53,711 nt of DNA from a virus (taxonomy: Duplodnaviria > Caudoviricetes): positions 1 through 53,711 of IMG/VR virus record IMGVR_UViG_3300014050_000031; one strand, written 5' to 3'. Made by a program: the position numbers and the translations under genes. Under the pieces are notes generated by a model. It had not been told where the DNA came from and searched no databases. It saw only the letters and a list, made by a program, of their open reading frames with translations. Below are positions 1 through 53,711 of the stretch, piece after piece. How positions within the stretch are numbered: the first letter of the stretch is position 1; the number at the start of each line of letters is the position of its first letter.

Positions 1-1
1 A

Positions 2-1114
2 GTGGCTTCGGGGATTCCGAGGTTGGACTACTTCGCAAGTGGTGGCGTTGTTGGCTGCCCTGCGTTGCTTGTGGAGCCGAGTGCGCAGAACATTATGGCG
101 CAGTCCGAAACTTTGAGCGTAAGCGGAAATTGGACAAGAACTAATGTGTTGGTTTCGGGCAGCGCAATCGCATCGCCTGACGGCTTGGCTTCGGGGACTT
201 TGCTTGTGGCAACATCCGGAAGTGCTGAACACAACATAACTCGAGTTGCAGCCACTACAGTTACAAGCGGAACGGCAGTTACTACAAGTTGCTTTTTTAA
301 AGCGCATGGGACAAATACTTTTGCTCAATTAGTAATTGGCAATATAGGATTTTCGCCTGCAAGTCCATTTGCAAATTTCAATCTTACGGGTAGTGGTTCA
401 GTAACGGCGGGCAATTATACATCCGCATTCATTCAAAATTACGGCAATGGATGGTATCGTTGTGGCTTTACAACAACAGCAGCAGCCAATGGAACTCCTG
501 CAATTACTATTTGCCCAATCCTTGCAAGTGGAACTGGAAGAGCGACGACTTTTACAGGCGATGGCGTTAATGGCGTTTACGCTTGGGGCGCACAACTCGA
601 AACAGGCTCCGTCGCCACCTCCTACATACCAACTACGACTGGTAGCGTAACAAGAAACGCAGATTTAATCAACCTTACTGGTGCTACGGATTATATCGGG
701 CAGACTGAGGGTACTTTGTATGCTGAATTCACTTGGACAGGAAAAAATGGTGTTTTTAGAATTGACGATGGGACAAATAACAATACTATTGCGCTTGATT
801 ACATTAATGATACTTCACAAAGATTTAGAATTAGTGGGTCAGGCGCAGCGTTTGTCAATATAGCCACAACCAACTTTTTGTTAAATACAACCTATAAAGT
901 TGCTTGTGCATACAAATCAACCGATTCAACAATGTATGTCAATGGCGCACCGATTGCAAGTTCCAATGGCTCCTTTACATTTAATGGAACATTGAGTAGA
1001 ATTTTGCTTAGTGAGTCGGTTTCACTTGGTGTACCCGTTATGAAATTATCTTCCTTCGCTGTCTACAACAAAAGATTACCGAACGACCAACTTCAAGCGC
1101 TAACTACTTTATAA
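2..1114 (+). CDS. Virion fibre/spike protein with C-terminal LamG/ConA-like domain (5'-truncated)
   Basis: Thr/Gly/Ser-rich. PRLDY..GCPALLVEP, WGAQLE.G..ATSYIPT and EGTLYAEF motifs are typical of phage fibre proteins. Runs off the window edge. Confidence 0.7.
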   Translation: MASGIPRLDYFASGGVVGCPALLVEPSAQNIMAQSETLSVSGNWTRTNVLVSGSAIASPDGLASGTLLVATSGSAEHNITRVAATTVTSGTAVTTSCFFKAHGTNTFAQLVIGNIGFSPASPFANFNLTGSGSVTAGNYTSAFIQNYGNGWYRCGFTTTAAANGTPAITICPILASGTGRATTFTGDGVNGVYAWGAQLETGSVATSYIPTTTGSVTRNADLINLTGATDYIGQTEGTLYAEFTWTGKNGVFRIDDGTNNNTIALDYINDTSQRFRISGSGAAFVNIATTNFLLNTTYKVACAYKSTDSTMYVNGAPIASSNGSFTFNGTLSRILLSESVSLGVPVMKLSSFAVYNKRLPNDQLQALTTL

Positions 1115-1126
1115 AACAAACACAAA

Positions 1127-1399
1127 ATGGACTTCCCGATTTCAGAGTCAATAACCGCAGTCATTGCAGGAGTCATTGGATGGCTCACCGGTGGTAAAAT
1201 CCAAAAGGAATCTGCCGAGATACAGAACGCCAAAGCAGTTCTTGCGATGTGGCAGGAAACAGCAGAAGCCCAAAAGCTTGAGATAGAGGCAATGAGGAGA
1301 GAAATACAAGCGCTACGCGAGAAACTTGACGAAATGGAAACCCATGTCCGAAAGATTGAGTCAGAAAACATTGAGTTGAAAAGATTGCTCAACAAATGA
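1127..1399 (+). CDS. Putative holin-like membrane protein
   Basis: N-terminal hydrophobic helix (ITAVIAGVIGWLTGG) then a coiled coil. Overlaps the endolysin start by ATGA-type coupling. Confidence 0.5.
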   Translation: MDFPISESITAVIAGVIGWLTGGKIQKESAEIQNAKAVLAMWQETAEAQKLEIEAMRREIQALREKLDEMETHVRKIESENIELKRLLNK

Positions 1400-1986
1400 A
1401 CCTAGACGACCTAAGCATACCCGACAAGGTAAAAGCCGAACTTTGGCATGTAATGTCCAAGTTCGGCATCAATACACCCGATCGATTAGCGCACTTCCTC
1501 GGGCAATGCCACCACGAAAGCGGTGGATTTAAGTTCACCACGGAGAACACGAACTATTCCGAGGTAGGGCTGAAGAAACACTTCAACAAGTACTTCAAGG
1601 ACAAAGACATCTCCAAGTACGCCCGTAAACCCGAGAAAATCGCCAATCTCGTGTACGGCAATCGTATGGGGAATGGCGATGAAGCCTCCGGAGATGGATT
1701 CCGATTCAGAGGTCGTGGCTACATACATCTGACCGGGAAGAACAACTACAGAGCCTTTGACAAGTTCGTGGACGATGACATCGTCCTTAATCCCGACCTG
1801 GTAGCAACCAAGTACCCCCTGCTCTCAGCAGCCTGGTTTTGGGATGTCAACGACTTAAACGAGATTTGTGACAAGGGGGTGAATAAGTCCACTATCTTTG
1901 CTGTGACAAAGAAGGTCAATAATGGAATCAAGGGGCTGGAGGAACGGTCTATTTTGACCACGAGGTACAAGATCGAGTTATCCTGA
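1396..1986 (+). CDS. Endolysin, glycoside hydrolase family 19
   Basis: RLAHFLGQCHHESGGF, YGNRMGNG, FRGRGYIHLTGKNNY, SAAWFW and TKKVN.G GH19 motifs. Confidence 0.92.
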   Translation: MNLDDLSIPDKVKAELWHVMSKFGINTPDRLAHFLGQCHHESGGFKFTTENTNYSEVGLKKHFNKYFKDKDISKYARKPEKIANLVYGNRMGNGDEASGDGFRFRGRGYIHLTGKNNYRAFDKFVDDDIVLNPDLVATKYPLLSAAWFWDVNDLNEICDKGVNKSTIFAVTKKVNNGIKGLEERSILTTRYKIELS

Positions 1987-2038
1987 CGGGAACTTGACCG
2001 AGCCTATTTTGGTTATTGTATTGACTAAACGCCAAACT

Positions 2039-2215
2039 ATGTTTAACGAAGATGACGACCTGTTGCCCGAAGAGCTAGACCTCATTGAGCAAGAGGATGA
2101 CGATGATGATGATTTTGATGCCATTGACAAGGAGTGGTTCGAGCAGCTTGAGAATATGAAGGTTCCTTCTTGCAACATGGACGATCCGGACGAGTGTTTA
2201 AATTGCGGCTCATGA
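2039..2215 (+). CDS. Small acidic protein with C-terminal CNMDDPDECLNCGS tail
   Basis: ATG at 2039 after an A-rich leader. The 58-aa product is very D/E-rich and ends in CxxCGS. Confidence 0.65.
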   Translation: MFNEDDDLLPEELDLIEQEDDDDDDFDAIDKEWFEQLENMKVPSCNMDDPDECLNCGS

Positions 2216-2508
2216 AACGTGTCGATAAAGCTCAAATGCCTTGCAATAAGCCAAGGCCATCCACCAAGCCAGGTAAGAAGCGTATGGTCAAAGGGTGTGA
2301 AGGCGGTAAGGAGAAACTGATTCACTACGGAGCCGAAGGATACGGCCACAATTATAGCGATGCAGCTCGTAAGTCATTCCGGGCAAGGCATAGCTGTGAT
2401 ACAGCAACAAGCAAGGTAACGGCTCGTCATTGGGCCTGTAAAGACCTTTGGGCAGGACCCGGAGGCAGTAAAAAGGCATCACCTAAAAACAGAAAGGGAA
2501 AGTACTAA
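2212..2508 (+). CDS. Small basic phage protein
   Basis: ATGA overlap with the previous stop. KLIHYGAEGY..ARKSFRARHSC..ARHWAC motif is familiar from aquatic phages. Confidence 0.75.
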   Translation: MKRVDKAQMPCNKPRPSTKPGKKRMVKGCEGGKEKLIHYGAEGYGHNYSDAARKSFRARHSCDTATSKVTARHWACKDLWAGPGGSKKASPKNRKGKY

Positions 2509-2789
2509 TGAAATGTTCCTCATCCTGTAAATGTTCCTCCTGCTCCAAGAAGGGCAGGTCAGCACGTTACTATGCAGCCAATCCCGAATCAAGGGAGAAG
2601 AAGAAGGAATACGACACCAAGTACCACTCCACCCCGGAGCGTGTCAAGTACCGCACGGAGTTGAATCGCAAGAACCGGGAGATGGGTAGCAAGAAGGGCG
2701 ATGGCAAGGACGTTTCCCACACCAAGAAGGGTGGATTCGTTCTGGAATCAGCTTCCAAGAACCGGGCTAGAAACCGAGGGAAGAAATGA
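2508..2789 (+). CDS. Small basic protein with degenerate HNH-like C-terminus
   Basis: K/R-rich, contains KGDGKDVSH..SASKNRARN, translationally coupled to its neighbours. Confidence 0.65.
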   Translation: MKCSSSCKCSSCSKKGRSARYYAANPESREKKKEYDTKYHSTPERVKYRTELNRKNREMGSKKGDGKDVSHTKKGGFVLESASKNRARNRGKK

Positions 2790-3124
2790 AAGACGCATGC
2801 TACAACAAGGTAAAAGCACAGTACGATGTATTTCCATCCGCTAGGGCAAGTCAGGCTATTGCCAAATGCCGTAAAGGTTCGGGCAATGTCCGTAAGACCG
2901 AGAAGGGCACAAGTTTGAAGAGATGGGAGAAAGAGAACTGGGTAGACCAAAAGACAGGCCGAGCCTGTGGAGCTGGTGGGAAGAACGAGTACTGCCGTCC
3001 AACCAAGAAGGTGTCCGAGAAAACCCCCAAAACGACTTCAGAGATCAGCCGCTCTACGCTCCAAAAGAAGATTGCGGAGAAGGAACGCGTCGGAATGGGC
3101 AAGAGAGTTAAGTCAATCAAATAG
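2786..3124 (+). CDS. Small basic protein (DUF5872-like)
   Basis: FPSARASQAIAKCRK, LKRWEKENWVD and YCRPTKKVSEKTPKT motifs. Coupled start. Confidence 0.7.
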   Translation: MKDACYNKVKAQYDVFPSARASQAIAKCRKGSGNVRKTEKGTSLKRWEKENWVDQKTGRACGAGGKNEYCRPTKKVSEKTPKTTSEISRSTLQKKIAEKERVGMGKRVKSIK

Positions 3125-3126
3125 AT

Positions 3127-4545
3127 ATGCTTTACGATCCATTCAGGTTCTATGATACACCGCCTCCTGCTCCAACATACTTTGGGGGGACATTGCCTAC
3201 CGTTAATGTCAGGCCTTCCTATCCGGGCGACTATGTTGCAAATCGTGTAAGACAGGGTGGTGGTAGGTTTTTCAACACACTTGGATCGTTCCTTGGCCAA
3301 CCGCAAAGAGATGCCGTTGAGTTAGTGACGGGGGTTGAACAAACGCCTTCCGAAGCTATGGGTATTGAAAACCCATACGGAGCATTTGCGGTTGATGCTA
3401 TTCTTGACCCGCTAAATGTCGGCCCGACATTTCTTGCTAGGAATATGTTGAGAAATCCGTTTAGGGTTTTTAACTCTTATGGCAGAAACCAGGTTCCATT
3501 AAACAGCATTGGGGTGGCATCCGACGTACCAGCATCGTATGGAAAAGCTAATTACTCGCCAGAAGAATTGCGGGAGGCTATTGAAATGGCTAATAGAGAT
3601 TTGAAAGCCTTTGGAGAGTCGCCATATAATATAGAGAAAGTAAGGGCAATTAGGGAAGAGGAACTTCGTAAACACTTAAACAGCAGGAGTTATAAGTCAT
3701 TCATTGATAATTACAGAAACAGTAGCGCTATACCTGTTAAAAATCTTGTTTCTTTTCTTAGGAGTCAGGAGAAGTTGTATGTGCCAATGAATCTCTATCC
3801 GTTTAATGGCCCGCTAATTGTTGATGATGCCAAAAAGTTTGCTGATAGATTTTATTCTCAAAAAATGACGTCCCCAAACATTCAAGTCATGAGCACTACA
3901 CATCCGTATGCTGTCGCTAATGAAGATGTTTCAGGCGTGTATTTCCCTGGCAAAAAAAGAGTTAGTCTTTTCCCAAAAAATGAAAGAATTTATGACCCTA
4001 AAAATAGATTAGGTGGCGATGAGGCATATGTTGTTGATAAACGGTCAAAATCACTACAAGATTTGTACTTAACAATGATACATGAGGGAACGCACGGAAG
4101 AGCTTTTAGATTAGGAGTTACCGATACTGAGAGAAAAATATTGTACGACGCATGGAAAGATATTATTGGTGACGATGCGATTAAACTTTCAAAATCTAAT
4201 CCAATGGGTAAACAACCTCTTAAAGGCAAACCCCGATGGTGGAGTGTAAAAGATGGTCCTAGGATACCACAATTTGAAACAGAGGCGCTTCAGGGTGAGT
4301 TAAGGATGCTTTTAAATGATAAAGATGGAAGCAGGATTTACAGCGAAAAGGATATACCGGAAATAAAGAAGGCTATCAAAAGACTTGCGAGTAAGGGAAT
4401 GGTGTATTTGAGCGATATTAAAAAATCCCCGGAAATCATTGAAAAAATAGATTTAAAGCCATTAATTAAGTCTTTGAATAAAATAGGGTTTGCAACAACG
4501 GCCCCATACGTTGCCACTAAATTACCGGACAATAATAAAGAATAA
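3127..4545 (+). CDS. Hypothetical protein with zincin-type HExxH motif
   Basis: 472-aa ORF with GVYFP followed by TMIHEGTHG and a downstream Glu (FETEA). Confidence 0.6.
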   Translation: MLYDPFRFYDTPPPAPTYFGGTLPTVNVRPSYPGDYVANRVRQGGGRFFNTLGSFLGQPQRDAVELVTGVEQTPSEAMGIENPYGAFAVDAILDPLNVGPTFLARNMLRNPFRVFNSYGRNQVPLNSIGVASDVPASYGKANYSPEELREAIEMANRDLKAFGESPYNIEKVRAIREEELRKHLNSRSYKSFIDNYRNSSAIPVKNLVSFLRSQEKLYVPMNLYPFNGPLIVDDAKKFADRFYSQKMTSPNIQVMSTTHPYAVANEDVSGVYFPGKKRVSLFPKNERIYDPKNRLGGDEAYVVDKRSKSLQDLYLTMIHEGTHGRAFRLGVTDTERKILYDAWKDIIGDDAIKLSKSNPMGKQPLKGKPRWWSVKDGPRIPQFETEALQGELRMLLNDKDGSRIYSEKDIPEIKKAIKRLASKGMVYLSDIKKSPEIIEKIDLKPLIKSLNKIGFATTAPYVATKLPDNNKE

Positions 4546-4550
4546 CTAGT

Positions 4551-4715
4551 ATGCCACTCAAGAAAGCAAGAGGAACCAGCAAGAAGGCCATGAACAAGGC
4601 CGTATCTGCAAACATCCAGGAACTAACACGGGCTAACCGGGAGAAACCTGCCGGCAAGAAACGAAGCGAAAAACAAATCGATGCTATCGCATACTCCGCA
4701 GCAAGAAAGAAATGA
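4551..4715 (+). CDS. Small basic protein, 54 aa (not in the ORF track)
   Basis: Hand translation MPLKKARGTSKKAMNKAVSANIQEL...KQIDAIAYSAARKK. It fills the gap and its stop overlaps the ATG at 4712. Confidence 0.75.
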   Translation: MPLKKARGTSKKAMNKAVSANIQELTRANREKPAGKKRSEKQIDAIAYSAARKK

Positions 4716-5329
4716 CCATAGACGAAAACGCCAAACACTACCTGGTCCACGGATTGTGGATCGTTGTCCTCCTTTTTAGCCTTCAGACCTGCATGCAGGA
4801 GAGAGAAAGGAGAAAGGAAAAAGAAGCTTTTATTGAGGCCATTCAAGACAGCGTAGTACACTACAAGAAGATTGGGGACGAGGTGTATGCTCAGAACGCT
4901 CTACGGAGCCTCACAATCAACGAACTCAAGGCAAGTAATGTCAAGGGTAAGGCAGAGATAAAGAAGCTCTCTAAGAGGCTCTCTGAGGCTCTGGCATTTG
5001 TTGACGTTATGGTGGTCCATGATACGGTCCGATCGGTGATTACCCAAAGAGATACCGTTCTTGGTTCGTTCACCTACCAGGACTCCTGTTTGGCCCTAGC
5101 GGTAGAGGGAGACAGCATTGCCTATAAGATGGCGCCATTAAGCCTTCAGTTGATTCAGCATCGCGATGGGGACTTGGTTATTGCATCCGCCAAGGTGGAC
5201 GGGTGCGGGGTTGTGACCAAGATATCCGGATTCTCCGTGGTACAGCCCAAGAAGAAGTGGTACGAGCACCCGGTGCTTGTAGGAGTTCTTGGCTTTACCG
5301 CAGGAGTTCTTGCTATTTCAAGACCTTAA
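4712..5329 (+). CDS. Putative spanin-like membrane protein
   Basis: N-terminal TM helix, coiled coil, and C-terminal KKKWY plus hydrophobic tail. Last gene of the lysis-containing operon. Confidence 0.5.
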   Translation: MTIDENAKHYLVHGLWIVVLLFSLQTCMQERERRKEKEAFIEAIQDSVVHYKKIGDEVYAQNALRSLTINELKASNVKGKAEIKKLSKRLSEALAFVDVMVVHDTVRSVITQRDTVLGSFTYQDSCLALAVEGDSIAYKMAPLSLQLIQHRDGDLVIASAKVDGCGVVTKISGFSVVQPKKKWYEHPVLVGVLGFTAGVLAISRP

Positions 5330-5594
5330 AGGATAGATCTACTTGTATCCCCAAGACGTGGGCTAATGCCATTACGTCTTTTTGTGACGCATAATTCTTG
5401 TTGCCTTTTTCAAAATAGGGTGTGCTCATGTACTTTTGTATCCTTTGGTAATCAAGTTCATTTTCAGAGCATACTTTTAACAAAGAGGATTGCTTTCTCT
5501 TTATTTGTAACTTGATTAGTTGCCTCAATCGGCTGTTGCTTCTAAGAACGCAGTACTTGAAAGAACTCAGTTCAATTGGATCATCATTTGTCAT
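5313..5594 (-). CDS. Hypothetical protein, possible HTH DNA-binding protein
   Basis: 93 aa, basic. SLLKVCSENELDYQRIQKYM and VMALAHVLGIQV resemble an XRE-type HTH. Confidence 0.5.
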   Translation of the reverse strand: MTNDDPIELSSFKYCVLRSNSRLRQLIKLQIKRKQSSLLKVCSENELDYQRIQKYMSTPYFEKGNKNYASQKDVMALAHVLGIQVDLSFKVLK

Positions 5595-8500
5595 CCAAGA
5601 GGTTTCTTACTTTTTCTATTTCTGACTCAGAAAGAATGTCGTTTCCTACATTTGCGCTGTCTAACCTAATAATATAATTAGATCTTTCTTTAAGGTCATT
5701 GATGGAGTTTATTTTTTTGGCTATAGCTTTTACTTTTGACTCACTTGATAGCCTAGCGAAATCCAAGAACTCATCGGGTACCTGGCCTGTAAAATATCCC
5801 TTATTAAAGCTCTTTATTAAACCTTCATACTGATCTTGAGTCATAGAGTATTCTCTAGCCGCATATTCGGTGTATCGCTTAACCTTGTCTAAAGATTTGT
5901 CTCTTTCGGCACCAGTCTGTCTAGCAGCCCTAAAGCCCAAGTCCTTCATCATAGAGTTTAACTCTTTTATGTTTGACTTTTGGATCTCATCCTTTTCAAT
6001 TTTTGTTTTAGGCTCAATTTTGCCCTTCAGTACCTGCTCTTGGTAGTGCTTCTCCGACCAAGACTTGTTAAATATGTCTGTAGCCCTAAGCATTCTTTCC
6101 ATAGCATTGTAATCCCTTGTGGCCGCTTCTGCAAATTGGTCAAAAATCTCAAAGAGTCTAGCTAATGGTATGCCTGTCAATGCCGATCCAGCATTAGCAA
6201 TTCCTCGCAATATTTCGCCTTCATCAAATGACTCAAAGGCATCACCAATCTGACGAAACTTTACTGAAAGGCCAGGAGCGCCTGAAGATATGTAATCAGA
6301 TAGTTTTTCGGCAGCCATATTAAATTTCTCCCTAGCTGATGCCTCATCGTATTTCTCTTGATCAAACGAGTCCGTAATAAATGGTTTTATTCCAACAGTA
6401 AACATTAGGTTTCCTGGGACGCCAAAGCCTGAGAAAAACCCGCTCAACAACTCCGTGTAATACTTTGACTCTGACTCTTTTTGTCTTTTTGATTTCTTTA
6501 AGTCTTTGTCTTCATCGTCATCGCCAAAGCCAAGTGCCCCATAAACCAACTCGGGAGTTCTTGAAACAAGCGTGAATAAGGCCGTACTTATGAGTCCAAA
6601 TTGCAGCATAATGTAGGCATGTCTTGCTGGATCCCCTATGCCTTTTGATAACAATTGTGCAGAAAGGATTGCACCTCTCATCATCTGTTGGCTAGCCGTC
6701 TGGTAACTCATAAGAAGTCTTAAAAGAGGATTTCTTTGAGCATTACTAATCAGCATGTTGTTCCCTGATTGTTGCGACGCGTTCGTTGCCTTATAAAGTT
6801 CAAAGCTAGCATCATTTTGAGCCGCTATTCTTGCGCTGCTTTCATCCATCGTCTTTATGTATTCCTTATACCTTTCGTTCTTGATAGAATCATAAAGAGG
6901 TCCTCCACCGATAGCAATTGACAAAAAGTCAAAAACCGCCGTTGGAGTGTATCCTATTTTGAGCATTTTGTCAACTAATGAGAAAATGTCAATTTGCCCA
7001 TCTTTCGTCCTTCTCTCTAGTTCTCTTGCGTCAATGCTGAATATTCTACCTCCGAATCTCTCCTTGACCCACGACATACTTTGGATTTCTTTTATCGTAG
7101 AAATCCAATTCATTGATTTAACTGAACTGAAATATTTACCAATACTGGGGGCTAATGGGGCAAAATTCAGCAAGGCAATAGGCTGGAAAAGAGCGGCCCT
7201 TGTGTTAAACCACATCTGACCTAATACGGATCTGTTCACCCAATTAGCAACTCCTTCGCCAATAATCTTTGCTTCTATCTTTGAACTCTTATTTGTGACG
7301 ACTCTTTGTACATTTGACTTTATTGAATTGGCGCCGGCTTCTCCATATTTATTTTTTATCAATGTCATCTGCTCTTTGCCAAACATAGCCTTAGCATTAT
7401 TCAACAGGGGCATTCTGGTGACCATGTCAATCATTCCATCCATGTAGTTGTTATACTTGTACGCTACATTTGAGAAAATAATTTGCCCTCCATCTCCCCT
7501 TGAGATAACATTGTTTGACATTACCGACATCACTCCGTCCTTATTTGGTGAACTAAGAACATCAATAGATTCATCAATCATTGCATCATCGCCGACTATT
7601 GACAGCGGAGAATACGGTATAGACTGAGGTATGTTGTTTGAATAAACCTTATTAAGGATTTCTATAGCCCTTGCGTTTTCTTCGGCATTCTTTGAGAAAG
7701 AAGAGTTCTTATCGTATTGTTTAGGATCAAATGAAATCGTGCTATATCCGTAATTTGTTAAGGTGGGCAATATCTGTTCATTTAGGAAATCTTGGTATGC
7801 CTGAGTGATTTCGCTTACAGCCCTCATTAATCCTTCATCATTTAACACATAGTCAATGATGCTATCTATATCTTCCTTGTTGTAGTTGACGAGCCCTTCT
7901 CCACCTGCCCTAACTAGAGCATCCGGATCCCTAAGCATCATAAATGTGTCTATTATTTGCCCAATAGTCAGCCCATCTTCACTCGTTCCTTCTGCATACA
8001 CATCTCCTATCCTTAGGACAATTGACTTTATCTTTTTGGAAATATCAATGTTAAAGCCGGCATTCTTTAGTTTTTCGGATATTTTATCAAATCTGCCGAT
8101 TTGTTGCTTTAATTCATCTCTGTTGAAATCGGCTTTCCAAATTAAGTCAATAAAGTTTTTCTCAAAGAAATCGTAAGATTCATCGTTGTTGGAAAATACG
8201 GCAACTATATTCCTTGTGTCAAAAAAATGATCAAACTTCAGTTTACTTGCAAATTTTCCAAATCTTCCTAAAAGACTTTTGTTTCGCAAGGTATTCCGAT
8301 TTGTGTCTATGGCGATTACGGAGTACGAATTGCTTTCAAAAAAGTCTTTCCATTCAGATATGTTTTTCCTATCTACCTCTTGAATCTGTCCACTTTCGTT
8401 ATCAATAATATAAAAGGTAACACCCGGTCTTTTTGACTTCTCTTCGGCCGACTTGTAATCATTGACCTTTTCCGATGTCCCCAAAGAATTTGATATAGCT

Positions 8501-11500
8501 ATTATTGATTGTTCCTTTAAGGACTTATTGTGGTTACTCAATATCTTGTTTGTAGCAGACTGAGATCTAGTGCCAGACTTAAATATTGAGTTTATCTCGT
8601 TGTATAGTGCCTTTAATTCCTTGCCGTCCATTTGGCTTAGGCTTTCGTCATTAAAGATTTCAGAATAAAGCTTCAACTCAGATATTGACTCATTCGTGAG
8701 TTTTGCCTTTGCCAATATACCCGATTTTCCTTTTGACCAACTGGATGGATTTAGCTTAAGTTTTATTTTTTCAATGATGCTATTCCTAGCTTCTTCAACA
8801 TCTTTGGCTAATAGTTTTTCCTTTTGAGTCAAAGCTTTCTCAAGTTTCTTTTCAAGTCCTTGAGCCTTTTTATACAAATTAGGATACTTATCTATTATGG
8901 CCAAGTTGAATTCGTCTTTGAAAAACCTACTCGCGTACTTAGAAAATTGCGGTCCGTTTTCTGCAAAGTACGGCTTAATCATTCCTAGAGCCGTGCTAGC
9001 CCTCGTGACTCCATTGTCAATTAATGCAGAAATCAACTCTCCAACGTCTTCGGTGAACTTTTTGAATCTTTCTGCATCCTGCTCAGGCAGATTTGCTATA
9101 CCGAGCCCTCTGCTTTCGCCTCCTTTAACCCAATTGGAAAAAGACTTTGCTGCTTTTTGAGCGGAAGATTTTACGCTTTTTGCCTGCGTATCCGGCTGAG
9201 TTGTAGGCTTTTCTTGCGCCTTCTCAACAGCTGATGTCATTTCAGACCTAAGGCGAGTAACCCTTTCTGTTTTCGGAGTTGGAGATTCATCAAAGAGAGG
9301 AATGCCTGCTTCTACTTGAGCTTTAACCTCTGGGGTTATGTCTATGGAGTATTGGGCTGTTCCATCAATGAGCGATTTTGCATGCTCATTTGCCTCTGCT
9401 TTTGTGTCAAATATGGTTTCAGAAAGATCTCCATTTAGGTCTTGGACGACATGCCACCCATAAACGGGCTCAAAAGCATTCCCATTGCGAAAACCGCTAT
9501 ATTTGACAACTCGTATACTAGAATCATCATACTTGTTAATTCTAATAGTGCCAACATCCTGCTTAACCAAACTCTTTGCTACATTTCCTACTATGCCTAA
9601 ACTGCCTTCTGTTGGTGAACCGTAAAAGGCCTTCATGCCCTTGCCTCCGACCGCTAAATCATCACCTTCTAATCTTTTGGGATTATTCTCTGTTGGAGAA
9701 GACGTGTCTAATATTATTTTATCGGCTATTTCTTTCCCAAAATAATCATTAAGTTCTTTTTCCGTTAATTCAGATGGCTTTATAAATTCTTGAGGTTTTT
9801 TAAAGCCTAATGTTACACCATAAGTACCATTATCATTTTTCCAATAGTCAAGGTAATTCAAAGCCTTCTTTAAATTATACCTGTCATTCTGCTGCTCTCC
9901 TGTTGTCCAAGCAATTTTGTCTGCGCCTTGCTTTACGGCTTCCTTGAGCGCAATTTTTAGTCCTAATTTAGTCCAAGCATTGGTGTCAGTAACGAAAGGG
10001 GCGGCTGGAATTCCTGCAAAAGAATTATTAGTAACAATGTCTATTGCATCTTTTTCGTTTACAGCATAAACATCTCCTCTTATAAGCCTATCACCTTCAA
10101 AAACATCATATCTATTAGTTCCTCCCCCTTGATATTTTGCAATAATATTAGTTGGTTTTGGCTTTGCAAATCCTTCCTTCTTCCCTTTCTGCCCCCAATC
10201 GCTCTGAATCTCTTCCAAGAAGAGCACCTTGTTTCCATCAGCGTCAACTCGTGTGTTCATACGAAGGTGAACGAGGATGTTGGAATCTTCCGGGAAGTGG
10301 AGGGATTTGAATTGTTTGCCACCTTCACCACTTTGTATCATTCTTTCATTAACGTCTCTAACCCTTTGTTCTCTACTTTCGTATCCGTTAGGGAACTCTG
10401 TCCTTAATTGGCTAAAAGGTATTCCGTATAAATCCATAGATGTGTCATCTAAAGAAGAAGATTTACTCGGCAACATAACCAATACCTCTTGATAGTTTTC
10501 TTTTTCGCCTTCAAGTTGGAGAGTGGGGTCTTTGGAGTATCTAGTCTTTTGCTCGTTAGATTTTGCTTCATCTAATTTATCTATTTCTCTTTGATAAAAA
10601 TCAGCCGCATCATAATCTTCGTTTTCAAGGGCTTCCCTTTGCTGTTGCAATAACCTTAATGCATCGTCATAATAACTTTTCAATTCATTGCCCATCACTC
10701 TCACCTTAACCTCAACTCGGTTTTTCTTCATCCAATCAAGGATTTCTCTTTTGGAAACCTGCTCATCGGGCTTCTTTGACGCTAACCATCCGCCTAGTCC
10801 GGTGTAAGTCACCTCATCACCCTTGCCTAATGCGTTTATCCACTTAGTCGCACTTTGCTTCTCCTGGAGAGTGTCCAAGACTTTTCTTTCAACAACTGAA
10901 TAAAAGCCATCAATGATTTCCAATGCCTCTGGCAATGGCTCAATAGAAACTCTAGATCTAATCCGATCTTGTGTAATGTTGAGAGCGTCTTCAAGGTATT
11001 GCGAAACTTTGCCCTTACCCCAGTCTCCTTGTATTTGACTTGAGATGTAATCGGATGCAGCCTTGACCGCTTGTGCAATCGTTTGTCCTGCGTCAATAGC
11101 CAAGATGGCTGTGTCAATGGCCGTGTTCCATACTGCTTTTGTGATGGGTACAACACCGAAGGTCAAGTCAATATTCGCTTTACCACCGGGCTTTGCCTTT
11201 AACGATTTGAGTGTTTCTTTAAGCTTTTCATTAGCATCTGCGGAAACAGGTGCTGCTTGTGATGCAGGTGTTTGCTCTAAAGCAGCTAGTTCTGCATCAA
11301 GCTCTGCTATTGCTTTTTCCTGTGCCTCTTTTTCCTTTAAAAGCTCTTTACCTTCTTTAGTTGTTCCGTCTATATTAATTGGAAATAATCTATCTAAGCC
11401 TCTTTTTCTTATTTCTTCCTCTCTTTTTTCAGCTTTATCCTGGGCAGTCTTCTTCTTTTTTGCGGTAGGAGAGGCCTGAGCCTCTCCCTCTACCGCCGGA

Positions 11501-14500
11501 GTTACTTGCCCTTCTTGGCGCCCTTCTTCTTGAGGAAGGCGGGAAGAGGCTTCTCCTTCATCACCTCTTTCTTGGGTGACATTGGTTTCTTGCCGTACAT
11601 CTTGTTCGGTTTGAGGTTGAACTCCGGCAGCTTCGGGTGCCGTTCCCGTTTCCCCGAGATTAGGGAAAATCTTTTTCACTTGTTCCACAGGAACAACGCG
11701 CTGTATTGTTCGTATAAAAGCGCCTTCAGGTACTGTGCCTATTTGCCTTTGAGATTCTGCAATAGCAATATCCAACGCTAAATCATTCCAGCCCATTGTT
11801 TCGCCCTGAGTAGACTTTGCTCCGGGAACGAAAGTGTTGTCAAGCTGTATCTCTTCGCCGGTTTTAGCATCACGCAATACGACGCCCATAAACCTTCCGG
11901 CATCGTCAAATACCGAAGACACATACTCCATATTTGAAAACGGAGTGCTCTTTGATTCTTCTTCCGAAACGACTTGTCGACTTTCTGGAGAAGAAAGTAA
12001 CTTACCGCTAAAAGATTTTGGCGCTAATTGATATACTAGACCGCTTCTTGATTGGGTAATTGGGACTCTTCTGAGGACGACAATTCGTTTTTCTCCTGTT
12101 TTGGGGTCTGTGATTGTTGCTCCGTGGAACCTTTCTGCTGAGATTTTTTGCGGTAGCCCTGGTTTAGCAGCTCTGACAACACCTTTAACCTCGATTCCTT
12201 GTCCAGCTTGTTCAGTAATAGTAGTTGTTGCGAATTCATAGTTTAGTAGGTTGTCAATTTGTGACTCAATTAAATCGGAAAGGTTTTGCCTTTCTGCTTC
12301 AGAAAGGTTTTCGGACTCTAAGATACGGCTTTGTTCGTCAATCATCTGCTCGGCTACAGCCTCAATCTCAGCCATATCAATTTCTTCGGCATTGGTCATT
12401 CGCTGCACTAAGGGTGCAATGATGGGTTCAATCCTTTCAGAAACGGCGTTTAAGACATTTTGGTCTGATTCCGGTATCTGTAGCTCAATAGTCGGAAAGG
12501 CTTCTTCAGGAGCTTCTGTGACTGCTGGACGAGACATTTCCGCCTCGCTAAATATAGACGAAATCTCTTGGTTTATTTTGTCTATCTTGGCGGTATTCCT
12601 CTCACGTATTGCTTGAGGTGTATTCTTGTCCATCTTTGAGTTGATTGACTCAATTTCAAGCATTTTATCGGCAATCTTCCTAGCAGAAACATCATCAATG
12701 TCTTCTGGTATTTGACTGTATATGTTGCCAATCAAGGAAAGCCTATCAACATTCTTTTTGTACTGAGAGTCTTTGAACTTATCCTTGTTTTGCTCAAACA
12801 AATCAAGAGTCACTTCAACCTTGTTGTTTCTTGCCACATTATGGAACAAGTCTTCTTTAAGCCTTGATCCCGAATAAGCAAAGCCCACACCTCCCAATGG
12901 AGCCACGGCAACAAGCGTATTTACGGCTATACCAGCATAATCCTCAAGGCTCTTCTCTTCAAATTGGGGTTGTCCTTTTAATTCAGGGAACTGATTTGTG
13001 ATGGATGCATTAATGGACTCTTGAACGCCCTGGTCTAATAGCTCTTCTGCTACCTCAACCCCCGACGTTAGCGAGAAAGCCTTTAAGCCTTGAATTCCGG
13101 CCTTTATGGCGAAATCAAGACTTTTCCCTGAAGCCAATGACCTCATAGCTGCTTGAGAAAACGCCTTGCTCATTCCCATCTTGAAAAACCTGTTTATAGG
13201 AATAGCATTCTCAATAAGACCGGTCTTGGCCGCTCCTATTGCGGAAAAGATAGCCCTTGTCTGTGGGTCTATCTTTGCGCCAGCCTGCAACGCAGCCTGA
13301 TCCATTTCTGCGGCTATTTCGTCGTAGGCTAGTGCCGCTGTTCCAATTGAACCAATCGCTAGTTTGCCTAACCGTCCATAAGGAGTCATAACTGCGGCAA
13401 TAGAGGGGATCATGTTTAACCCCTGCTCAAAAACAAAACCTAAAGTGTTTGCAGACAACAACCCTCCTTCAACGAATTGACCAGCCTTGGCGTCATAGGG
13501 GGTTTTAAAAAGCGCAAGTCGCGGATCCTTGGTTGCCAATAGGTTGTCCATTAGGGATGACTTCATCTTATCCGCAATATCTGTTGCACCTAGTGCTCCG
13601 GCAAAATCGGCAAGAAGGTATCCGCCACCTCCAACAAGCCTTGAAGCAGCTAAGGATGCTTTCCCGAAGAAGTTAGCTTCATCCAGCTCTTTTGCCTGCT
13701 GTAGAACTCTTTCATTAATTTCCGCTAATCGCCCTTGCGCCTCTGGTATTCCATACTTTTTGACAGACTGCTCGTAGCCTGCATAACTTCTTTCAAAGTC
13801 GCCAAATTTTGCGTCAAAATCAGCCTGCAACCGATTAGCAAGTTCAGCGTGTTGGTTGTACTCATCTTGAAGATCCATAGCGCCGTACCAATTGGCCTTG
13901 CTAATTGCGGAATTGATATTGTCAATGGCAGCGTTTCTTTCATTTGCAAACTCGGGGTTTGATAAAGAGGCTTTTATGTCATCAAAAGAAAGAGGAGCGT
14001 CCGGATAATTCTCATTATAGTCATCAGCGGCATAGCCTTCGCTAACACGTATTGTATTTGCTAGCCTCATCCCTTCGCCGAAATCGGACTCGGATCCGAC
14101 ACCTCCTTCTTTGGCTATACTCTTGAAATAGTCCTCAATTGACTTGGAGTCCTTTATGTTTCTTGACTCTATCGTGTTTGAAAACTTTGTTGGAAGTATT
14201 TCTACGCCTCTCCCAATAACTGGTTCGCTGTCAACTTGAACAAACGGACTCTCTAGGCTTGACTCATCAATTTCGGGTCTTGCTGGTTGAACCATTTCCC
14301 CTCCTTGAAAACCAAACTGCTGAGGAATAAACGGAACTTCAACTCCGCCTCTTTCTCGCTGAAAAGCGACCCTTGTCCTTGGCAATGGAGGAGCAGACTT
14401 TAAGTCCTCCATTAAATTTCCTGTCCTTTTTGTCGGAGGAGATTCTACATTAAACTCTATTAAATCTGCTTTATCCGGATTGTCATTAACCCAGTTTTGG

Positions 14501-14589
14501 GCTAGCGTTAAGTCGTCCAAATTGGCGACATCATTTCCAAAATCCTGCCGTAATGCAGCAGCGAGTTCTTTGTATTTTATTTTTGGCAC
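5584..14589 (-). CDS. Giant internal virion/ejection (polyvalent-type) protein, 3001 aa
   Basis: Size, position after the tail genes, N-terminal Ala/Gly-rich E..EE..Q segment and a central KVLFLEEIQSDW module. No RNAP catalytic motif seen. Confidence 0.75.
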   Translation of the reverse strand: MPKIKYKELAAALRQDFGNDVANLDDLTLAQNWVNDNPDKADLIEFNVESPPTKRTGNLMEDLKSAPPLPRTRVAFQRERGGVEVPFIPQQFGFQGGEMVQPARPEIDESSLESPFVQVDSEPVIGRGVEILPTKFSNTIESRNIKDSKSIEDYFKSIAKEGGVGSESDFGEGMRLANTIRVSEGYAADDYNENYPDAPLSFDDIKASLSNPEFANERNAAIDNINSAISKANWYGAMDLQDEYNQHAELANRLQADFDAKFGDFERSYAGYEQSVKKYGIPEAQGRLAEINERVLQQAKELDEANFFGKASLAASRLVGGGGYLLADFAGALGATDIADKMKSSLMDNLLATKDPRLALFKTPYDAKAGQFVEGGLLSANTLGFVFEQGLNMIPSIAAVMTPYGRLGKLAIGSIGTAALAYDEIAAEMDQAALQAGAKIDPQTRAIFSAIGAAKTGLIENAIPINRFFKMGMSKAFSQAAMRSLASGKSLDFAIKAGIQGLKAFSLTSGVEVAEELLDQGVQESINASITNQFPELKGQPQFEEKSLEDYAGIAVNTLVAVAPLGGVGFAYSGSRLKEDLFHNVARNNKVEVTLDLFEQNKDKFKDSQYKKNVDRLSLIGNIYSQIPEDIDDVSARKIADKMLEIESINSKMDKNTPQAIRERNTAKIDKINQEISSIFSEAEMSRPAVTEAPEEAFPTIELQIPESDQNVLNAVSERIEPIIAPLVQRMTNAEEIDMAEIEAVAEQMIDEQSRILESENLSEAERQNLSDLIESQIDNLLNYEFATTTITEQAGQGIEVKGVVRAAKPGLPQKISAERFHGATITDPKTGEKRIVVLRRVPITQSRSGLVYQLAPKSFSGKLLSSPESRQVVSEEESKSTPFSNMEYVSSVFDDAGRFMGVVLRDAKTGEEIQLDNTFVPGAKSTQGETMGWNDLALDIAIAESQRQIGTVPEGAFIRTIQRVVPVEQVKKIFPNLGETGTAPEAAGVQPQTEQDVRQETNVTQERGDEGEASSRLPQEEGRQEGQVTPAVEGEAQASPTAKKKKTAQDKAEKREEEIRKRGLDRLFPINIDGTTKEGKELLKEKEAQEKAIAELDAELAALEQTPASQAAPVSADANEKLKETLKSLKAKPGGKANIDLTFGVVPITKAVWNTAIDTAILAIDAGQTIAQAVKAASDYISSQIQGDWGKGKVSQYLEDALNITQDRIRSRVSIEPLPEALEIIDGFYSVVERKVLDTLQEKQSATKWINALGKGDEVTYTGLGGWLASKKPDEQVSKREILDWMKKNRVEVKVRVMGNELKSYYDDALRLLQQQREALENEDYDAADFYQREIDKLDEAKSNEQKTRYSKDPTLQLEGEKENYQEVLVMLPSKSSSLDDTSMDLYGIPFSQLRTEFPNGYESREQRVRDVNERMIQSGEGGKQFKSLHFPEDSNILVHLRMNTRVDADGNKVLFLEEIQSDWGQKGKKEGFAKPKPTNIIAKYQGGGTNRYDVFEGDRLIRGDVYAVNEKDAIDIVTNNSFAGIPAAPFVTDTNAWTKLGLKIALKEAVKQGADKIAWTTGEQQNDRYNLKKALNYLDYWKNDNGTYGVTLGFKKPQEFIKPSELTEKELNDYFGKEIADKIILDTSSPTENNPKRLEGDDLAVGGKGMKAFYGSPTEGSLGIVGNVAKSLVKQDVGTIRINKYDDSSIRVVKYSGFRNGNAFEPVYGWHVVQDLNGDLSETIFDTKAEANEHAKSLIDGTAQYSIDITPEVKAQVEAGIPLFDESPTPKTERVTRLRSEMTSAVEKAQEKPTTQPDTQAKSVKSSAQKAAKSFSNWVKGGESRGLGIANLPEQDAERFKKFTEDVGELISALIDNGVTRASTALGMIKPYFAENGPQFSKYASRFFKDEFNLAIIDKYPNLYKKAQGLEKKLEKALTQKEKLLAKDVEEARNSIIEKIKLKLNPSSWSKGKSGILAKAKLTNESISELKLYSEIFNDESLSQMDGKELKALYNEINSIFKSGTRSQSATNKILSNHNKSLKEQSIIAISNSLGTSEKVNDYKSAEEKSKRPGVTFYIIDNESGQIQEVDRKNISEWKDFFESNSYSVIAIDTNRNTLRNKSLLGRFGKFASKLKFDHFFDTRNIVAVFSNNDESYDFFEKNFIDLIWKADFNRDELKQQIGRFDKISEKLKNAGFNIDISKKIKSIVLRIGDVYAEGTSEDGLTIGQIIDTFMMLRDPDALVRAGGEGLVNYNKEDIDSIIDYVLNDEGLMRAVSEITQAYQDFLNEQILPTLTNYGYSTISFDPKQYDKNSSFSKNAEENARAIEILNKVYSNNIPQSIPYSPLSIVGDDAMIDESIDVLSSPNKDGVMSVMSNNVISRGDGGQIIFSNVAYKYNNYMDGMIDMVTRMPLLNNAKAMFGKEQMTLIKNKYGEAGANSIKSNVQRVVTNKSSKIEAKIIGEGVANWVNRSVLGQMWFNTRAALFQPIALLNFAPLAPSIGKYFSSVKSMNWISTIKEIQSMSWVKERFGGRIFSIDARELERRTKDGQIDIFSLVDKMLKIGYTPTAVFDFLSIAIGGGPLYDSIKNERYKEYIKTMDESSARIAAQNDASFELYKATNASQQSGNNMLISNAQRNPLLRLLMSYQTASQQMMRGAILSAQLLSKGIGDPARHAYIMLQFGLISTALFTLVSRTPELVYGALGFGDDDEDKDLKKSKRQKESESKYYTELLSGFFSGFGVPGNLMFTVGIKPFITDSFDQEKYDEASAREKFNMAAEKLSDYISSGAPGLSVKFRQIGDAFESFDEGEILRGIANAGSALTGIPLARLFEIFDQFAEAATRDYNAMERMLRATDIFNKSWSEKHYQEQVLKGKIEPKTKIEKDEIQKSNIKELNSMMKDLGFRAARQTGAERDKSLDKVKRYTEYAAREYSMTQDQYEGLIKSFNKGYFTGQVPDEFLDFARLSSESKVKAIAKKINSINDLKERSNYIIRLDSANVGNDILSESEIEKVRNLLDDK

Positions 14590-14590
14590 C

Positions 14591-15832
14591 TTATTTTGTT
14601 TTACTAGAAGACCTCTTGATTAGTTCATCTACTGCAGTTCCTTTTTGGACTTGCCTTTTAGTAGGAGCCAAATTTGCTCCTTTGCTAAGAAGTAGTTGCC
14701 TAGCCCTATTCTCCTCAAGAACGACATATGCCTCTGTTTCTAAGACCTGGCCTGCAGCATCTCTTTGAGCGATTGTTGCCGGCGCCTTATTCTCAACCCA
14801 ACCAACGCCAACTGGAGCTCTGCCGACAACCTTCTTTCCAACAGCATCTTCTGGTGTTAAAATAGGCACTTTCTTCCCGTCCTTTAAATAATATGGGTAG
14901 GTTCTTACCTCGTTAATAGTTGGCTTGCCGATTAATATTTCGCCATTTACCCCAACAACAGGATTCACTAGCCCTTCCATTTGAGTAGGGGCTGATAACA
15001 TTGCATCTCCAGTAGGAATCATTAGAGGAGTTGTTGTTCCGGTTGGCTGTTTAGTGTTAAGAATTATTCTTTCACCGCTTAATACGCCTTCATAGAATTC
15101 AATAAGCGGAGAAATGTATTGTAAGGCATCCGGGTTGTCCATGTATTTTTGGTACACCTTTTTTGCCTTTTCTAGCTGAGTCCTAGTGACTGTCTTTAAT
15201 TCGTTCAAGCCGGCCGTATCTCCTCGATCAATTCTTTGATTTGATTGAGACAAAATGTAATCTCTTGTTTTTTCAAAGATATCTCCGCCCAAATCTGTCC
15301 GGATTTTTTCCTCAAGTTTTTTACGCTTACGATCTTCCTCTTGTTCTTTTAAACCACCCATTTGCATATTGTAAAGATCCTCCTGCATTTTTTGGTCCTG
15401 AATCCTTCTTTGTTCAGCCTGTTGATTTTGCGCATAGACCTTTTGGGCAGCACCCGATTGAATGTCCCTAGCCTTTTGCTGAAGCGATTGCGTCATCTTT
15501 CGAAACTCTTGGTTTAACGCAAAACTTTCAGGCGACGTCATGTCAACTTTACTTGGGTCAATACCAAGTTGAGCCGCCTTGTTGACAAATTGGTTCAATT
15601 CATCAATGCCTGCGTAAAACTGCTGTCTTACGGCATCTTCGGCCGTTGCCATCACATTGGGGTCTAGACCAAATTGCGACTCGGAAACCATGTCCATGGG
15701 TTGCTGCATGGCACCACGAGAAAGTGGGTTTGCCGTAGCGGCATTGACGCCCTGGTTCATTCTAAACACAGGCACTTGAAATCCAAACCCAGCGGTTTGC
15801 CGAGAGTTATTTGGGGTTAGTTCAACAGGCAT
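14591..15832 (-). CDS. Putative internal virion/ejection protein
   Basis: 413 aa, Q-rich and helical. Lies between the muzzle gene and the giant protein. Confidence 0.55.
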   Translation of the reverse strand: MPVELTPNNSRQTAGFGFQVPVFRMNQGVNAATANPLSRGAMQQPMDMVSESQFGLDPNVMATAEDAVRQQFYAGIDELNQFVNKAAQLGIDPSKVDMTSPESFALNQEFRKMTQSLQQKARDIQSGAAQKVYAQNQQAEQRRIQDQKMQEDLYNMQMGGLKEQEEDRKRKKLEEKIRTDLGGDIFEKTRDYILSQSNQRIDRGDTAGLNELKTVTRTQLEKAKKVYQKYMDNPDALQYISPLIEFYEGVLSGERIILNTKQPTGTTTPLMIPTGDAMLSAPTQMEGLVNPVVGVNGEILIGKPTINEVRTYPYYLKDGKKVPILTPEDAVGKKVVGRAPVGVGWVENKAPATIAQRDAAGQVLETEAYVVLEENRARQLLLSKGANLAPTKRQVQKGTAVDELIKRSSSKTK

Positions 15833-15865
15833 ATACCTTTGTTTTTTTATCTATTATTGGCGTCA

Positions 15866-16750
15866 TTATCTTTTTATACGCGAAGGCATTCTAGGCCCGA
15901 ATACGGGGACCCTCTCTGGAGATCCATACATATAGTCTGGAAATAATCTGGAATAGTAAAACTCTCCTCCCATTGGCACTCCAAACCCTCCCATCATCTC
16001 GGGTACATAGGAATACCCTGAGCTATCGGGAGTTGATAATGCATTTCGCTCGGCCTCTTCAGCCATCGCAACTGCATCGCTTTTTTCTTTCTCCGACATT
16101 TTCTTCCATGACTTATAATTGTTAATTGAAGCCATGTAATTCGGAATATCTCCGAGTATTGCGCCAAGTGATGCCCCAATATTAGAGCGCTGTTGACTGA
16201 CGTCTCCTTGCAATCCGGCTCTTTGATTCACGAAATCTTCCATAGCGAGTTGATAGACCCTCAAATTTTGATCTCTTTCTTGGGCTAACTCTTGATTACG
16301 CATGTTGACTAGCTGATCTAACTCGGCTCTGTTCCTTTGTTGAGTAGCCATGTCGCTCAAAAGTCCTCTACGCTGCTGGTCAGCAATGTTTGAACTGACG
16401 CCCTGCATGTAGGCCAATCCAGCACCACCACCCAAGTTCGCGGCAATCTGTCTTCCACGTTCAAACTGCCTTCCCGCTTGCTCATCGGCCATCCGTTGGT
16501 AACCCATTCTTGGCTGGTCAACCAATTGTTGTTGTTGAGCTATTCTTTGCGACAAAATTGGATTTGCCCTAAATTGAGGCAAAGTAGGGGCTTGCAACGA
16601 ATTGAGTTTCTCTTGGGCCCTACGACGAGCCCTATTAGACACCAATGCAGAAAGAATATTTCCTGCTATCGGAGCCCCAACCGAAAACAATGGATTTACA
16701 CCCATTCTTGACTTTAAGTTTTGTGCTAATAATTGATTAATGTCGCTCAT
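15866..16750 (-). CDS. Putative ejection (pilot-like) protein
   Basis: N-terminal hydrophobic Gly/Ala segment followed by Q/R-rich coiled coil. Synteny. Confidence 0.55.
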   Translation of the reverse strand: MSDINQLLAQNLKSRMGVNPLFSVGAPIAGNILSALVSNRARRRAQEKLNSLQAPTLPQFRANPILSQRIAQQQQLVDQPRMGYQRMADEQAGRQFERGRQIAANLGGGAGLAYMQGVSSNIADQQRRGLLSDMATQQRNRAELDQLVNMRNQELAQERDQNLRVYQLAMEDFVNQRAGLQGDVSQQRSNIGASLGAILGDIPNYMASINNYKSWKKMSEKEKSDAVAMAEEAERNALSTPDSSGYSYVPEMMGGFGVPMGGEFYYSRLFPDYMYGSPERVPVFGPRMPSRIKR

Positions 16751-16752
16751 CT

Positions 16753-17169
16753 TTATACAAATTTAAGGTATTCAGCCCTATTAGGCATAACATTTTTCCG
16801 CATATTTTGGATTTCGTTAAGGTAAGCATCTTGCCTTACCTGCGCCATAGCGTCTGAAATAGCCTTGTTTCTGTCGGCCATTTCGCTAGCGTACATCGCG
16901 TCGTAGCTCTCTTCAGCGTTCTGCTCCGCCTCCCTTGCAGCTCCGCCTCCAAATAAGCCTGCAGCAGCTCCACCAAGAGCGCCTCCGACGCTTGCCCCCA
17001 AAGTAGGCATGCCGACCAAAGACCCGGCAATGGCTCCCAATCCGGTGCCAATAGCCTGGGCCCACGGAGCAACCTTGGCCTGTTGCTCTTCTTTGGCTTT
17101 GCCTGCCATCTCCCGGACATAGTCTGTCCGGCTTGGCATCATGACGGGGTTGTATAAGCTTGGATCCAT
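16753..17169 (-). CDS. Putative ejection protein with glycine zipper
   Basis: IGTGLGAIAGSLVG..GASVGGALGGAAAGLFGG. Directly follows the muzzle gene. Confidence 0.6.
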   Translation of the reverse strand: MDPSLYNPVMMPSRTDYVREMAGKAKEEQQAKVAPWAQAIGTGLGAIAGSLVGMPTLGASVGGALGGAAAGLFGGGAAREAEQNAEESYDAMYASEMADRNKAISDAMAQVRQDAYLNEIQNMRKNVMPNRAEYLKFV

Positions 17170-20100
17170 TATCTGAAGACCTTTCTGAATTGATTGACTG
17201 CTGACCGAAGGTTTATGGCACTACCGGTATTGTTGAAGAACAGCTTTATGACATGGTAAGCACCAACAAGTCTTTTGTCGGATGTACCACGAATGATGTT
17301 TGCTGTAACCATTCCAAGACGGCTTACAATGTTGCTCGTTTGATTGCCCGTAGTGTCAGAGGCCAATGTTGATGTGTCGTTGTAAACCGTGACATTGTAC
17401 TGACTAAACAAGGATTGACTATTAATACCAACAATGTCTAGGACTTTTGGTTCATTTACATCTTTGTTAAAGACATATTCAATCTCAGCAGAAACTGCGT
17501 TTAGATGGTTGCCCGTAAGAAGGTTGAGGTAATCATTACCGCCTTTCCATTGGTTAATATGCAAGTCAAGCATATTATGGGCCTGGCTTCCGCTATGGGA
17601 TTGAAGCATGTATGTGCTTCCGTTCAAGTCAAAGATATAAAGCGGCCTGTTGCCGTACTTGCCTCCGTGTCCATTACCGTTCAAATCCCAATCCAAGTTG
17701 GACACAAAAGCGTCTAGCTTGGCGTTGTAAGTCATCCATACATTGACATCTTTATTTTCGTAGTTGTCTGCATCTCTTAAAAAGCCAATAATGTATAGGT
17801 TCTTGTCAACGCGATCGTAGGACATCTCAATGGAGTTCTCAAGCCATGGTACATTCGTCTTTGAGAACTTGGTCCTAAACTCCTCTTCCATCCTTGCAAG
17901 CGTAACAATCTTGGCTCCATCGGAGATGTTCACCAGAACACCTCGCTTGGTGTCCAAAACATAAACGCCGCTTTCCGTTGGAATCATGCAACGAATAAGC
18001 TCTACGCCATAGTTCGTTGTGAGGTATCTTGGAGGTGAGTTCTCGCTAATGTAGGTTCCACCCTGTACGGTCAACACCTCGTTGTCCTGAAGCGTCGTGA
18101 GTGACTTGTTGACATACAGTAAGGATACGGCATCGTCTTGACCAATGATAGGCTCTCCATCGTTAAGAAGAGCAATCTTGGTGACTTTGCCATAGCGCTC
18201 ATCCATGTCAAAGTAATTCAAAGCTCTAAACCTTGAGAAACCATCAACGCCTAAGTCTGCGGAACGGACATCCGAATAGATGAGTCTTGCTGGATAATTG
18301 TTGGAGATTTGAACAAGTCTGTTTTCCGAGAAGAAAGACTTGGGGAAGTTCTCAATGGAATAACCGAAGTTGTAGTTGTAGAAAGCATCAGCCTGATAAT
18401 GACCAACGGTTCCGGGTGTTGCTACGGTCAAATTGTAGTAAGGGAATCGATCTCTATCTGAATTGTAAAAAGCATTGGCCTCTCCTTCCGTGTACATTTC
18501 AATGTATTCGGGACTTGTTTTTGTTCCAGTCTTAAATACTTTTGTGCTCGTTGAATTGCAGTTGCCTTGAACATCAGCCAAAAGTCCGTATGTTCCACTT
18601 GATGTTGGCACATAATACGAAGGTACATTGTACTCATCGTTAACCTTATAGCGATACTTTGATATAAAGCAGTCGCCTCCCCACACCTCAAGAACAACCC
18701 TTTGACTGGTTCCAGTAATCGCCGAATATGCTCCCGTGTGGAAATATTCTTGTATTCGGTTTGGGTCTCCATACCTTGAATCCTGCTTGCCCTCTCTTAT
18801 GTTGGCAACATACAGCGCCTGCTGAATGTCCGTTGAAGGGCTTGAGTATTGGTTAAAAGGATTATCTCCGCCAACATAAGAAAACTCTACGCCACAATCA
18901 ACATTTTCTACTGGAGCCGCGGCTTTACCAGAAACAATTGTTGGATAAGATGGTATTGCATTGGCGTTGAATGCCGGAAGTTGAGACCCAAGCCAAGTTA
19001 CATTCATTAATGGATTTCCATAGATAAGTCCATTTCTGAGTTGCTTTGTTCCGCCTGTTGGGTTGTACGTGTTTAAGTACTGAGAAAAAGCAACGCTCGC
19101 AAAAGTATTAACTCTTCCAGTATTAGTCGTGTCTCTTGGAATATACCCAAATTGTCCCGCGCTCAATGGACAGTAATTGGCCGTAATTAGATACAGCGGG
19201 TCGTCAAGAAATTGGTTTAATGAAATCGCCAAAGATCTTTGCGCCTCAATATTAGAGTTCCAAAGGGCGGTATTTGTAGAGGACATGTCAATAGACGCGT
19301 TTCTTTGCTGACTTGTCAAATCGGTTCCTGCTAATAAATAATTGACGATGCTTCTTGCCGCAGTAATTGTTGACCCAGGAGAAGAGGCTTGCTCTGATGA
19401 CCTTAAAAGTATTTTTGATTGCCCCTTCGTTATTGGTATAATTAGTTCTGTTGTTGACAAGGAGCTTAAATTCATCATTGTCCTTGTGTAATACCCATAA
19501 GGCAATCCTGTACTTGCAAGGCTTCCGGTTACATCCGCGTATTTTTGCTGACCAATGTATGATGCAGTCTGTATCCCATTTACTTGAAGAAACGACTCTT
19601 GTATTTTTCTGTTGTACGTATCAACATAGGTGCCTCCGGTGCCGGCTGAACTTTGCGTACGCATATTGATATAATTGTTCGGGTACCAATGCAATTTGTG
19701 GTCCAAACAAGAATAAACCCTTGCCTCAACGTATCCGGTTGGATACGATATAGACATTCCCCCAGATGTAACGGTTGACGTAGTTGTCGTTGGGGTTAGG
19801 GACGACAATGTGAATCCACAAACATCAACAATGTCTAAATTCAATGATATTAGCTCTGGAGTTGGTATCAATGGCGTACCCTCGGAGTTGTAGACGTAGT
19901 CAACTGATGGGGCAAAACATTTCTTCCACATCATTCTGTTCTCAGGAATGCTATTTATACTCTTGTACGCAGGAAGTTGGTATGATGGACCTCCAAACAC
20001 AGACAAGAACTCCATGCTTCTTGCCGCGCCCATTTTTAAAGACTTTGGTCCCAAATAGTCAAGTTCTCCAACTCCATTGGTTACGGTGTAGTCGTTTGAA

Positions 20101-21986
20101 GTACCATTGGGATCTCTGCCGGGCGTTGTTACTCCAACATACATTGATGCCGGAACAATGGGAGTTTGATAAACAATATCTCTATCTCGATCCATCCTAA
20201 CAATAGCCATACCTTTCGCCCACGATGGATGTCCCGAAACGTCAATTCCAAGCCCCAATGCTTGAGGTAGGTCTTTGGGCTCAATGCCGGCTAGTAGGGA
20301 GTAAGTCCCATATTCAAGTGTTCCAAACGTTCCAGTTGTTATTGGGCTAAATACGCCGATATGCTCTCTTTTGGGGAACTTCCACGAAAATTGATCTGAT
20401 GAATGGCTGTAAGCATTACCCTTTAATGGGATAAGGCTTGCCGTTCCAGACGTTCCTGTAAAAGACGGATAAGGCGCAAGCAATGTGGCAGGACAAAGAA
20501 TCCTCAATGTAGTTGTTGGAACTGCGACGATTTCGGATTCAAAGCTCAAGGTCGTTGATCCAATGGTCATCGTACACGAAACCGACTCTCCTTGTACATA
20601 TCCGGTTGTGCCACTTGGCCATGTTGACCCTCTTGTTATTTCTATTATATTCTTGTTGTAATCTATGCCTCCAACAGCAATTGTTCCGCTTGTTGAAACT
20701 CCAGTTTTGGGTACGCTCTTTGTGAATGAAGAAAAATCAATCGGCTTGACTGGCGACCAGTTACCGTATTCGTCGTGGTATGTTATACCAAAGCGGTAAA
20801 CCTCGTCTCTGAAGTATCCCCTGTACTTGTTGGTATTGATTGGGTCTTCGTAATCAATTGCTCTGCGAATTGTCCTGGCCTCTATAACCTTTGCCTCTCC
20901 ATCTCCTATTCTTCGGTCAAAGTACTTAATGTTTCCGGCAAGAAGACGATTGTCTTTCTCTACAAGGGTCTTGACGGTTTCTACCGGAGCGTCAGGCGCC
21001 GTGATTTCGTCAATATCTAATTCATATTCCGACTCGGTGCCTTTGTAGGTCCCTGTTACTGTCCCGCTACCACTTGCAACCGTGTTTGATATTTCGCTTA
21101 CATAAGCAACCAATTGCTTCACGTAAGTTCCATCGTTGTTCTTGACGACCGCAATTTCTATTTTATCATAGCTACCAGAAGCCTCTGTGCTGGCTATTGG
21201 TATAGAGTAATTAATTGACCTACTAGTCTGTTGCCCAACAGGTCCTCCATAGTAATTGATCGATGTACCGCTCGTGTACGCAAGAGGTATAGCCGGGACA
21301 GGGTTTGTAAAGGTTGACCATTTCGTTGTCGCCAACGGATTGGTTTTCTTTAGCCTGTAAGCAAGCTGATATGTTCCGGCCAACAACGATCCATCATTAC
21401 CAACAGAGGTAATTGACATGTTCATAGCTGAACTTGCCTTGGATATGAGGTCCAATGAAGATGCGGATGCATAAGGCCACAAGGAGTTATCCATGTCAAT
21501 CTTACGGATTGTGTTGTTGAAATCCGTAAAGTAAACAGACTTATTTTCCCTGTCTTCCGTAAAGAACGAGTCAATGCTTCCGGTTGCCTGGAAGTTTAGA
21601 CCCGCAGTATCGGCGCATATTTCATAAATGGCTCCATCGGCGTATGTTGAGTTTTGTGCAAAAAAGTAAATTGCGCCATTGGACGATGACCCAGAGTCCT
21701 CGTCAACATAGCAATACACCACAAATCCATCCTCAAATTCAGTTCCAATTTTAGCCCTAGCCACCGTATAGCCAAGGATGTTGATGTTTCCGACCGTATA
21801 ACCATTTGAAAGCTCTTGCTTTTGCAAAAGCATGGAAGACCTAATTTGGTTGATGATCATCTGCTCACCTGCACCGGTAAGCTCCATGTTTAACGCATCC
21901 CTGTAGGTCCCTTCTGGCTGATAGGCCGGAGAGAAATCCTTGTTTATCCCCTTGAAAAAGGCTTGTCCTTCCTTTTTAATCTCCAT
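17169..21986 (-). CDS. Tail stabilisation/muzzle protein (crAss-like, P22 gp10-type)
   Basis: GINKDFSP..YRDALN start, KDNRLLAGNI, YRGYFRDEVYRFGI, WGGDCFIS and YGKVTKI motifs. 1605 aa. Confidence 0.85.
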   Translation of the reverse strand: MEIKKEGQAFFKGINKDFSPAYQPEGTYRDALNMELTGAGEQMIINQIRSSMLLQKQELSNGYTVGNINILGYTVARAKIGTEFEDGFVVYCYVDEDSGSSSNGAIYFFAQNSTYADGAIYEICADTAGLNFQATGSIDSFFTEDRENKSVYFTDFNNTIRKIDMDNSLWPYASASSLDLISKASSAMNMSITSVGNDGSLLAGTYQLAYRLKKTNPLATTKWSTFTNPVPAIPLAYTSGTSINYYGGPVGQQTSRSINYSIPIASTEASGSYDKIEIAVVKNNDGTYVKQLVAYVSEISNTVASGSGTVTGTYKGTESEYELDIDEITAPDAPVETVKTLVEKDNRLLAGNIKYFDRRIGDGEAKVIEARTIRRAIDYEDPINTNKYRGYFRDEVYRFGITYHDEYGNWSPVKPIDFSSFTKSVPKTGVSTSGTIAVGGIDYNKNIIEITRGSTWPSGTTGYVQGESVSCTMTIGSTTLSFESEIVAVPTTTLRILCPATLLAPYPSFTGTSGTASLIPLKGNAYSHSSDQFSWKFPKREHIGVFSPITTGTFGTLEYGTYSLLAGIEPKDLPQALGLGIDVSGHPSWAKGMAIVRMDRDRDIVYQTPIVPASMYVGVTTPGRDPNGTSNDYTVTNGVGELDYLGPKSLKMGAARSMEFLSVFGGPSYQLPAYKSINSIPENRMMWKKCFAPSVDYVYNSEGTPLIPTPELISLNLDIVDVCGFTLSSLTPTTTTSTVTSGGMSISYPTGYVEARVYSCLDHKLHWYPNNYINMRTQSSAGTGGTYVDTYNRKIQESFLQVNGIQTASYIGQQKYADVTGSLASTGLPYGYYTRTMMNLSSLSTTELIIPITKGQSKILLRSSEQASSPGSTITAARSIVNYLLAGTDLTSQQRNASIDMSSTNTALWNSNIEAQRSLAISLNQFLDDPLYLITANYCPLSAGQFGYIPRDTTNTGRVNTFASVAFSQYLNTYNPTGGTKQLRNGLIYGNPLMNVTWLGSQLPAFNANAIPSYPTIVSGKAAAPVENVDCGVEFSYVGGDNPFNQYSSPSTDIQQALYVANIREGKQDSRYGDPNRIQEYFHTGAYSAITGTSQRVVLEVWGGDCFISKYRYKVNDEYNVPSYYVPTSSGTYGLLADVQGNCNSTSTKVFKTGTKTSPEYIEMYTEGEANAFYNSDRDRFPYYNLTVATPGTVGHYQADAFYNYNFGYSIENFPKSFFSENRLVQISNNYPARLIYSDVRSADLGVDGFSRFRALNYFDMDERYGKVTKIALLNDGEPIIGQDDAVSLLYVNKSLTTLQDNEVLTVQGGTYISENSPPRYLTTNYGVELIRCMIPTESGVYVLDTKRGVLVNISDGAKIVTLARMEEEFRTKFSKTNVPWLENSIEMSYDRVDKNLYIIGFLRDADNYENKDVNVWMTYNAKLDAFVSNLDWDLNGNGHGGKYGNRPLYIFDLNGSTYMLQSHSGSQAHNMLDLHINQWKGGNDYLNLLTGNHLNAVSAEIEYVFNKDVNEPKVLDIVGINSQSLFSQYNVTVYNDTSTLASDTTGNQTSNIVSRLGMVTANIIRGTSDKRLVGAYHVIKLFFNNTGSAINLRSAVNQFRKVFR

Positions 21987-22681
21987 TAATTAGGCGTTTT
22001 GGGTGTACGCATTAATCTCTTTTGGTTTGGCAGCATCGTAAGCCAAGTAGCAATAGCCGCTTCAATCTCTGGCTTCTGAGGCTGATTACGCTTAGACATA
22101 GCGTCTGCCTTCAGGGTTACCCATTGTTGGTACAAAACCTGAATCTCACTCATTGGGATTTCGTTCCGCTTGCGGTAACGCTCTCTCTTCACGAACATGT
22201 ATTCGATGTAAGCGACAATAGCCCTCAAATAATACTCCGGAATCAATGGAACGCCACTAGAGTCTACCGGCATGCCGTAGTACCGGATAATCACCTGGTC
22301 GTAGGAATTGCCACGAATCGTCGTGCTAAACACGAGGTCCGAACCCTGCTTGCTTACCACATAGTCCTTGTCGTAAGTCGTTTGGTCGTCATCCGGAACC
22401 GAAGACCAATAGTTGGAGTCAAACATGGGGTAAGCCACATTACCCGCCGTGCTGTTCTTAACGGCAATAGAGTCGATGTAAACGCAGCCCGTTGGTATGG
22501 GGAAGGTATTGCCTGTTGTGATGGTTCCAGTCGACGTGGTGAGGCTGATGGTCGTCAAGCCGATATCCCGCAGACCCTGGAAAGCCCATTCGTAGAAGAT
22601 GACCCTGTAACGGTCATTCTCCATGCCCAAGGCAATCATCGCGTTGCTGATGACCTGATCGATTGTTACGGTATTAATCAT
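21986..22681 (-). CDS. Tail ring/adaptor protein
   Basis: IRYYGMPVDSSGVPLIPE..AIVAYI motif. Immediately upstream of the muzzle gene. Confidence 0.7.
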   Translation of the reverse strand: MINTVTIDQVISNAMIALGMENDRYRVIFYEWAFQGLRDIGLTTISLTTSTGTITTGNTFPIPTGCVYIDSIAVKNSTAGNVAYPMFDSNYWSSVPDDDQTTYDKDYVVSKQGSDLVFSTTIRGNSYDQVIIRYYGMPVDSSGVPLIPEYYLRAIVAYIEYMFVKRERYRKRNEIPMSEIQVLYQQWVTLKADAMSKRNQPQKPEIEAAIATWLTMLPNQKRLMRTPKTPN

Positions 22682-23412
22682 TGCTCTTTGGCTTGTTCTA
22701 GGTTAGTTCCATCGTAAAGTTCCTTTTCCCTTATCGATATACCGGCAAGTTGAAGAGACCGGAACAGCAGCTCGTTGTGGAACATGGCGTCAATCTCGGG
22801 ATTAACAACAGGTGATATGCTTATGGCTCTTGGGAATACAACCACCTCAACCAGGTAGGAACTCCCAGATACAGGTGCTGCAGGAAAGAACTCAATCCGT
22901 CCTTGGCTCGTTGTTCCGGTTGTTCCGGACGCAAAAGAAGAAATGGTGTAAATCGCAGACCTACCCGTGTTATTGGTAAAGGAATTGAACGTCCTAAGGT
23001 TCCCATAAACCCTTGATGCTGCATTGATGGTCCTAACCCTCTTGGCGCTGTTGTAAGTCGTTGTAGAGCCTGTGGATGCTTGCACGAGGAAATCTATGAC
23101 CTTGTATACCGTGCCTGACACCAAGGCGGTGTTTATTTGGTTAAAGGTTATGTTCGTGGTCCCGGACGCAATACCCGTAACCGTAGCGGTCCTTACCAAA
23201 GTACCGATGCCTTGTTGAAAAGCATCTTCCCGGCTGAAGTCAAAAATGTCGACATCCTTGCGGTCCTGCTTCTTGGTCGGGAAGATAATCTCGTCAATAA
23301 TGCTCAATTGAGCCGTATTAAAGAAATCGGCTTTTTCTGATGCAGTAAAGTAGGGAGAACCCACCTTATCGCAAATCAAATCAAACCTTGAGCTTAGTTC
23401 TGCTGTCGTCAT
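22678..23412 (-). CDS. Tail ring/adaptor protein
   Basis: MT..EL...FD...DK...P.F...E...F.N.AQ N-terminus and PEID..FHNEL C-terminus resemble crAss-like ring proteins. Confidence 0.7.
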   Translation of the reverse strand: MTTAELSSRFDLICDKVGSPYFTASEKADFFNTAQLSIIDEIIFPTKKQDRKDVDIFDFSREDAFQQGIGTLVRTATVTGIASGTTNITFNQINTALVSGTVYKVIDFLVQASTGSTTTYNSAKRVRTINAASRVYGNLRTFNSFTNNTGRSAIYTISSFASGTTGTTSQGRIEFFPAAPVSGSSYLVEVVVFPRAISISPVVNPEIDAMFHNELLFRSLQLAGISIREKELYDGTNLEQAKEQ

Positions 23413-23458
23413 TTTATACCTCTATCTTTCATTTAACAAACAATCCAACACACGGGTT

Positions 23459-23486
23459 CAAAAGAAAAGGGAGCCGAAGCTCCCTT
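23459..23486 (-). terminator. Intrinsic terminator
   Basis: Minus strand AAGGGAGC-TTCG-GCTCCCTT followed by TTCTTTT, just after the collagen gene. Confidence 0.85.
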
Positions 23487-23507
23487 AACAAACCAACTGA
23501 AAGTCTT

Positions 23508-24083
23508 CTACTTATCAGTCCATTCTAGGTCGTCGTTTTCTCCAACAGTCAGCACTTGGCCGGTTGTGCCTACGGCCAAGTTCTTCCACACAGACCCGTC
23601 CCAATACTTAATGTCGCCCTTGGCATCTCCATTGCTGAACCCAGGACCCGCGGGGCCTGTTGCGCCTTGTGGACCCTGTGGCCCAACATCTCCAGGAGGC
23701 CCCAATTCTCCGGGGAATCCCTGTATGCCTTGCGGACCAGTTGGCCCTTGTGGCCCTTGTGGACCTGCTGGGCCTGTGCTTCCGGATGCTCCGGCTGGAC
23801 CGGCAGGTCCTGTTGCGCCATTGCTGCCAACAACTCTGCCAGCATTGACTAGTCGGCCGCTGACAAATCGCAGAATCAAATCGTTTTGCTCAATATAGGC
23901 CGTCTCTATTTCATCAAGCTGCACTTGCGGAACAGGAACTTGTGACGCCTGAGTAGCCAAAAACGCGGACACTCTATCGGACGAAGATCCGATATTTGCG
24001 GCTATTTCAACAGGACTAGCATCTGGGTGCCTTTCTCGGTACCTCAAGATGCGTAGTTCTGTATCTGTAAATGTTGACGGCAT
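23508..24083 (-). CDS. Collagen triple-helix repeat protein
   Basis: About 21 consecutive G-X-Y triplets. C-terminal [18 protein letters not shown] fibre motif. Confidence 0.85.
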
Positions 24084-24095
24084 TACTTGTGCCCC

Positions 24096-24899
24096 TTATT
24101 GAGTTTTCCTGTTCCTGGCGTACTTGTTGATATCAGCCATCGTGATCTCTGGCTCTTTTTGCGCAGGCTCCGGGGCAACGTTTGGGGCAGGCTTCTCGGC
24201 CTTCGCCTCCCTGTCGGATTCCAAGAATCCAAGACGGCTCTCAATCATCTCAAGGACTTCCTTCTCATTTACAATTTTCCCAATGGTTGAATCTTCGTCA
24301 ACACCCAAGGTGTAGCTACCAAAGCGATATACGCCATCGTTTGTTGTGATAACTCCTCGCCCAATGGCGGTTCGGACCAAGTGACGCATTCGGGCCTCAC
24401 GATTAGGAATTGCGTAAATCTTTAGGAACTGTTTTGGATTGCGCTCTGCGTAAGTCAAAACGTTTTCAAATGCGATGATTTCATCTTCCTCATCGTAGAA
24501 CATTCCACATAGCGATGCAACCTCAAGAAGCCTTCTTCCTTTCAGTTCAGAGGCTAATGTGATTGCCTTTGCATTTAGGAGTTTGTCATCAATACGTAAC
24601 TTTGACTCAACTTCTGGCTGTAGCCTTTTGAATAAAGCGTTTCCATTAAACCATGGAGATTCCGGGTTGTTTGGATGATTTGTCAAAAAATCAAGCAATT
24701 CTTTGTTTGACTTATGTACGACCATAGGCTCGTCCGCATTCAAGTGAAACCGCTTATAACGAATTCTGCCATCAGGCAAAATTGTTTCCGTTAACCTATG
24801 GACTACTCCGTCTAAGGTCCTGTACTCGGAAAAGTGAAAAGTACTACCATTGCGAGGTTGCAAAAGAAAGAACTCAAAATCGCTTTGTTTAACTGGCAT
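24096..24899 (-). CDS. Hypothetical protein downstream of the capsid gene
   Basis: 267-aa ORF with a good A-rich start context. Position is typical of crAss-like head modules. Confidence 0.7.
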   Translation of the reverse strand: MPVKQSDFEFFLLQPRNGSTFHFSEYRTLDGVVHRLTETILPDGRIRYKRFHLNADEPMVVHKSNKELLDFLTNHPNNPESPWFNGNALFKRLQPEVESKLRIDDKLLNAKAITLASELKGRRLLEVASLCGMFYDEEDEIIAFENVLTYAERNPKQFLKIYAIPNREARMRHLVRTAIGRGVITTNDGVYRFGSYTLGVDEDSTIGKIVNEKEVLEMIESRLGFLESDREAKAEKPAPNVAPEPAQKEPEITMADINKYARNRKTQ

Positions 24900-24946
24900 T
24901 TTTTAAAATTTATGACACTATAACACATAAAATTTTGTTCAGTTCC

Positions 24947-24980
24947 AAAACAAAAGCCCCCGCCTTGTGGGCGAGGGCTT
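24947..24980 (-). terminator. Intrinsic terminator after the major capsid gene
   Basis: Minus strand AAGCCCTCGCC-CACAA-GGCGGGGGCTT then TTGTTTT. Confidence 0.8.
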
Positions 24981-25001
24981 CGTTACCTCCGATAAGAGGG
25001 G

Positions 25002-26375
25002 TTACGCTGCGTACAACAAACCGTGGTTGTTGGCTGCGCGCAATTCAACACCGATGGAAGAGTAGAAGTCTACTGTGAATCCATCTTTACCGTTAGAACG
25101 AGCGGCTCCGGCACCGGCTTCTGGAGAGGTGATACCTTCCTGGACGGTACGGCGGAACTCAAGGCTTTGGCCCAACAGGTCTTGCTTATAGCGCAAGTTG
25201 ATGAGCGGGTTGCCACGATCGTCGGTACCCATGTTCAAGAACAACATGGCTTTATCCCAGTTGATGCCGGAAGTGGCAGGAGCAGGGAACAGGGCCTCGT
25301 TGGCAAATGGGTAGTACAAAACGAAGTTCAAGATCTTGTCCATGAACTTGTACTTGGTGATGTTCAAACCGGTCATGATACCATCGCCGGAGAACACACC
25401 AAAGCTGATGCCACCGTTCAAGGTGTAGTCGCGGAGTGCGAACTGGGCGTCGGCATAGGCAGAGCTACCGCAAAGGACGGTGAACTCATTTCCGCTGCTG
25501 TTCAGGCACATCAAGCGAACTTGCTCGGCTAAGTCAGTCTCGGCAATAGCTGAAGAGTAGGTCCCTACAACACCGTTAGTGATCACACGCTGCAAGATAC
25601 CGTTACCGCCAAGGCGGCCAGACATTACGTTACCGGTTGTAGCTGATCCGTTTGACTTTGCGGCCAAGATGTACATCTCGCGGTCCATAGCCATCTCTTG
25701 CATGGTTTCCATCTCGTTGATGTAGTAGTAAGACCACTCGCTGTCAGACTTCTTTACGTACTTGAGGTTAGATCCTTGAGTTGTAGAACAAACCACAGAA
25801 CGACGAAGGATGCCTAGGTACTCGCTGACCTGGTTTTCTTGCCATACACGACCGGATGGGCTGTCTGAATATTCGGCCTGTAAATTGTACAAGTGAGCAA
25901 ATTTCATCCCGACCGAAACAGTTGACCCAAAGTTTGCTCCAAGAGCGTCAATGCCAAGAGTTCCGGATGAAGTTGAGCCAGTGGCGCCAGTAGTTGCCGT
26001 TACAACCGCGTAAGCATCGTTTTCAAAACGAATAACATCGCCGACTAAAAATGTGGCCTGAATGCCTGCTCCACCCGCAAACGAAACTCTTCCAGTTGGG
26101 TCCGTGCTTGTGGTAGCTGTTACCGCAGATACAGCGACTGATTGACGGAACTTGCCTTTTTCAAACCAGTTGAAAACGTCGTTACCGACAACAGGGTTCT
26201 TACGGCCGATACGGCTCAAAAGGGTTGTGATGGTGTACTGAGGAAAGCGATAGGTGATGTAGTCGCTGAAATCGGGTTTTTGGATTCCGCCAAAAACGTA
26301 GGTGCTATCCACACTACCAGTTCTGATGGTATTGGGAGCAGCATTGTTTGGATTGACTGTATTAATGTAAGCCAT
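25002..26375 (-). CDS. Major capsid protein (HK97 fold)
   Basis: 457 aa after portal and scaffold. FNWFEK, GNGILQ and C-terminal DGFTVDFYSSIGVELRAANNHGLL motifs. Followed by a terminator. Confidence 0.85.
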   Translation of the reverse strand: MAYINTVNPNNAAPNTIRTGSVDSTYVFGGIQKPDFSDYITYRFPQYTITTLLSRIGRKNPVVGNDVFNWFEKGKFRQSVAVSAVTATTSTDPTGRVSFAGGAGIQATFLVGDVIRFENDAYAVVTATTGATGSTSSGTLGIDALGANFGSTVSVGMKFAHLYNLQAEYSDSPSGRVWQENQVSEYLGILRRSVVCSTTQGSNLKYVKKSDSEWSYYYINEMETMQEMAMDREMYILAAKSNGSATTGNVMSGRLGGNGILQRVITNGVVGTYSSAIAETDLAEQVRLMCLNSSGNEFTVLCGSSAYADAQFALRDYTLNGGISFGVFSGDGIMTGLNITKYKFMDKILNFVLYYPFANEALFPAPATSGINWDKAMLFLNMGTDDRGNPLINLRYKQDLLGQSLEFRRTVQEGITSPEAGAGAARSNGKDGFTVDFYSSIGVELRAANNHGLLYAA

Positions 26376-26393
26376 TTTTTTGTTTGTTTAAGT

Positions 26394-27530
26394 TTAGAAC
26401 AAAGGTTTTTCACCCTTTCTCAACCTTTCAACTTCGGATTCAACAGTAGACAAAGCCTTTCGTGGAGTAGCCTCGGCGATATTTGTTGCCTTCGGTCTCT
26501 CTACGTTGGACAGATTTTGAATCACAGCGGCTTTTCCTGAATTCTTGGCGCTACGGGTAGCGTACTCAAGTACCTTGTCGAACATTTCCAATTTGTAGGC
26601 GCTTTGCACCATCTTTTGGAAATCCGGTTCTCCATTAGGTTTCAGGAAGTGCTTGATCTGGAACTCAGTCGCTTTAGCCTTATCGTTGTAAGTGGTGAGC
26701 ATCTTTTGAATGCTTGCCCGGTCTTGGTCTTTGATCTTGACCCTGTCCACCTTTTCGATGCTATTGATTGCCTTGCGAAGGTTATCATCGTAAACACGCT
26801 GATGTTCTTGCGCTTGTAAAGCAACCTGTTGCTTCTGAACTTCCTGCTGCAACTTCAAGTCCTTTCGTATCCTCTTCGCATTAAGGCGAATTTGGGTCTC
26901 GTCAAGGGAGGCAATGTACTCATCAAGTTCCTCCTTTGTATCAAAGTCGGATTTAAGCTCATACGACAAAAGGTCCACATCTGGAACTGAGTCGTAATCA
27001 AGAGTAGACAAGCCTAAATAACTCAGCCAGTCTCCTCCCTGCTTCATGATCTCATTCGCCTCTCGAATCATATCACTGGCGAATACGGTCTTGGCGGATT
27101 CTTTCGTTTCCTCCAACTCCTGTTTTAGGCTCTTGAACTTTTCTACAAAATCTTGGGAGGTGTTAACTCCCTCAAGTCCAAGGTCCGCAAACTCGTTTTT
27201 GTACTTTGTTACGAAATCATCCGCAGCAGGTACTTCAACGCCTTCGTCCAAATCAATGTCGAAATTGAGGTCCGTGTTAGGGTTCTCATCTGCATTAACA
27301 TTTTCTGCACTCGTTTCGTTTGCAGGATCATCAACATCTGCCTCTTCCCCCAAGTCTTGGGCAGTTTCTGCCGGAGCTTCGGGAGTTTGTGCCACAGGCT
27401 GTTGAGGCACTTCTGGCTGACCGTTAAGGGCGTTTAGTGCCGCTTGTTCGTTCTCATCGCCTATGGGCGAATGAGATTCCGCCTCGCCCGTCAGTTTCTG
27501 AAGGGCTAGCAAATCTAAATCTTCTGACAT
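26394..27530 (-). CDS. Scaffold-like head assembly protein
   Basis: Acidic disordered N-terminus plus coiled coil, between portal and capsid genes. Confidence 0.65.
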   Translation of the reverse strand: MSEDLDLLALQKLTGEAESHSPIGDENEQAALNALNGQPEVPQQPVAQTPEAPAETAQDLGEEADVDDPANETSAENVNADENPNTDLNFDIDLDEGVEVPAADDFVTKYKNEFADLGLEGVNTSQDFVEKFKSLKQELEETKESAKTVFASDMIREANEIMKQGGDWLSYLGLSTLDYDSVPDVDLLSYELKSDFDTKEELDEYIASLDETQIRLNAKRIRKDLKLQQEVQKQQVALQAQEHQRVYDDNLRKAINSIEKVDRVKIKDQDRASIQKMLTTYNDKAKATEFQIKHFLKPNGEPDFQKMVQSAYKLEMFDKVLEYATRSAKNSGKAAVIQNLSNVERPKATNIAEATPRKALSTVESEVERLRKGEKPLF

Positions 27531-27532
27531 GT

Positions 27533-29758
27533 TTATTGGGTTTTTTGTTCTTTTAATGCCTCAATGATGAGGTTAAAGTTCTGTTCCTGCTCTTTTTTGA
27601 GCATATCAAGTTGAGTCTGTTGTTCCATCGTGCGATTCTTTAACTCCTCCCTTAACATTTGGAGTTGTCCTTTGTTCTCGGAACGAGCCCTGTCAACTTG
27701 AATTTGTTTCTCAGTATCTCCAATGATTTGCTGTTGAGCCATCTGTTGTTGCATCATCATTTGCTGTTCTTGCGATTGTTCCGCTTGAGATGCTTTTCGG
27801 TCCTGGAGTGCAAGGAACTTCTTGACGCCTTCTTTTGTGTCTGGATTGAATAAAAGAACCATAGCCTCAGAAATGCTTAGGCTGTTGGCCTGTACAGCGG
27901 AACTAACAAGTTGCTCAAACTTCGGTCTATTGTTCATAATATCATCGGAGTTAACCTTGATAAAAATACCATAATCCTGAAGAGGTACATCTTCGTCAAT
28001 CTCCATAATGTCAACACCGATTTCTGATACGATTGGCTCATACTGCTCCTTTAAGAATGGGAAAATGGTCTTGATGTAGTTTGCGTACTTCTGTAACAAC
28101 TCGTTCTCAAATATTTCAAAAGCCTTGTTCAACGGCTGTGTAATCAGGCTGCTCTGCATAACGGCCATTTGGCTTACACCCACAAGGGCATCGCCTTTCT
28201 GGAAGCCTTGACGAGCATCATTGATTCCGGAAATCTTGTCAATCTCCATGTCGATGTACGATGCCAGGTTCAAATACAGATTAATGGAATTCGAAATACC
28301 CGTGTCAATGCTTGGGAATGGGTTACCGTTAGGTGGCACCGCTTCCTGTCCGCTACTCGTAAACGCAATACCGGAGGTCTTCAGGTAGTACATCACGTCC
28401 TGCAACTGCAGGTTGTCCGGCTTGTAGCGAAGGTCGTAGACAAAACCCTTACGGCCGGCCGTGGACATCTCCTGCTGCACGGTATACATAATTAGGTCCT
28501 TAAACTCCTGCAAGGCAGACATCTCCTCGACCTTGGATACCGTCCTAAAGTTGGTGTACTGAGGGGAGATAATCGTGTAGCTGTACTCGGCTTTCACCGG
28601 GTTGTCAACGCTGTCCCTAACGATGTTGTTCATCTCGCCCCACTCTTTTACGACGCTTGACCCCACAAGGGTTGCCTTGCGGATCGTCTCAATATTCCTC
28701 GTCTCAATGCGTCCACCGTGCTCTTTCTCCTTCTCTGTCAACTTAGGCTTTTCGTCTTTCCCAAGGATCTTGACGTGCTCACCTCCGTATTGGTCTACGG
28801 TTACCTTGGCTCTTACCTGGCGGATGTCTCTCCACTCTGCGTAAAACACCAAGCACATGAATTGGTTGTTTACGGTTATGTAAGGCAATAAGAAGTTCGT
28901 GCCGTTCTGCGAATAACCGCCCCATAGCCAAGAACCTTGGTCGTATCTTATCTTGTTCAACTCCTCAAGCGTCAATCCATAGGTGTCGCAGACTTCCGTA
29001 ACCGGAGCGTAGCGCCACTCGCCAATGAATGCCGAGGTGCTAAAGCTGTCATCAAAGACATAAGGATCCACGATGACATAGCGTGGGTCTACACGGCGGA
29101 TGTGTGGCTTTCCGTACTTGAGTTCGTGCTTGCCAATAGCCCTGCCGGTAATGAGGATGTCCCTCCAAAAGGCAAGCCTTGTTTGGACATACTTGTCTCT
29201 TTCAATCTCGTAGCGCAAAATGGAGTCCATCGTGCGCTCAATGGGCTCCTTGTAGGAAGAGCGCATGTAGAGGTCTAATTCTTCTTCAGAGTACGGAATA
29301 AAATCCGGCTCCTTCATCTCAATAAGTTCGCCTGTCGGATCAATCTTTGGAATGACAGACATCATGATTTTCTGGGCAATGATGGAAGACTTCTTCTTCA
29401 TCTTGCGGGATACGGCCTCACGATTCAGCGTCTTGCACGATACATCCAGCTTCTGAATAGCCACCTCTCCTTCCAAGAGGTTGATTTTGTTGCGAATCTT
29501 GTTGAAGTTAATCCAAAGCGCGGGGAGGCTCCGTCCGTTGTAATCCTTCTGCAGGAAGTCAAACTTCTTGGAAAGGTCGTAGTCCCCGTTGTAGAAGTTC
29601 ATGGACCGGTCCATAGCCGTGTAAAGGTTGGGAATGTAACCGTTCGCCACCGTCTGCCCAAGAATAGCCAAGATGGCTTGCTTGTGATAATCCTCCCCCT
29701 TCTGCGAGTCTTGGACCCACATATTGGGGAAAGTTGTTTGTATTGCGGTAGCGCTCAT
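27533..29758 (-). CDS. Portal protein
   Basis: 741 aa directly after TerL. NKIRNKINLLEGE, RRVDPR, ISGINDARQG and a Q-rich C-terminal barrel. Confidence 0.9.
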   Translation of the reverse strand: MSATAIQTTFPNMWVQDSQKGEDYHKQAILAILGQTVANGYIPNLYTAMDRSMNFYNGDYDLSKKFDFLQKDYNGRSLPALWINFNKIRNKINLLEGEVAIQKLDVSCKTLNREAVSRKMKKKSSIIAQKIMMSVIPKIDPTGELIEMKEPDFIPYSEEELDLYMRSSYKEPIERTMDSILRYEIERDKYVQTRLAFWRDILITGRAIGKHELKYGKPHIRRVDPRYVIVDPYVFDDSFSTSAFIGEWRYAPVTEVCDTYGLTLEELNKIRYDQGSWLWGGYSQNGTNFLLPYITVNNQFMCLVFYAEWRDIRQVRAKVTVDQYGGEHVKILGKDEKPKLTEKEKEHGGRIETRNIETIRKATLVGSSVVKEWGEMNNIVRDSVDNPVKAEYSYTIISPQYTNFRTVSKVEEMSALQEFKDLIMYTVQQEMSTAGRKGFVYDLRYKPDNLQLQDVMYYLKTSGIAFTSSGQEAVPPNGNPFPSIDTGISNSINLYLNLASYIDMEIDKISGINDARQGFQKGDALVGVSQMAVMQSSLITQPLNKAFEIFENELLQKYANYIKTIFPFLKEQYEPIVSEIGVDIMEIDEDVPLQDYGIFIKVNSDDIMNNRPKFEQLVSSAVQANSLSISEAMVLLFNPDTKEGVKKFLALQDRKASQAEQSQEQQMMMQQQMAQQQIIGDTEKQIQVDRARSENKGQLQMLREELKNRTMEQQTQLDMLKKEQEQNFNLIIEALKEQKTQ

Positions 29759-31641
29759 TTACGTTGTAGTTTTCCCTCCTTACTGAAAACATAGTCAAAT
29801 CCCTTAAATAGGTCATTGCTTGTCTCTTTTCTTAACAAACGACTTTTGGCTACCGTTCGTAAATTAATCAAGGTAAGGCCCCAAGCATCCACGCGGTCGT
29901 ACTTTTTCTTTTTGTTGTCCGGGTTGTAATTCGCTAAATCCGACAGCAAATCAGAGTATTGGTAGTGCTCAATGTTGGATGTTAGGTCATCGTCAATAAC
30001 GCCAATCATCTGATCCTTAACCATTTCGTCCATGTAAACACCGTATTCAACGACATTCCCCGGTCTGGCTAATTTGCCAATCTTAGGCGGCTTTTTCGCC
30101 AAAAACTTCGTCAAGTCTCGATCTTGGAAGTAAGATATCATCCGGGCCCTGTTTCTTTCAATCAACACCGTGCAGGTGTTCTTCTTGCTGTAGTACTCCA
30201 CCGCTAGGGCGCATTGCTCGTAGGCTTCGTTCATGTCCTTAGGCTTGGCCGTGTACTGCAATACCGCTCCACCGCTGTGCGTTTCCTCCTCCCCCAAGTG
30301 CAGTCCCTTCGCGATGAAGAACGACAGGTCCGAGCCAATGCCCTCCTTCTTGGCGCCATCCGTCGGGTCACACCCGGCGGCATACTGAACATCGTCAGAG
30401 GGTTCCTCCAACATGATGACGTCCCCGTCTTCCTTGGGGATGAATACCACCTTGTCGTTGGATTTACGGAACAGACCTCTCTTCATCTTGGGTGGATGGG
30501 TGTCCAAGTGCGCAATCCGGTTGTTAATCAACTCTACGTCAAACGGCGAATCGCCCACCTGGATGAACATTTCTTCGACCTCCAAGGGATACTGAACAAT
30601 GAAGTCGTAATACCGCTTCATGGACTGCTTACGCTTCTTCTCGCGCTCACTAAGGATGTATTTCAGCCCCTCAATGACGTTCTCGTTGCCCAGCTCGTTG
30701 TCAATCATAAAACCACTCCAGCCGGCAGCAAAGTAGCGAATAAGGTTATAGCCCTCCGCGTTGTACCAAAATTCCTTGAAGTCATCGCCATTCTCTGCTG
30801 CATCTCCCGCCGTACCGGCAAGGATTGGAACGCCCTTCCGGGTGATACCGTCATCCGCTGCTAAAGCCGGCTCCGTGTAGGACCAGTTCTGCTTGAGCTG
30901 CCCTGGGTCCCACTTGCCGGGCTCCTCGTACACCACCATGCGCATACCAGATCCTTCAAAAGAAGTCGGCTCAGGGGAACGACCAAAGATGACCGAGTTA
31001 AGACCCACCTTCTTGATGTTGCCTTCCTTGTCGCGAATCTTCTTGGCGAACTCTAGGCGCGATGCCGAGTTGCCGGCCATGGATGTAGCGCGCAGGAAAG
31101 ACGGCAGGTTGTTGTAACCGGTCTTCAGTACGTCGCTCATAAACTTCTTCATGTCCTCCTCGGACTTGGATGTGAAACCAATCTCCGAATAGGGATTATG
31201 GATCGCCGTGCAGTACATCGCGTTGGCAAGGCTGTAGGACTTGCCCCAACGGCGCCGTCCACCAAGGATGACGCCACTACCGGTATTGTCCGGGTAGAGG
31301 CTTGACTCGCCGTACAGGCAAGACTCAATAAGGTTGAAGAACTCCGCGTTGCACCTGCGAAACTCCGGGGAGATGAGGCCCCCGTTCTTGGACTTCATCT
31401 TCCAAAAGTAGGTGTACATGTACGTCATCCCACAGATGCCATCATGCCCAAATCTCGTCCTGCGTATCTGCTCGTTCTCCCACTTAGACTGCTCGGTCCG
31501 ACTAGAAAATGATGGAATGATCATCTTCTTAGGCTTGTAAGTGGACATCTGTATCTGTCCAATCTTGTCCAAGTAGTATCTGACCCTCTCGTTGATATCA
31601 AAGGCGCTGTTGAAAAGGTAATCAACCAGGCTTTGCTTCAT
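29755..31641 (-). CDS. terL: Terminase large subunit
   Basis: Walker A GRRRWGKS, Walker B VVYEEPGK, coupling motif GTAG, nuclease motifs GCDP, IERN and YDRVDA. Confidence 0.93.
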   Translation of the reverse strand: MKQSLVDYLFNSAFDINERVRYYLDKIGQIQMSTYKPKKMIIPSFSSRTEQSKWENEQIRRTRFGHDGICGMTYMYTYFWKMKSKNGGLISPEFRRCNAEFFNLIESCLYGESSLYPDNTGSGVILGGRRRWGKSYSLANAMYCTAIHNPYSEIGFTSKSEEDMKKFMSDVLKTGYNNLPSFLRATSMAGNSASRLEFAKKIRDKEGNIKKVGLNSVIFGRSPEPTSFEGSGMRMVVYEEPGKWDPGQLKQNWSYTEPALAADDGITRKGVPILAGTAGDAAENGDDFKEFWYNAEGYNLIRYFAAGWSGFMIDNELGNENVIEGLKYILSEREKKRKQSMKRYYDFIVQYPLEVEEMFIQVGDSPFDVELINNRIAHLDTHPPKMKRGLFRKSNDKVVFIPKEDGDVIMLEEPSDDVQYAAGCDPTDGAKKEGIGSDLSFFIAKGLHLGEEETHSGGAVLQYTAKPKDMNEAYEQCALAVEYYSKKNTCTVLIERNRARMISYFQDRDLTKFLAKKPPKIGKLARPGNVVEYGVYMDEMVKDQMIGVIDDDLTSNIEHYQYSDLLSDLANYNPDNKKKKYDRVDAWGLTLINLRTVAKSRLLRKETSNDLFKGFDYVFSKEGKLQRK

Positions 31642-32120
31642 GCGTAAAAGCTATCAATGGCGGACATCTCGTCCTCGGCAGAAGAATCCTTCTGCATGTC
31701 CATGTTCATCTCCGTATTGATCATAATCTCAATGGCCTTGCGTTGCTTGGTCAGGTCAATGAGCGATGCGGAAAGCTTCTTAATCTCGTCGGCCTCTAAG
31801 CCTTGGGCCCCTTTGAGCCTCTTGCGTATCTCGGACAGGGCTGCCTCCAAAGCTTCTAAAGACTCCCTCTCCGAACCAATGCCCTGCATGTCGTGGTATG
31901 CCTCAATGTACTTACCAATCTTGTCCTTGCGTACTGAAGACACGTTGAGGAGTGCTTTTTGATAACGCTCCTCGGGTGATAGGTTCTTGTAGGGTGATTT
32001 CCAATCCGCGTACAGGGCTACGAACTTGAACTCGTCCGAAGTTATGCCCTTGAACTCCGTAAGGATGGACAAATGAGGATTGTCATCAAAGACATCCTCT
32101 TGACTTATTTTAAATAGCAT
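31638..32120 (-). CDS. Putative terminase small subunit
   Basis: 160-aa helical protein coupled to terL, with an ALYADWKSPY motif. Mostly positional inference. Confidence 0.45.
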   Translation of the reverse strand: MLFKISQEDVFDDNPHLSILTEFKGITSDEFKFVALYADWKSPYKNLSPEERYQKALLNVSSVRKDKIGKYIEAYHDMQGIGSERESLEALEAALSEIRKRLKGAQGLEADEIKKLSASLIDLTKQRKAIEIMINTEMNMDMQKDSSAEDEMSAIDSFYA

Positions 32121-32142
32121 TTAAGAAATGTTGTTTCTGTAC

Positions 32143-33444
32143 TTAGAAACTAAACTCGCGAACTGCTAATGCTAAATACGCATTTACTTTTGAAATCTGA
32201 GCGTTGACTCTTGATGATGTGTTAAATGTGACATATCTCGCTACAGTTGACGAAGACCCTTGGTTTGACGACCAAAGATCTGCACCCACAGGAATAATGC
32301 TCCGCAATCCGTATGGGTCAGTTGTTGCGTAAAGAAGAGAGTCATAAATGGCATTCAAGGCTCCTTCAGAAGGCAATGCCCAATCGGTATAGGTAACTCC
32401 GTCTACTGTTGCTGAAAAAGCCTCGGCAGATACGGATGCTCCAACGCCAGTAGCTGCTGTCGCAATTAATGATGTATTTGTTGCACTTCGGGCGATGCCA
32501 GTTGATGCAGAATTTACTGTAAGGCTAACTCCTGTTACGTTTGTTCCGGTCGGCGTACACCAAACAATCCCAGCGTCAACTATTCCTTCGTACAACGCAT
32601 AGCCCTTTCTTGCGGATGTATCAATATGGAAAACAATTCCTCCTTGCATTTTTGCGCCAATGCGAAGAATTGAGGATGGCACCGAAATGGTTGGCCAAGA
32701 CAAAATATTGATTTTGGTGTTTGACAAAATGCCGTCAGCATTGGTAAATCCAGAGCTTTGAGTTACTATGCCAAGCCCGGTTGCCGATGTTGCCGAAATC
32801 TTTACAATCGGATTGTTTGTCGCCCCGGTTGGAGACGAAACGAAAAAAGATGGAGATATTCCAATCGGCGTTCCTGTAGGGAATGCCAAAGCATATATGC
32901 CGGTGTTACTCCTAGACCCAGTTACTTGCGTTGCCGTAAGTCCGACATTACTGTATACAGAGTTGATTACCGGAGCGTTTGTGCTTGTTTGAGTTACGTT
33001 CAGACTAATATAATTGAATGGAGACTCGTTTATTTTAGAGTCACTTACGATTTGATCAATTAGCCTTTGCGTAACAAAGCTTACCGGAAAACTGCTTGGT
33101 TGATTTAGCTGAACCAAAGTCTTGTATTCGGGGGAAACCTGTACCTGACTCAAATAAGTCGTATTGACCAACACCTCTCCCTTTGACGATCCCCATGGCG
33201 CCTTGTTGCACGAGTCGGGAGTCCCAATAGATACAAACTCGCCCAATCCTTGAGACAGCTCTCCAGATTTGAATGATGCCAATGTTTGATTTGCCACCAT
33301 TAAGTCTCCATTCGTGAATACAACAGCGGTCTTTGTAGACTGCGTGGTGTACATGTATACGATTTGTGACGCATTAATCGCACAAGGAGAGTTTGGCGTA
33401 CCTTGTTCGGTTACAAAATCAAAGAAGATAAGTTTTGCACTCAT
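32143..33444 (-). CDS. Putative fibre/receptor-binding protein with C-terminal DUF1566/C-type-lectin-like domain
   Basis: GAKMQGGIVFHID, YTDWALPS..LN, LWSS and AVREF end motifs. Ser/Thr-rich. Confidence 0.65.
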   Translation of the reverse strand: MSAKLIFFDFVTEQGTPNSPCAINASQIVYMYTTQSTKTAVVFTNGDLMVANQTLASFKSGELSQGLGEFVSIGTPDSCNKAPWGSSKGEVLVNTTYLSQVQVSPEYKTLVQLNQPSSFPVSFVTQRLIDQIVSDSKINESPFNYISLNVTQTSTNAPVINSVYSNVGLTATQVTGSRSNTGIYALAFPTGTPIGISPSFFVSSPTGATNNPIVKISATSATGLGIVTQSSGFTNADGILSNTKINILSWPTISVPSSILRIGAKMQGGIVFHIDTSARKGYALYEGIVDAGIVWCTPTGTNVTGVSLTVNSASTGIARSATNTSLIATAATGVGASVSAEAFSATVDGVTYTDWALPSEGALNAIYDSLLYATTDPYGLRSIIPVGADLWSSNQGSSSTVARYVTFNTSSRVNAQISKVNAYLALAVREFSF

Positions 33445-34154
33445 TAGAATCCGGGAATAAGGGCTGTAAGGGCTGTGTCTGTGGCAAGAACCAGGTTGTC
33501 TGGTGTGTCAAGGTAGATTTCGGTAACCATACCGGTAACCCCTGCATTCACGTACTGTTGGTCGTTGAGGATGGTTCCTGCAGACTTCAGTTTTGAGAAG
33601 GCAAAGATGCAACCAGAAGCACCCGTAGCACTTGCATTCAAGATCCGGTTGTTGCTCATAAAGCGAACCGGGAACTCCAAGGACATCAGCTTGACGGCAT
33701 TGTTCGTTATTGCGGCAGTACGAAGTTGAGCCGGAGTTCTGTTAATGGCAAACTCAAAGCACTTGTTCTTGAATACGTACTCGACGTTGGAAGAACCAGC
33801 TGCCGTTAAGTAGGCAATGGCGATGTGCTCCAAGTTGATGATGAAAGACCCTGTAGCTGTAGAAACACCCGTGACAGGTGCATCGTACTTACCAATTCCG
33901 CTGACGGTGCTTGTTACCTGGGTGAGTGTACCCGAAGTACCCGTAAGGTTTGCATAAGACCCCGTAGTGATGGTCGCAACCCGATCGGCACCAATCTGCG
34001 CGTCGTAGAACTCTACGTACCGGCTGTTACCTCCCACTCCCCCGGCGTAAGCCCACTTAAAGTCGTCAGAAGAAATAGCCGTTTCACGAAGAGCTACCGC
34101 TGTAGCGGTTCCATTCTTGTTAATTACCTCGGTAAAGCGAATTGCACTTGCCAT
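33444..34154 (-). CDS. Putative structural protein
   Basis: Thr/Ala/Gly-rich 236-aa ORF at the head of the late operon. Confidence 0.55.
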   Translation of the reverse strand: MASAIRFTEVINKNGTATAVALRETAISSDDFKWAYAGGVGGNSRYVEFYDAQIGADRVATITTGSYANLTGTSGTLTQVTSTVSGIGKYDAPVTGVSTATGSFIINLEHIAIAYLTAAGSSNVEYVFKNKCFEFAINRTPAQLRTAAITNNAVKLMSLEFPVRFMSNNRILNASATGASGCIFAFSKLKSAGTILNDQQYVNAGVTGMVTEIYLDTPDNLVLATDTALTALIPGF

Positions 34155-34200
34155 AATTTTGTTAGTTCTGCATCATTAACAATACGGCTTTGTGCTTTGT

Positions 34201-34557
34201 TCACTCCTCGTCTTCCCCAAAGACGTCGTCCAAGTCGTGGTCAATCTCTATGATCGCCCCAACCATCGTGAGCAACTTATCGCAAAACTCCTCGTCCTCC
34301 CAATCAATCATCCCAAAAAAGCACACAAAACCCAACTCATCAAAGTTTGACACCGTGAAAATCTTGTTTTTCTCATCGTAGTCCCTGATTTCGCCAAATT
34401 GAAAAATCGTGTACCGGTCATCTTCGTGCTTTATGACCTTGTGCGTAGCACTCCGCCAATACCCGGGACCATCCGCTTCGTCGCTTATCCAGGACGTATT
34501 CACGTACTCAAAGCCGTACGGCTCTAAAACCTTTCCTTCTATTGATTCATCTTTCAT
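34201..34557 (-). CDS. Hypothetical acidic protein
   Basis: 118-aa ORF overlapping the upstream gene's stop. Confidence 0.65.
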   Translation of the reverse strand: MKDESIEGKVLEPYGFEYVNTSWISDEADGPGYWRSATHKVIKHEDDRYTIFQFGEIRDYDEKNKIFTVSNFDELGFVCFFGMIDWEDEEFCDKLLTMVGAIIEIDHDLDDVFGEDEE

Positions 34558-34786
34558 TGGTAAGTATTTTGTCTTTGTATTCCCCCCTTGTAGTCATCAA
34601 TTTAAAGGCTTTTTCATAAAAAGCCAAGTCTTTTGACACAAGGTCTCTGTAAAGATAATAGTTTTTCTCTATGAAATACCTTGCATGATCGTATTTTATT
34701 TCCTCAAAATCCTTCCCGGACCCATAGTAATCCTCCATCATCTCCACGATGATACCCGGATACGACATAACGATGTTCATGTTCAT
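34547..34786 (-). CDS. Hypothetical protein
   Basis: 79-aa ORF in a tightly packed run on the minus strand. Confidence 0.55.
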   Translation of the reverse strand: MNMNIVMSYPGIIVEMMEDYYGSGKDFEEIKYDHARYFIEKNYYLYRDLVSKDLAFYEKAFKLMTTRGEYKDKILTNER

Positions 34787-34801
34787 GCCCCTATAACCAC
34801 C

Positions 34802-35254
34802 CTAAGGCTCAATAGTTTCGTTTGATCGCACCAAAGAGACCGTGTTTGAAACCAAATACCTCCCCCTATCGCCAACAAAAGCCATGTTGTGGTTAATCAA
34901 CCACTCCTTCCCGGACTTTACCATCCAACCCTCGCTAACCAACCCTTTAACCGCCTTGTGGTACGAAGATCGATCGGGCCTCTTCCCCACAATAGGTTCC
35001 ACCCACTCACAATACCCCTGAAACTCCACCTGTACCACCCTGGAACCACTCTTCAGCCTAGTCATAACGTACATAGCCAAGGCAATCTCCGATGGCTTTA
35101 GCCTAATTAAAGCCTCCAACCCGGGAATAAACATCTTTACAAACCTCGCCCTGTCCCATGCGGACCTCCCTAAAACACTAATACGCTCATCCGAAAGGAA
35201 TTCCTCCCCCGTCTGAGTATCCACAAGCTGCCTCTTCCTTAAAAACTTTGTCAT
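34802..35254 (-). CDS. RepL-like winged-helix protein
   Basis: VDTQTGE, FVKMF, SSYHKAVKGL and WLINHNMAFVGDR match the plasmid RepL-type pattern. Confidence 0.65.
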   Translation of the reverse strand: MTKFLRKRQLVDTQTGEEFLSDERISVLGRSAWDRARFVKMFIPGLEALIRLKPSEIALAMYVMTRLKSGSRVVQVEFQGYCEWVEPIVGKRPDRSSYHKAVKGLVSEGWMVKSGKEWLINHNMAFVGDRGRYLVSNTVSLVRSNETIEP

Positions 35255-35297
35255 ACCGCAAAATAACCCTTTTTAACCACGAATGTTCCTCTAAATG

Positions 35298-35337
35298 TGG
35301 TGATTTTGGCCACATTTTTGGTGAATTTGGCCACATT
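35298..35337. repeat. Two 19-bp direct repeats with 21-bp period
   Basis: TGGTGATTTTGGCCACATT (35298) and TGGTGAATTTGGCCACATT (35319), upstream of the RepL-like gene. Confidence 0.8.
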
Positions 35338-36544
35338 GTGAATTATATGTCAATAAAAAACGCTGTTTTTGATATCGCTAGGGCACTTTTTTAGTACCCC
35401 CCCAATTTCCCTCTATATAATAATATAGATATAGCACTCGCTATTCAAATAGGGATCTCTGTGGATGGAATTTTGGAAATTGTATGGATAGGATTTTGGG
35501 CTTTACCCCCAATTTTTCTAGTTCAGTTTCAAAAATAAAAGTCATCCCCCCCTATTCGTAACATTGAATAAACAATCCATTAGTCAATCTATTGTTACAA
35601 CAATATATTTAGTTTTGCTCTACTACATTTAGTGCATCATTTGTTACAACAATGAACACAATTAGGCAATGTTATAACAATGATTGATTTTTATCATAAA
35701 AAAAATGATGACAAAAAAACAATGATGTGTTATATAACAATGCTATTGCTCGTCTAATGATACGACAAAATTGTAATCAATGTTATAAATAATTGCTCTA
35801 ATAAATCTTTTGGAATATAAAGTGGTTATGTTATAACATATTGTTTATCATAGTATTGTTACAACACATTGTTTTTCTAATGACTAAAAATATATCAAAA
35901 CTTATTTTTATTTTTGAGCAAAAATAATGATGACTAACTCGCATTGTTATAACACATTATTTTGGTTAGCAATGTTATGAAAAAGGAAAATCAATAATCT
36001 TGGTAAGTGGTTATGTTATAACAAAACCAATGATTGCACAGGATGTCTTGTTTTGTAACACAAGTTTTATCTAATTCGTGTAACACATCGTTTATCTAAT
36101 TGTGTAACACATCTTCTTATAACACATCTCTTACCAAATCCATATTGTTTTACAAATGGTTGTGTTATAACAAAACTACTTTGTACTGAGTACAGGTGTA
36201 TTCATAACACATTGTGATTTTTCATCTCATATTTTTATTGGAAAAATAGGATTACTCATAACACATCATTTTTGTAACAAATGATTTTATGTATGTGGTT
36301 GAATTTTATGTTGTTATAACAAAACGATACACCCCACCAAAACCTCTAATGCAAAACAATGTGTTACGATACACCCAAAAATTACTAAAAGTTTTTATTA
36401 CTACACTATTCTATAACATATTACACAATTATTAGTGCTTGTAGGTAATACGGAAAAAATAAATCATTGTTGTAACAACAAATTCACTATCGTGGGCATA
36501 TAGCAAATCCAGGGTTTTGCTACATTTCATAACACATTCTACAA

Positions 36545-36563
36545 AAAGTCTACTATAGTATAC
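36545..36563 (+). promoter_or_regulatory. Near-palindrome AAAGTCTACTATAGTATAC, copy 1
   Basis: Exact 19-mer found five times, plus one variant. Confidence 0.75.
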
Positions 36564-36600
36564 CTTTGTTGATAGGCAATTTTCGTAACACATTCCACAT

Positions 36601-36622
36601 AAAGTCTACTATAGTATACTTT
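36601..36622 (+). promoter_or_regulatory. Near-palindrome, copy 2
   Basis: AAAGTCTACTATAGTATACTTT, 22 bp with one asymmetric pair. Confidence 0.75.
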
Positions 36623-36706
36623 TAAAATCAAAAATAGGAATCCATAACACATCTCACATCGTGTCGGTAAACTGTCAACCAAAATACCGCTTTATTGCAT
36701 TGTAGG

Positions 36707-36741
36707 GCTATTTGTAATTTGAGGTTTCTTTTGTATCTTTG
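36707..36741 (+). promoter_or_regulatory. Bacteroidota sigma-A type early promoter P1
   Basis: GCTA-TTTG (36711), 19-nt spacer, TATCTTTG (36734). Confidence 0.75.
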
Positions 36742-36790
36742 GATATCGTTAGTAAAGGTCGCAGTGATGCGTAATGTGTTACAACGATTC

Positions 36791-36806
36791 GTTCTTTGAC
36801 ATATTG
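36791..36806 (+). promoter_or_regulatory. rrn boxA-like antitermination element
   Basis: GTTCTTTGACATATTG about 50 nt downstream of the P1 -7 box. Resembles boxA (E. coli TGCTCTTTAACA). Confidence 0.55.
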
Positions 36807-36967
36807 AAAAAACTAAATAACACAATGTGAGTAATGTTCTCGCAAAAAAATTGTGTTATACTTTTTCGGATTGGCTTTGGGTATGCATTCCCATAACAAT
36901 GCATAAATCGGATAAGTGCAAATCCTCATAACATTGCACAAAAACATAACACAAAATATATATTGTT

Positions 36968-37795
36968 ATGAATAAGTCAGTTTTGAATGCCGTTGCTTTG
37001 TTTGTTGCTCTTCCTTCGGTTCGCAACATCGTGAAATTTTCTGATGTTAAGAAATTGCTTAGTGAATTGCGTAACATTAGACACAATCGGTTCCTAAAAT
37101 TAGTGGAATTATCTAAATTGTGTTACAATTTTCGTGTTTACTTTAATTCTGCTGAATGCAAAGAGTTAAGGAAGAAAAAGAAAATTGATGTTACGATGGA
37201 GGATGTAATCAGTGTTACATTCAATATGGGCAAAGCCTATTTTTACCGACTTGCTACAATGGGGAAATATGTTACGAACAACCCCGAAAAAGTAGGTCAA
37301 TTCATAACATTGAATGAAGCTTCGCCTACAGAATATGTTATGGATGCTACTACTTTTAACGATTTTTGTAGTGGTAAAACAAAGGACAAAAAAGAACCCG
37401 AACCAAAGGATGAAGATAATTCATCTGATGTTACGGATGCTTTAGAATCTCACGATAGGCAATTAGAACAAGAGCAAGAAGCAAGAGAGAATGAAGCCAA
37501 AGAGGTGGTGTTTAATATGTTATACAAAGGTCAAGGCATAACAATATCCAAACATAACAAAGGTGGATATGTTACCGAACTACATAACATTGAACCTACC
37601 GATTTGAAAGAGTTCTTAAAAAATGTAATTAATGTTATGCCTACAATCCTGTTGGATGCAAAAAGGCATCAGCCATTTGGTGTAACACATTACTTAGACA
37701 CAAAGTCCAAGAAGTGGATTACAGACTATGGTAACATTAAATTAACAAAACCTCAGCGTGAAATCGTAACACAAAGCATAAAAAATCACGCATAA
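36968..37795 (+). CDS. First early gene, hypothetical 275-aa protein
   Basis: Long ORF between P1 and a strong terminator. Carries 17 TGTTAY/RTAACA sites. Confidence 0.8.
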   Translation: MNKSVLNAVALFVALPSVRNIVKFSDVKKLLSELRNIRHNRFLKLVELSKLCYNFRVYFNSAECKELRKKKKIDVTMEDVISVTFNMGKAYFYRLATMGKYVTNNPEKVGQFITLNEASPTEYVMDATTFNDFCSGKTKDKKEPEPKDEDNSSDVTDALESHDRQLEQEQEARENEAKEVVFNMLYKGQGITISKHNKGGYVTELHNIEPTDLKEFLKNVINVMPTILLDAKRHQPFGVTHYLDTKSKKWITDYGNIKLTKPQREIVTQSIKNHA

Positions 37796-37805
37796 TGTGT
37801 TACAG

Positions 37806-37835
37806 ACCCCTTGCTTTCGCAAGGGGTTTTTTTTT
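37806..37835 (+). terminator. Intrinsic terminator
   Basis: ACCCCTTGC-TTTC-GCAAGGGGT followed by a T-run. Confidence 0.9.
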
Positions 37836-37991
37836 GCCCATACTTTCGTAACACAAGACTAACTAATTGCCTTCATAACACATTGTTGTACGCCTGGACT
37901 TTGGTGCAAAACTCGATCGAGTACGAAAAAAAAGTCACTATCACTATCATATGCGATGCGGTGCGATGCAGCGTAACAAAACAAAACCGGG

Positions 37992-38013
37992 AAAGTCTAC
38001 TATAGTATACTTT
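37992..38013 (+). promoter_or_regulatory. Near-palindrome, copy 3
   Basis: AAAGTCTACTATAGTATACTTT. Confidence 0.75.
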
Positions 38014-38067
38014 TTGAATAAATCTCGCAAGTAGTGGCGAACCAATGCGATGCGCTCCGTTGAACAG

Positions 38068-38107
38068 TAAATGCTATTTGTCAAATGAGATAACTTGCCT
38101 ATCTTTG
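38068..38107 (+). promoter_or_regulatory. Sigma-A type early promoter P2
   Basis: TAAATGCTA-TTTG (38077), 19-nt spacer, TATCTTTG (38100). Confidence 0.8.
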
Positions 38108-38143
38108 TATTATTGAATGCTACACCATAGAGACGCTACCAAA

Positions 38144-38162
38144 AAAGTCTACTATAGTATAC
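38144..38162 (+). promoter_or_regulatory. Near-palindrome, copy 4
   Basis: Exact 19-mer, 37 nt after the P2 -7 box. Confidence 0.75.
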
Positions 38163-38174
38163 TATTCATTTGGA

Positions 38175-38435
38175 ATGCCGATGCCAATACCAAGTAGGCA
38201 AAATCTAAAACATTTTTATATGTTTTACTTAGTTGATAGTCCTTACATCAAGGACAAAAGATTGGCAGAAAATTATCTGCAAAAAGGAGATACAAGGTAT
38301 CTCAAAAACAAACCGATGGCTTTGTTTGAACCAATGCCCACGATAGACCCTAAATGGGTATCATCAAGGAAAGAGCGTAGGAAACATCGCTTCAGCAATC
38401 AGACATCAGAATTCATTCGTATTTCTAAACAATAA
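38175..38435 (+). CDS. Hypothetical early protein
   Basis: ORF lying between palindrome copies 4 and 5. The true start may be the ATG at 38220. Confidence 0.55.
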   Translation: MPMPIPSRQNLKHFYMFYLVDSPYIKDKRLAENYLQKGDTRYLKNKPMALFEPMPTIDPKWVSSRKERRKHRFSNQTSEFIRISKQ

Positions 38436-38453
38436 AAGTCTACTATAGTATAC
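38435..38453 (+). promoter_or_regulatory. Near-palindrome, copy 5
   Basis: Exact 19-mer abutting a stop codon. Confidence 0.75.
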
Positions 38454-38478
38454 TAATTCACAAACTCAACTCAAAACC

Positions 38479-38733
38479 ATGTCAAACCAATCCTCCCGTC
38501 CCCTGTACCAAATCGCCGGTGAAATAGCGATGAATTGGCCCAAGCCCTATTTTGGTGCCGTACCCTACCTTGAGGCTATGCATAGCCTAAATTCATTGTC
38601 GGATAACTATTACGACGACTCCGCGGAATCCGTAGTCCGGTATTTTCTCAGCAATGCGACGACCTGGAAAGGCGAATCCGCAAGACGAATCAAGGCAGAA
38701 CTCAACTCAATGCTCAAAAGCCATGCCAATTAG
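38479..38733 (+). CDS. Hypothetical early protein
   Basis: RPL..IA.EI...W..PYFGAVPYL.AM..L...YFLSNATTWKG motif is familiar from phage early regions. Confidence 0.8.
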   Translation: MSNQSSRPLYQIAGEIAMNWPKPYFGAVPYLEAMHSLNSLSDNYYDDSAESVVRYFLSNATTWKGESARRIKAELNSMLKSHAN

Positions 38734-38830
38734 AGAAATCCTAAAGACCTTGTTTGTTGCCGCACTCGGCATCCTTGGTCTGTATGCATTAACGCGAGCA
38801 TTCCTATTCCTTACAACCCTTTATCCCTAA
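38723..38830 (+). CDS. 35-aa membrane peptide (not in the ORF track)
   Basis: Hand translation MPIREILKTLFVAALGILGLYALTRAFLFLTTLYP. Fills the gap. Confidence 0.5.
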   Translation: MPIREILKTLFVAALGILGLYALTRAFLFLTTLYP

Positions 38831-38834
38831 AATC

Positions 38835-39014
38835 ATGACCGAATTGTATCGACGCAGACAAATCAACAAGGCCGCTAAATTGCTCAACGAGGGCAATATC
38901 GAAGGCTTCAAAATATTGGAAGAACTTATTGAAAAGGAAGAGAACAAAATTACCGCTATGTTCCTTGAAAGATTAACCGAGGAACTGAAGCTTCAAATCC
39001 CCACAAAGCCATGA
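38835..39014 (+). CDS. 59-aa hypothetical protein (not in the ORF track)
   Basis: MTELYRRRQINKAAKLL...; ATGA overlap with the next gene. Confidence 0.65.
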   Translation: MTELYRRRQINKAAKLLNEGNIEGFKILEELIEKEENKITAMFLERLTEELKLQIPTKP

Positions 39015-39328
39015 GCCTAAACAAAACAAGAGAGGAGATGATGGCCATATTGGCCGAATCCCTGCAGACCGAGGACCCGAACGAAAGGATATTCATACGA
39101 ACGGTGGATGAATTCTATGGGAACCAAGTCCCGGTATCGGAGAAAGGAGGCATATGGACTTCCGGTGAAAGCGGATATACCTACAAGGGCAGAACCGCAT
39201 TCAATTACTACAACGAATCCCCGCAATACCAATCCGGCGTATACAAACCACTTGCAAACATGCTTGAAAAGCACGGTTGGTATGCCGAATGGTACGACCC
39301 AGGAACAATCTTTATCTTTGAAATCTAA
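39011..39328 (+). CDS. Hypothetical early protein
   Basis: 105 aa ending GWYAEWYDPGT. Coupled start. Confidence 0.75.
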   Translation: MSLNKTREEMMAILAESLQTEDPNERIFIRTVDEFYGNQVPVSEKGGIWTSGESGYTYKGRTAFNYYNESPQYQSGVYKPLANMLEKHGWYAEWYDPGTIFIFEI

Positions 39329-39340
39329 CCAAAACAAACC

Positions 39341-39370
39341 AAACTCCGGGATGGGAGATATACCAAACAA
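39341..39370 (+). repeat. 30-bp leader element, copy 1
   Basis: AAACTCCGGGATGGGAGATATACCAAACAA, 27/30 identical to 42006-42035. Confidence 0.75.
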
Positions 39371-39378
39371 AATCTGCT

Positions 39379-39843
39379 ATGGGACTAGACATGTATCTAT
39401 CCAAGAAAACCTATGTCCAAAATTGGAGCCATATGGCTCCCAAAGAGAGGCATAGTGTAACCGTCAAGCGTGGTGGCGTAGATGTACCACACATCAAGCC
39501 CGAACGGGTATCCTACATCGTGGAGGAAATCCACTCGTGGCGTAAAGCAAACCAAATCCACCGGTGGTTTGTAGAAAACGTCCAAGGCGGAATGGACAAC
39601 TGCGAGGAGTATTTTGTGTCAAGGGACAACCTCAAAGAGCTATTACAGGAATGCAGGAGAGCCCTTGAAAACAAAGAATCGGCATCCGACATACTACCAA
39701 CAGCGGAGGGATTCTTCTTTGGGTCAACAGATTACGACGAGTTCTACCTCCAAGACATCAAAGAAACCGCAGAAATGTTGGAGAAACTCTTTGAAGAGGA
39801 ACCCGAAAACGAATGCGACTTCTATTATCAATCATCCTGGTAA
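39379..39843 (+). CDS. Hypothetical phage protein (MGLDMY/WRKANQIH type)
   Basis: MGLDMYL, WRKANQIHRWF, GFFFGS and YYQSSW motifs. Confidence 0.85.
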   Translation: MGLDMYLSKKTYVQNWSHMAPKERHSVTVKRGGVDVPHIKPERVSYIVEEIHSWRKANQIHRWFVENVQGGMDNCEEYFVSRDNLKELLQECRRALENKESASDILPTAEGFFFGSTDYDEFYLQDIKETAEMLEKLFEEEPENECDFYYQSSW

Positions 39844-39880
39844 ATGCTATTTGTACAATGAGACATAAGCGGTACCTTTG
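39841..39880 (+). promoter_or_regulatory. Sigma-A type early promoter P3
   Basis: TAAATGCTA-TTTG (39850), 19-nt spacer, TACCTTTG (39873). Near-duplicate of P2. Confidence 0.8.
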
Positions 39881-39905
39881 TATTAATGAATTCAACAACA
39901 AATAA

Positions 39906-39927
39906 AAAGTCTACTATAGTGTACTTT
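39906..39927 (+). promoter_or_regulatory. Near-palindrome, copy 6 (variant)
   Basis: AAAGTCTACTATAGTGTACTTT, 26 nt after the P3 -7 box. Confidence 0.7.
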
Positions 39928-39962
39928 TTCAATTCAAACATCATACACTCAACCCCATCAAT

Positions 39963-40208
39963 ATGTTAGAAATCAGCAAAGAATTCCAAGATTTTATCGA
40001 AGTTAGAGTGATCATCCGTTTCTGCATTAATGTGAACGGCCATGAAATCTCGGGCAAATACACGAATGAGGACATCCCTGCATTCAATTGTTCATCGGTA
40101 GAATTTGACGACCCCAAATTTATGTACGAATCCGGAACATTCACCTCCGAAGAAGTGGATGAAATCCAAGAATGGATAGAACACAATATCGAACTCCCTA
40201 GAATTTAA
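39963..40208 (+). CDS. Hypothetical acidic protein
   Basis: 81-aa ORF downstream of P3. Confidence 0.7.
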   Translation: MLEISKEFQDFIEVRVIIRFCINVNGHEISGKYTNEDIPAFNCSSVEFDDPKFMYESGTFTSEEVDEIQEWIEHNIELPRI

Positions 40209-40232
40209 CCATCAACCCTAAACCCAAATCAA

Positions 40233-40760
40233 ATGCAAAAAATTCAGTTAGGTAGCAGCGTGGCCGTATCCGACCCATGCTACGAGAAGGCAGAGAAAAC
40301 ATTCGATAATGTGTTATCAGGGAACTATGTTCCTTTTGTGCGTAGCTTATTACTCAAAAATTGGGGCAACCGAATCGGAGCGTTGGTGTGCGTACATGAA
40401 TCATTCGTCAACGATGAGTTGACATGGGAGGAAAGGGGCGCAATCGGCGTGGACTCAGGCCAAGCGGGAATCTTCTCCTTGGAGACCTACCAAAAAGACG
40501 AGGCCGTAGTTGGCCTAACGCCTTACGATTTCAAGGGCGGTCATCCCGACATGGAAGATTTTTGGTATCGAGTATGTTGCAACATAACCAGTGGAGAACG
40601 ATCATGGGGCACTTACGACAAGGGTGTTGTGAGTTCGTCGGGCTTAGGCGATGGATGCTACGATGTGTATGTGGCCAAGCACGGAGAAAAAATTGTAGGC
40701 ATCTACATTGACTTTGGTATTTACGAAGACCCCGACTTTCATTTTTACTTATGCGCCTGA
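40233..40760 (+). CDS. DUF4241-like protein
   Basis: VSDPCY, GVDSGQAGIF and SSGLGDGCYDVY motifs. Confidence 0.7.
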   Translation: MQKIQLGSSVAVSDPCYEKAEKTFDNVLSGNYVPFVRSLLLKNWGNRIGALVCVHESFVNDELTWEERGAIGVDSGQAGIFSLETYQKDEAVVGLTPYDFKGGHPDMEDFWYRVCCNITSGERSWGTYDKGVVSSSGLGDGCYDVYVAKHGEKIVGIYIDFGIYEDPDFHFYLCA

Positions 40761-40797
40761 ACACCCTCTTTTTTCCTTTCCACCTAAACCCATCAAT

Positions 40798-41244
40798 ATG
40801 AAAACAACCTATGTAAAATCCCGCCAAATCACCTGTGTATCCGAGCCTTCAGTCTTTGAGAAGGTAAAGATAACAAGCCCAGACGCTGCCGAAAGATTCG
40901 CCCGACAATTCTACCACGAGGACATTGAACTCTACGAGTCCATGTTCATCATGATGCTGAATCGTGCCGGCATGGTCACATCCTACGCCAAGATATCCCA
41001 AGGTGGAACATCCGGAACGGTGGCAGACCCAAAGATCATCGCCAAGTACGCGGTGGATGACCTATGTGCTAGCGTAATCCTCGTGCACAACCACCCATCA
41101 GGAAACAGAGAACCCTCGCAAGAGGACAAAGACTTGACGAAGAAAGTGAAGCAAGGACTAGCAATGCTTGACATCAAACTGCACGACCACATCATCCTAA
41201 CCACAAGCGGATACACATCCCTTGCAAACGAAGGACTAATCTAA
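40798..41244 (+). CDS. radC: RadC-type JAB domain protein
   Basis: E.MFIMMLN, ISQGG..GTVADP, ILVHNHPSG..PSQED and LHDHIIL motifs. JAB domain only. Confidence 0.9.
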   Translation: MKTTYVKSRQITCVSEPSVFEKVKITSPDAAERFARQFYHEDIELYESMFIMMLNRAGMVTSYAKISQGGTSGTVADPKIIAKYAVDDLCASVILVHNHPSGNREPSQEDKDLTKKVKQGLAMLDIKLHDHIILTTSGYTSLANEGLI

Positions 41245-41278
41245 CCCAAACCCTAAACCCTATAAACTCAAGTAACCT

Positions 41279-42007
41279 ATGCCAAAAGTAGTATATGTGG
41301 ATGGCGGCAACCTGTTTGTCGTATCCAAGTCTCCGTCTTCCAACAAGAAGATCACCGGCTCCAATGCGGACATCGTGCAGACCTACACCTTCAGCCTTGA
41401 GCAGTACCGGCTAGCCAATTCGGGGATGAAGTTCACAATGAAGGAGTTCTTTGCCCTGGACTCATCGTGTTGCCTTGACTGCCCATTCTCAGGCAACCAA
41501 CGGGCCAAAGACAAATCCCTCAAGCAGGGATGCTATACCCACAAGTTCATGCAATACACGGGATTCCTATCCATGCTACGCCACATCAAACCACAAGATG
41601 TAACCCTCTTGGATGACGATAAGCGTAGACGCATTGTAAGCCTCTGTGACGCATCGTATGTCCGCTTTGGTACCTATGGTGAGCCAAGCCTTATGGATGC
41701 AACCTTGGTCTCCCAAATGGCCCGTGTGGCAAAGGTATGGACAGGCTACACCCACCAATGGGCCAAGCCGTGGGCCAAAGAGTACGGCTCTTGGTTTATG
41801 GCATCCGTGCACACCGAGTCGGAGGTCGACCTGGCAGAGCAGTTGGATTACCGATCGTTCCTATCCAAGGGAGCGGATGACCCTGTATCTGGGGTCGTAT
41901 GTCCTGCATCCAAGGAGGCGGGATACAAATCAACCTGTGACAAATGTGGCCTATGCTCCGGCACGATGGGCAAGGGCAAGAAGAATGTAACAATCAACCT
42001 ACACTAA
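41279..42007 (+). CDS. Cys-rich phage protein, possible metal/Fe-S enzyme
   Basis: CCLDCP..GCY, VRFGTYGEP, WTGYTHQW and CPAS..CDKCGLC motifs. Confidence 0.7.
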   Translation: MPKVVYVDGGNLFVVSKSPSSNKKITGSNADIVQTYTFSLEQYRLANSGMKFTMKEFFALDSSCCLDCPFSGNQRAKDKSLKQGCYTHKFMQYTGFLSMLRHIKPQDVTLLDDDKRRRIVSLCDASYVRFGTYGEPSLMDATLVSQMARVAKVWTGYTHQWAKPWAKEYGSWFMASVHTESEVDLAEQLDYRSFLSKGADDPVSGVVCPASKEAGYKSTCDKCGLCSGTMGKGKKNVTINLH

Positions 42008-42035
42008 ACTCTGGGACGGGAGATATACCGAACAA
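42006..42035 (+). repeat. 30-bp leader element, copy 2
   Basis: AAACTCTGGGACGGGAGATATACCGAACAA, ending 7 nt before the ATG at 42043. Confidence 0.75.
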
Positions 42036-42042
42036 CTTTTAT

Positions 42043-42639
42043 ATGCCAAATTGGTGCTCAAACTTTCTAGTCGTATCGGGAGGTACGCCAGAAAACCTCA
42101 GCTTAATTGCTGAAAAATTCTCAGACCCATCCAACAACAGGGTCTTTGAGTCACTCATCGGTAGGGATCCTAAATTCGATGAGAAGGATTGGTACAACCA
42201 CAATTGTGCTACCTATGGCACAAAGTGGGACATCAATGGTGACGAATACATCCTCAATCCGACTGACGATTTGGGTGGATTCTCTGTGAGTTTTGACACG
42301 GCTTGGAGTCCTGCGACTCCGTTCGCCCTTGCCTTGTCCAAGAAGTACGGCGTTGATGTGCGGCTTGAGTACGAGGAGTGTGGATGTGACTTTGCCGGTT
42401 GGATGACTGCATCATCGGGAGAACTTGGCGAAGATGTGCAGATGGATTACCACGAAGGCAAGTATGCCATGGATTCCGATCGCTATATGGAGTGCGAAGC
42501 AGAATCTCTCATAGAGTGGGCCATCAATGACGAACTTACCGAGCAGGAGTTCATTGATAAGCACTTGCACTTTATGAGCGAGAGAGACAGAGAGAATATC
42601 CTACAAGACTTCAGAGACTTACAAAAAACTAACCCTTAA
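42043..42639 (+). CDS. DUF1281/YubB ferredoxin-like fold protein
   Basis: MPNWCSN start, WY......YGTKWD, FDTAWSP and YEECGCDFAG motifs. Confidence 0.8.
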   Translation: MPNWCSNFLVVSGGTPENLSLIAEKFSDPSNNRVFESLIGRDPKFDEKDWYNHNCATYGTKWDINGDEYILNPTDDLGGFSVSFDTAWSPATPFALALSKKYGVDVRLEYEECGCDFAGWMTASSGELGEDVQMDYHEGKYAMDSDRYMECEAESLIEWAINDELTEQEFIDKHLHFMSERDRENILQDFRDLQKTNP

Positions 42640-42651
42640 ACTAAATCAATT

Positions 42652-42894
42652 ATGAAAAAGAATCTCTATTCAGCACTACCCGATCACGTTAGGGATGAAC
42701 TTAATCGGTCAGAACAATGGCCCGAAGCAAAAAAAAACATTGTAAGTCATTGCAAAGAAGCAAAATCTCTTGATGAGTTGACTCTTAATCAAATCAAGCG
42801 CCTTGTCTTGTTTGGATTCAGGGAAGTTACAAAAGAACAAATAGAACTACAGAGTGCATTATCTTTAATCTCACAAAAACTACAAACACTATGA
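42652..42894 (+). CDS. Hypothetical protein
   Basis: 80-aa ORF with an A-rich start context. Confidence 0.65.
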   Translation: MKKNLYSALPDHVRDELNRSEQWPEAKKNIVSHCKEAKSLDELTLNQIKRLVLFGFREVTKEQIELQSALSLISQKLQTL

Positions 42895-43085
42895 AAACCT
42901 TAGACTACAACAAGATATCCGACATTGAATTTGACGGTATCGACACCGAAGACTATCCCGATTTCTGCGATGCGTTCATCATAAGTGCAAACTACGATGG
43001 CGAACCAATGACCAAAGAACAATTGGAGGAGGTCAACGAGGATGGCAGTTTTGTGTACGAATCCCTTATGAAACACTTATATTAA
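42891..43085 (+). CDS. Small acidic phage protein
   Basis: IEFDGIDTEDYPDFCDAFI motif. Coupled start. Confidence 0.75.
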   Translation: MKTLDYNKISDIEFDGIDTEDYPDFCDAFIISANYDGEPMTKEQLEEVNEDGSFVYESLMKHLY

Positions 43086-43104
43086 CCCTTAAATCAAAAC
43101 AATT

Positions 43105-43773
43105 ATGCTAACAAAAACCCAACAGGAACTTGTAGATGGAATCATCGGCGAGTTCAACAACATCAACGCGAAGGACGCATCCAAGAAAACGGATGGACGA
43201 TTCACCCTTGCGAGTGTACGCAAATGCGAACATGACAAGGAGGAGTTTATTCGCAACATGAACCTCCATAACTCTGCCATGCTTTCTTTATTCCGAGAGA
43301 AAGTGTTGTCCGATATCAAGGAGTTCACCGAAGAGTTCGGGTCGGTCATTGATGTGAAACTTTGCATGGAATACGCAGATCCCGACATGAGTAACCACCA
43401 AATGTTGCTTGAACTAAAGGACAATTGGATGGACAAAGAGCATCGTCATTCTTCCGGTACAACTAAAGCCAAGCAAATAAAGGCGTACTTTGTTTCCAAG
43501 ACAAAGACCCAAAAGGCGGAGTGCCATCAATCAAGGTTTGAGAAAATAAACGTTGGCTCGGCAATATTCTTCACGGCATTCATCACGCCAAAAGCCGATT
43601 GGGCAAGCATAGCTTTAGAGGATGGCTCCTATTATCGTATGCTAAAGATTAGCGGCATTCAATACTCGTTGTACGATTGGCTATGCGACGAACATTATCC
43701 CTCCTATTCATCGCTTGATGAAATGTTGCAGAATTCTAAAAAATTTCAGAGTCAAATCGTTCGTATATCCTAA
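43105..43773 (+). CDS. Hypothetical protein
   Basis: 222-aa ORF in the early gene run. Confidence 0.7.
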   Translation: MLTKTQQELVDGIIGEFNNINAKDASKKTDGRFTLASVRKCEHDKEEFIRNMNLHNSAMLSLFREKVLSDIKEFTEEFGSVIDVKLCMEYADPDMSNHQMLLELKDNWMDKEHRHSSGTTKAKQIKAYFVSKTKTQKAECHQSRFEKINVGSAIFFTAFITPKADWASIALEDGSYYRMLKISGIQYSLYDWLCDEHYPSYSSLDEMLQNSKKFQSQIVRIS

Positions 43774-43792
43774 TTAAACACCACTAAAAGTT

Positions 43793-44044
43793 ATGTCTAA
43801 ACAATCTTTAACTAAAATACACGTCAATCAGCACCACATACGCTCCAATAAAGTAAACGGAACTGACTTACCGGTCATAACCGTTAAGCAGGGTAGAAAG
43901 AACACGTACTGCAACGAGGTTGAGATACTTGGCCCAAGTAGGGTCGTGTATTCCGGATCGGGCTGTGACACCAAGGCGTTACTGTTGTGTGGTGCCAGGG
44001 TTGTCATAGAAACAAGCTCACCAATTAACATAATTAAACCTTAA
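43793..44044 (+). CDS. Small hypothetical phage protein
   Basis: IHVNQHHIRSN..PVITVK..CGARVVIET motif. Confidence 0.75.
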   Translation: MSKQSLTKIHVNQHHIRSNKVNGTDLPVITVKQGRKNTYCNEVEILGPSRVVYSGSGCDTKALLLCGARVVIETSSPINIIKP

Positions 44045-44057
44045 ACCAAACCTAACA

Positions 44058-44369
44058 ATGAAAGACATCACCAAAATCGTTCACATTCAACTCTTTTCCC
44101 CTGCCAGGGAGGAGATGACCCTACTGACCAACCTGGTAGAAGGCTCCATCAAGCACATCCTTTATTCGGGACACTCATCGTACGGCACCAAGTTGCCTCT
44201 CAACATGCTTGGACTACCGACCGGCATGCATCTGCCCGTTGACAAGTTGTACGATGACGAAACTCTCCACGAGTTTGCACAAAGAATCGTACAGATGATT
44301 GAGGAGGACTCGCATATGACAATCTACAAAGTAGTAGACAACAACGTCAAGTTTCACTCATTTGAGTAG
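44058..44369 (+). CDS. Hypothetical protein
   Basis: 103-aa ORF. Confidence 0.65.
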   Translation: MKDITKIVHIQLFSPAREEMTLLTNLVEGSIKHILYSGHSSYGTKLPLNMLGLPTGMHLPVDKLYDDETLHEFAQRIVQMIEEDSHMTIYKVVDNNVKFHSFE

Positions 44370-44418
44370 TTGCAAATGTGGATTTTATTCCTTAACTTAG
44401 AACCTTTAAATATCAATT

Positions 44419-44610
44419 ATGAGCGACGAAACAAAATGGATTAAATGTTCCGATCGGATGCCCGAGCAAGACACTCCGGTGCTGATTTACACAACCGATA
44501 TGTATCAAGCAATGGCTTGGCTATCGAACAACCGTTGGTACTACGAACACCAAACTTGGTTCCTCTCCGAAGTGAGCCACTGGATGCCCCTACCCCCTAA
44601 CCCTTTTTAA
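44419..44610 (+). CDS. DUF551-like protein
   Basis: WIKCSDRMPE...VSHWMPLP. Confidence 0.85.
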   Translation: MSDETKWIKCSDRMPEQDTPVLIYTTDMYQAMAWLSNNRWYYEHQTWFLSEVSHWMPLPPNPF

Positions 44611-44869
44611 CCCAATCAAAATGAAAACACCAAGCGAACTAAGAGACTATTTTGCAGCAAAAGCCCTTGAAGGGAGATTTTCAAACGATTCATTGTATCG
44701 CTCAATATTTATGAATGCAGGTCATGACACAAGAGACAAAGAAAAAGACACTTATGAGGACTATATAGCCCAACAGTGCTATAAAATGGCAGACGCTATG
44801 ATGAAAGAGCGAAAGATTCTATTGAATGCCCCTACCCCCTAACCCTTTTTAACCCAAACAAAATGAAAA
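44584..44869 (+). repeat. 44-bp direct repeat pair bracketing one gene
   Basis: 44584-44627 and 44826-44869, 43/44 identical. Confidence 0.9.
44621..44842 (+). CDS. Small phage protein (LRDYFAAKA type)
   Basis: LRDYFAAKA...CYKMADAMMKER motif. Confidence 0.8.
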   Translation: MKTPSELRDYFAAKALEGRFSNDSLYRSIFMNAGHDTRDKEKDTYEDYIAQQCYKMADAMMKERKILLNAPTP

Positions 44870-45267
44870 AAGATTTTATCCCCTACGAACAAGCCCTTGC
44901 ACTCAAAGAGCTTGGGTTTGATGAACCTTGTTTTGGTGGTTATTATTCAAATCAAGACAATGTAAATCTTTGGTTTTTCAAGGAGGCAAAAAATTCAGAT
45001 AGGGATGAAAGAGTAAGAGAAGGATTTGCAACAGCACCAACCTACTCACAAGCATTTAGATGGTTTAGAGAGAAGCATAACATACTTGCAACAGTGTACT
45101 CTAACGCATCAGGTTATCTGTATGAATGGAGCGACAATGTAGGCGGTACTCATAGAGGTTGGTCTGATTATGAAGGACCTAATGACGGCGGAGTATGGGA
45201 TACCTACGAAGAAGCAGAACTTGCCTGCCTTAAAAAACTAATTGAACTTTTAACCCAAACAAAATGA
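44863..45267 (+). CDS. Hypothetical Bacteroidota-phage protein
   Basis: FIPYEQALALKELGFDEPC, APTYSQAFRWFREK and TYEEAELACLKKLIE motifs. Confidence 0.8.
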   Translation: MKKDFIPYEQALALKELGFDEPCFGGYYSNQDNVNLWFFKEAKNSDRDERVREGFATAPTYSQAFRWFREKHNILATVYSNASGYLYEWSDNVGGTHRGWSDYEGPNDGGVWDTYEEAELACLKKLIELLTQTK

Positions 45268-45605
45268 AATACAAAATCTTTCATCACCGCGACAACAGTT
45301 ATGACATCATCACGGAGGACGGAGGCGTAGCTGCGTTCTACCACAATGACGAGTGCTTTGTCACGCACTATTATCAGAGAAGCCTCAGCGAGTGCAACCC
45401 TGCGAACTACGTGTGGGACGAACTATCCGAGGGCAAAATCTACATCAAGGATTGGGAGGGTGACCCGAAGGTCAGCGAGGTAATCATGGACGCATTAGAG
45501 TGGCTTGTGTTTCCCGCACCCGCAGAAGGATGGGAACTCGATCAAAGTATTTGGAATGAGTTTTTTCCAACAACTGAAGTATTCAATCAAGCCTTAACTA
45601 TTTAA
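45264..45605 (+). CDS. Hypothetical protein
   Basis: 113-aa ORF lying between boundary repeats. Confidence 0.7.
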   Translation: MKYKIFHHRDNSYDIITEDGGVAAFYHNDECFVTHYYQRSLSECNPANYVWDELSEGKIYIKDWEGDPKVSEVIMDALEWLVFPAPAEGWELDQSIWNEFFPTTEVFNQALTI

Positions 45606-45615
45606 CCCAAACAAA

Positions 45616-45804
45616 ATGAACAACGAACTTTTAAAAGCAACCATTCATGTACTCAGATGCCTCAAGACAGACGCTGAAATGGCTCTGAGTGGCGATTGGG
45701 ATACTACAACTCAGGAAGGTATTGACGAGGGCTTTGAGGCTCAGATATCTTTAATTGAACCGCTCATTGACAAACTAACAAGAGAACTAAACGCTAAACC
45801 ATGA
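45616..45804 (+). CDS. Hypothetical protein
   Basis: 62-aa ORF starting in a boundary repeat. Confidence 0.65.
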   Translation: MNNELLKATIHVLRCLKTDAEMALSGDWDTTTQEGIDEGFEAQISLIEPLIDKLTRELNAKP

Positions 45805-46046
45805 AAGACGGACAAACAATCGGCCAATGGCTGAACTGGGACTTTAAGGCCAATGGAGGCCTTGATATTAAAGACAAGAATGGTAATGTTGTCTACTTTG
45901 AAAATTCAGATGGATATTGGGGTAAGAGTGAATTTGATTCGCAAGGTAATCGGATATACTTTGAGAATTCAGACGGTCTTATTAACCACATCCGCACTCC
46001 CGAAATCATTGAACACAACGGACGTAAATACCAACTAATACCCTAA
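45801..46046 (+). CDS. Small protein with duplicated GN..YFENSDG repeat
   Basis: Two YFENSDG units 21 aa apart. Coupled start. Confidence 0.75.
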   Translation: MKDGQTIGQWLNWDFKANGGLDIKDKNGNVVYFENSDGYWGKSEFDSQGNRIYFENSDGLINHIRTPEIIEHNGRKYQLIP

Positions 46047-46088
46047 CCATCCCCAAGCACTTTTGTTTAACCAATAAACCAACAGACA

Positions 46089-46313
46089 ATGAATAACGAA
46101 ACACAAAACAAATTCTTCGCAATCAATTGGTCTCAGTACGGCCAAGCGAGTAACAAGTCCGAGATGTGCGACACCTTTGTGTCGGCCTTTATGGACTGCG
46201 AACACACGCACGAGTTCGGTGCAGAGGCTCAGTCCTGGAAGGAATACTCCGAGGTCGTTGAGATAAACCCTGCCGGTGACGTCGTCAACTCCACCTATTT
46301 TGTAACCCTTTAA
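46089..46313 (+). CDS. Hypothetical protein
   Basis: 74-aa ORF with an A/C-rich leader. Confidence 0.65.
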   Translation: MNNETQNKFFAINWSQYGQASNKSEMCDTFVSAFMDCEHTHEFGAEAQSWKEYSEVVEINPAGDVVNSTYFVTL

Positions 46314-46324
46314 ACAAAGAAACC

Positions 46325-46522
46325 ATGTCAAAGTACCCAACAGGATCACACGCTACTTCGCTAATTGAATTTCAAAGAGAAAGAATAAGATGTATGGAAA
46401 AAAGAATAATAGAGTTGGAAAAAGAGAATGACTCACTCAAAAGGGAGCGGTCTAAGCCCAATGCCGTATCAGCAAATGCTATTGGTGCAATGGCGAAAAG
46501 TGACTATATTTGTATACATTAA
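46325..46522 (+). CDS. Hypothetical coiled-coil protein
   Basis: 65-aa ORF whose 3' end overlaps promoter P4. Confidence 0.55.
   Translation: MSKYPTGSHATSLIEFQRERIRCMEKRIIELEKENDSLKRERSKPNAVSANAIGAMAKSDYICIH
46474..46512 (+). promoter_or_regulatory. Sigma-A type promoter P4
   Basis: AAATGCTA-TTGG, 19-nt spacer, TATATTTG (46505). Same upstream AAATGCTA as P2 and P3. Confidence 0.7.
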
Positions 46523-46531
46523 AACATAGCT

Positions 46532-46822
46532 ATGCAACACCCATTTTATGCAGACAAACAATACAAGGTTTGGATTAGAATCCGATTCTTTATTGAGGCC
46601 GACAGCCAAGAGGAAGCCAACCAAAAAGCGATTGATGCCCTTAGCGGACCATCGTCAAAACTTTCTGGTAAAAAGGAAGAGTATCTTCACCTTACCCTTG
46701 AGCAATTGTTTCCTGAACCACCATTCCCAAGGCCAACCATTGAGCTGTATACGCACGAAGATGAGTTGATTTACGACAACCTTTTAGACTCAATAAACAT
46801 AACCGACATTCAAAAAACATAA
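46532..46822 (+). CDS. Hypothetical protein
   Basis: 96 aa, contains F.IEA.SQEEA. Confidence 0.65.
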   Translation: MQHPFYADKQYKVWIRIRFFIEADSQEEANQKAIDALSGPSSKLSGKKEEYLHLTLEQLFPEPPFPRPTIELYTHEDELIYDNLLDSINITDIQKT

Positions 46823-46827
46823 GGACA

Positions 46828-47148
46828 ATGAAAGTATACCTATCAAATGGATTTAAGGTTAATGGAGGATTCGTGGTAAAAACAAGAGGACCATCCAAGT
46901 GGGGGTATCCGGTTCTGAATTACTGCTCGATCCATGCTATAACCGACTTACAAGGAACCAAGTTTAACTGTGTCATAATTGAGCCATTTGGCAATGAGTC
47001 AATTGTCACTTGGGGTAATCACTTCGCGTCAATAACGGATGCCGAAAGATATGCTAAGTCTAGAGGCGCTAAAGAAATGTACAGCGTTTCATCAAGAGAA
47101 TGGATTCCGGTTTCATTGTTTAAGAGGATTCTAAAAATGATTCTATAA
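46828..47148 (+). CDS. Hypothetical protein
   Basis: 106-aa ORF coupled to the next gene. Confidence 0.6.
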   Translation: MKVYLSNGFKVNGGFVVKTRGPSKWGYPVLNYCSIHAITDLQGTKFNCVIIEPFGNESIVTWGNHFASITDAERYAKSRGAKEMYSVSSREWIPVSLFKRILKMIL

Positions 47149-47498
47149 TGGCCAAGAAAATAAAGTCACCAAGAGCGAAGGGTAACACCTACGAATTGTC
47201 CATCAAAAACGATCACATTGATTTAGGCTTTAAGGATGTATTTACATCAAGGAATGAATCAAAGAGAATGGACGACGCCGGCGTTGACCTTGTTGGATTG
47301 CCATATCACATCCAATGCAAAGCCGTTGAGAGATTGTCCCCAGGTGTTCATCAAGTAATATCCAATATGCCGAGGGATAAGATTAGAACCGTATTCCACA
47401 AAAGAAACAGACTTGGATCGGTTGTCTGCCTAGAAAAGGATGATTGGTACAAAATATTGACCCACCTTGTTAAAACAAAATTCTTTAAGAATGAATAA
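47148..47498 (+). CDS. PD-(D/E)XK nuclease, Holliday-junction-resolvase-like
   Basis: RAKGNTYE, DDAGVDL, HIQCK and VFHKRNR motifs. Confidence 0.7.
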   Translation: MAKKIKSPRAKGNTYELSIKNDHIDLGFKDVFTSRNESKRMDDAGVDLVGLPYHIQCKAVERLSPGVHQVISNMPRDKIRTVFHKRNRLGSVVCLEKDDWYKILTHLVKTKFFKNE

Positions 47499-47709
47499 AG
47501 ACAACAACACACTTTCAGTTGACGTCCAATGGGATGGACTTCAATTTGATATCGTGATAAAAAAGTCAGAGAGTATGACTATCTACGGAATGCAAAAGTG
47601 TGGCTTTCAAATCTTAGAAGCCAAGGTTAATGGCTCGCCATTATCAATTGAAGACATACCGGATGGTGTAACTGAATTACTTTTAGATCAATTCGTTTCC
47701 GACAATTAA
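47491..47709 (+). CDS. Hypothetical protein
   Basis: ATG at 47491 overlaps the previous stop. Confidence 0.55.
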   Translation: MNKDNNTLSVDVQWDGLQFDIVIKKSESMTIYGMQKCGFQILEAKVNGSPLSIEDIPDGVTELLLDQFVSDN

Positions 47710-47722
47710 ACCAAACAAAATA

Positions 47723-47878
47723 ATGAAGCAACCCAAAGACATAATTGACTCGATTATAGAGGTGGCCTCTAAATCAGGCAAGCCTATTAACGCCGTAAAA
47801 AGATACTTAATGATTAAGTATAAGATGTGCGTTGAAGAATCTGTTTTATTTTCAAGACTTAAAAGAATTAAGAAATGA
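47723..47878 (+). CDS. 51-aa basic protein (not in the ORF track)
   Basis: MKQPKDIIDSIIEVASK...LKRIKK; ATGA overlap with the gene at 47875. Confidence 0.6.
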   Translation: MKQPKDIIDSIIEVASKSGKPINAVKRYLMIKYKMCVEESVLFSRLKRIKK

Positions 47879-48156
47879 ATGATGGCTCAAGAGGTTACCA
47901 CGATAATATGTACAAGTATTTAGTTTCATCAAAAAAGGAGGGATCCATTAGGAGGAGGATGTATGTCAAGGATGGAGTTATGCTTGAATGCGAGAAAGAA
48001 ATCGTCAACCTAATCAAGAATCCTGACGCATTGGAAACAGACGTATGGGATTGTACATTTAGGTACAATGGGCAAGAGGTTAAAAAGCCTTTGAGATTTG
48101 ATGATATGTGTTTGAGATTTTTTAATTTGTCAATAAAGCACAAGAAGAAAGATTAA
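47875..48156 (+). CDS. Hypothetical protein
   Basis: 93-aa ORF with a coupled start. Confidence 0.6.
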   Translation: MNDGSRGYHDNMYKYLVSSKKEGSIRRRMYVKDGVMLECEKEIVNLIKNPDALETDVWDCTFRYNGQEVKKPLRFDDMCLRFFNLSIKHKKKD

Positions 48157-48195
48157 TGATTATATTTGCACAACTAAACCCCAAAATCCAAAAAA

Positions 48196-48471
48196 ATGAA
48201 AGCACAAAAAACATTTGCTGATGGCTTTAAAGTAAGGGCCAAAATCATCAACACGAAGTCTGTCTTCAGCGTGAACATCCAAGCAGACAAGTTCTCTGAG
48301 TTTCTAAAGAAACACAAGAACGAGAAAGGTTATGTGACCATTGACTGCTGGGAACTTGATCAGCCGGACAAGTACGGACACACCCACAATGCCTCACTTA
48401 ATGAATGGACTCCAACCAAAAAGTCGGTTCCATCTCACGAAGAAAGCGCTGATGATGACCTGCCATTCTAA
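48196..48471 (+). CDS. SSB-like protein
   Basis: 91 aa, beta-rich core and acidic C-terminal DDDLPF tail. TATATTTG box at 48161. Confidence 0.6.
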   Translation: MKAQKTFADGFKVRAKIINTKSVFSVNIQADKFSEFLKKHKNEKGYVTIDCWELDQPDKYGHTHNASLNEWTPTKKSVPSHEESADDDLPF

Positions 48472-48492
48472 AGTCGGGATTACTTTTATACT

Positions 48493-48520
48493 AAACGGGG
48501 AGGCATTATCTCCCCGTTTT
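48493..48520 (+). terminator. Intrinsic terminator
   Basis: AAACGGGGAG-GCATTAT-CTCCCCGTTTT. Confidence 0.7.
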
Positions 48521-48555
48521 AATTTAAGGGGAAATTTAACCAAACAACCAAATAG

Positions 48556-50286
48556 ATGAAATACGGATCAGTTTGCTCAGGCATTGAAGCGGCCTCGGTC
48601 GCTTGGCACAACCTCGGGTGGGAGCCGCAATGGTTCTCAGAGATTGAACAATTCCCTTCGGATGTGCTGAAACACCGGTTCCCAACGGTTCCTAACTTGG
48701 GAGATATGACAACCATTAACCAAAACCCAATCGCAGATGAACGACCAATTGACCTTCTCGTGGGGGGAACTCCCTGCCAATCCTTCTCCGTCGCAGGACT
48801 TCGCAAAGGTCTTGCTGACCCACGAGGGAACCTCATGCTTACCTTTCTTTCAATCGCTGATAAACTCCGTCCCAAGTGGATCGTCTGGGAAAATGTCCCC
48901 GGTGTATTGTCGTCCAACGGAGGAAAAGATTTTGGCACCTTCCTCGGGGCGTTGGGCGAACTCGGGTATGGGTTCGCATACAGAGTTCTTGACGCTCAAC
49001 ACTTCGGAGTCGCCCAAAGACGCAGAAGGGTGTTTGTTGTCGGATGGCTTGGAGACTGGAGAGCTGCCGCAGCGGTTCTATTTGAGCGAGAAAGCCTGCA
49101 AGGGAATCCTAAACCGAGCAGAAAAAAGAGGGAAGAAGTTACCACCGATGCTCAAGGAAGCGTTGGAGAGGCAAGTAGTTGGTGGGATGGAAGCCAAGTC
49201 GCAGGAACCTTAACCAAGCAGAATGCGAATGGCGCACAACGGATGCCGGACAAGGATAATTTTGGAGCCATACTTCAGCCAACCATCATTGACCGAGTTG
49301 CCCAACCGATACCAGTACTTGCCGGGCAACACCCAAATAAGGAAGTCGGCATTGATGTATGCCCGACACTACCAGCAGCAATGGGAATGGGTGGAGGTCA
49401 CACTCCATTAGTCCCTCATCCCGTTGCCCAACCGATAGCATTTCAGTCGGTGGATTATGGAGGAGATGCAACGGTGGAAAAAAGTCCTACATTGAGGGCG
49501 CACGACCCAATGGCAGTTGCCCAACCGATAGGAATAAATGGAAATATAGCAGGAACTATTGACGCAAATTATTTCAAGGGATGTGGCTCTGCTAATTTTG
49601 GGGAAAGAGATGTTGTTGCCCAACCGATAGCCTTTGAACCAGGTAAGATGCAAAGGCTTGGGTATGGGTGTTCGGATAATGGCACATCCCCAACATTAAG
49701 GTCAGAGCCTGGCGATAATCAATTAGCCGTTGCCCAACCGATAGCCGTGGACACCTACAATTACACCACCAACGACCACACCACGCAAACCATTCGCTCA
49801 CAATCAGACACCGAGCATATTGGAGCCGTGTTGCAACCCATTGCCGTGGATGTTTACAATCAATCCATTGATGGGCAAACAAGTGCGACAATCACCGAAG
49901 CGGTTGGAGGAACAAATACTTCGGGGCCAAAAGTTATGCAACCGATACCAATTAATACAATGACAATGCTTGGAAGGCCGTCTGATGATAAAAATCCACG
50001 TATGGGACTTGGAATTGGAAATCCGGGAGAGCCACAAAACACGCTTACAAAAACGCACAGTCACGCAGTTGCTACCGGTATGGCCATCCGAAGGCTGACC
50101 CCCAAGGAATGCGAACGCTTGCAGGGATTCCCGGATGATTGGACAAAGATTCCATACCGAAACAAGGAAGCCGACCAATGCCCCGATGGGCCAAGGTACA
50201 AGGCTTGCGGTAACTCAATGGCAGTACCGGTGATGCGGTGGATTGGTCAGCGCATTCAACTAATAGAAAAAATGATGAACAAATAA
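48556..50286 (+). CDS. DNA (cytosine-5) methyltransferase with expanded modular variable region
   Basis: Motifs I (VCSGIEA), IV (GGTPCQSFS), VI (ENVPG), VIII (QRRRRVF), IX (RRLTPKECERLQGFP) and X (GNSMAVPV). Confidence 0.95.
   Translation: MKYGSVCSGIEAASVAWHNLGWEPQWFSEIEQFPSDVLKHRFPTVPNLGDMTTINQNPIADERPIDLLVGGTPCQSFSVAGLRKGLADPRGNLMLTFLSIADKLRPKWIVWENVPGVLSSNGGKDFGTFLGALGELGYGFAYRVLDAQHFGVAQRRRRVFVVGWLGDWRAAAAVLFERESLQGNPKPSRKKREEVTTDAQGSVGEASSWWDGSQVAGTLTKQNANGAQRMPDKDNFGAILQPTIIDRVAQPIPVLAGQHPNKEVGIDVCPTLPAAMGMGGGHTPLVPHPVAQPIAFQSVDYGGDATVEKSPTLRAHDPMAVAQPIGINGNIAGTIDANYFKGCGSANFGERDVVAQPIAFEPGKMQRLGYGCSDNGTSPTLRSEPGDNQLAVAQPIAVDTYNYTTNDHTTQTIRSQSDTEHIGAVLQPIAVDVYNQSIDGQTSATITEAVGGTNTSGPKVMQPIPINTMTMLGRPSDDKNPRMGLGIGNPGEPQNTLTKTHSHAVATGMAIRRLTPKECERLQGFPDDWTKIPYRNKEADQCPDGPRYKACGNSMAVPVMRWIGQRIQLIEKMMNK
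48737..49213 (+). CDS. Alternate-frame ORF nested in the methyltransferase (M.EcoHK31I beta-like)
   Basis: 158 aa in the +1 frame, containing LSDGLETGELPQRFYLSEKACKGILNRAEKRGKKLP..LKEAL. Confidence 0.6.
   Translation: MNDQLTFSWGELPANPSPSQDFAKVLLTHEGTSCLPFFQSLINSVPSGSSGKMSPVYCRPTEEKILAPSSGRWANSGMGSHTEFLTLNTSESPKDAEGCLLSDGLETGELPQRFYLSEKACKGILNRAEKRGKKLPPMLKEALERQVVGGMEAKSQEP
49297..49743 (+). repeat. GTTGCCCAACCGATA x5 (VAQPI linker)
   Basis: Exact 15-mers at 49297, 49423, 49516, 49615 and 49729. Periods 126, 93, 99 and 114 are all in frame. Confidence 0.92.
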
Positions 50287-50291
50287 GTAAT

Positions 50292-50726
50292 ATGCCACGA
50301 TACGAAGAACTTATAGACAAAGTAAAGAAAGCCGTATGCGAAGAGTACGGATGCGATTCCGAAGTAATGAGTGCTAAGTCCGGAAGGAAGAGGTGCAATG
50401 TAGAACCCAGGCACATGGCAATGCATCTATGCCGGAAACATTTGGCAATTAGCTACAAGAAGATAGCCGAGGAGTTTGGCTTATCGGATCACGTTTCCGC
50501 TATGCATGCCCATGATACCATTTCGAGTTTAAGCGAAGTCAATAATAGAATATCCAAGACGATTATCAAGATAGAGTCTGCTCTGCTTCCAGGGCTTTCC
50601 TCCCACAAGCGCGTTGTGTACTACACCTTCTTTGATGGTAGAGTCTGCCATGGTCTTTACAAGGACGAGCAGTCCGTTGTCGATCAGCCAATCGGTCGTA
50701 CAATCCCCATCATCGTGCATCGCTAG
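50292..50726 (+). CDS. DnaA C-terminal (domain IV)-like HTH protein
   Basis: PRHMAMHLCRKH..SYKKIAEEFG.SDHVSAMHA. No AAA+ domain. Confidence 0.8.
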   Translation: MPRYEELIDKVKKAVCEEYGCDSEVMSAKSGRKRCNVEPRHMAMHLCRKHLAISYKKIAEEFGLSDHVSAMHAHDTISSLSEVNNRISKTIIKIESALLPGLSSHKRVVYYTFFDGRVCHGLYKDEQSVVDQPIGRTIPIIVHR

Positions 50727-50773
50727 TGCAACCCTCAATTCGTTGATTTTGTTAACCAATCAGACAACATCCT

Positions 50774-51346
50774 ATGCAAAAAGTAATCATCATAAAGAAG
50801 GGCCATAACTGGCCGTTGAATGACCCCATGATCCCTACAATGGGGACCATATGGAAGCGTTCCTTTGTTTTCACGCAAAGTTGCTTGTACCCCACTGAGG
50901 GGTACATCTATGGAATCAACAAGCTTTGGGGGATATCCGGTATGCCGTACCACAAACGGAACTCTGTCCGCGTCTGTTGGCTACCGACGGAGGATGGCAA
51001 GTCCATCCAGCTCTACGCCACTTCGTATGTGAATGGCGTTCGGGAGATAAGAAAGTCCACTATCGTAAAGCCGGGGGATGTGGTTGATTGTTTGATTTCA
51101 AACCAAGGTAACAACGCTTCGGTTTGCATAAACGGCATTTGTACCACGTTTAAGGTCCGGATTCCCTTTGTGACCTACATGCTGAAGGTTTACTTTGGAG
51201 GCATTCCTGCTTCCCCTCAGGACATCTATATCTTACGGGTTTCCAAGCCCCAACGGACTTTCTCTTTCAAAGACCTCTTGACCCGTGTCAAGGCTTTCCT
51301 TGGTGTTGGCAACCCTTCCATGGAGGAGTTGTTGAGAACCACATAG
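50774..51346 (+). CDS. Hypothetical protein, possibly beta-sandwich
   Basis: INKLWG..HKRNSVRVCW..YFGG motifs. The 3' end overlaps a convergent ORF. Confidence 0.65.
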   Translation: MQKVIIIKKGHNWPLNDPMIPTMGTIWKRSFVFTQSCLYPTEGYIYGINKLWGISGMPYHKRNSVRVCWLPTEDGKSIQLYATSYVNGVREIRKSTIVKPGDVVDCLISNQGNNASVCINGICTTFKVRIPFVTYMLKVYFGGIPASPQDIYILRVSKPQRTFSFKDLLTRVKAFLGVGNPSMEELLRTT

Positions 51347-51516
51347 AGCCTACCATCGTGCTTGACATAGTCAATCCGATCGGTCGATATGAGCCTTCTG
51401 ACTTGGTTGTAGTTCATAATGGCTGCAAATTGGTCCTTGTAGATGGTTATGTAGTCTTTTATGGACACCAACGGGTAGGATGCCTTTTGGCATAGTTCAA
51501 GGCTCAATCTTGCCAT
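51226..51516 (-). CDS. Hypothetical basic protein, possibly excisionase-like HTH
   Basis: YNQVRRLISTDRIDYVKHDGRLYVV. Overlaps the stop of the upstream minus-strand gene. Confidence 0.5.
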   Translation of the reverse strand: MARLSLELCQKASYPLVSIKDYITIYKDQFAAIMNYNQVRRLISTDRIDYVKHDGRLYVVLNNSSMEGLPTPRKALTRVKRSLKEKVRWGLETRKI

Positions 51517-51748
51517 CCATTTCCATGATTACACGCTTGAGGTATACTGACAGGTCCAAAGCTTCTTCAAGGGCATGCTGTAGCCATTCCCGGACCGATA
51601 GGTCGGTCCGTGTCATGGTTTTGCCGTACTTCTTGAATCCAACTTGGCTCCTCTTCCTGATCTCTTCAATCACGGATTCTTCCACAGAAAAATCCGGATT
51701 TAGGCTATAAACGACATTTGCCTTCCCATAAGTAGTATCTTGTTCCAT
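51497..51748 (-). CDS. Small phage protein, possibly MazG-like/all-alpha pyrophosphatase fold
   Basis: RSQVGFKKYGKTMTRTDL...WLQHALEEALDLSVYL. ATG at 51748. Confidence 0.7.
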   Translation of the reverse strand: MEQDTTYGKANVVYSLNPDFSVEESVIEEIRKRSQVGFKKYGKTMTRTDLSVREWLQHALEEALDLSVYLKRVIMEMDGKIEP

Positions 51749-51768
51749 AAACCAATTAACTCCCCTAG

Positions 51769-51999
51769 ATGCGAATAGTTCACATGATCCCCCTTGATGA
51801 CATAAGCGAAAACCACTCAATTTGCAAATGTTCGTGCTCTCCACTTATTAAAACCGACTTCGTAGACGGACAGATGGAGACAAAAGTTATTCACAAATAC
51901 AAGGACGGAAAACCATACATAAAGTCCGTTTGTGCGGATGTTGGGGTAAAAACACCCAATTTTAGGTATGCCAATATTGTGTATAAAAAGATTTTTTAA
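51769..51999 (+). CDS. Hypothetical small Cys/His protein
   Basis: HMIPLDD..H..CKCSC.P...VIH motif. Confidence 0.55.
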   Translation: MRIVHMIPLDDISENHSICKCSCSPLIKTDFVDGQMETKVIHKYKDGKPYIKSVCADVGVKTPNFRYANIVYKKIF

Positions 52000-52281
52000 A
52001 CCTTACTCGGGAAATATGGTGTACAAAAACGAAAAACACGGTTATAGATTTGCAGAAAATATAGGAGAGTTCAGTTCTGCTGTGTCTGATTGCCAAAAAC
52101 AGCCAAACTTGCACCACCCCAGTGCTTGGATCGGGCAAATTAGGTCCCTCAGCAAACGCCTTCGGAACCCCTTTATTGGTTTCGTGATCCGCCTCCGGAG
52201 ATACGTGGTTGATGGCATTCAATTTAAAATTCTAAACCAATAAGGGGGCGGATTCAACTTGATGATAACTATATTTGCAAC

Positions 52282-52602
52282 ATGGAAAAGATAGAAAACA
52301 ACGTTATGTTCAACACTCCTGGTACGAGTCCCATGTACGAGATGCTGTTGTTTATTCACCATTGGGGCGAGGATTTCCCGACGAAGAACATGAGGGATTC
52401 ATTCGTTAAGAAGGCTCAGATCTTGTTGATGAGAGAGTCTAGGGCCATTCATGCCGCCTTTGAGGCCGGCATGAAGGCTTCAGTTCCTAATCCGGAATAC
52501 TACAAAGAGTCGTTCAAGTCAAATAGAATGTCAATTCTTGACATAGAAGAAGAGAAAGAGTATAGGGATGAACTGTTCATTGGTCTAAATCCGGAGGAAT
52601 AA
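52282..52602 (+). CDS. Hypothetical protein
   Basis: 106 aa. TATATTTG box at 52270 just upstream. Confidence 0.65.
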   Translation: MEKIENNVMFNTPGTSPMYEMLLFIHHWGEDFPTKNMRDSFVKKAQILLMRESRAIHAAFEAGMKASVPNPEYYKESFKSNRMSILDIEEEKEYRDELFIGLNPEE

Positions 52603-52676
52603 TTTTTTTTTAAAAAGCATACAATGTTGGTTGTCAATGCTTTATATTTACACATTCATTAACTAAACCAAAAAAA

Positions 52677-52967
52677 ATGACACACACAAGAGAACAAATC
52701 AATCAACTGAAGAATTGGAATGTTGAAATCATATTCTTTAACCGTGGATGTGTGGTAAAGGTAGGATGCAAGTCATTTGCATTTGAAAGCATTGAACAGG
52801 CAATGGCAGAAATTGTGGCATACACCAAAGACCCGATTGGAGTTGGCAAGAAGTATGCGCCAGAGGAGTTTGTTGAACCCCAAGAAGCATGCGTTCCCGA
52901 ATCAGCACCAACCCCTCCAAGATGGCCCATGGAGCCACCTATTGGAGCCACCTATTGCTGTCCATAG
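52677..52967 (+). CDS. Hypothetical protein
   Basis: 96 aa, contains FFNRGCVVKVGCKSFAFES. A-rich leader. Confidence 0.7.
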   Translation: MTHTREQINQLKNWNVEIIFFNRGCVVKVGCKSFAFESIEQAMAEIVAYTKDPIGVGKKYAPEEFVEPQEACVPESAPTPPRWPMEPPIGATYCCP

Positions 52968-52983
52968 ATAAGGAAAAGAGAAC

Positions 52984-53119
52984 AGTCAGGTGGTGTAATT
53001 GGTAACGCTATAAGTGAGGCCATTGGTAACGCTACGGTGTCGTCTGTATAGAAAAAATGACCTATAAAAGAATACAGGAGGTCCCACCAAATTTACAGGT
53101 TCGAGTCCTGTCCTGACTA
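52984..53119 (+). ncRNA. tRNA-like element (136 nt) without a canonical anticodon arm
   Basis: Acceptor stem AGTCAGG/CCTGACT, D arm GTGT-AATTGGTA-ACGC and T arm ACAGG-TTCGAGT-CCTGT, with about 85 nt between the arms. Confidence 0.7.
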
Positions 53120-53147
53120 CAAATCAAATCAACTAAAAACAAAACAA

Positions 53148-53354
53148 ATGAAAAACAAAGTTTTGCACCAAACAGTTATTACAACTGAATCACAAAACGT
53201 AAGCATTTATCCAACAGAAGATTTTGACGGCATCATAGTTGAAACAAAAGAGTTGGATGATAAAACATCAAATGGTATGTTGTATCTTAACAAAGATGAA
53301 ATGGAACTGTTGATTCAGAAAATGGTGGAAATGATGAATTATGTAAAAAGTTAA
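53148..53354 (+). CDS. Hypothetical protein bracketed by tRNA 3'-end repeats
   Basis: 68-aa ORF with an A-rich leader. Confidence 0.7.
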   Translation: MKNKVLHQTVITTESQNVSIYPTEDFDGIIVETKELDDKTSNGMLYLNKDEMELLIQKMVEMMNYVKS

Positions 53355-53374
53355 TCGAATCCTGTCCTGACTAC
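53355..53374 (+). repeat. Duplicate of the tRNA-like 3' end
   Basis: TCGAATCCTGTCCTGACTAC versus TCGAGTCCTGTCCTGACTAC at 53101-53120 (19/20). Confidence 0.85.
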
Positions 53375-53483
53375 TAAAAAAATAAAGCGGAAGATATGCT
53401 AATTGTACTTATAGTATTCGCAATGTATTTGTTTATGATGTGGATGATAAACAAACAAATTAAAAATCAATAATCTGGACACT

Positions 53484-53702
53484 ATGAACGAATTCAAACA
53501 ATACCGAAGAAAGCAAATTGCGGAGCTTCGGCTTTTTCAGGAAGGCGAACAATTACCCGAAAGCGTATCAATATCGCAAGCCGATAGGGATAATGGAAGC
53601 CCCAAGGTTGGGGACATGATTGCCCGAAACCCCAAGAACCATGACGACCAATGGCTCGTCGCAAAGCAGTACTTTGAAGACAATTTTGAGCCATGCGAAT
53701 GA
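53484..53702 (+). CDS. Small hypothetical phage protein
   Basis: YRRKQIAELR..GSPKVGDMIARNPKNHDDQWLV..YFEDNFE motif. Confidence 0.8.
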   Translation: MNEFKQYRRKQIAELRLFQEGEQLPESVSISQADRDNGSPKVGDMIARNPKNHDDQWLVAKQYFEDNFEPCE

Positions 53703-53711
53703 TGTTTCTCT

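Follow-up and report, generated by a model that had tools for sequence, protein, structure and literature searches.

Arrays in which many copies of a short word lie around the gene for an initiator protein are familiar from iteron-type origins and control regions such as P1 incC/repA/incA, the lambda origin inside gene O and the ori and crr octamers of P4. In lambda, cosB is found upstream of Nu1, and small terminases have pac fields, with 3–7 sites in the known terminase fields. The early/late region of phi29 is occupied by a p4/p6 complex, and parS sites are often located before, inside and after a gene. For prototypic crAssphage, the published passages concerned predict a replication origin directly upstream of repL, the first forward-strand gene (PMC10983915). 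Passages on the injection-stop region in the left terminal repeat of T5 describe repeats, inverted repeats, palindromes and DnaA boxes (10.1101/866236).

The window examined here, a stretch of 53,711 bp, is a fragment starting inside a gene and belongs to a freshwater phage with a terminase ~23% identical to those of crAss-like phages. It includes ~60 copies of one 7-base word in 2.4 kb between the early and late genes. Like iteron arrays, the locus repeats a short word many times, in either orientation, beside or inside a gene for a DNA-binding protein, in AT-rich DNA and with a lineage-specific copy number. Iteron arrays, however, have 4–14 sites of 8–22 bp, whereas this one has ~60 sites of 7 bp across 2.4 kb, no recognisable Rep family, and 17 sites imposed on a gene whose product is not necessarily the binder. 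It shares with the origin predicted for crAssphage, a distantly related phage type, a position at the strand switch, next to a gene for a small DNA-binding protein, but RepL (PF05732) was not detected in the window at E≤10, and the crAssphage passages describe no motif array. The T5 stretch is a long untranslated region near a genome end, similarly dense in repeats, inverted repeats and palindromes, and was proposed to load a protein. T5 uses host DnaA boxes, for which there is no enrichment here, and the present array has no proven terminal position and extends into a gene. Most probably the array provides docking sites for a DNA-binding protein of the phage, through which replication or gene switching is controlled.

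The array (35558–37978, 2421 bp, both strands) contains 61 TGTTAY/RTAACA sites, 26 as TGTTAY and 35 as RTAACA, corresponding to 25.2 per kb. In the remaining 51,290 bp of the window there are 35 (0.68 per kb), and no 500 bp bin outside 35501–38000 has four or more. The outermost sites are at 35558 and 37973. The packing of about 60 sites into 2.4 kb reported in the preliminary description of this DNA is therefore real, although the background of about 2 per kb estimated there was too high. The enrichment also persisted in the Markov-null check suggested at that time, with zone-trained models predicting 5.4 (order 0), 8.1 (order 1) and 9.6 (order 2) sites. An order-3 model, which takes in the word itself when trained on the zone, gave 35.4±5.6 sites and did not exceed 59 in any of 1000 runs, still short of the 61 observed. 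The word is YRTAACA (TGTTAYR on the other strand), usable in both orientations; a pyrimidine precedes the R in 58 of the 61 sites, and G is never present at the two positions 3′ of the core. Using a position weight matrix, 62 good matches were found in the window, 55 inside the array and seven elsewhere. When the zone was compared with 50,697 phage records using blastn no similarity was detected. In the literature, the 10-mer palindrome turned up in Zur boxes, integron sites and primers among the matches listed, none of which was a phage array.

The array occupies the strand switch between a leftward structural operon and a rightward early operon, a divergent early/late control region. The GC content is 0.31–0.34 over 35–37 kb and 0.40–0.53 elsewhere, and both GC and AT skew change at the switch. 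In the AT-rich left part (35558–36030, no strand assigned), the sites are mostly inverted pairs, including the 10-mers TGTTATAACA and TGTTACAACA, ~25–90 bp apart. The palindrome TGTTATAACA was found six times, at 35670, 35829, 35945, 36014, 36163 and 36312, as originally counted, while TGTTATATAACA is present once and TGTTACAACA is at 35593, 35642 and 35857; six –/+ site pairs have a centre distance of 5. The middle part (36055–36650, + strand) consists of RTAACACAT-type units, with 14 of its 17 sites in the + orientation, and the equivalents of these units in a diverged lineage (L012) recur every 47–51 bp. Both of the local duplications named in the preliminary description are present, one as a repeat family and the other as a 25 bp unit (2.7 copies, 36054–36120). 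The copy number of the 25 bp unit differs among strains, with an extra unit after 36077 in one sequencing run (X4), which suggests that sites are born by local duplication. Site spacing is irregular, and no helical phasing was found, as no period was consistent across the window, L012 and L006.

Further repeats lie at the two borders. On the left, two 21-nt direct repeats (35298–35337) adjoin the start of gp150, the first leftward gene, and analogous pairs are present in L006, L007, L012 and L045. On the right, there are short tandem repeats (37935–37969) of a 6-nt unit (2.5 copies) and a 5-nt unit (3.8 copies), and the 6-nt block is kept at the equivalent place in L006, at the contig end, and in L045. 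A hairpin followed by a T-run (37808–37836, + strand), read from the sequence as a terminator, follows ORF275, the first rightward gene. A comparison with known RNA families gave nothing but a match to U12, which is below threshold and which we take as chance.

Comparison with close relatives revealed that 6 of 354 core columns (1.7%) are variable compared with 272 of 2067 other columns (13.2%; Fisher 2.4e-13), and 57 of the 61 sites are retained in all four distinct close relatives. The motif cores are under purifying selection. The relatives were searched for equivalent arrays, as had been proposed, and zones filled with the same word were found in diverged lineages, with 8 to 60 sites each. 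L006 has 21 sites in 610 bp, L007 has 18 in 536 bp, L012 has 27 in 1187 bp, with further sites past a gap, and L045 has eight in 255 bp, and outside these zones the density is 0.5–2.9 per kb. As neither L006 nor L007 could be aligned by blastn to the window right of 34518, recurrence of the same word there bears out the original view that the array is not a tandem expansion. Inverted pairs at several spacings (10-mer, 12-mer and spaced) were found across the window and its relatives, and together with the orientation-free use of the word this suggests recognition of single half-sites in double-stranded DNA. The sites turn over while their density is kept.

ORF275 (36968–37795, + strand) is a real gene, with homologues at 94, 81 and 67% identity, a remote family of 13 matches and an AlphaFold2 model with pLDDT 77. 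It carries 17 embedded sites, in comparison with 7.7 expected from synonymous permutation and 4.2 from genome codon usage, and none of 5000 runs reached 17. The L012 orthologue has 16 sites compared with 3.4–5.7 expected. Only four sites share column, phase and orientation between the two genes, indicating that density, not position, is kept. Both the codons and the amino acids of ORF275 are bent to carry sites. The purifying selection on the cores, the recurrence of the word in diverged relatives and this override of codon usage together provide strong support for the earlier suggestion of a selected protein-loading array. ORF275 did not feature in the preliminary description, nor did the winged-helix gene at the border or the divergent early/late control region with host-type promoters. 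In a related clade with ORF275-family genes (L021–L035), the gene is preceded by compact, GC-rich short tandem repeats. Embedded copies of their repeat words were significant in only 4 of the 15 loci (L022, L027, L032 and L033), so an array with additional embedded sites is not general for the ORF275 family.

ORF275 had no Pfam match, nothing at E≤0.001 in a Foldseek search of the PDB and no VIA match above Z 5.3; in BFVD, four viral proteins match its structure. Weak fold matches to SopB-DNA (Z 4.2), KorB (Z 3.9) and P1 ParB (Foldseek E 0.29) for the N-terminal domain, and the presence of the Borrelia PF49 partition protein among the nearest named Atlas clusters (score 0.91), raise the idea of a centromere-like partition site serving a plasmid-like carrier state, with ORF275 as a ParB-, SopB- or KorB-like binder. 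Array sites do lie before, inside and after this gene, and a phage-plasmid lifestyle is reported in the crAssphage passages (PMC10983915). However, all of the ORF275 matches are below the levels at which these tools are meaningful, and no ParA-, ParM- or TubZ-like gene was found among the scanned window ORFs (most of those of at least 70 aa) or among 10 scanned ORFs, each 150 aa or longer, in the extra region of a relative (G005). In addition, L006 shares the word but has a non-homologous first gene (hhalign probability 1%), and in L007 and L045, which also share the word, the first genes appear, from reading the sequences, to be of the L006 kind. ORF275 was rejected as a universal binder on the basis of L006, and we consider a partition site highly improbable.

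The best candidate binder is gp150 (34802–35254, – strand), which is predicted to have a winged-helix DNA-binding fold. The model has an H-H-H-beta-beta core with a pLDDT of only 60, and the best 50 VIA matches are dominated by winged-helix domains (Z 6.4–7.9). At the top are the winged-helix domains of Orc2, Cdc6 and ORC1 (Z 7.7–7.9, rmsd 2.6–3.3, 83–86 residues aligned), tied with Fur/Zur, MarR and LexA, which are within 1 Z. The Foldseek rows are likewise mostly winged-helix proteins, all with E>0.1. Sequence searches of Pfam, PHROGs, NCBIfam and the PDB gave no match to gp150, and hence no Rep, RepL or other family; six members of the gp150 family had no Pfam match at E≤1, and tblastn against the 50,697 phage records found nothing at E≤1. 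In every array-bearing lineage examined, gp150 (39–60% identity) abuts the left edge of the array, and the family is missing from all four complete genomes of the related clade with other repeats, a co-occurrence that discriminates little as it is within one narrow clade sharing many genes. A second protein, encoded by an ORF at 50238–50726, matches Bac_DnaA_C (DnaA domain IV) with 62.6 bits against a cut-off of 31.5 and was aligned to DnaA structures. This fold binds 9-mers as a monomer, making it attractive as a binder. In G001, which has the same word, the recognition helix of the homologue is quite different, and this protein was set aside as a weak candidate only.

Alternatively, the zone could fall within or alongside a direct terminal repeat, or next to a cos or pac site, and be the field recognised by the packaging machinery, with gp150 as a small-terminase or Nu1-type winged-helix subunit. 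The operon headed by gp150 includes the terminase (29755–31641) and portal genes. The arrangement recalls lambda cosB and Nu1 in that a winged-helix gene heads the structural operon beside an array of its possible sites, but there are 61 sites rather than the 3–7 of terminase fields, and gp150 is five genes from the terminase. A 160 aa ORF directly upstream of the terminase gene occupies the usual position of the small subunit. Unitig depth in two DNA runs was 14.7 (X1, 35468–36860) and 14.3 (X2, 35390–36502) compared with 6.7–9.5 in the flanks in the same runs; these runs were assessed as assembled contigs with one depth figure per contig, which cannot prove a repeat and from which molecule ends, strand and level are unreadable. 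The sharp step to ~2× depth over 35.4–36.5 kb is more in keeping with a terminal repeat than with amplification at an origin, and we regard it as a hint of a terminus only. Unitigs or contigs also break near 36.46–36.50 kb in X2 and X3, and contigs of L006, L007, L011, L012, L039, L043 and L044 end in the zone or at its borders, where the conserved tandem repeats and also a C-rich tract are found. However, these contig ends are scattered over 2.7 kb, for which repeats or strain variation are equally possible causes, and their proximity to the zone is biased by the manner in which the contigs were found. No terminal repeat was detected within the window, and what had been flagged as direct terminal repeats in genomes of the related clade proved to be assembly overlaps of 69–123 bp. 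A terminal or packaging role is, on balance, unlikely.

Promoter-like sequences were also found in and around the array, all promoter calls being consensus matches only. A TTTG-N19-TAnnTTTG site (36711–36741, + strand) lies upstream of ORF275, and the window contains four such matches (1.07 expected), with three of the four on the + strand at 36.7–39.9 kb, so that host-type promoter-like sites are present inside and just past the array. A leftward TAnnTTTG box is at 35530, and the first array site falls between this box and its upstream region. A 16-nt near-palindrome, GTCTACTATAGTATAC, was found at six loci, compared with 0.15 expected. Two copies are within the array (36548–36619, + strand), each 19 nt after an RTAACACAT unit, and the others start at 37995, 38147, 38438 and 39909. 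These features, together with the operator-like inverted pairs, suggest a transcription switch and nothing more, with gp150 or ORF275 coating operators to shut the early promoters and open the leftward operon, as in the p4/p6 complex of phi29; the sites within ORF275 could then be roadblocks. Sixty sites, 17 of them intragenic, are far beyond the needs of an operator, and the early promoters at 38100 and 39873, assigned like the rest by consensus, have no good sites. We see a switch alone as an unlikely explanation. Contigs from an RNA library that may contain DNA cover 35694–36459, 36497–37168 and 37142–39364, and the thin or missing cover of the late genes (bins at 0–5) carries no evidential weight. 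Promoters for a virion RNA polymerase in the style of phi14:2 were also considered and rejected, as DFDxD is missing from the four large leftward ORFs, including those for the 3001 and 1605 aa proteins. The phi14:2 paper, in the part concerned, reports no common early motif.

Hints of a genome end in the zone leave room for a role on the first-entering DNA, of the kind proposed in the preliminary description. A host or virion protein loaded there might power or stall entry or keep the end safe, or the array might be a sponge for a host regulator or defence protein. The T5 region, dense in repeats and palindromes and with eight DnaA boxes according to the passages on it (10.1101/866236), offers the closest published parallel. 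Array size ranges freely between lineages, from 8 to 61 sites, as for a titrating element, and the word is mildly depleted in the rest of the genome (35 observed, 51–53 expected at Markov orders 1–3), but this depletion vanishes at order 4 (37.5 expected). Matches with up to one mismatch to TTATNCACA, which we take to be the DnaA-box consensus, number 45 in the window compared with 54.8 expected, and host DnaA boxes are thus not enriched. About six of these are in 35558–37978 and about ten in 35.2–38.5 kb, all with a mismatch, a modestly higher local density in an AT-rich stretch for which the expectation is window-wide and does not reflect local composition. We know of no host factor that uses the YRTAACA word, and the literature on the 10-mer gave only Zur-box and unrelated uses among the matches listed. 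A decoy or entry zone of this kind is very unlikely. Another version, in which, rather than an ordinary origin or set of operators, a large expandable coating field (8 to 61 sites) in or next to a terminal repeat captures a phage or host protein on the first-entering DNA for entry control, end shielding or titration, and the amino acids of ORF275 were rewritten to provide 17 more sites, is quite unlikely.

The reading we prefer, with a probability of about 40%, is that gp150 loads onto an iteron-like array functioning as a replication origin or control region. The ~60 YRTAACA sites would be recognised by a sequence-specific double-strand DNA-binding protein, most likely gp150, with many copies loading side by side to form a nucleoprotein complex of more than 2 kb. 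This complex would span the AT-rich DNA separating the leftward structural and rightward early operons and continue through the first early gene. It may act, in the fashion of iterons, as the phage replication origin and control region, initiating or controlling replication, and could recruit a primase-helicase such as the protein with PriCT_1 and DnaB_C domains encoded by a relative (G005). Occupancy would probably also throttle the promoters inside the array. Several points weigh against an origin. L045 has eight sites, which indicates that most of the sites in the window are unneeded for a minimal function, and the skew changes where transcription reverses, a possible cause of the skew switch. 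Sixty or so sites over 2.4 kb is, to our knowledge, far above the site numbers of described origins, and the position of gp150 at the head of the terminase and portal operon also fits a packaging role.

If the binder and its role are confirmed, this locus would offer a clear example from nature of a signal in DNA that takes precedence over codon choice as well as over the protein sequence of a phage gene, and would be an unusually large binding array with a copy number that shifts several-fold between sister lineages. The defined 7 bp word and two candidate proteins, gp150 and ORF275, are available for direct binding tests. They may provide a handle on the start of replication or the early-to-late switch in poorly known freshwater phages that are distantly related to the crAss-like phages.

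The preliminary description had reported about 60 packed TGTTAY/RTAACA sites, and the count held, with 61 found in positions 35558–37978 and 35 in the remaining 51.3 kb. The enrichment also survived a Markov null, as models trained on the zone itself gave 5.4, 8.1 and 9.6 sites (orders 0, 1 and 2) against the 61 observed. On one strand the word reads Y-R-T-A-A-C-A, a pyrimidine preceding the R in 58 of the 61 sites, and G was never found at the two positions right after the core. Scanning the window with a weight matrix derived from these sites gave 62 good matches, 55 of them inside the zone. Outside it the hexamer was mildly depleted (35 observed, 51–53 expected at Markov orders 1–3), a deficit that vanished at order 4 (37.5 expected).

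The left 0.5 kb of the array consists mainly of inverted pairs. In the middle part (36055–36650), 14 of 17 sites point rightward in RTAACACAT-type units, and this part includes 2.7 tandem copies of a 25-bp unit. The right part (36777–37978) has mixed orientations, with 17 sites within ORF275, the first rightward gene (36968–37795, plus strand). A hairpin and T-run, read from the sequence, lie at the end of ORF275 (37808–37836) and are followed by short tandem repeats (37935–37969). In all lineages the left border was a C-rich tract and then a conserved 15-mer, approximately GTAAACAATCCATTA, immediately preceded by a GGAAATTTTGG-like unit in two to four copies. The tract and 15-mer were found at 35545–35585 in the window and, in loci of relatives, at ~1860–1810 (L006), ~620–575 (L007), ~6580–6620 (L012) and in the upstream region of L045.

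The pattern TTTG-N19-TAnnTTTG, which we take to be the Bacteroidota promoter consensus, had four matches in the window (1.07 expected), three of them on the plus strand at 36711, 38077 and 39850. The same strand carries six copies of a 16-nt near-palindrome, each following AAA, at 36548, 36604, 37995, 38147, 38438 and 39909 (the last ending at 39924); a role as operator or as hairpin in a 5' leader is possible. Three copies lie 30–50 nt downstream of promoter-like sites, and variant palindromes were found at equivalent places in L012 and L045.

Four distinct close relatives (L001, L002, L003 and L005), ~93% identical to the window across the zone, were compared. Variable columns made up 6 of 354 in the motif cores and 272 of 2067 elsewhere (Fisher 2.4e-13), and 57 of the 61 sites were intact in all four. 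L006 and L007, for which blastn gave no alignment right of window position 34518, contain 21 sites in 610 bp and 18 in 536 bp, respectively. L012 contains 27 in 1187 bp, with ~18 further ones past a gap of >150 bp, and L045 has 8 in 255 bp; the background in the rest of these four loci was 0.5–2.9 sites/kb. The inverted pairs overlap as 10-mers in the window and abut as 12-mers in L006 and L007; others are spaced. As this register differs among lineages, the unit is the single half-site. The use of both orientations points to recognition of double-stranded DNA, not to an RNA signal. In sequencing run X4, a co-occurring strain had one additional 25-bp unit after 36077, so sites arise through local duplication. 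Together, the data show that site density is under selection and that array size ranges from 8 to 61 among sister lineages.

On sequence evidence, ORF275 is a real gene with a second code written into it; it has homologues at 94, 81 and 67% identity, in-frame indels and a remote family of 13 representatives. Its 17 sites compare with 7.7 ± 2.0 when synonymous codons were shuffled within the gene and 4.2 ± 1.8 when it was re-encoded with genome codon usage; under either null, none of 5000 runs reached 17. Two control genes had 0 and 1 sites (0.3–1.2 expected). The L012 orthologue, with 99 identical residues in 299 alignment columns (~33–36%), contains 16 sites, compared with 5.7 and 3.4 under the same two nulls, and just four of the 16 match those of ORF275 in column, phase and orientation. 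Many conserved Val-Thr, His-Asn, Gly-Asn and Ile-Thr pairs in ORF275 are the word in translation.

In the ORF275 model (pLDDT 77), a disordered acidic linker joins a helical N-terminal domain to a small alpha/beta C-terminal domain. No match was found in Pfam, PHROGs or NCBIfam, or by Foldseek against the PDB. VIA matches did not exceed Z 5.3 (Cdt1 winged helix 5.3, SopB-DNA 4.2, KorB 3.9), and the only clear structural relatives were four unnamed viral proteins. ORF275 was rejected as a universal partner of the array: L006 has the same word, and its first rightward gene is non-homologous (hhalign probability 1%) and almost free of sites. From a reading of their sequences, L007 and L045 look the same. 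In a P0011-like clade with ~60-kb genomes (L021–L035), the ORF275-family gene is preceded, at a distance of 250–450 bp, by compact GC-rich blocks of 6–9-nt tandem repeats, each lineage having its own word; the neighbours to the left in L032 are GroES- and GroEL-like genes.

The 53,711 bp record is an incomplete genome fragment. Its start falls within a Laminin_G_3-type (tail-fibre-like) gene, and the first ORF (2–1114) is ~58 N-terminal residues shorter than its homologue in G005, a 61.8 kb relative. G005 has ~13–15 kb extra between window positions 52680 and 1062, encoding a PriCT_1 + DnaB_C primase-helicase, a sigma-70-type factor, a Rad52-like protein and a PDDEXK nuclease; a glycosyltransferase and a methyltransferase are likewise found there (L018, G005:C1:1-16900). 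The terminase (29755–31641) and portal (27533–29758) match phage families, the terminase sharing only ~20–25% identity with that of crAss-like phages. Most of the window sequence is found in freshwater metagenome runs, and only a small share in lake-water-labelled runs.

Structural genes occupy 35254 to 5584 and point leftward, and a rightward set with small early-type genes, RadC, an Api92-like domain, a methyltransferase and a DnaA-domain-IV protein extends from 36968 to the window end, which places the array exactly where the two sets diverge. On the structural side, a 3001-aa ORF (5584–14589, minus) lacked both a PHROG match and a DFDxD motif; the 1605-aa protein next to it matched a virion structural family. 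The early genes include RadC-like JAB (40708–41244) and Api92-like ferredoxin-like (41944–42639) domains, genes of which are frequent in anti-restriction regions of mobile elements. Early small ORFs (44581–45632, 53133) are preceded by repeated gene-start contexts, a 32-nt family of five and a 47-nt pair with 96% identity. The 576-aa DNA methyltransferase gene (48556–50286, plus) contains six copies of a 19–23-nt repeat (49296–49950) spaced 93–204 nt apart; at a guess, these may stem from a modular protein with, for example, multiple target-recognition domains.

The best candidate binder of the array is the predicted product of the first leftward gene, gp150 (34802–35254, minus), which directly adjoins the array in every lineage examined (39–60% identity). 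Its model (pLDDT 60, modest; 70–86 for residues 50–125) follows the helix-helix-helix-strand-strand order of winged helices, and neither the start of the predicted recognition helix nor the wing varies among the lineages. The best 50 VIA matches were mostly winged-helix domains, led by those of Orc2, Cdc6 and ORC1 (Z 7.7–7.9, rmsd 2.6–3.3 over 83–86 residues), with Zur/Fur/PerR, MarR and LexA domains tied within 1 Z. The family is narrow (three clusters), matched no known family, RepL included, and was missing (E ≤ 1) from all four complete genomes of a related clade (positive control G005, 1e-84). The DnaA-domain-IV protein (50238–50726, plus) retains counterparts of E. coli R399, D433, H434 and H439 and was judged a poor fit, as the recognition helix differs in the homologue from G001, a lineage with the same word. 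In two lineages, a stand-alone protein of this kind lies near the 3' end of a methyltransferase gene; in the window the two genes overlap, and in L017 (1480–1830) a 60-aa ORF comes between them.

The array lies in an AT-rich setting at a strand switch, with a predicted DNA-binding gene at its edge and host-type promoter matches inside, in a phage lineage with its own primase-helicase. A long field of monomer-type sites would suit an iteron-like origin and control region, which we consider the most likely reading (probability roughly 0.4) because it explains the site type, adjacency, AT-richness and lineage-specific copy number. To our knowledge, an array of 60 sites that places 17 within a gene goes well beyond known origins. 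A positional precedent is prototypic crAssphage, where a predicted origin lies directly upstream of repL, the first forward-strand gene (PMC10983915).

A terminal or packaging array is a less likely reading. In two DNA runs, the unitig over 35.4–36.5 kb (to 36.9 kb in run X1) had a depth of 14.3–14.7 against 6.7–9.5 for its neighbours, the X1 value fitting a 2x block of 1.1 kb averaged across a unitig extending 360 bp further, and seven contigs of relatives end within the zone or at its edges. However, contig depth is one figure per contig, the ends are scattered from ~35.27 to 37.95 kb, and terminal-repeat flags in the related clade are 69–123 bp overlaps. A pure early/late transcription switch is about as likely as the terminal or packaging array. 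The entry, protection or decoy zone of the preliminary description is less probable still; the T5 injection-stop region, which has repeats and eight DnaA boxes, is its nearest published parallel (10.1101/866236). A centromere is the least probable.

RNA-library contigs, which may include DNA carry-over, cover the zone and early genes, a pattern that recalls phi14:2, for which long, highly expressed intergenic transcripts are described where the early region begins (10.1101/2020.03.07.982082). In this library (run X3), summed contig depth was highest (29.3) at 35004–35670, over the gp150 start and left border.

The function of the array as an origin and control region is a proposal. Elements that combine a binding-site array with a neighbouring DNA-binding gene are already known. 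This one stands out for its scale, for its several-fold expansion among sister lineages, and for a coding gene demonstrably rewritten to accommodate the word.
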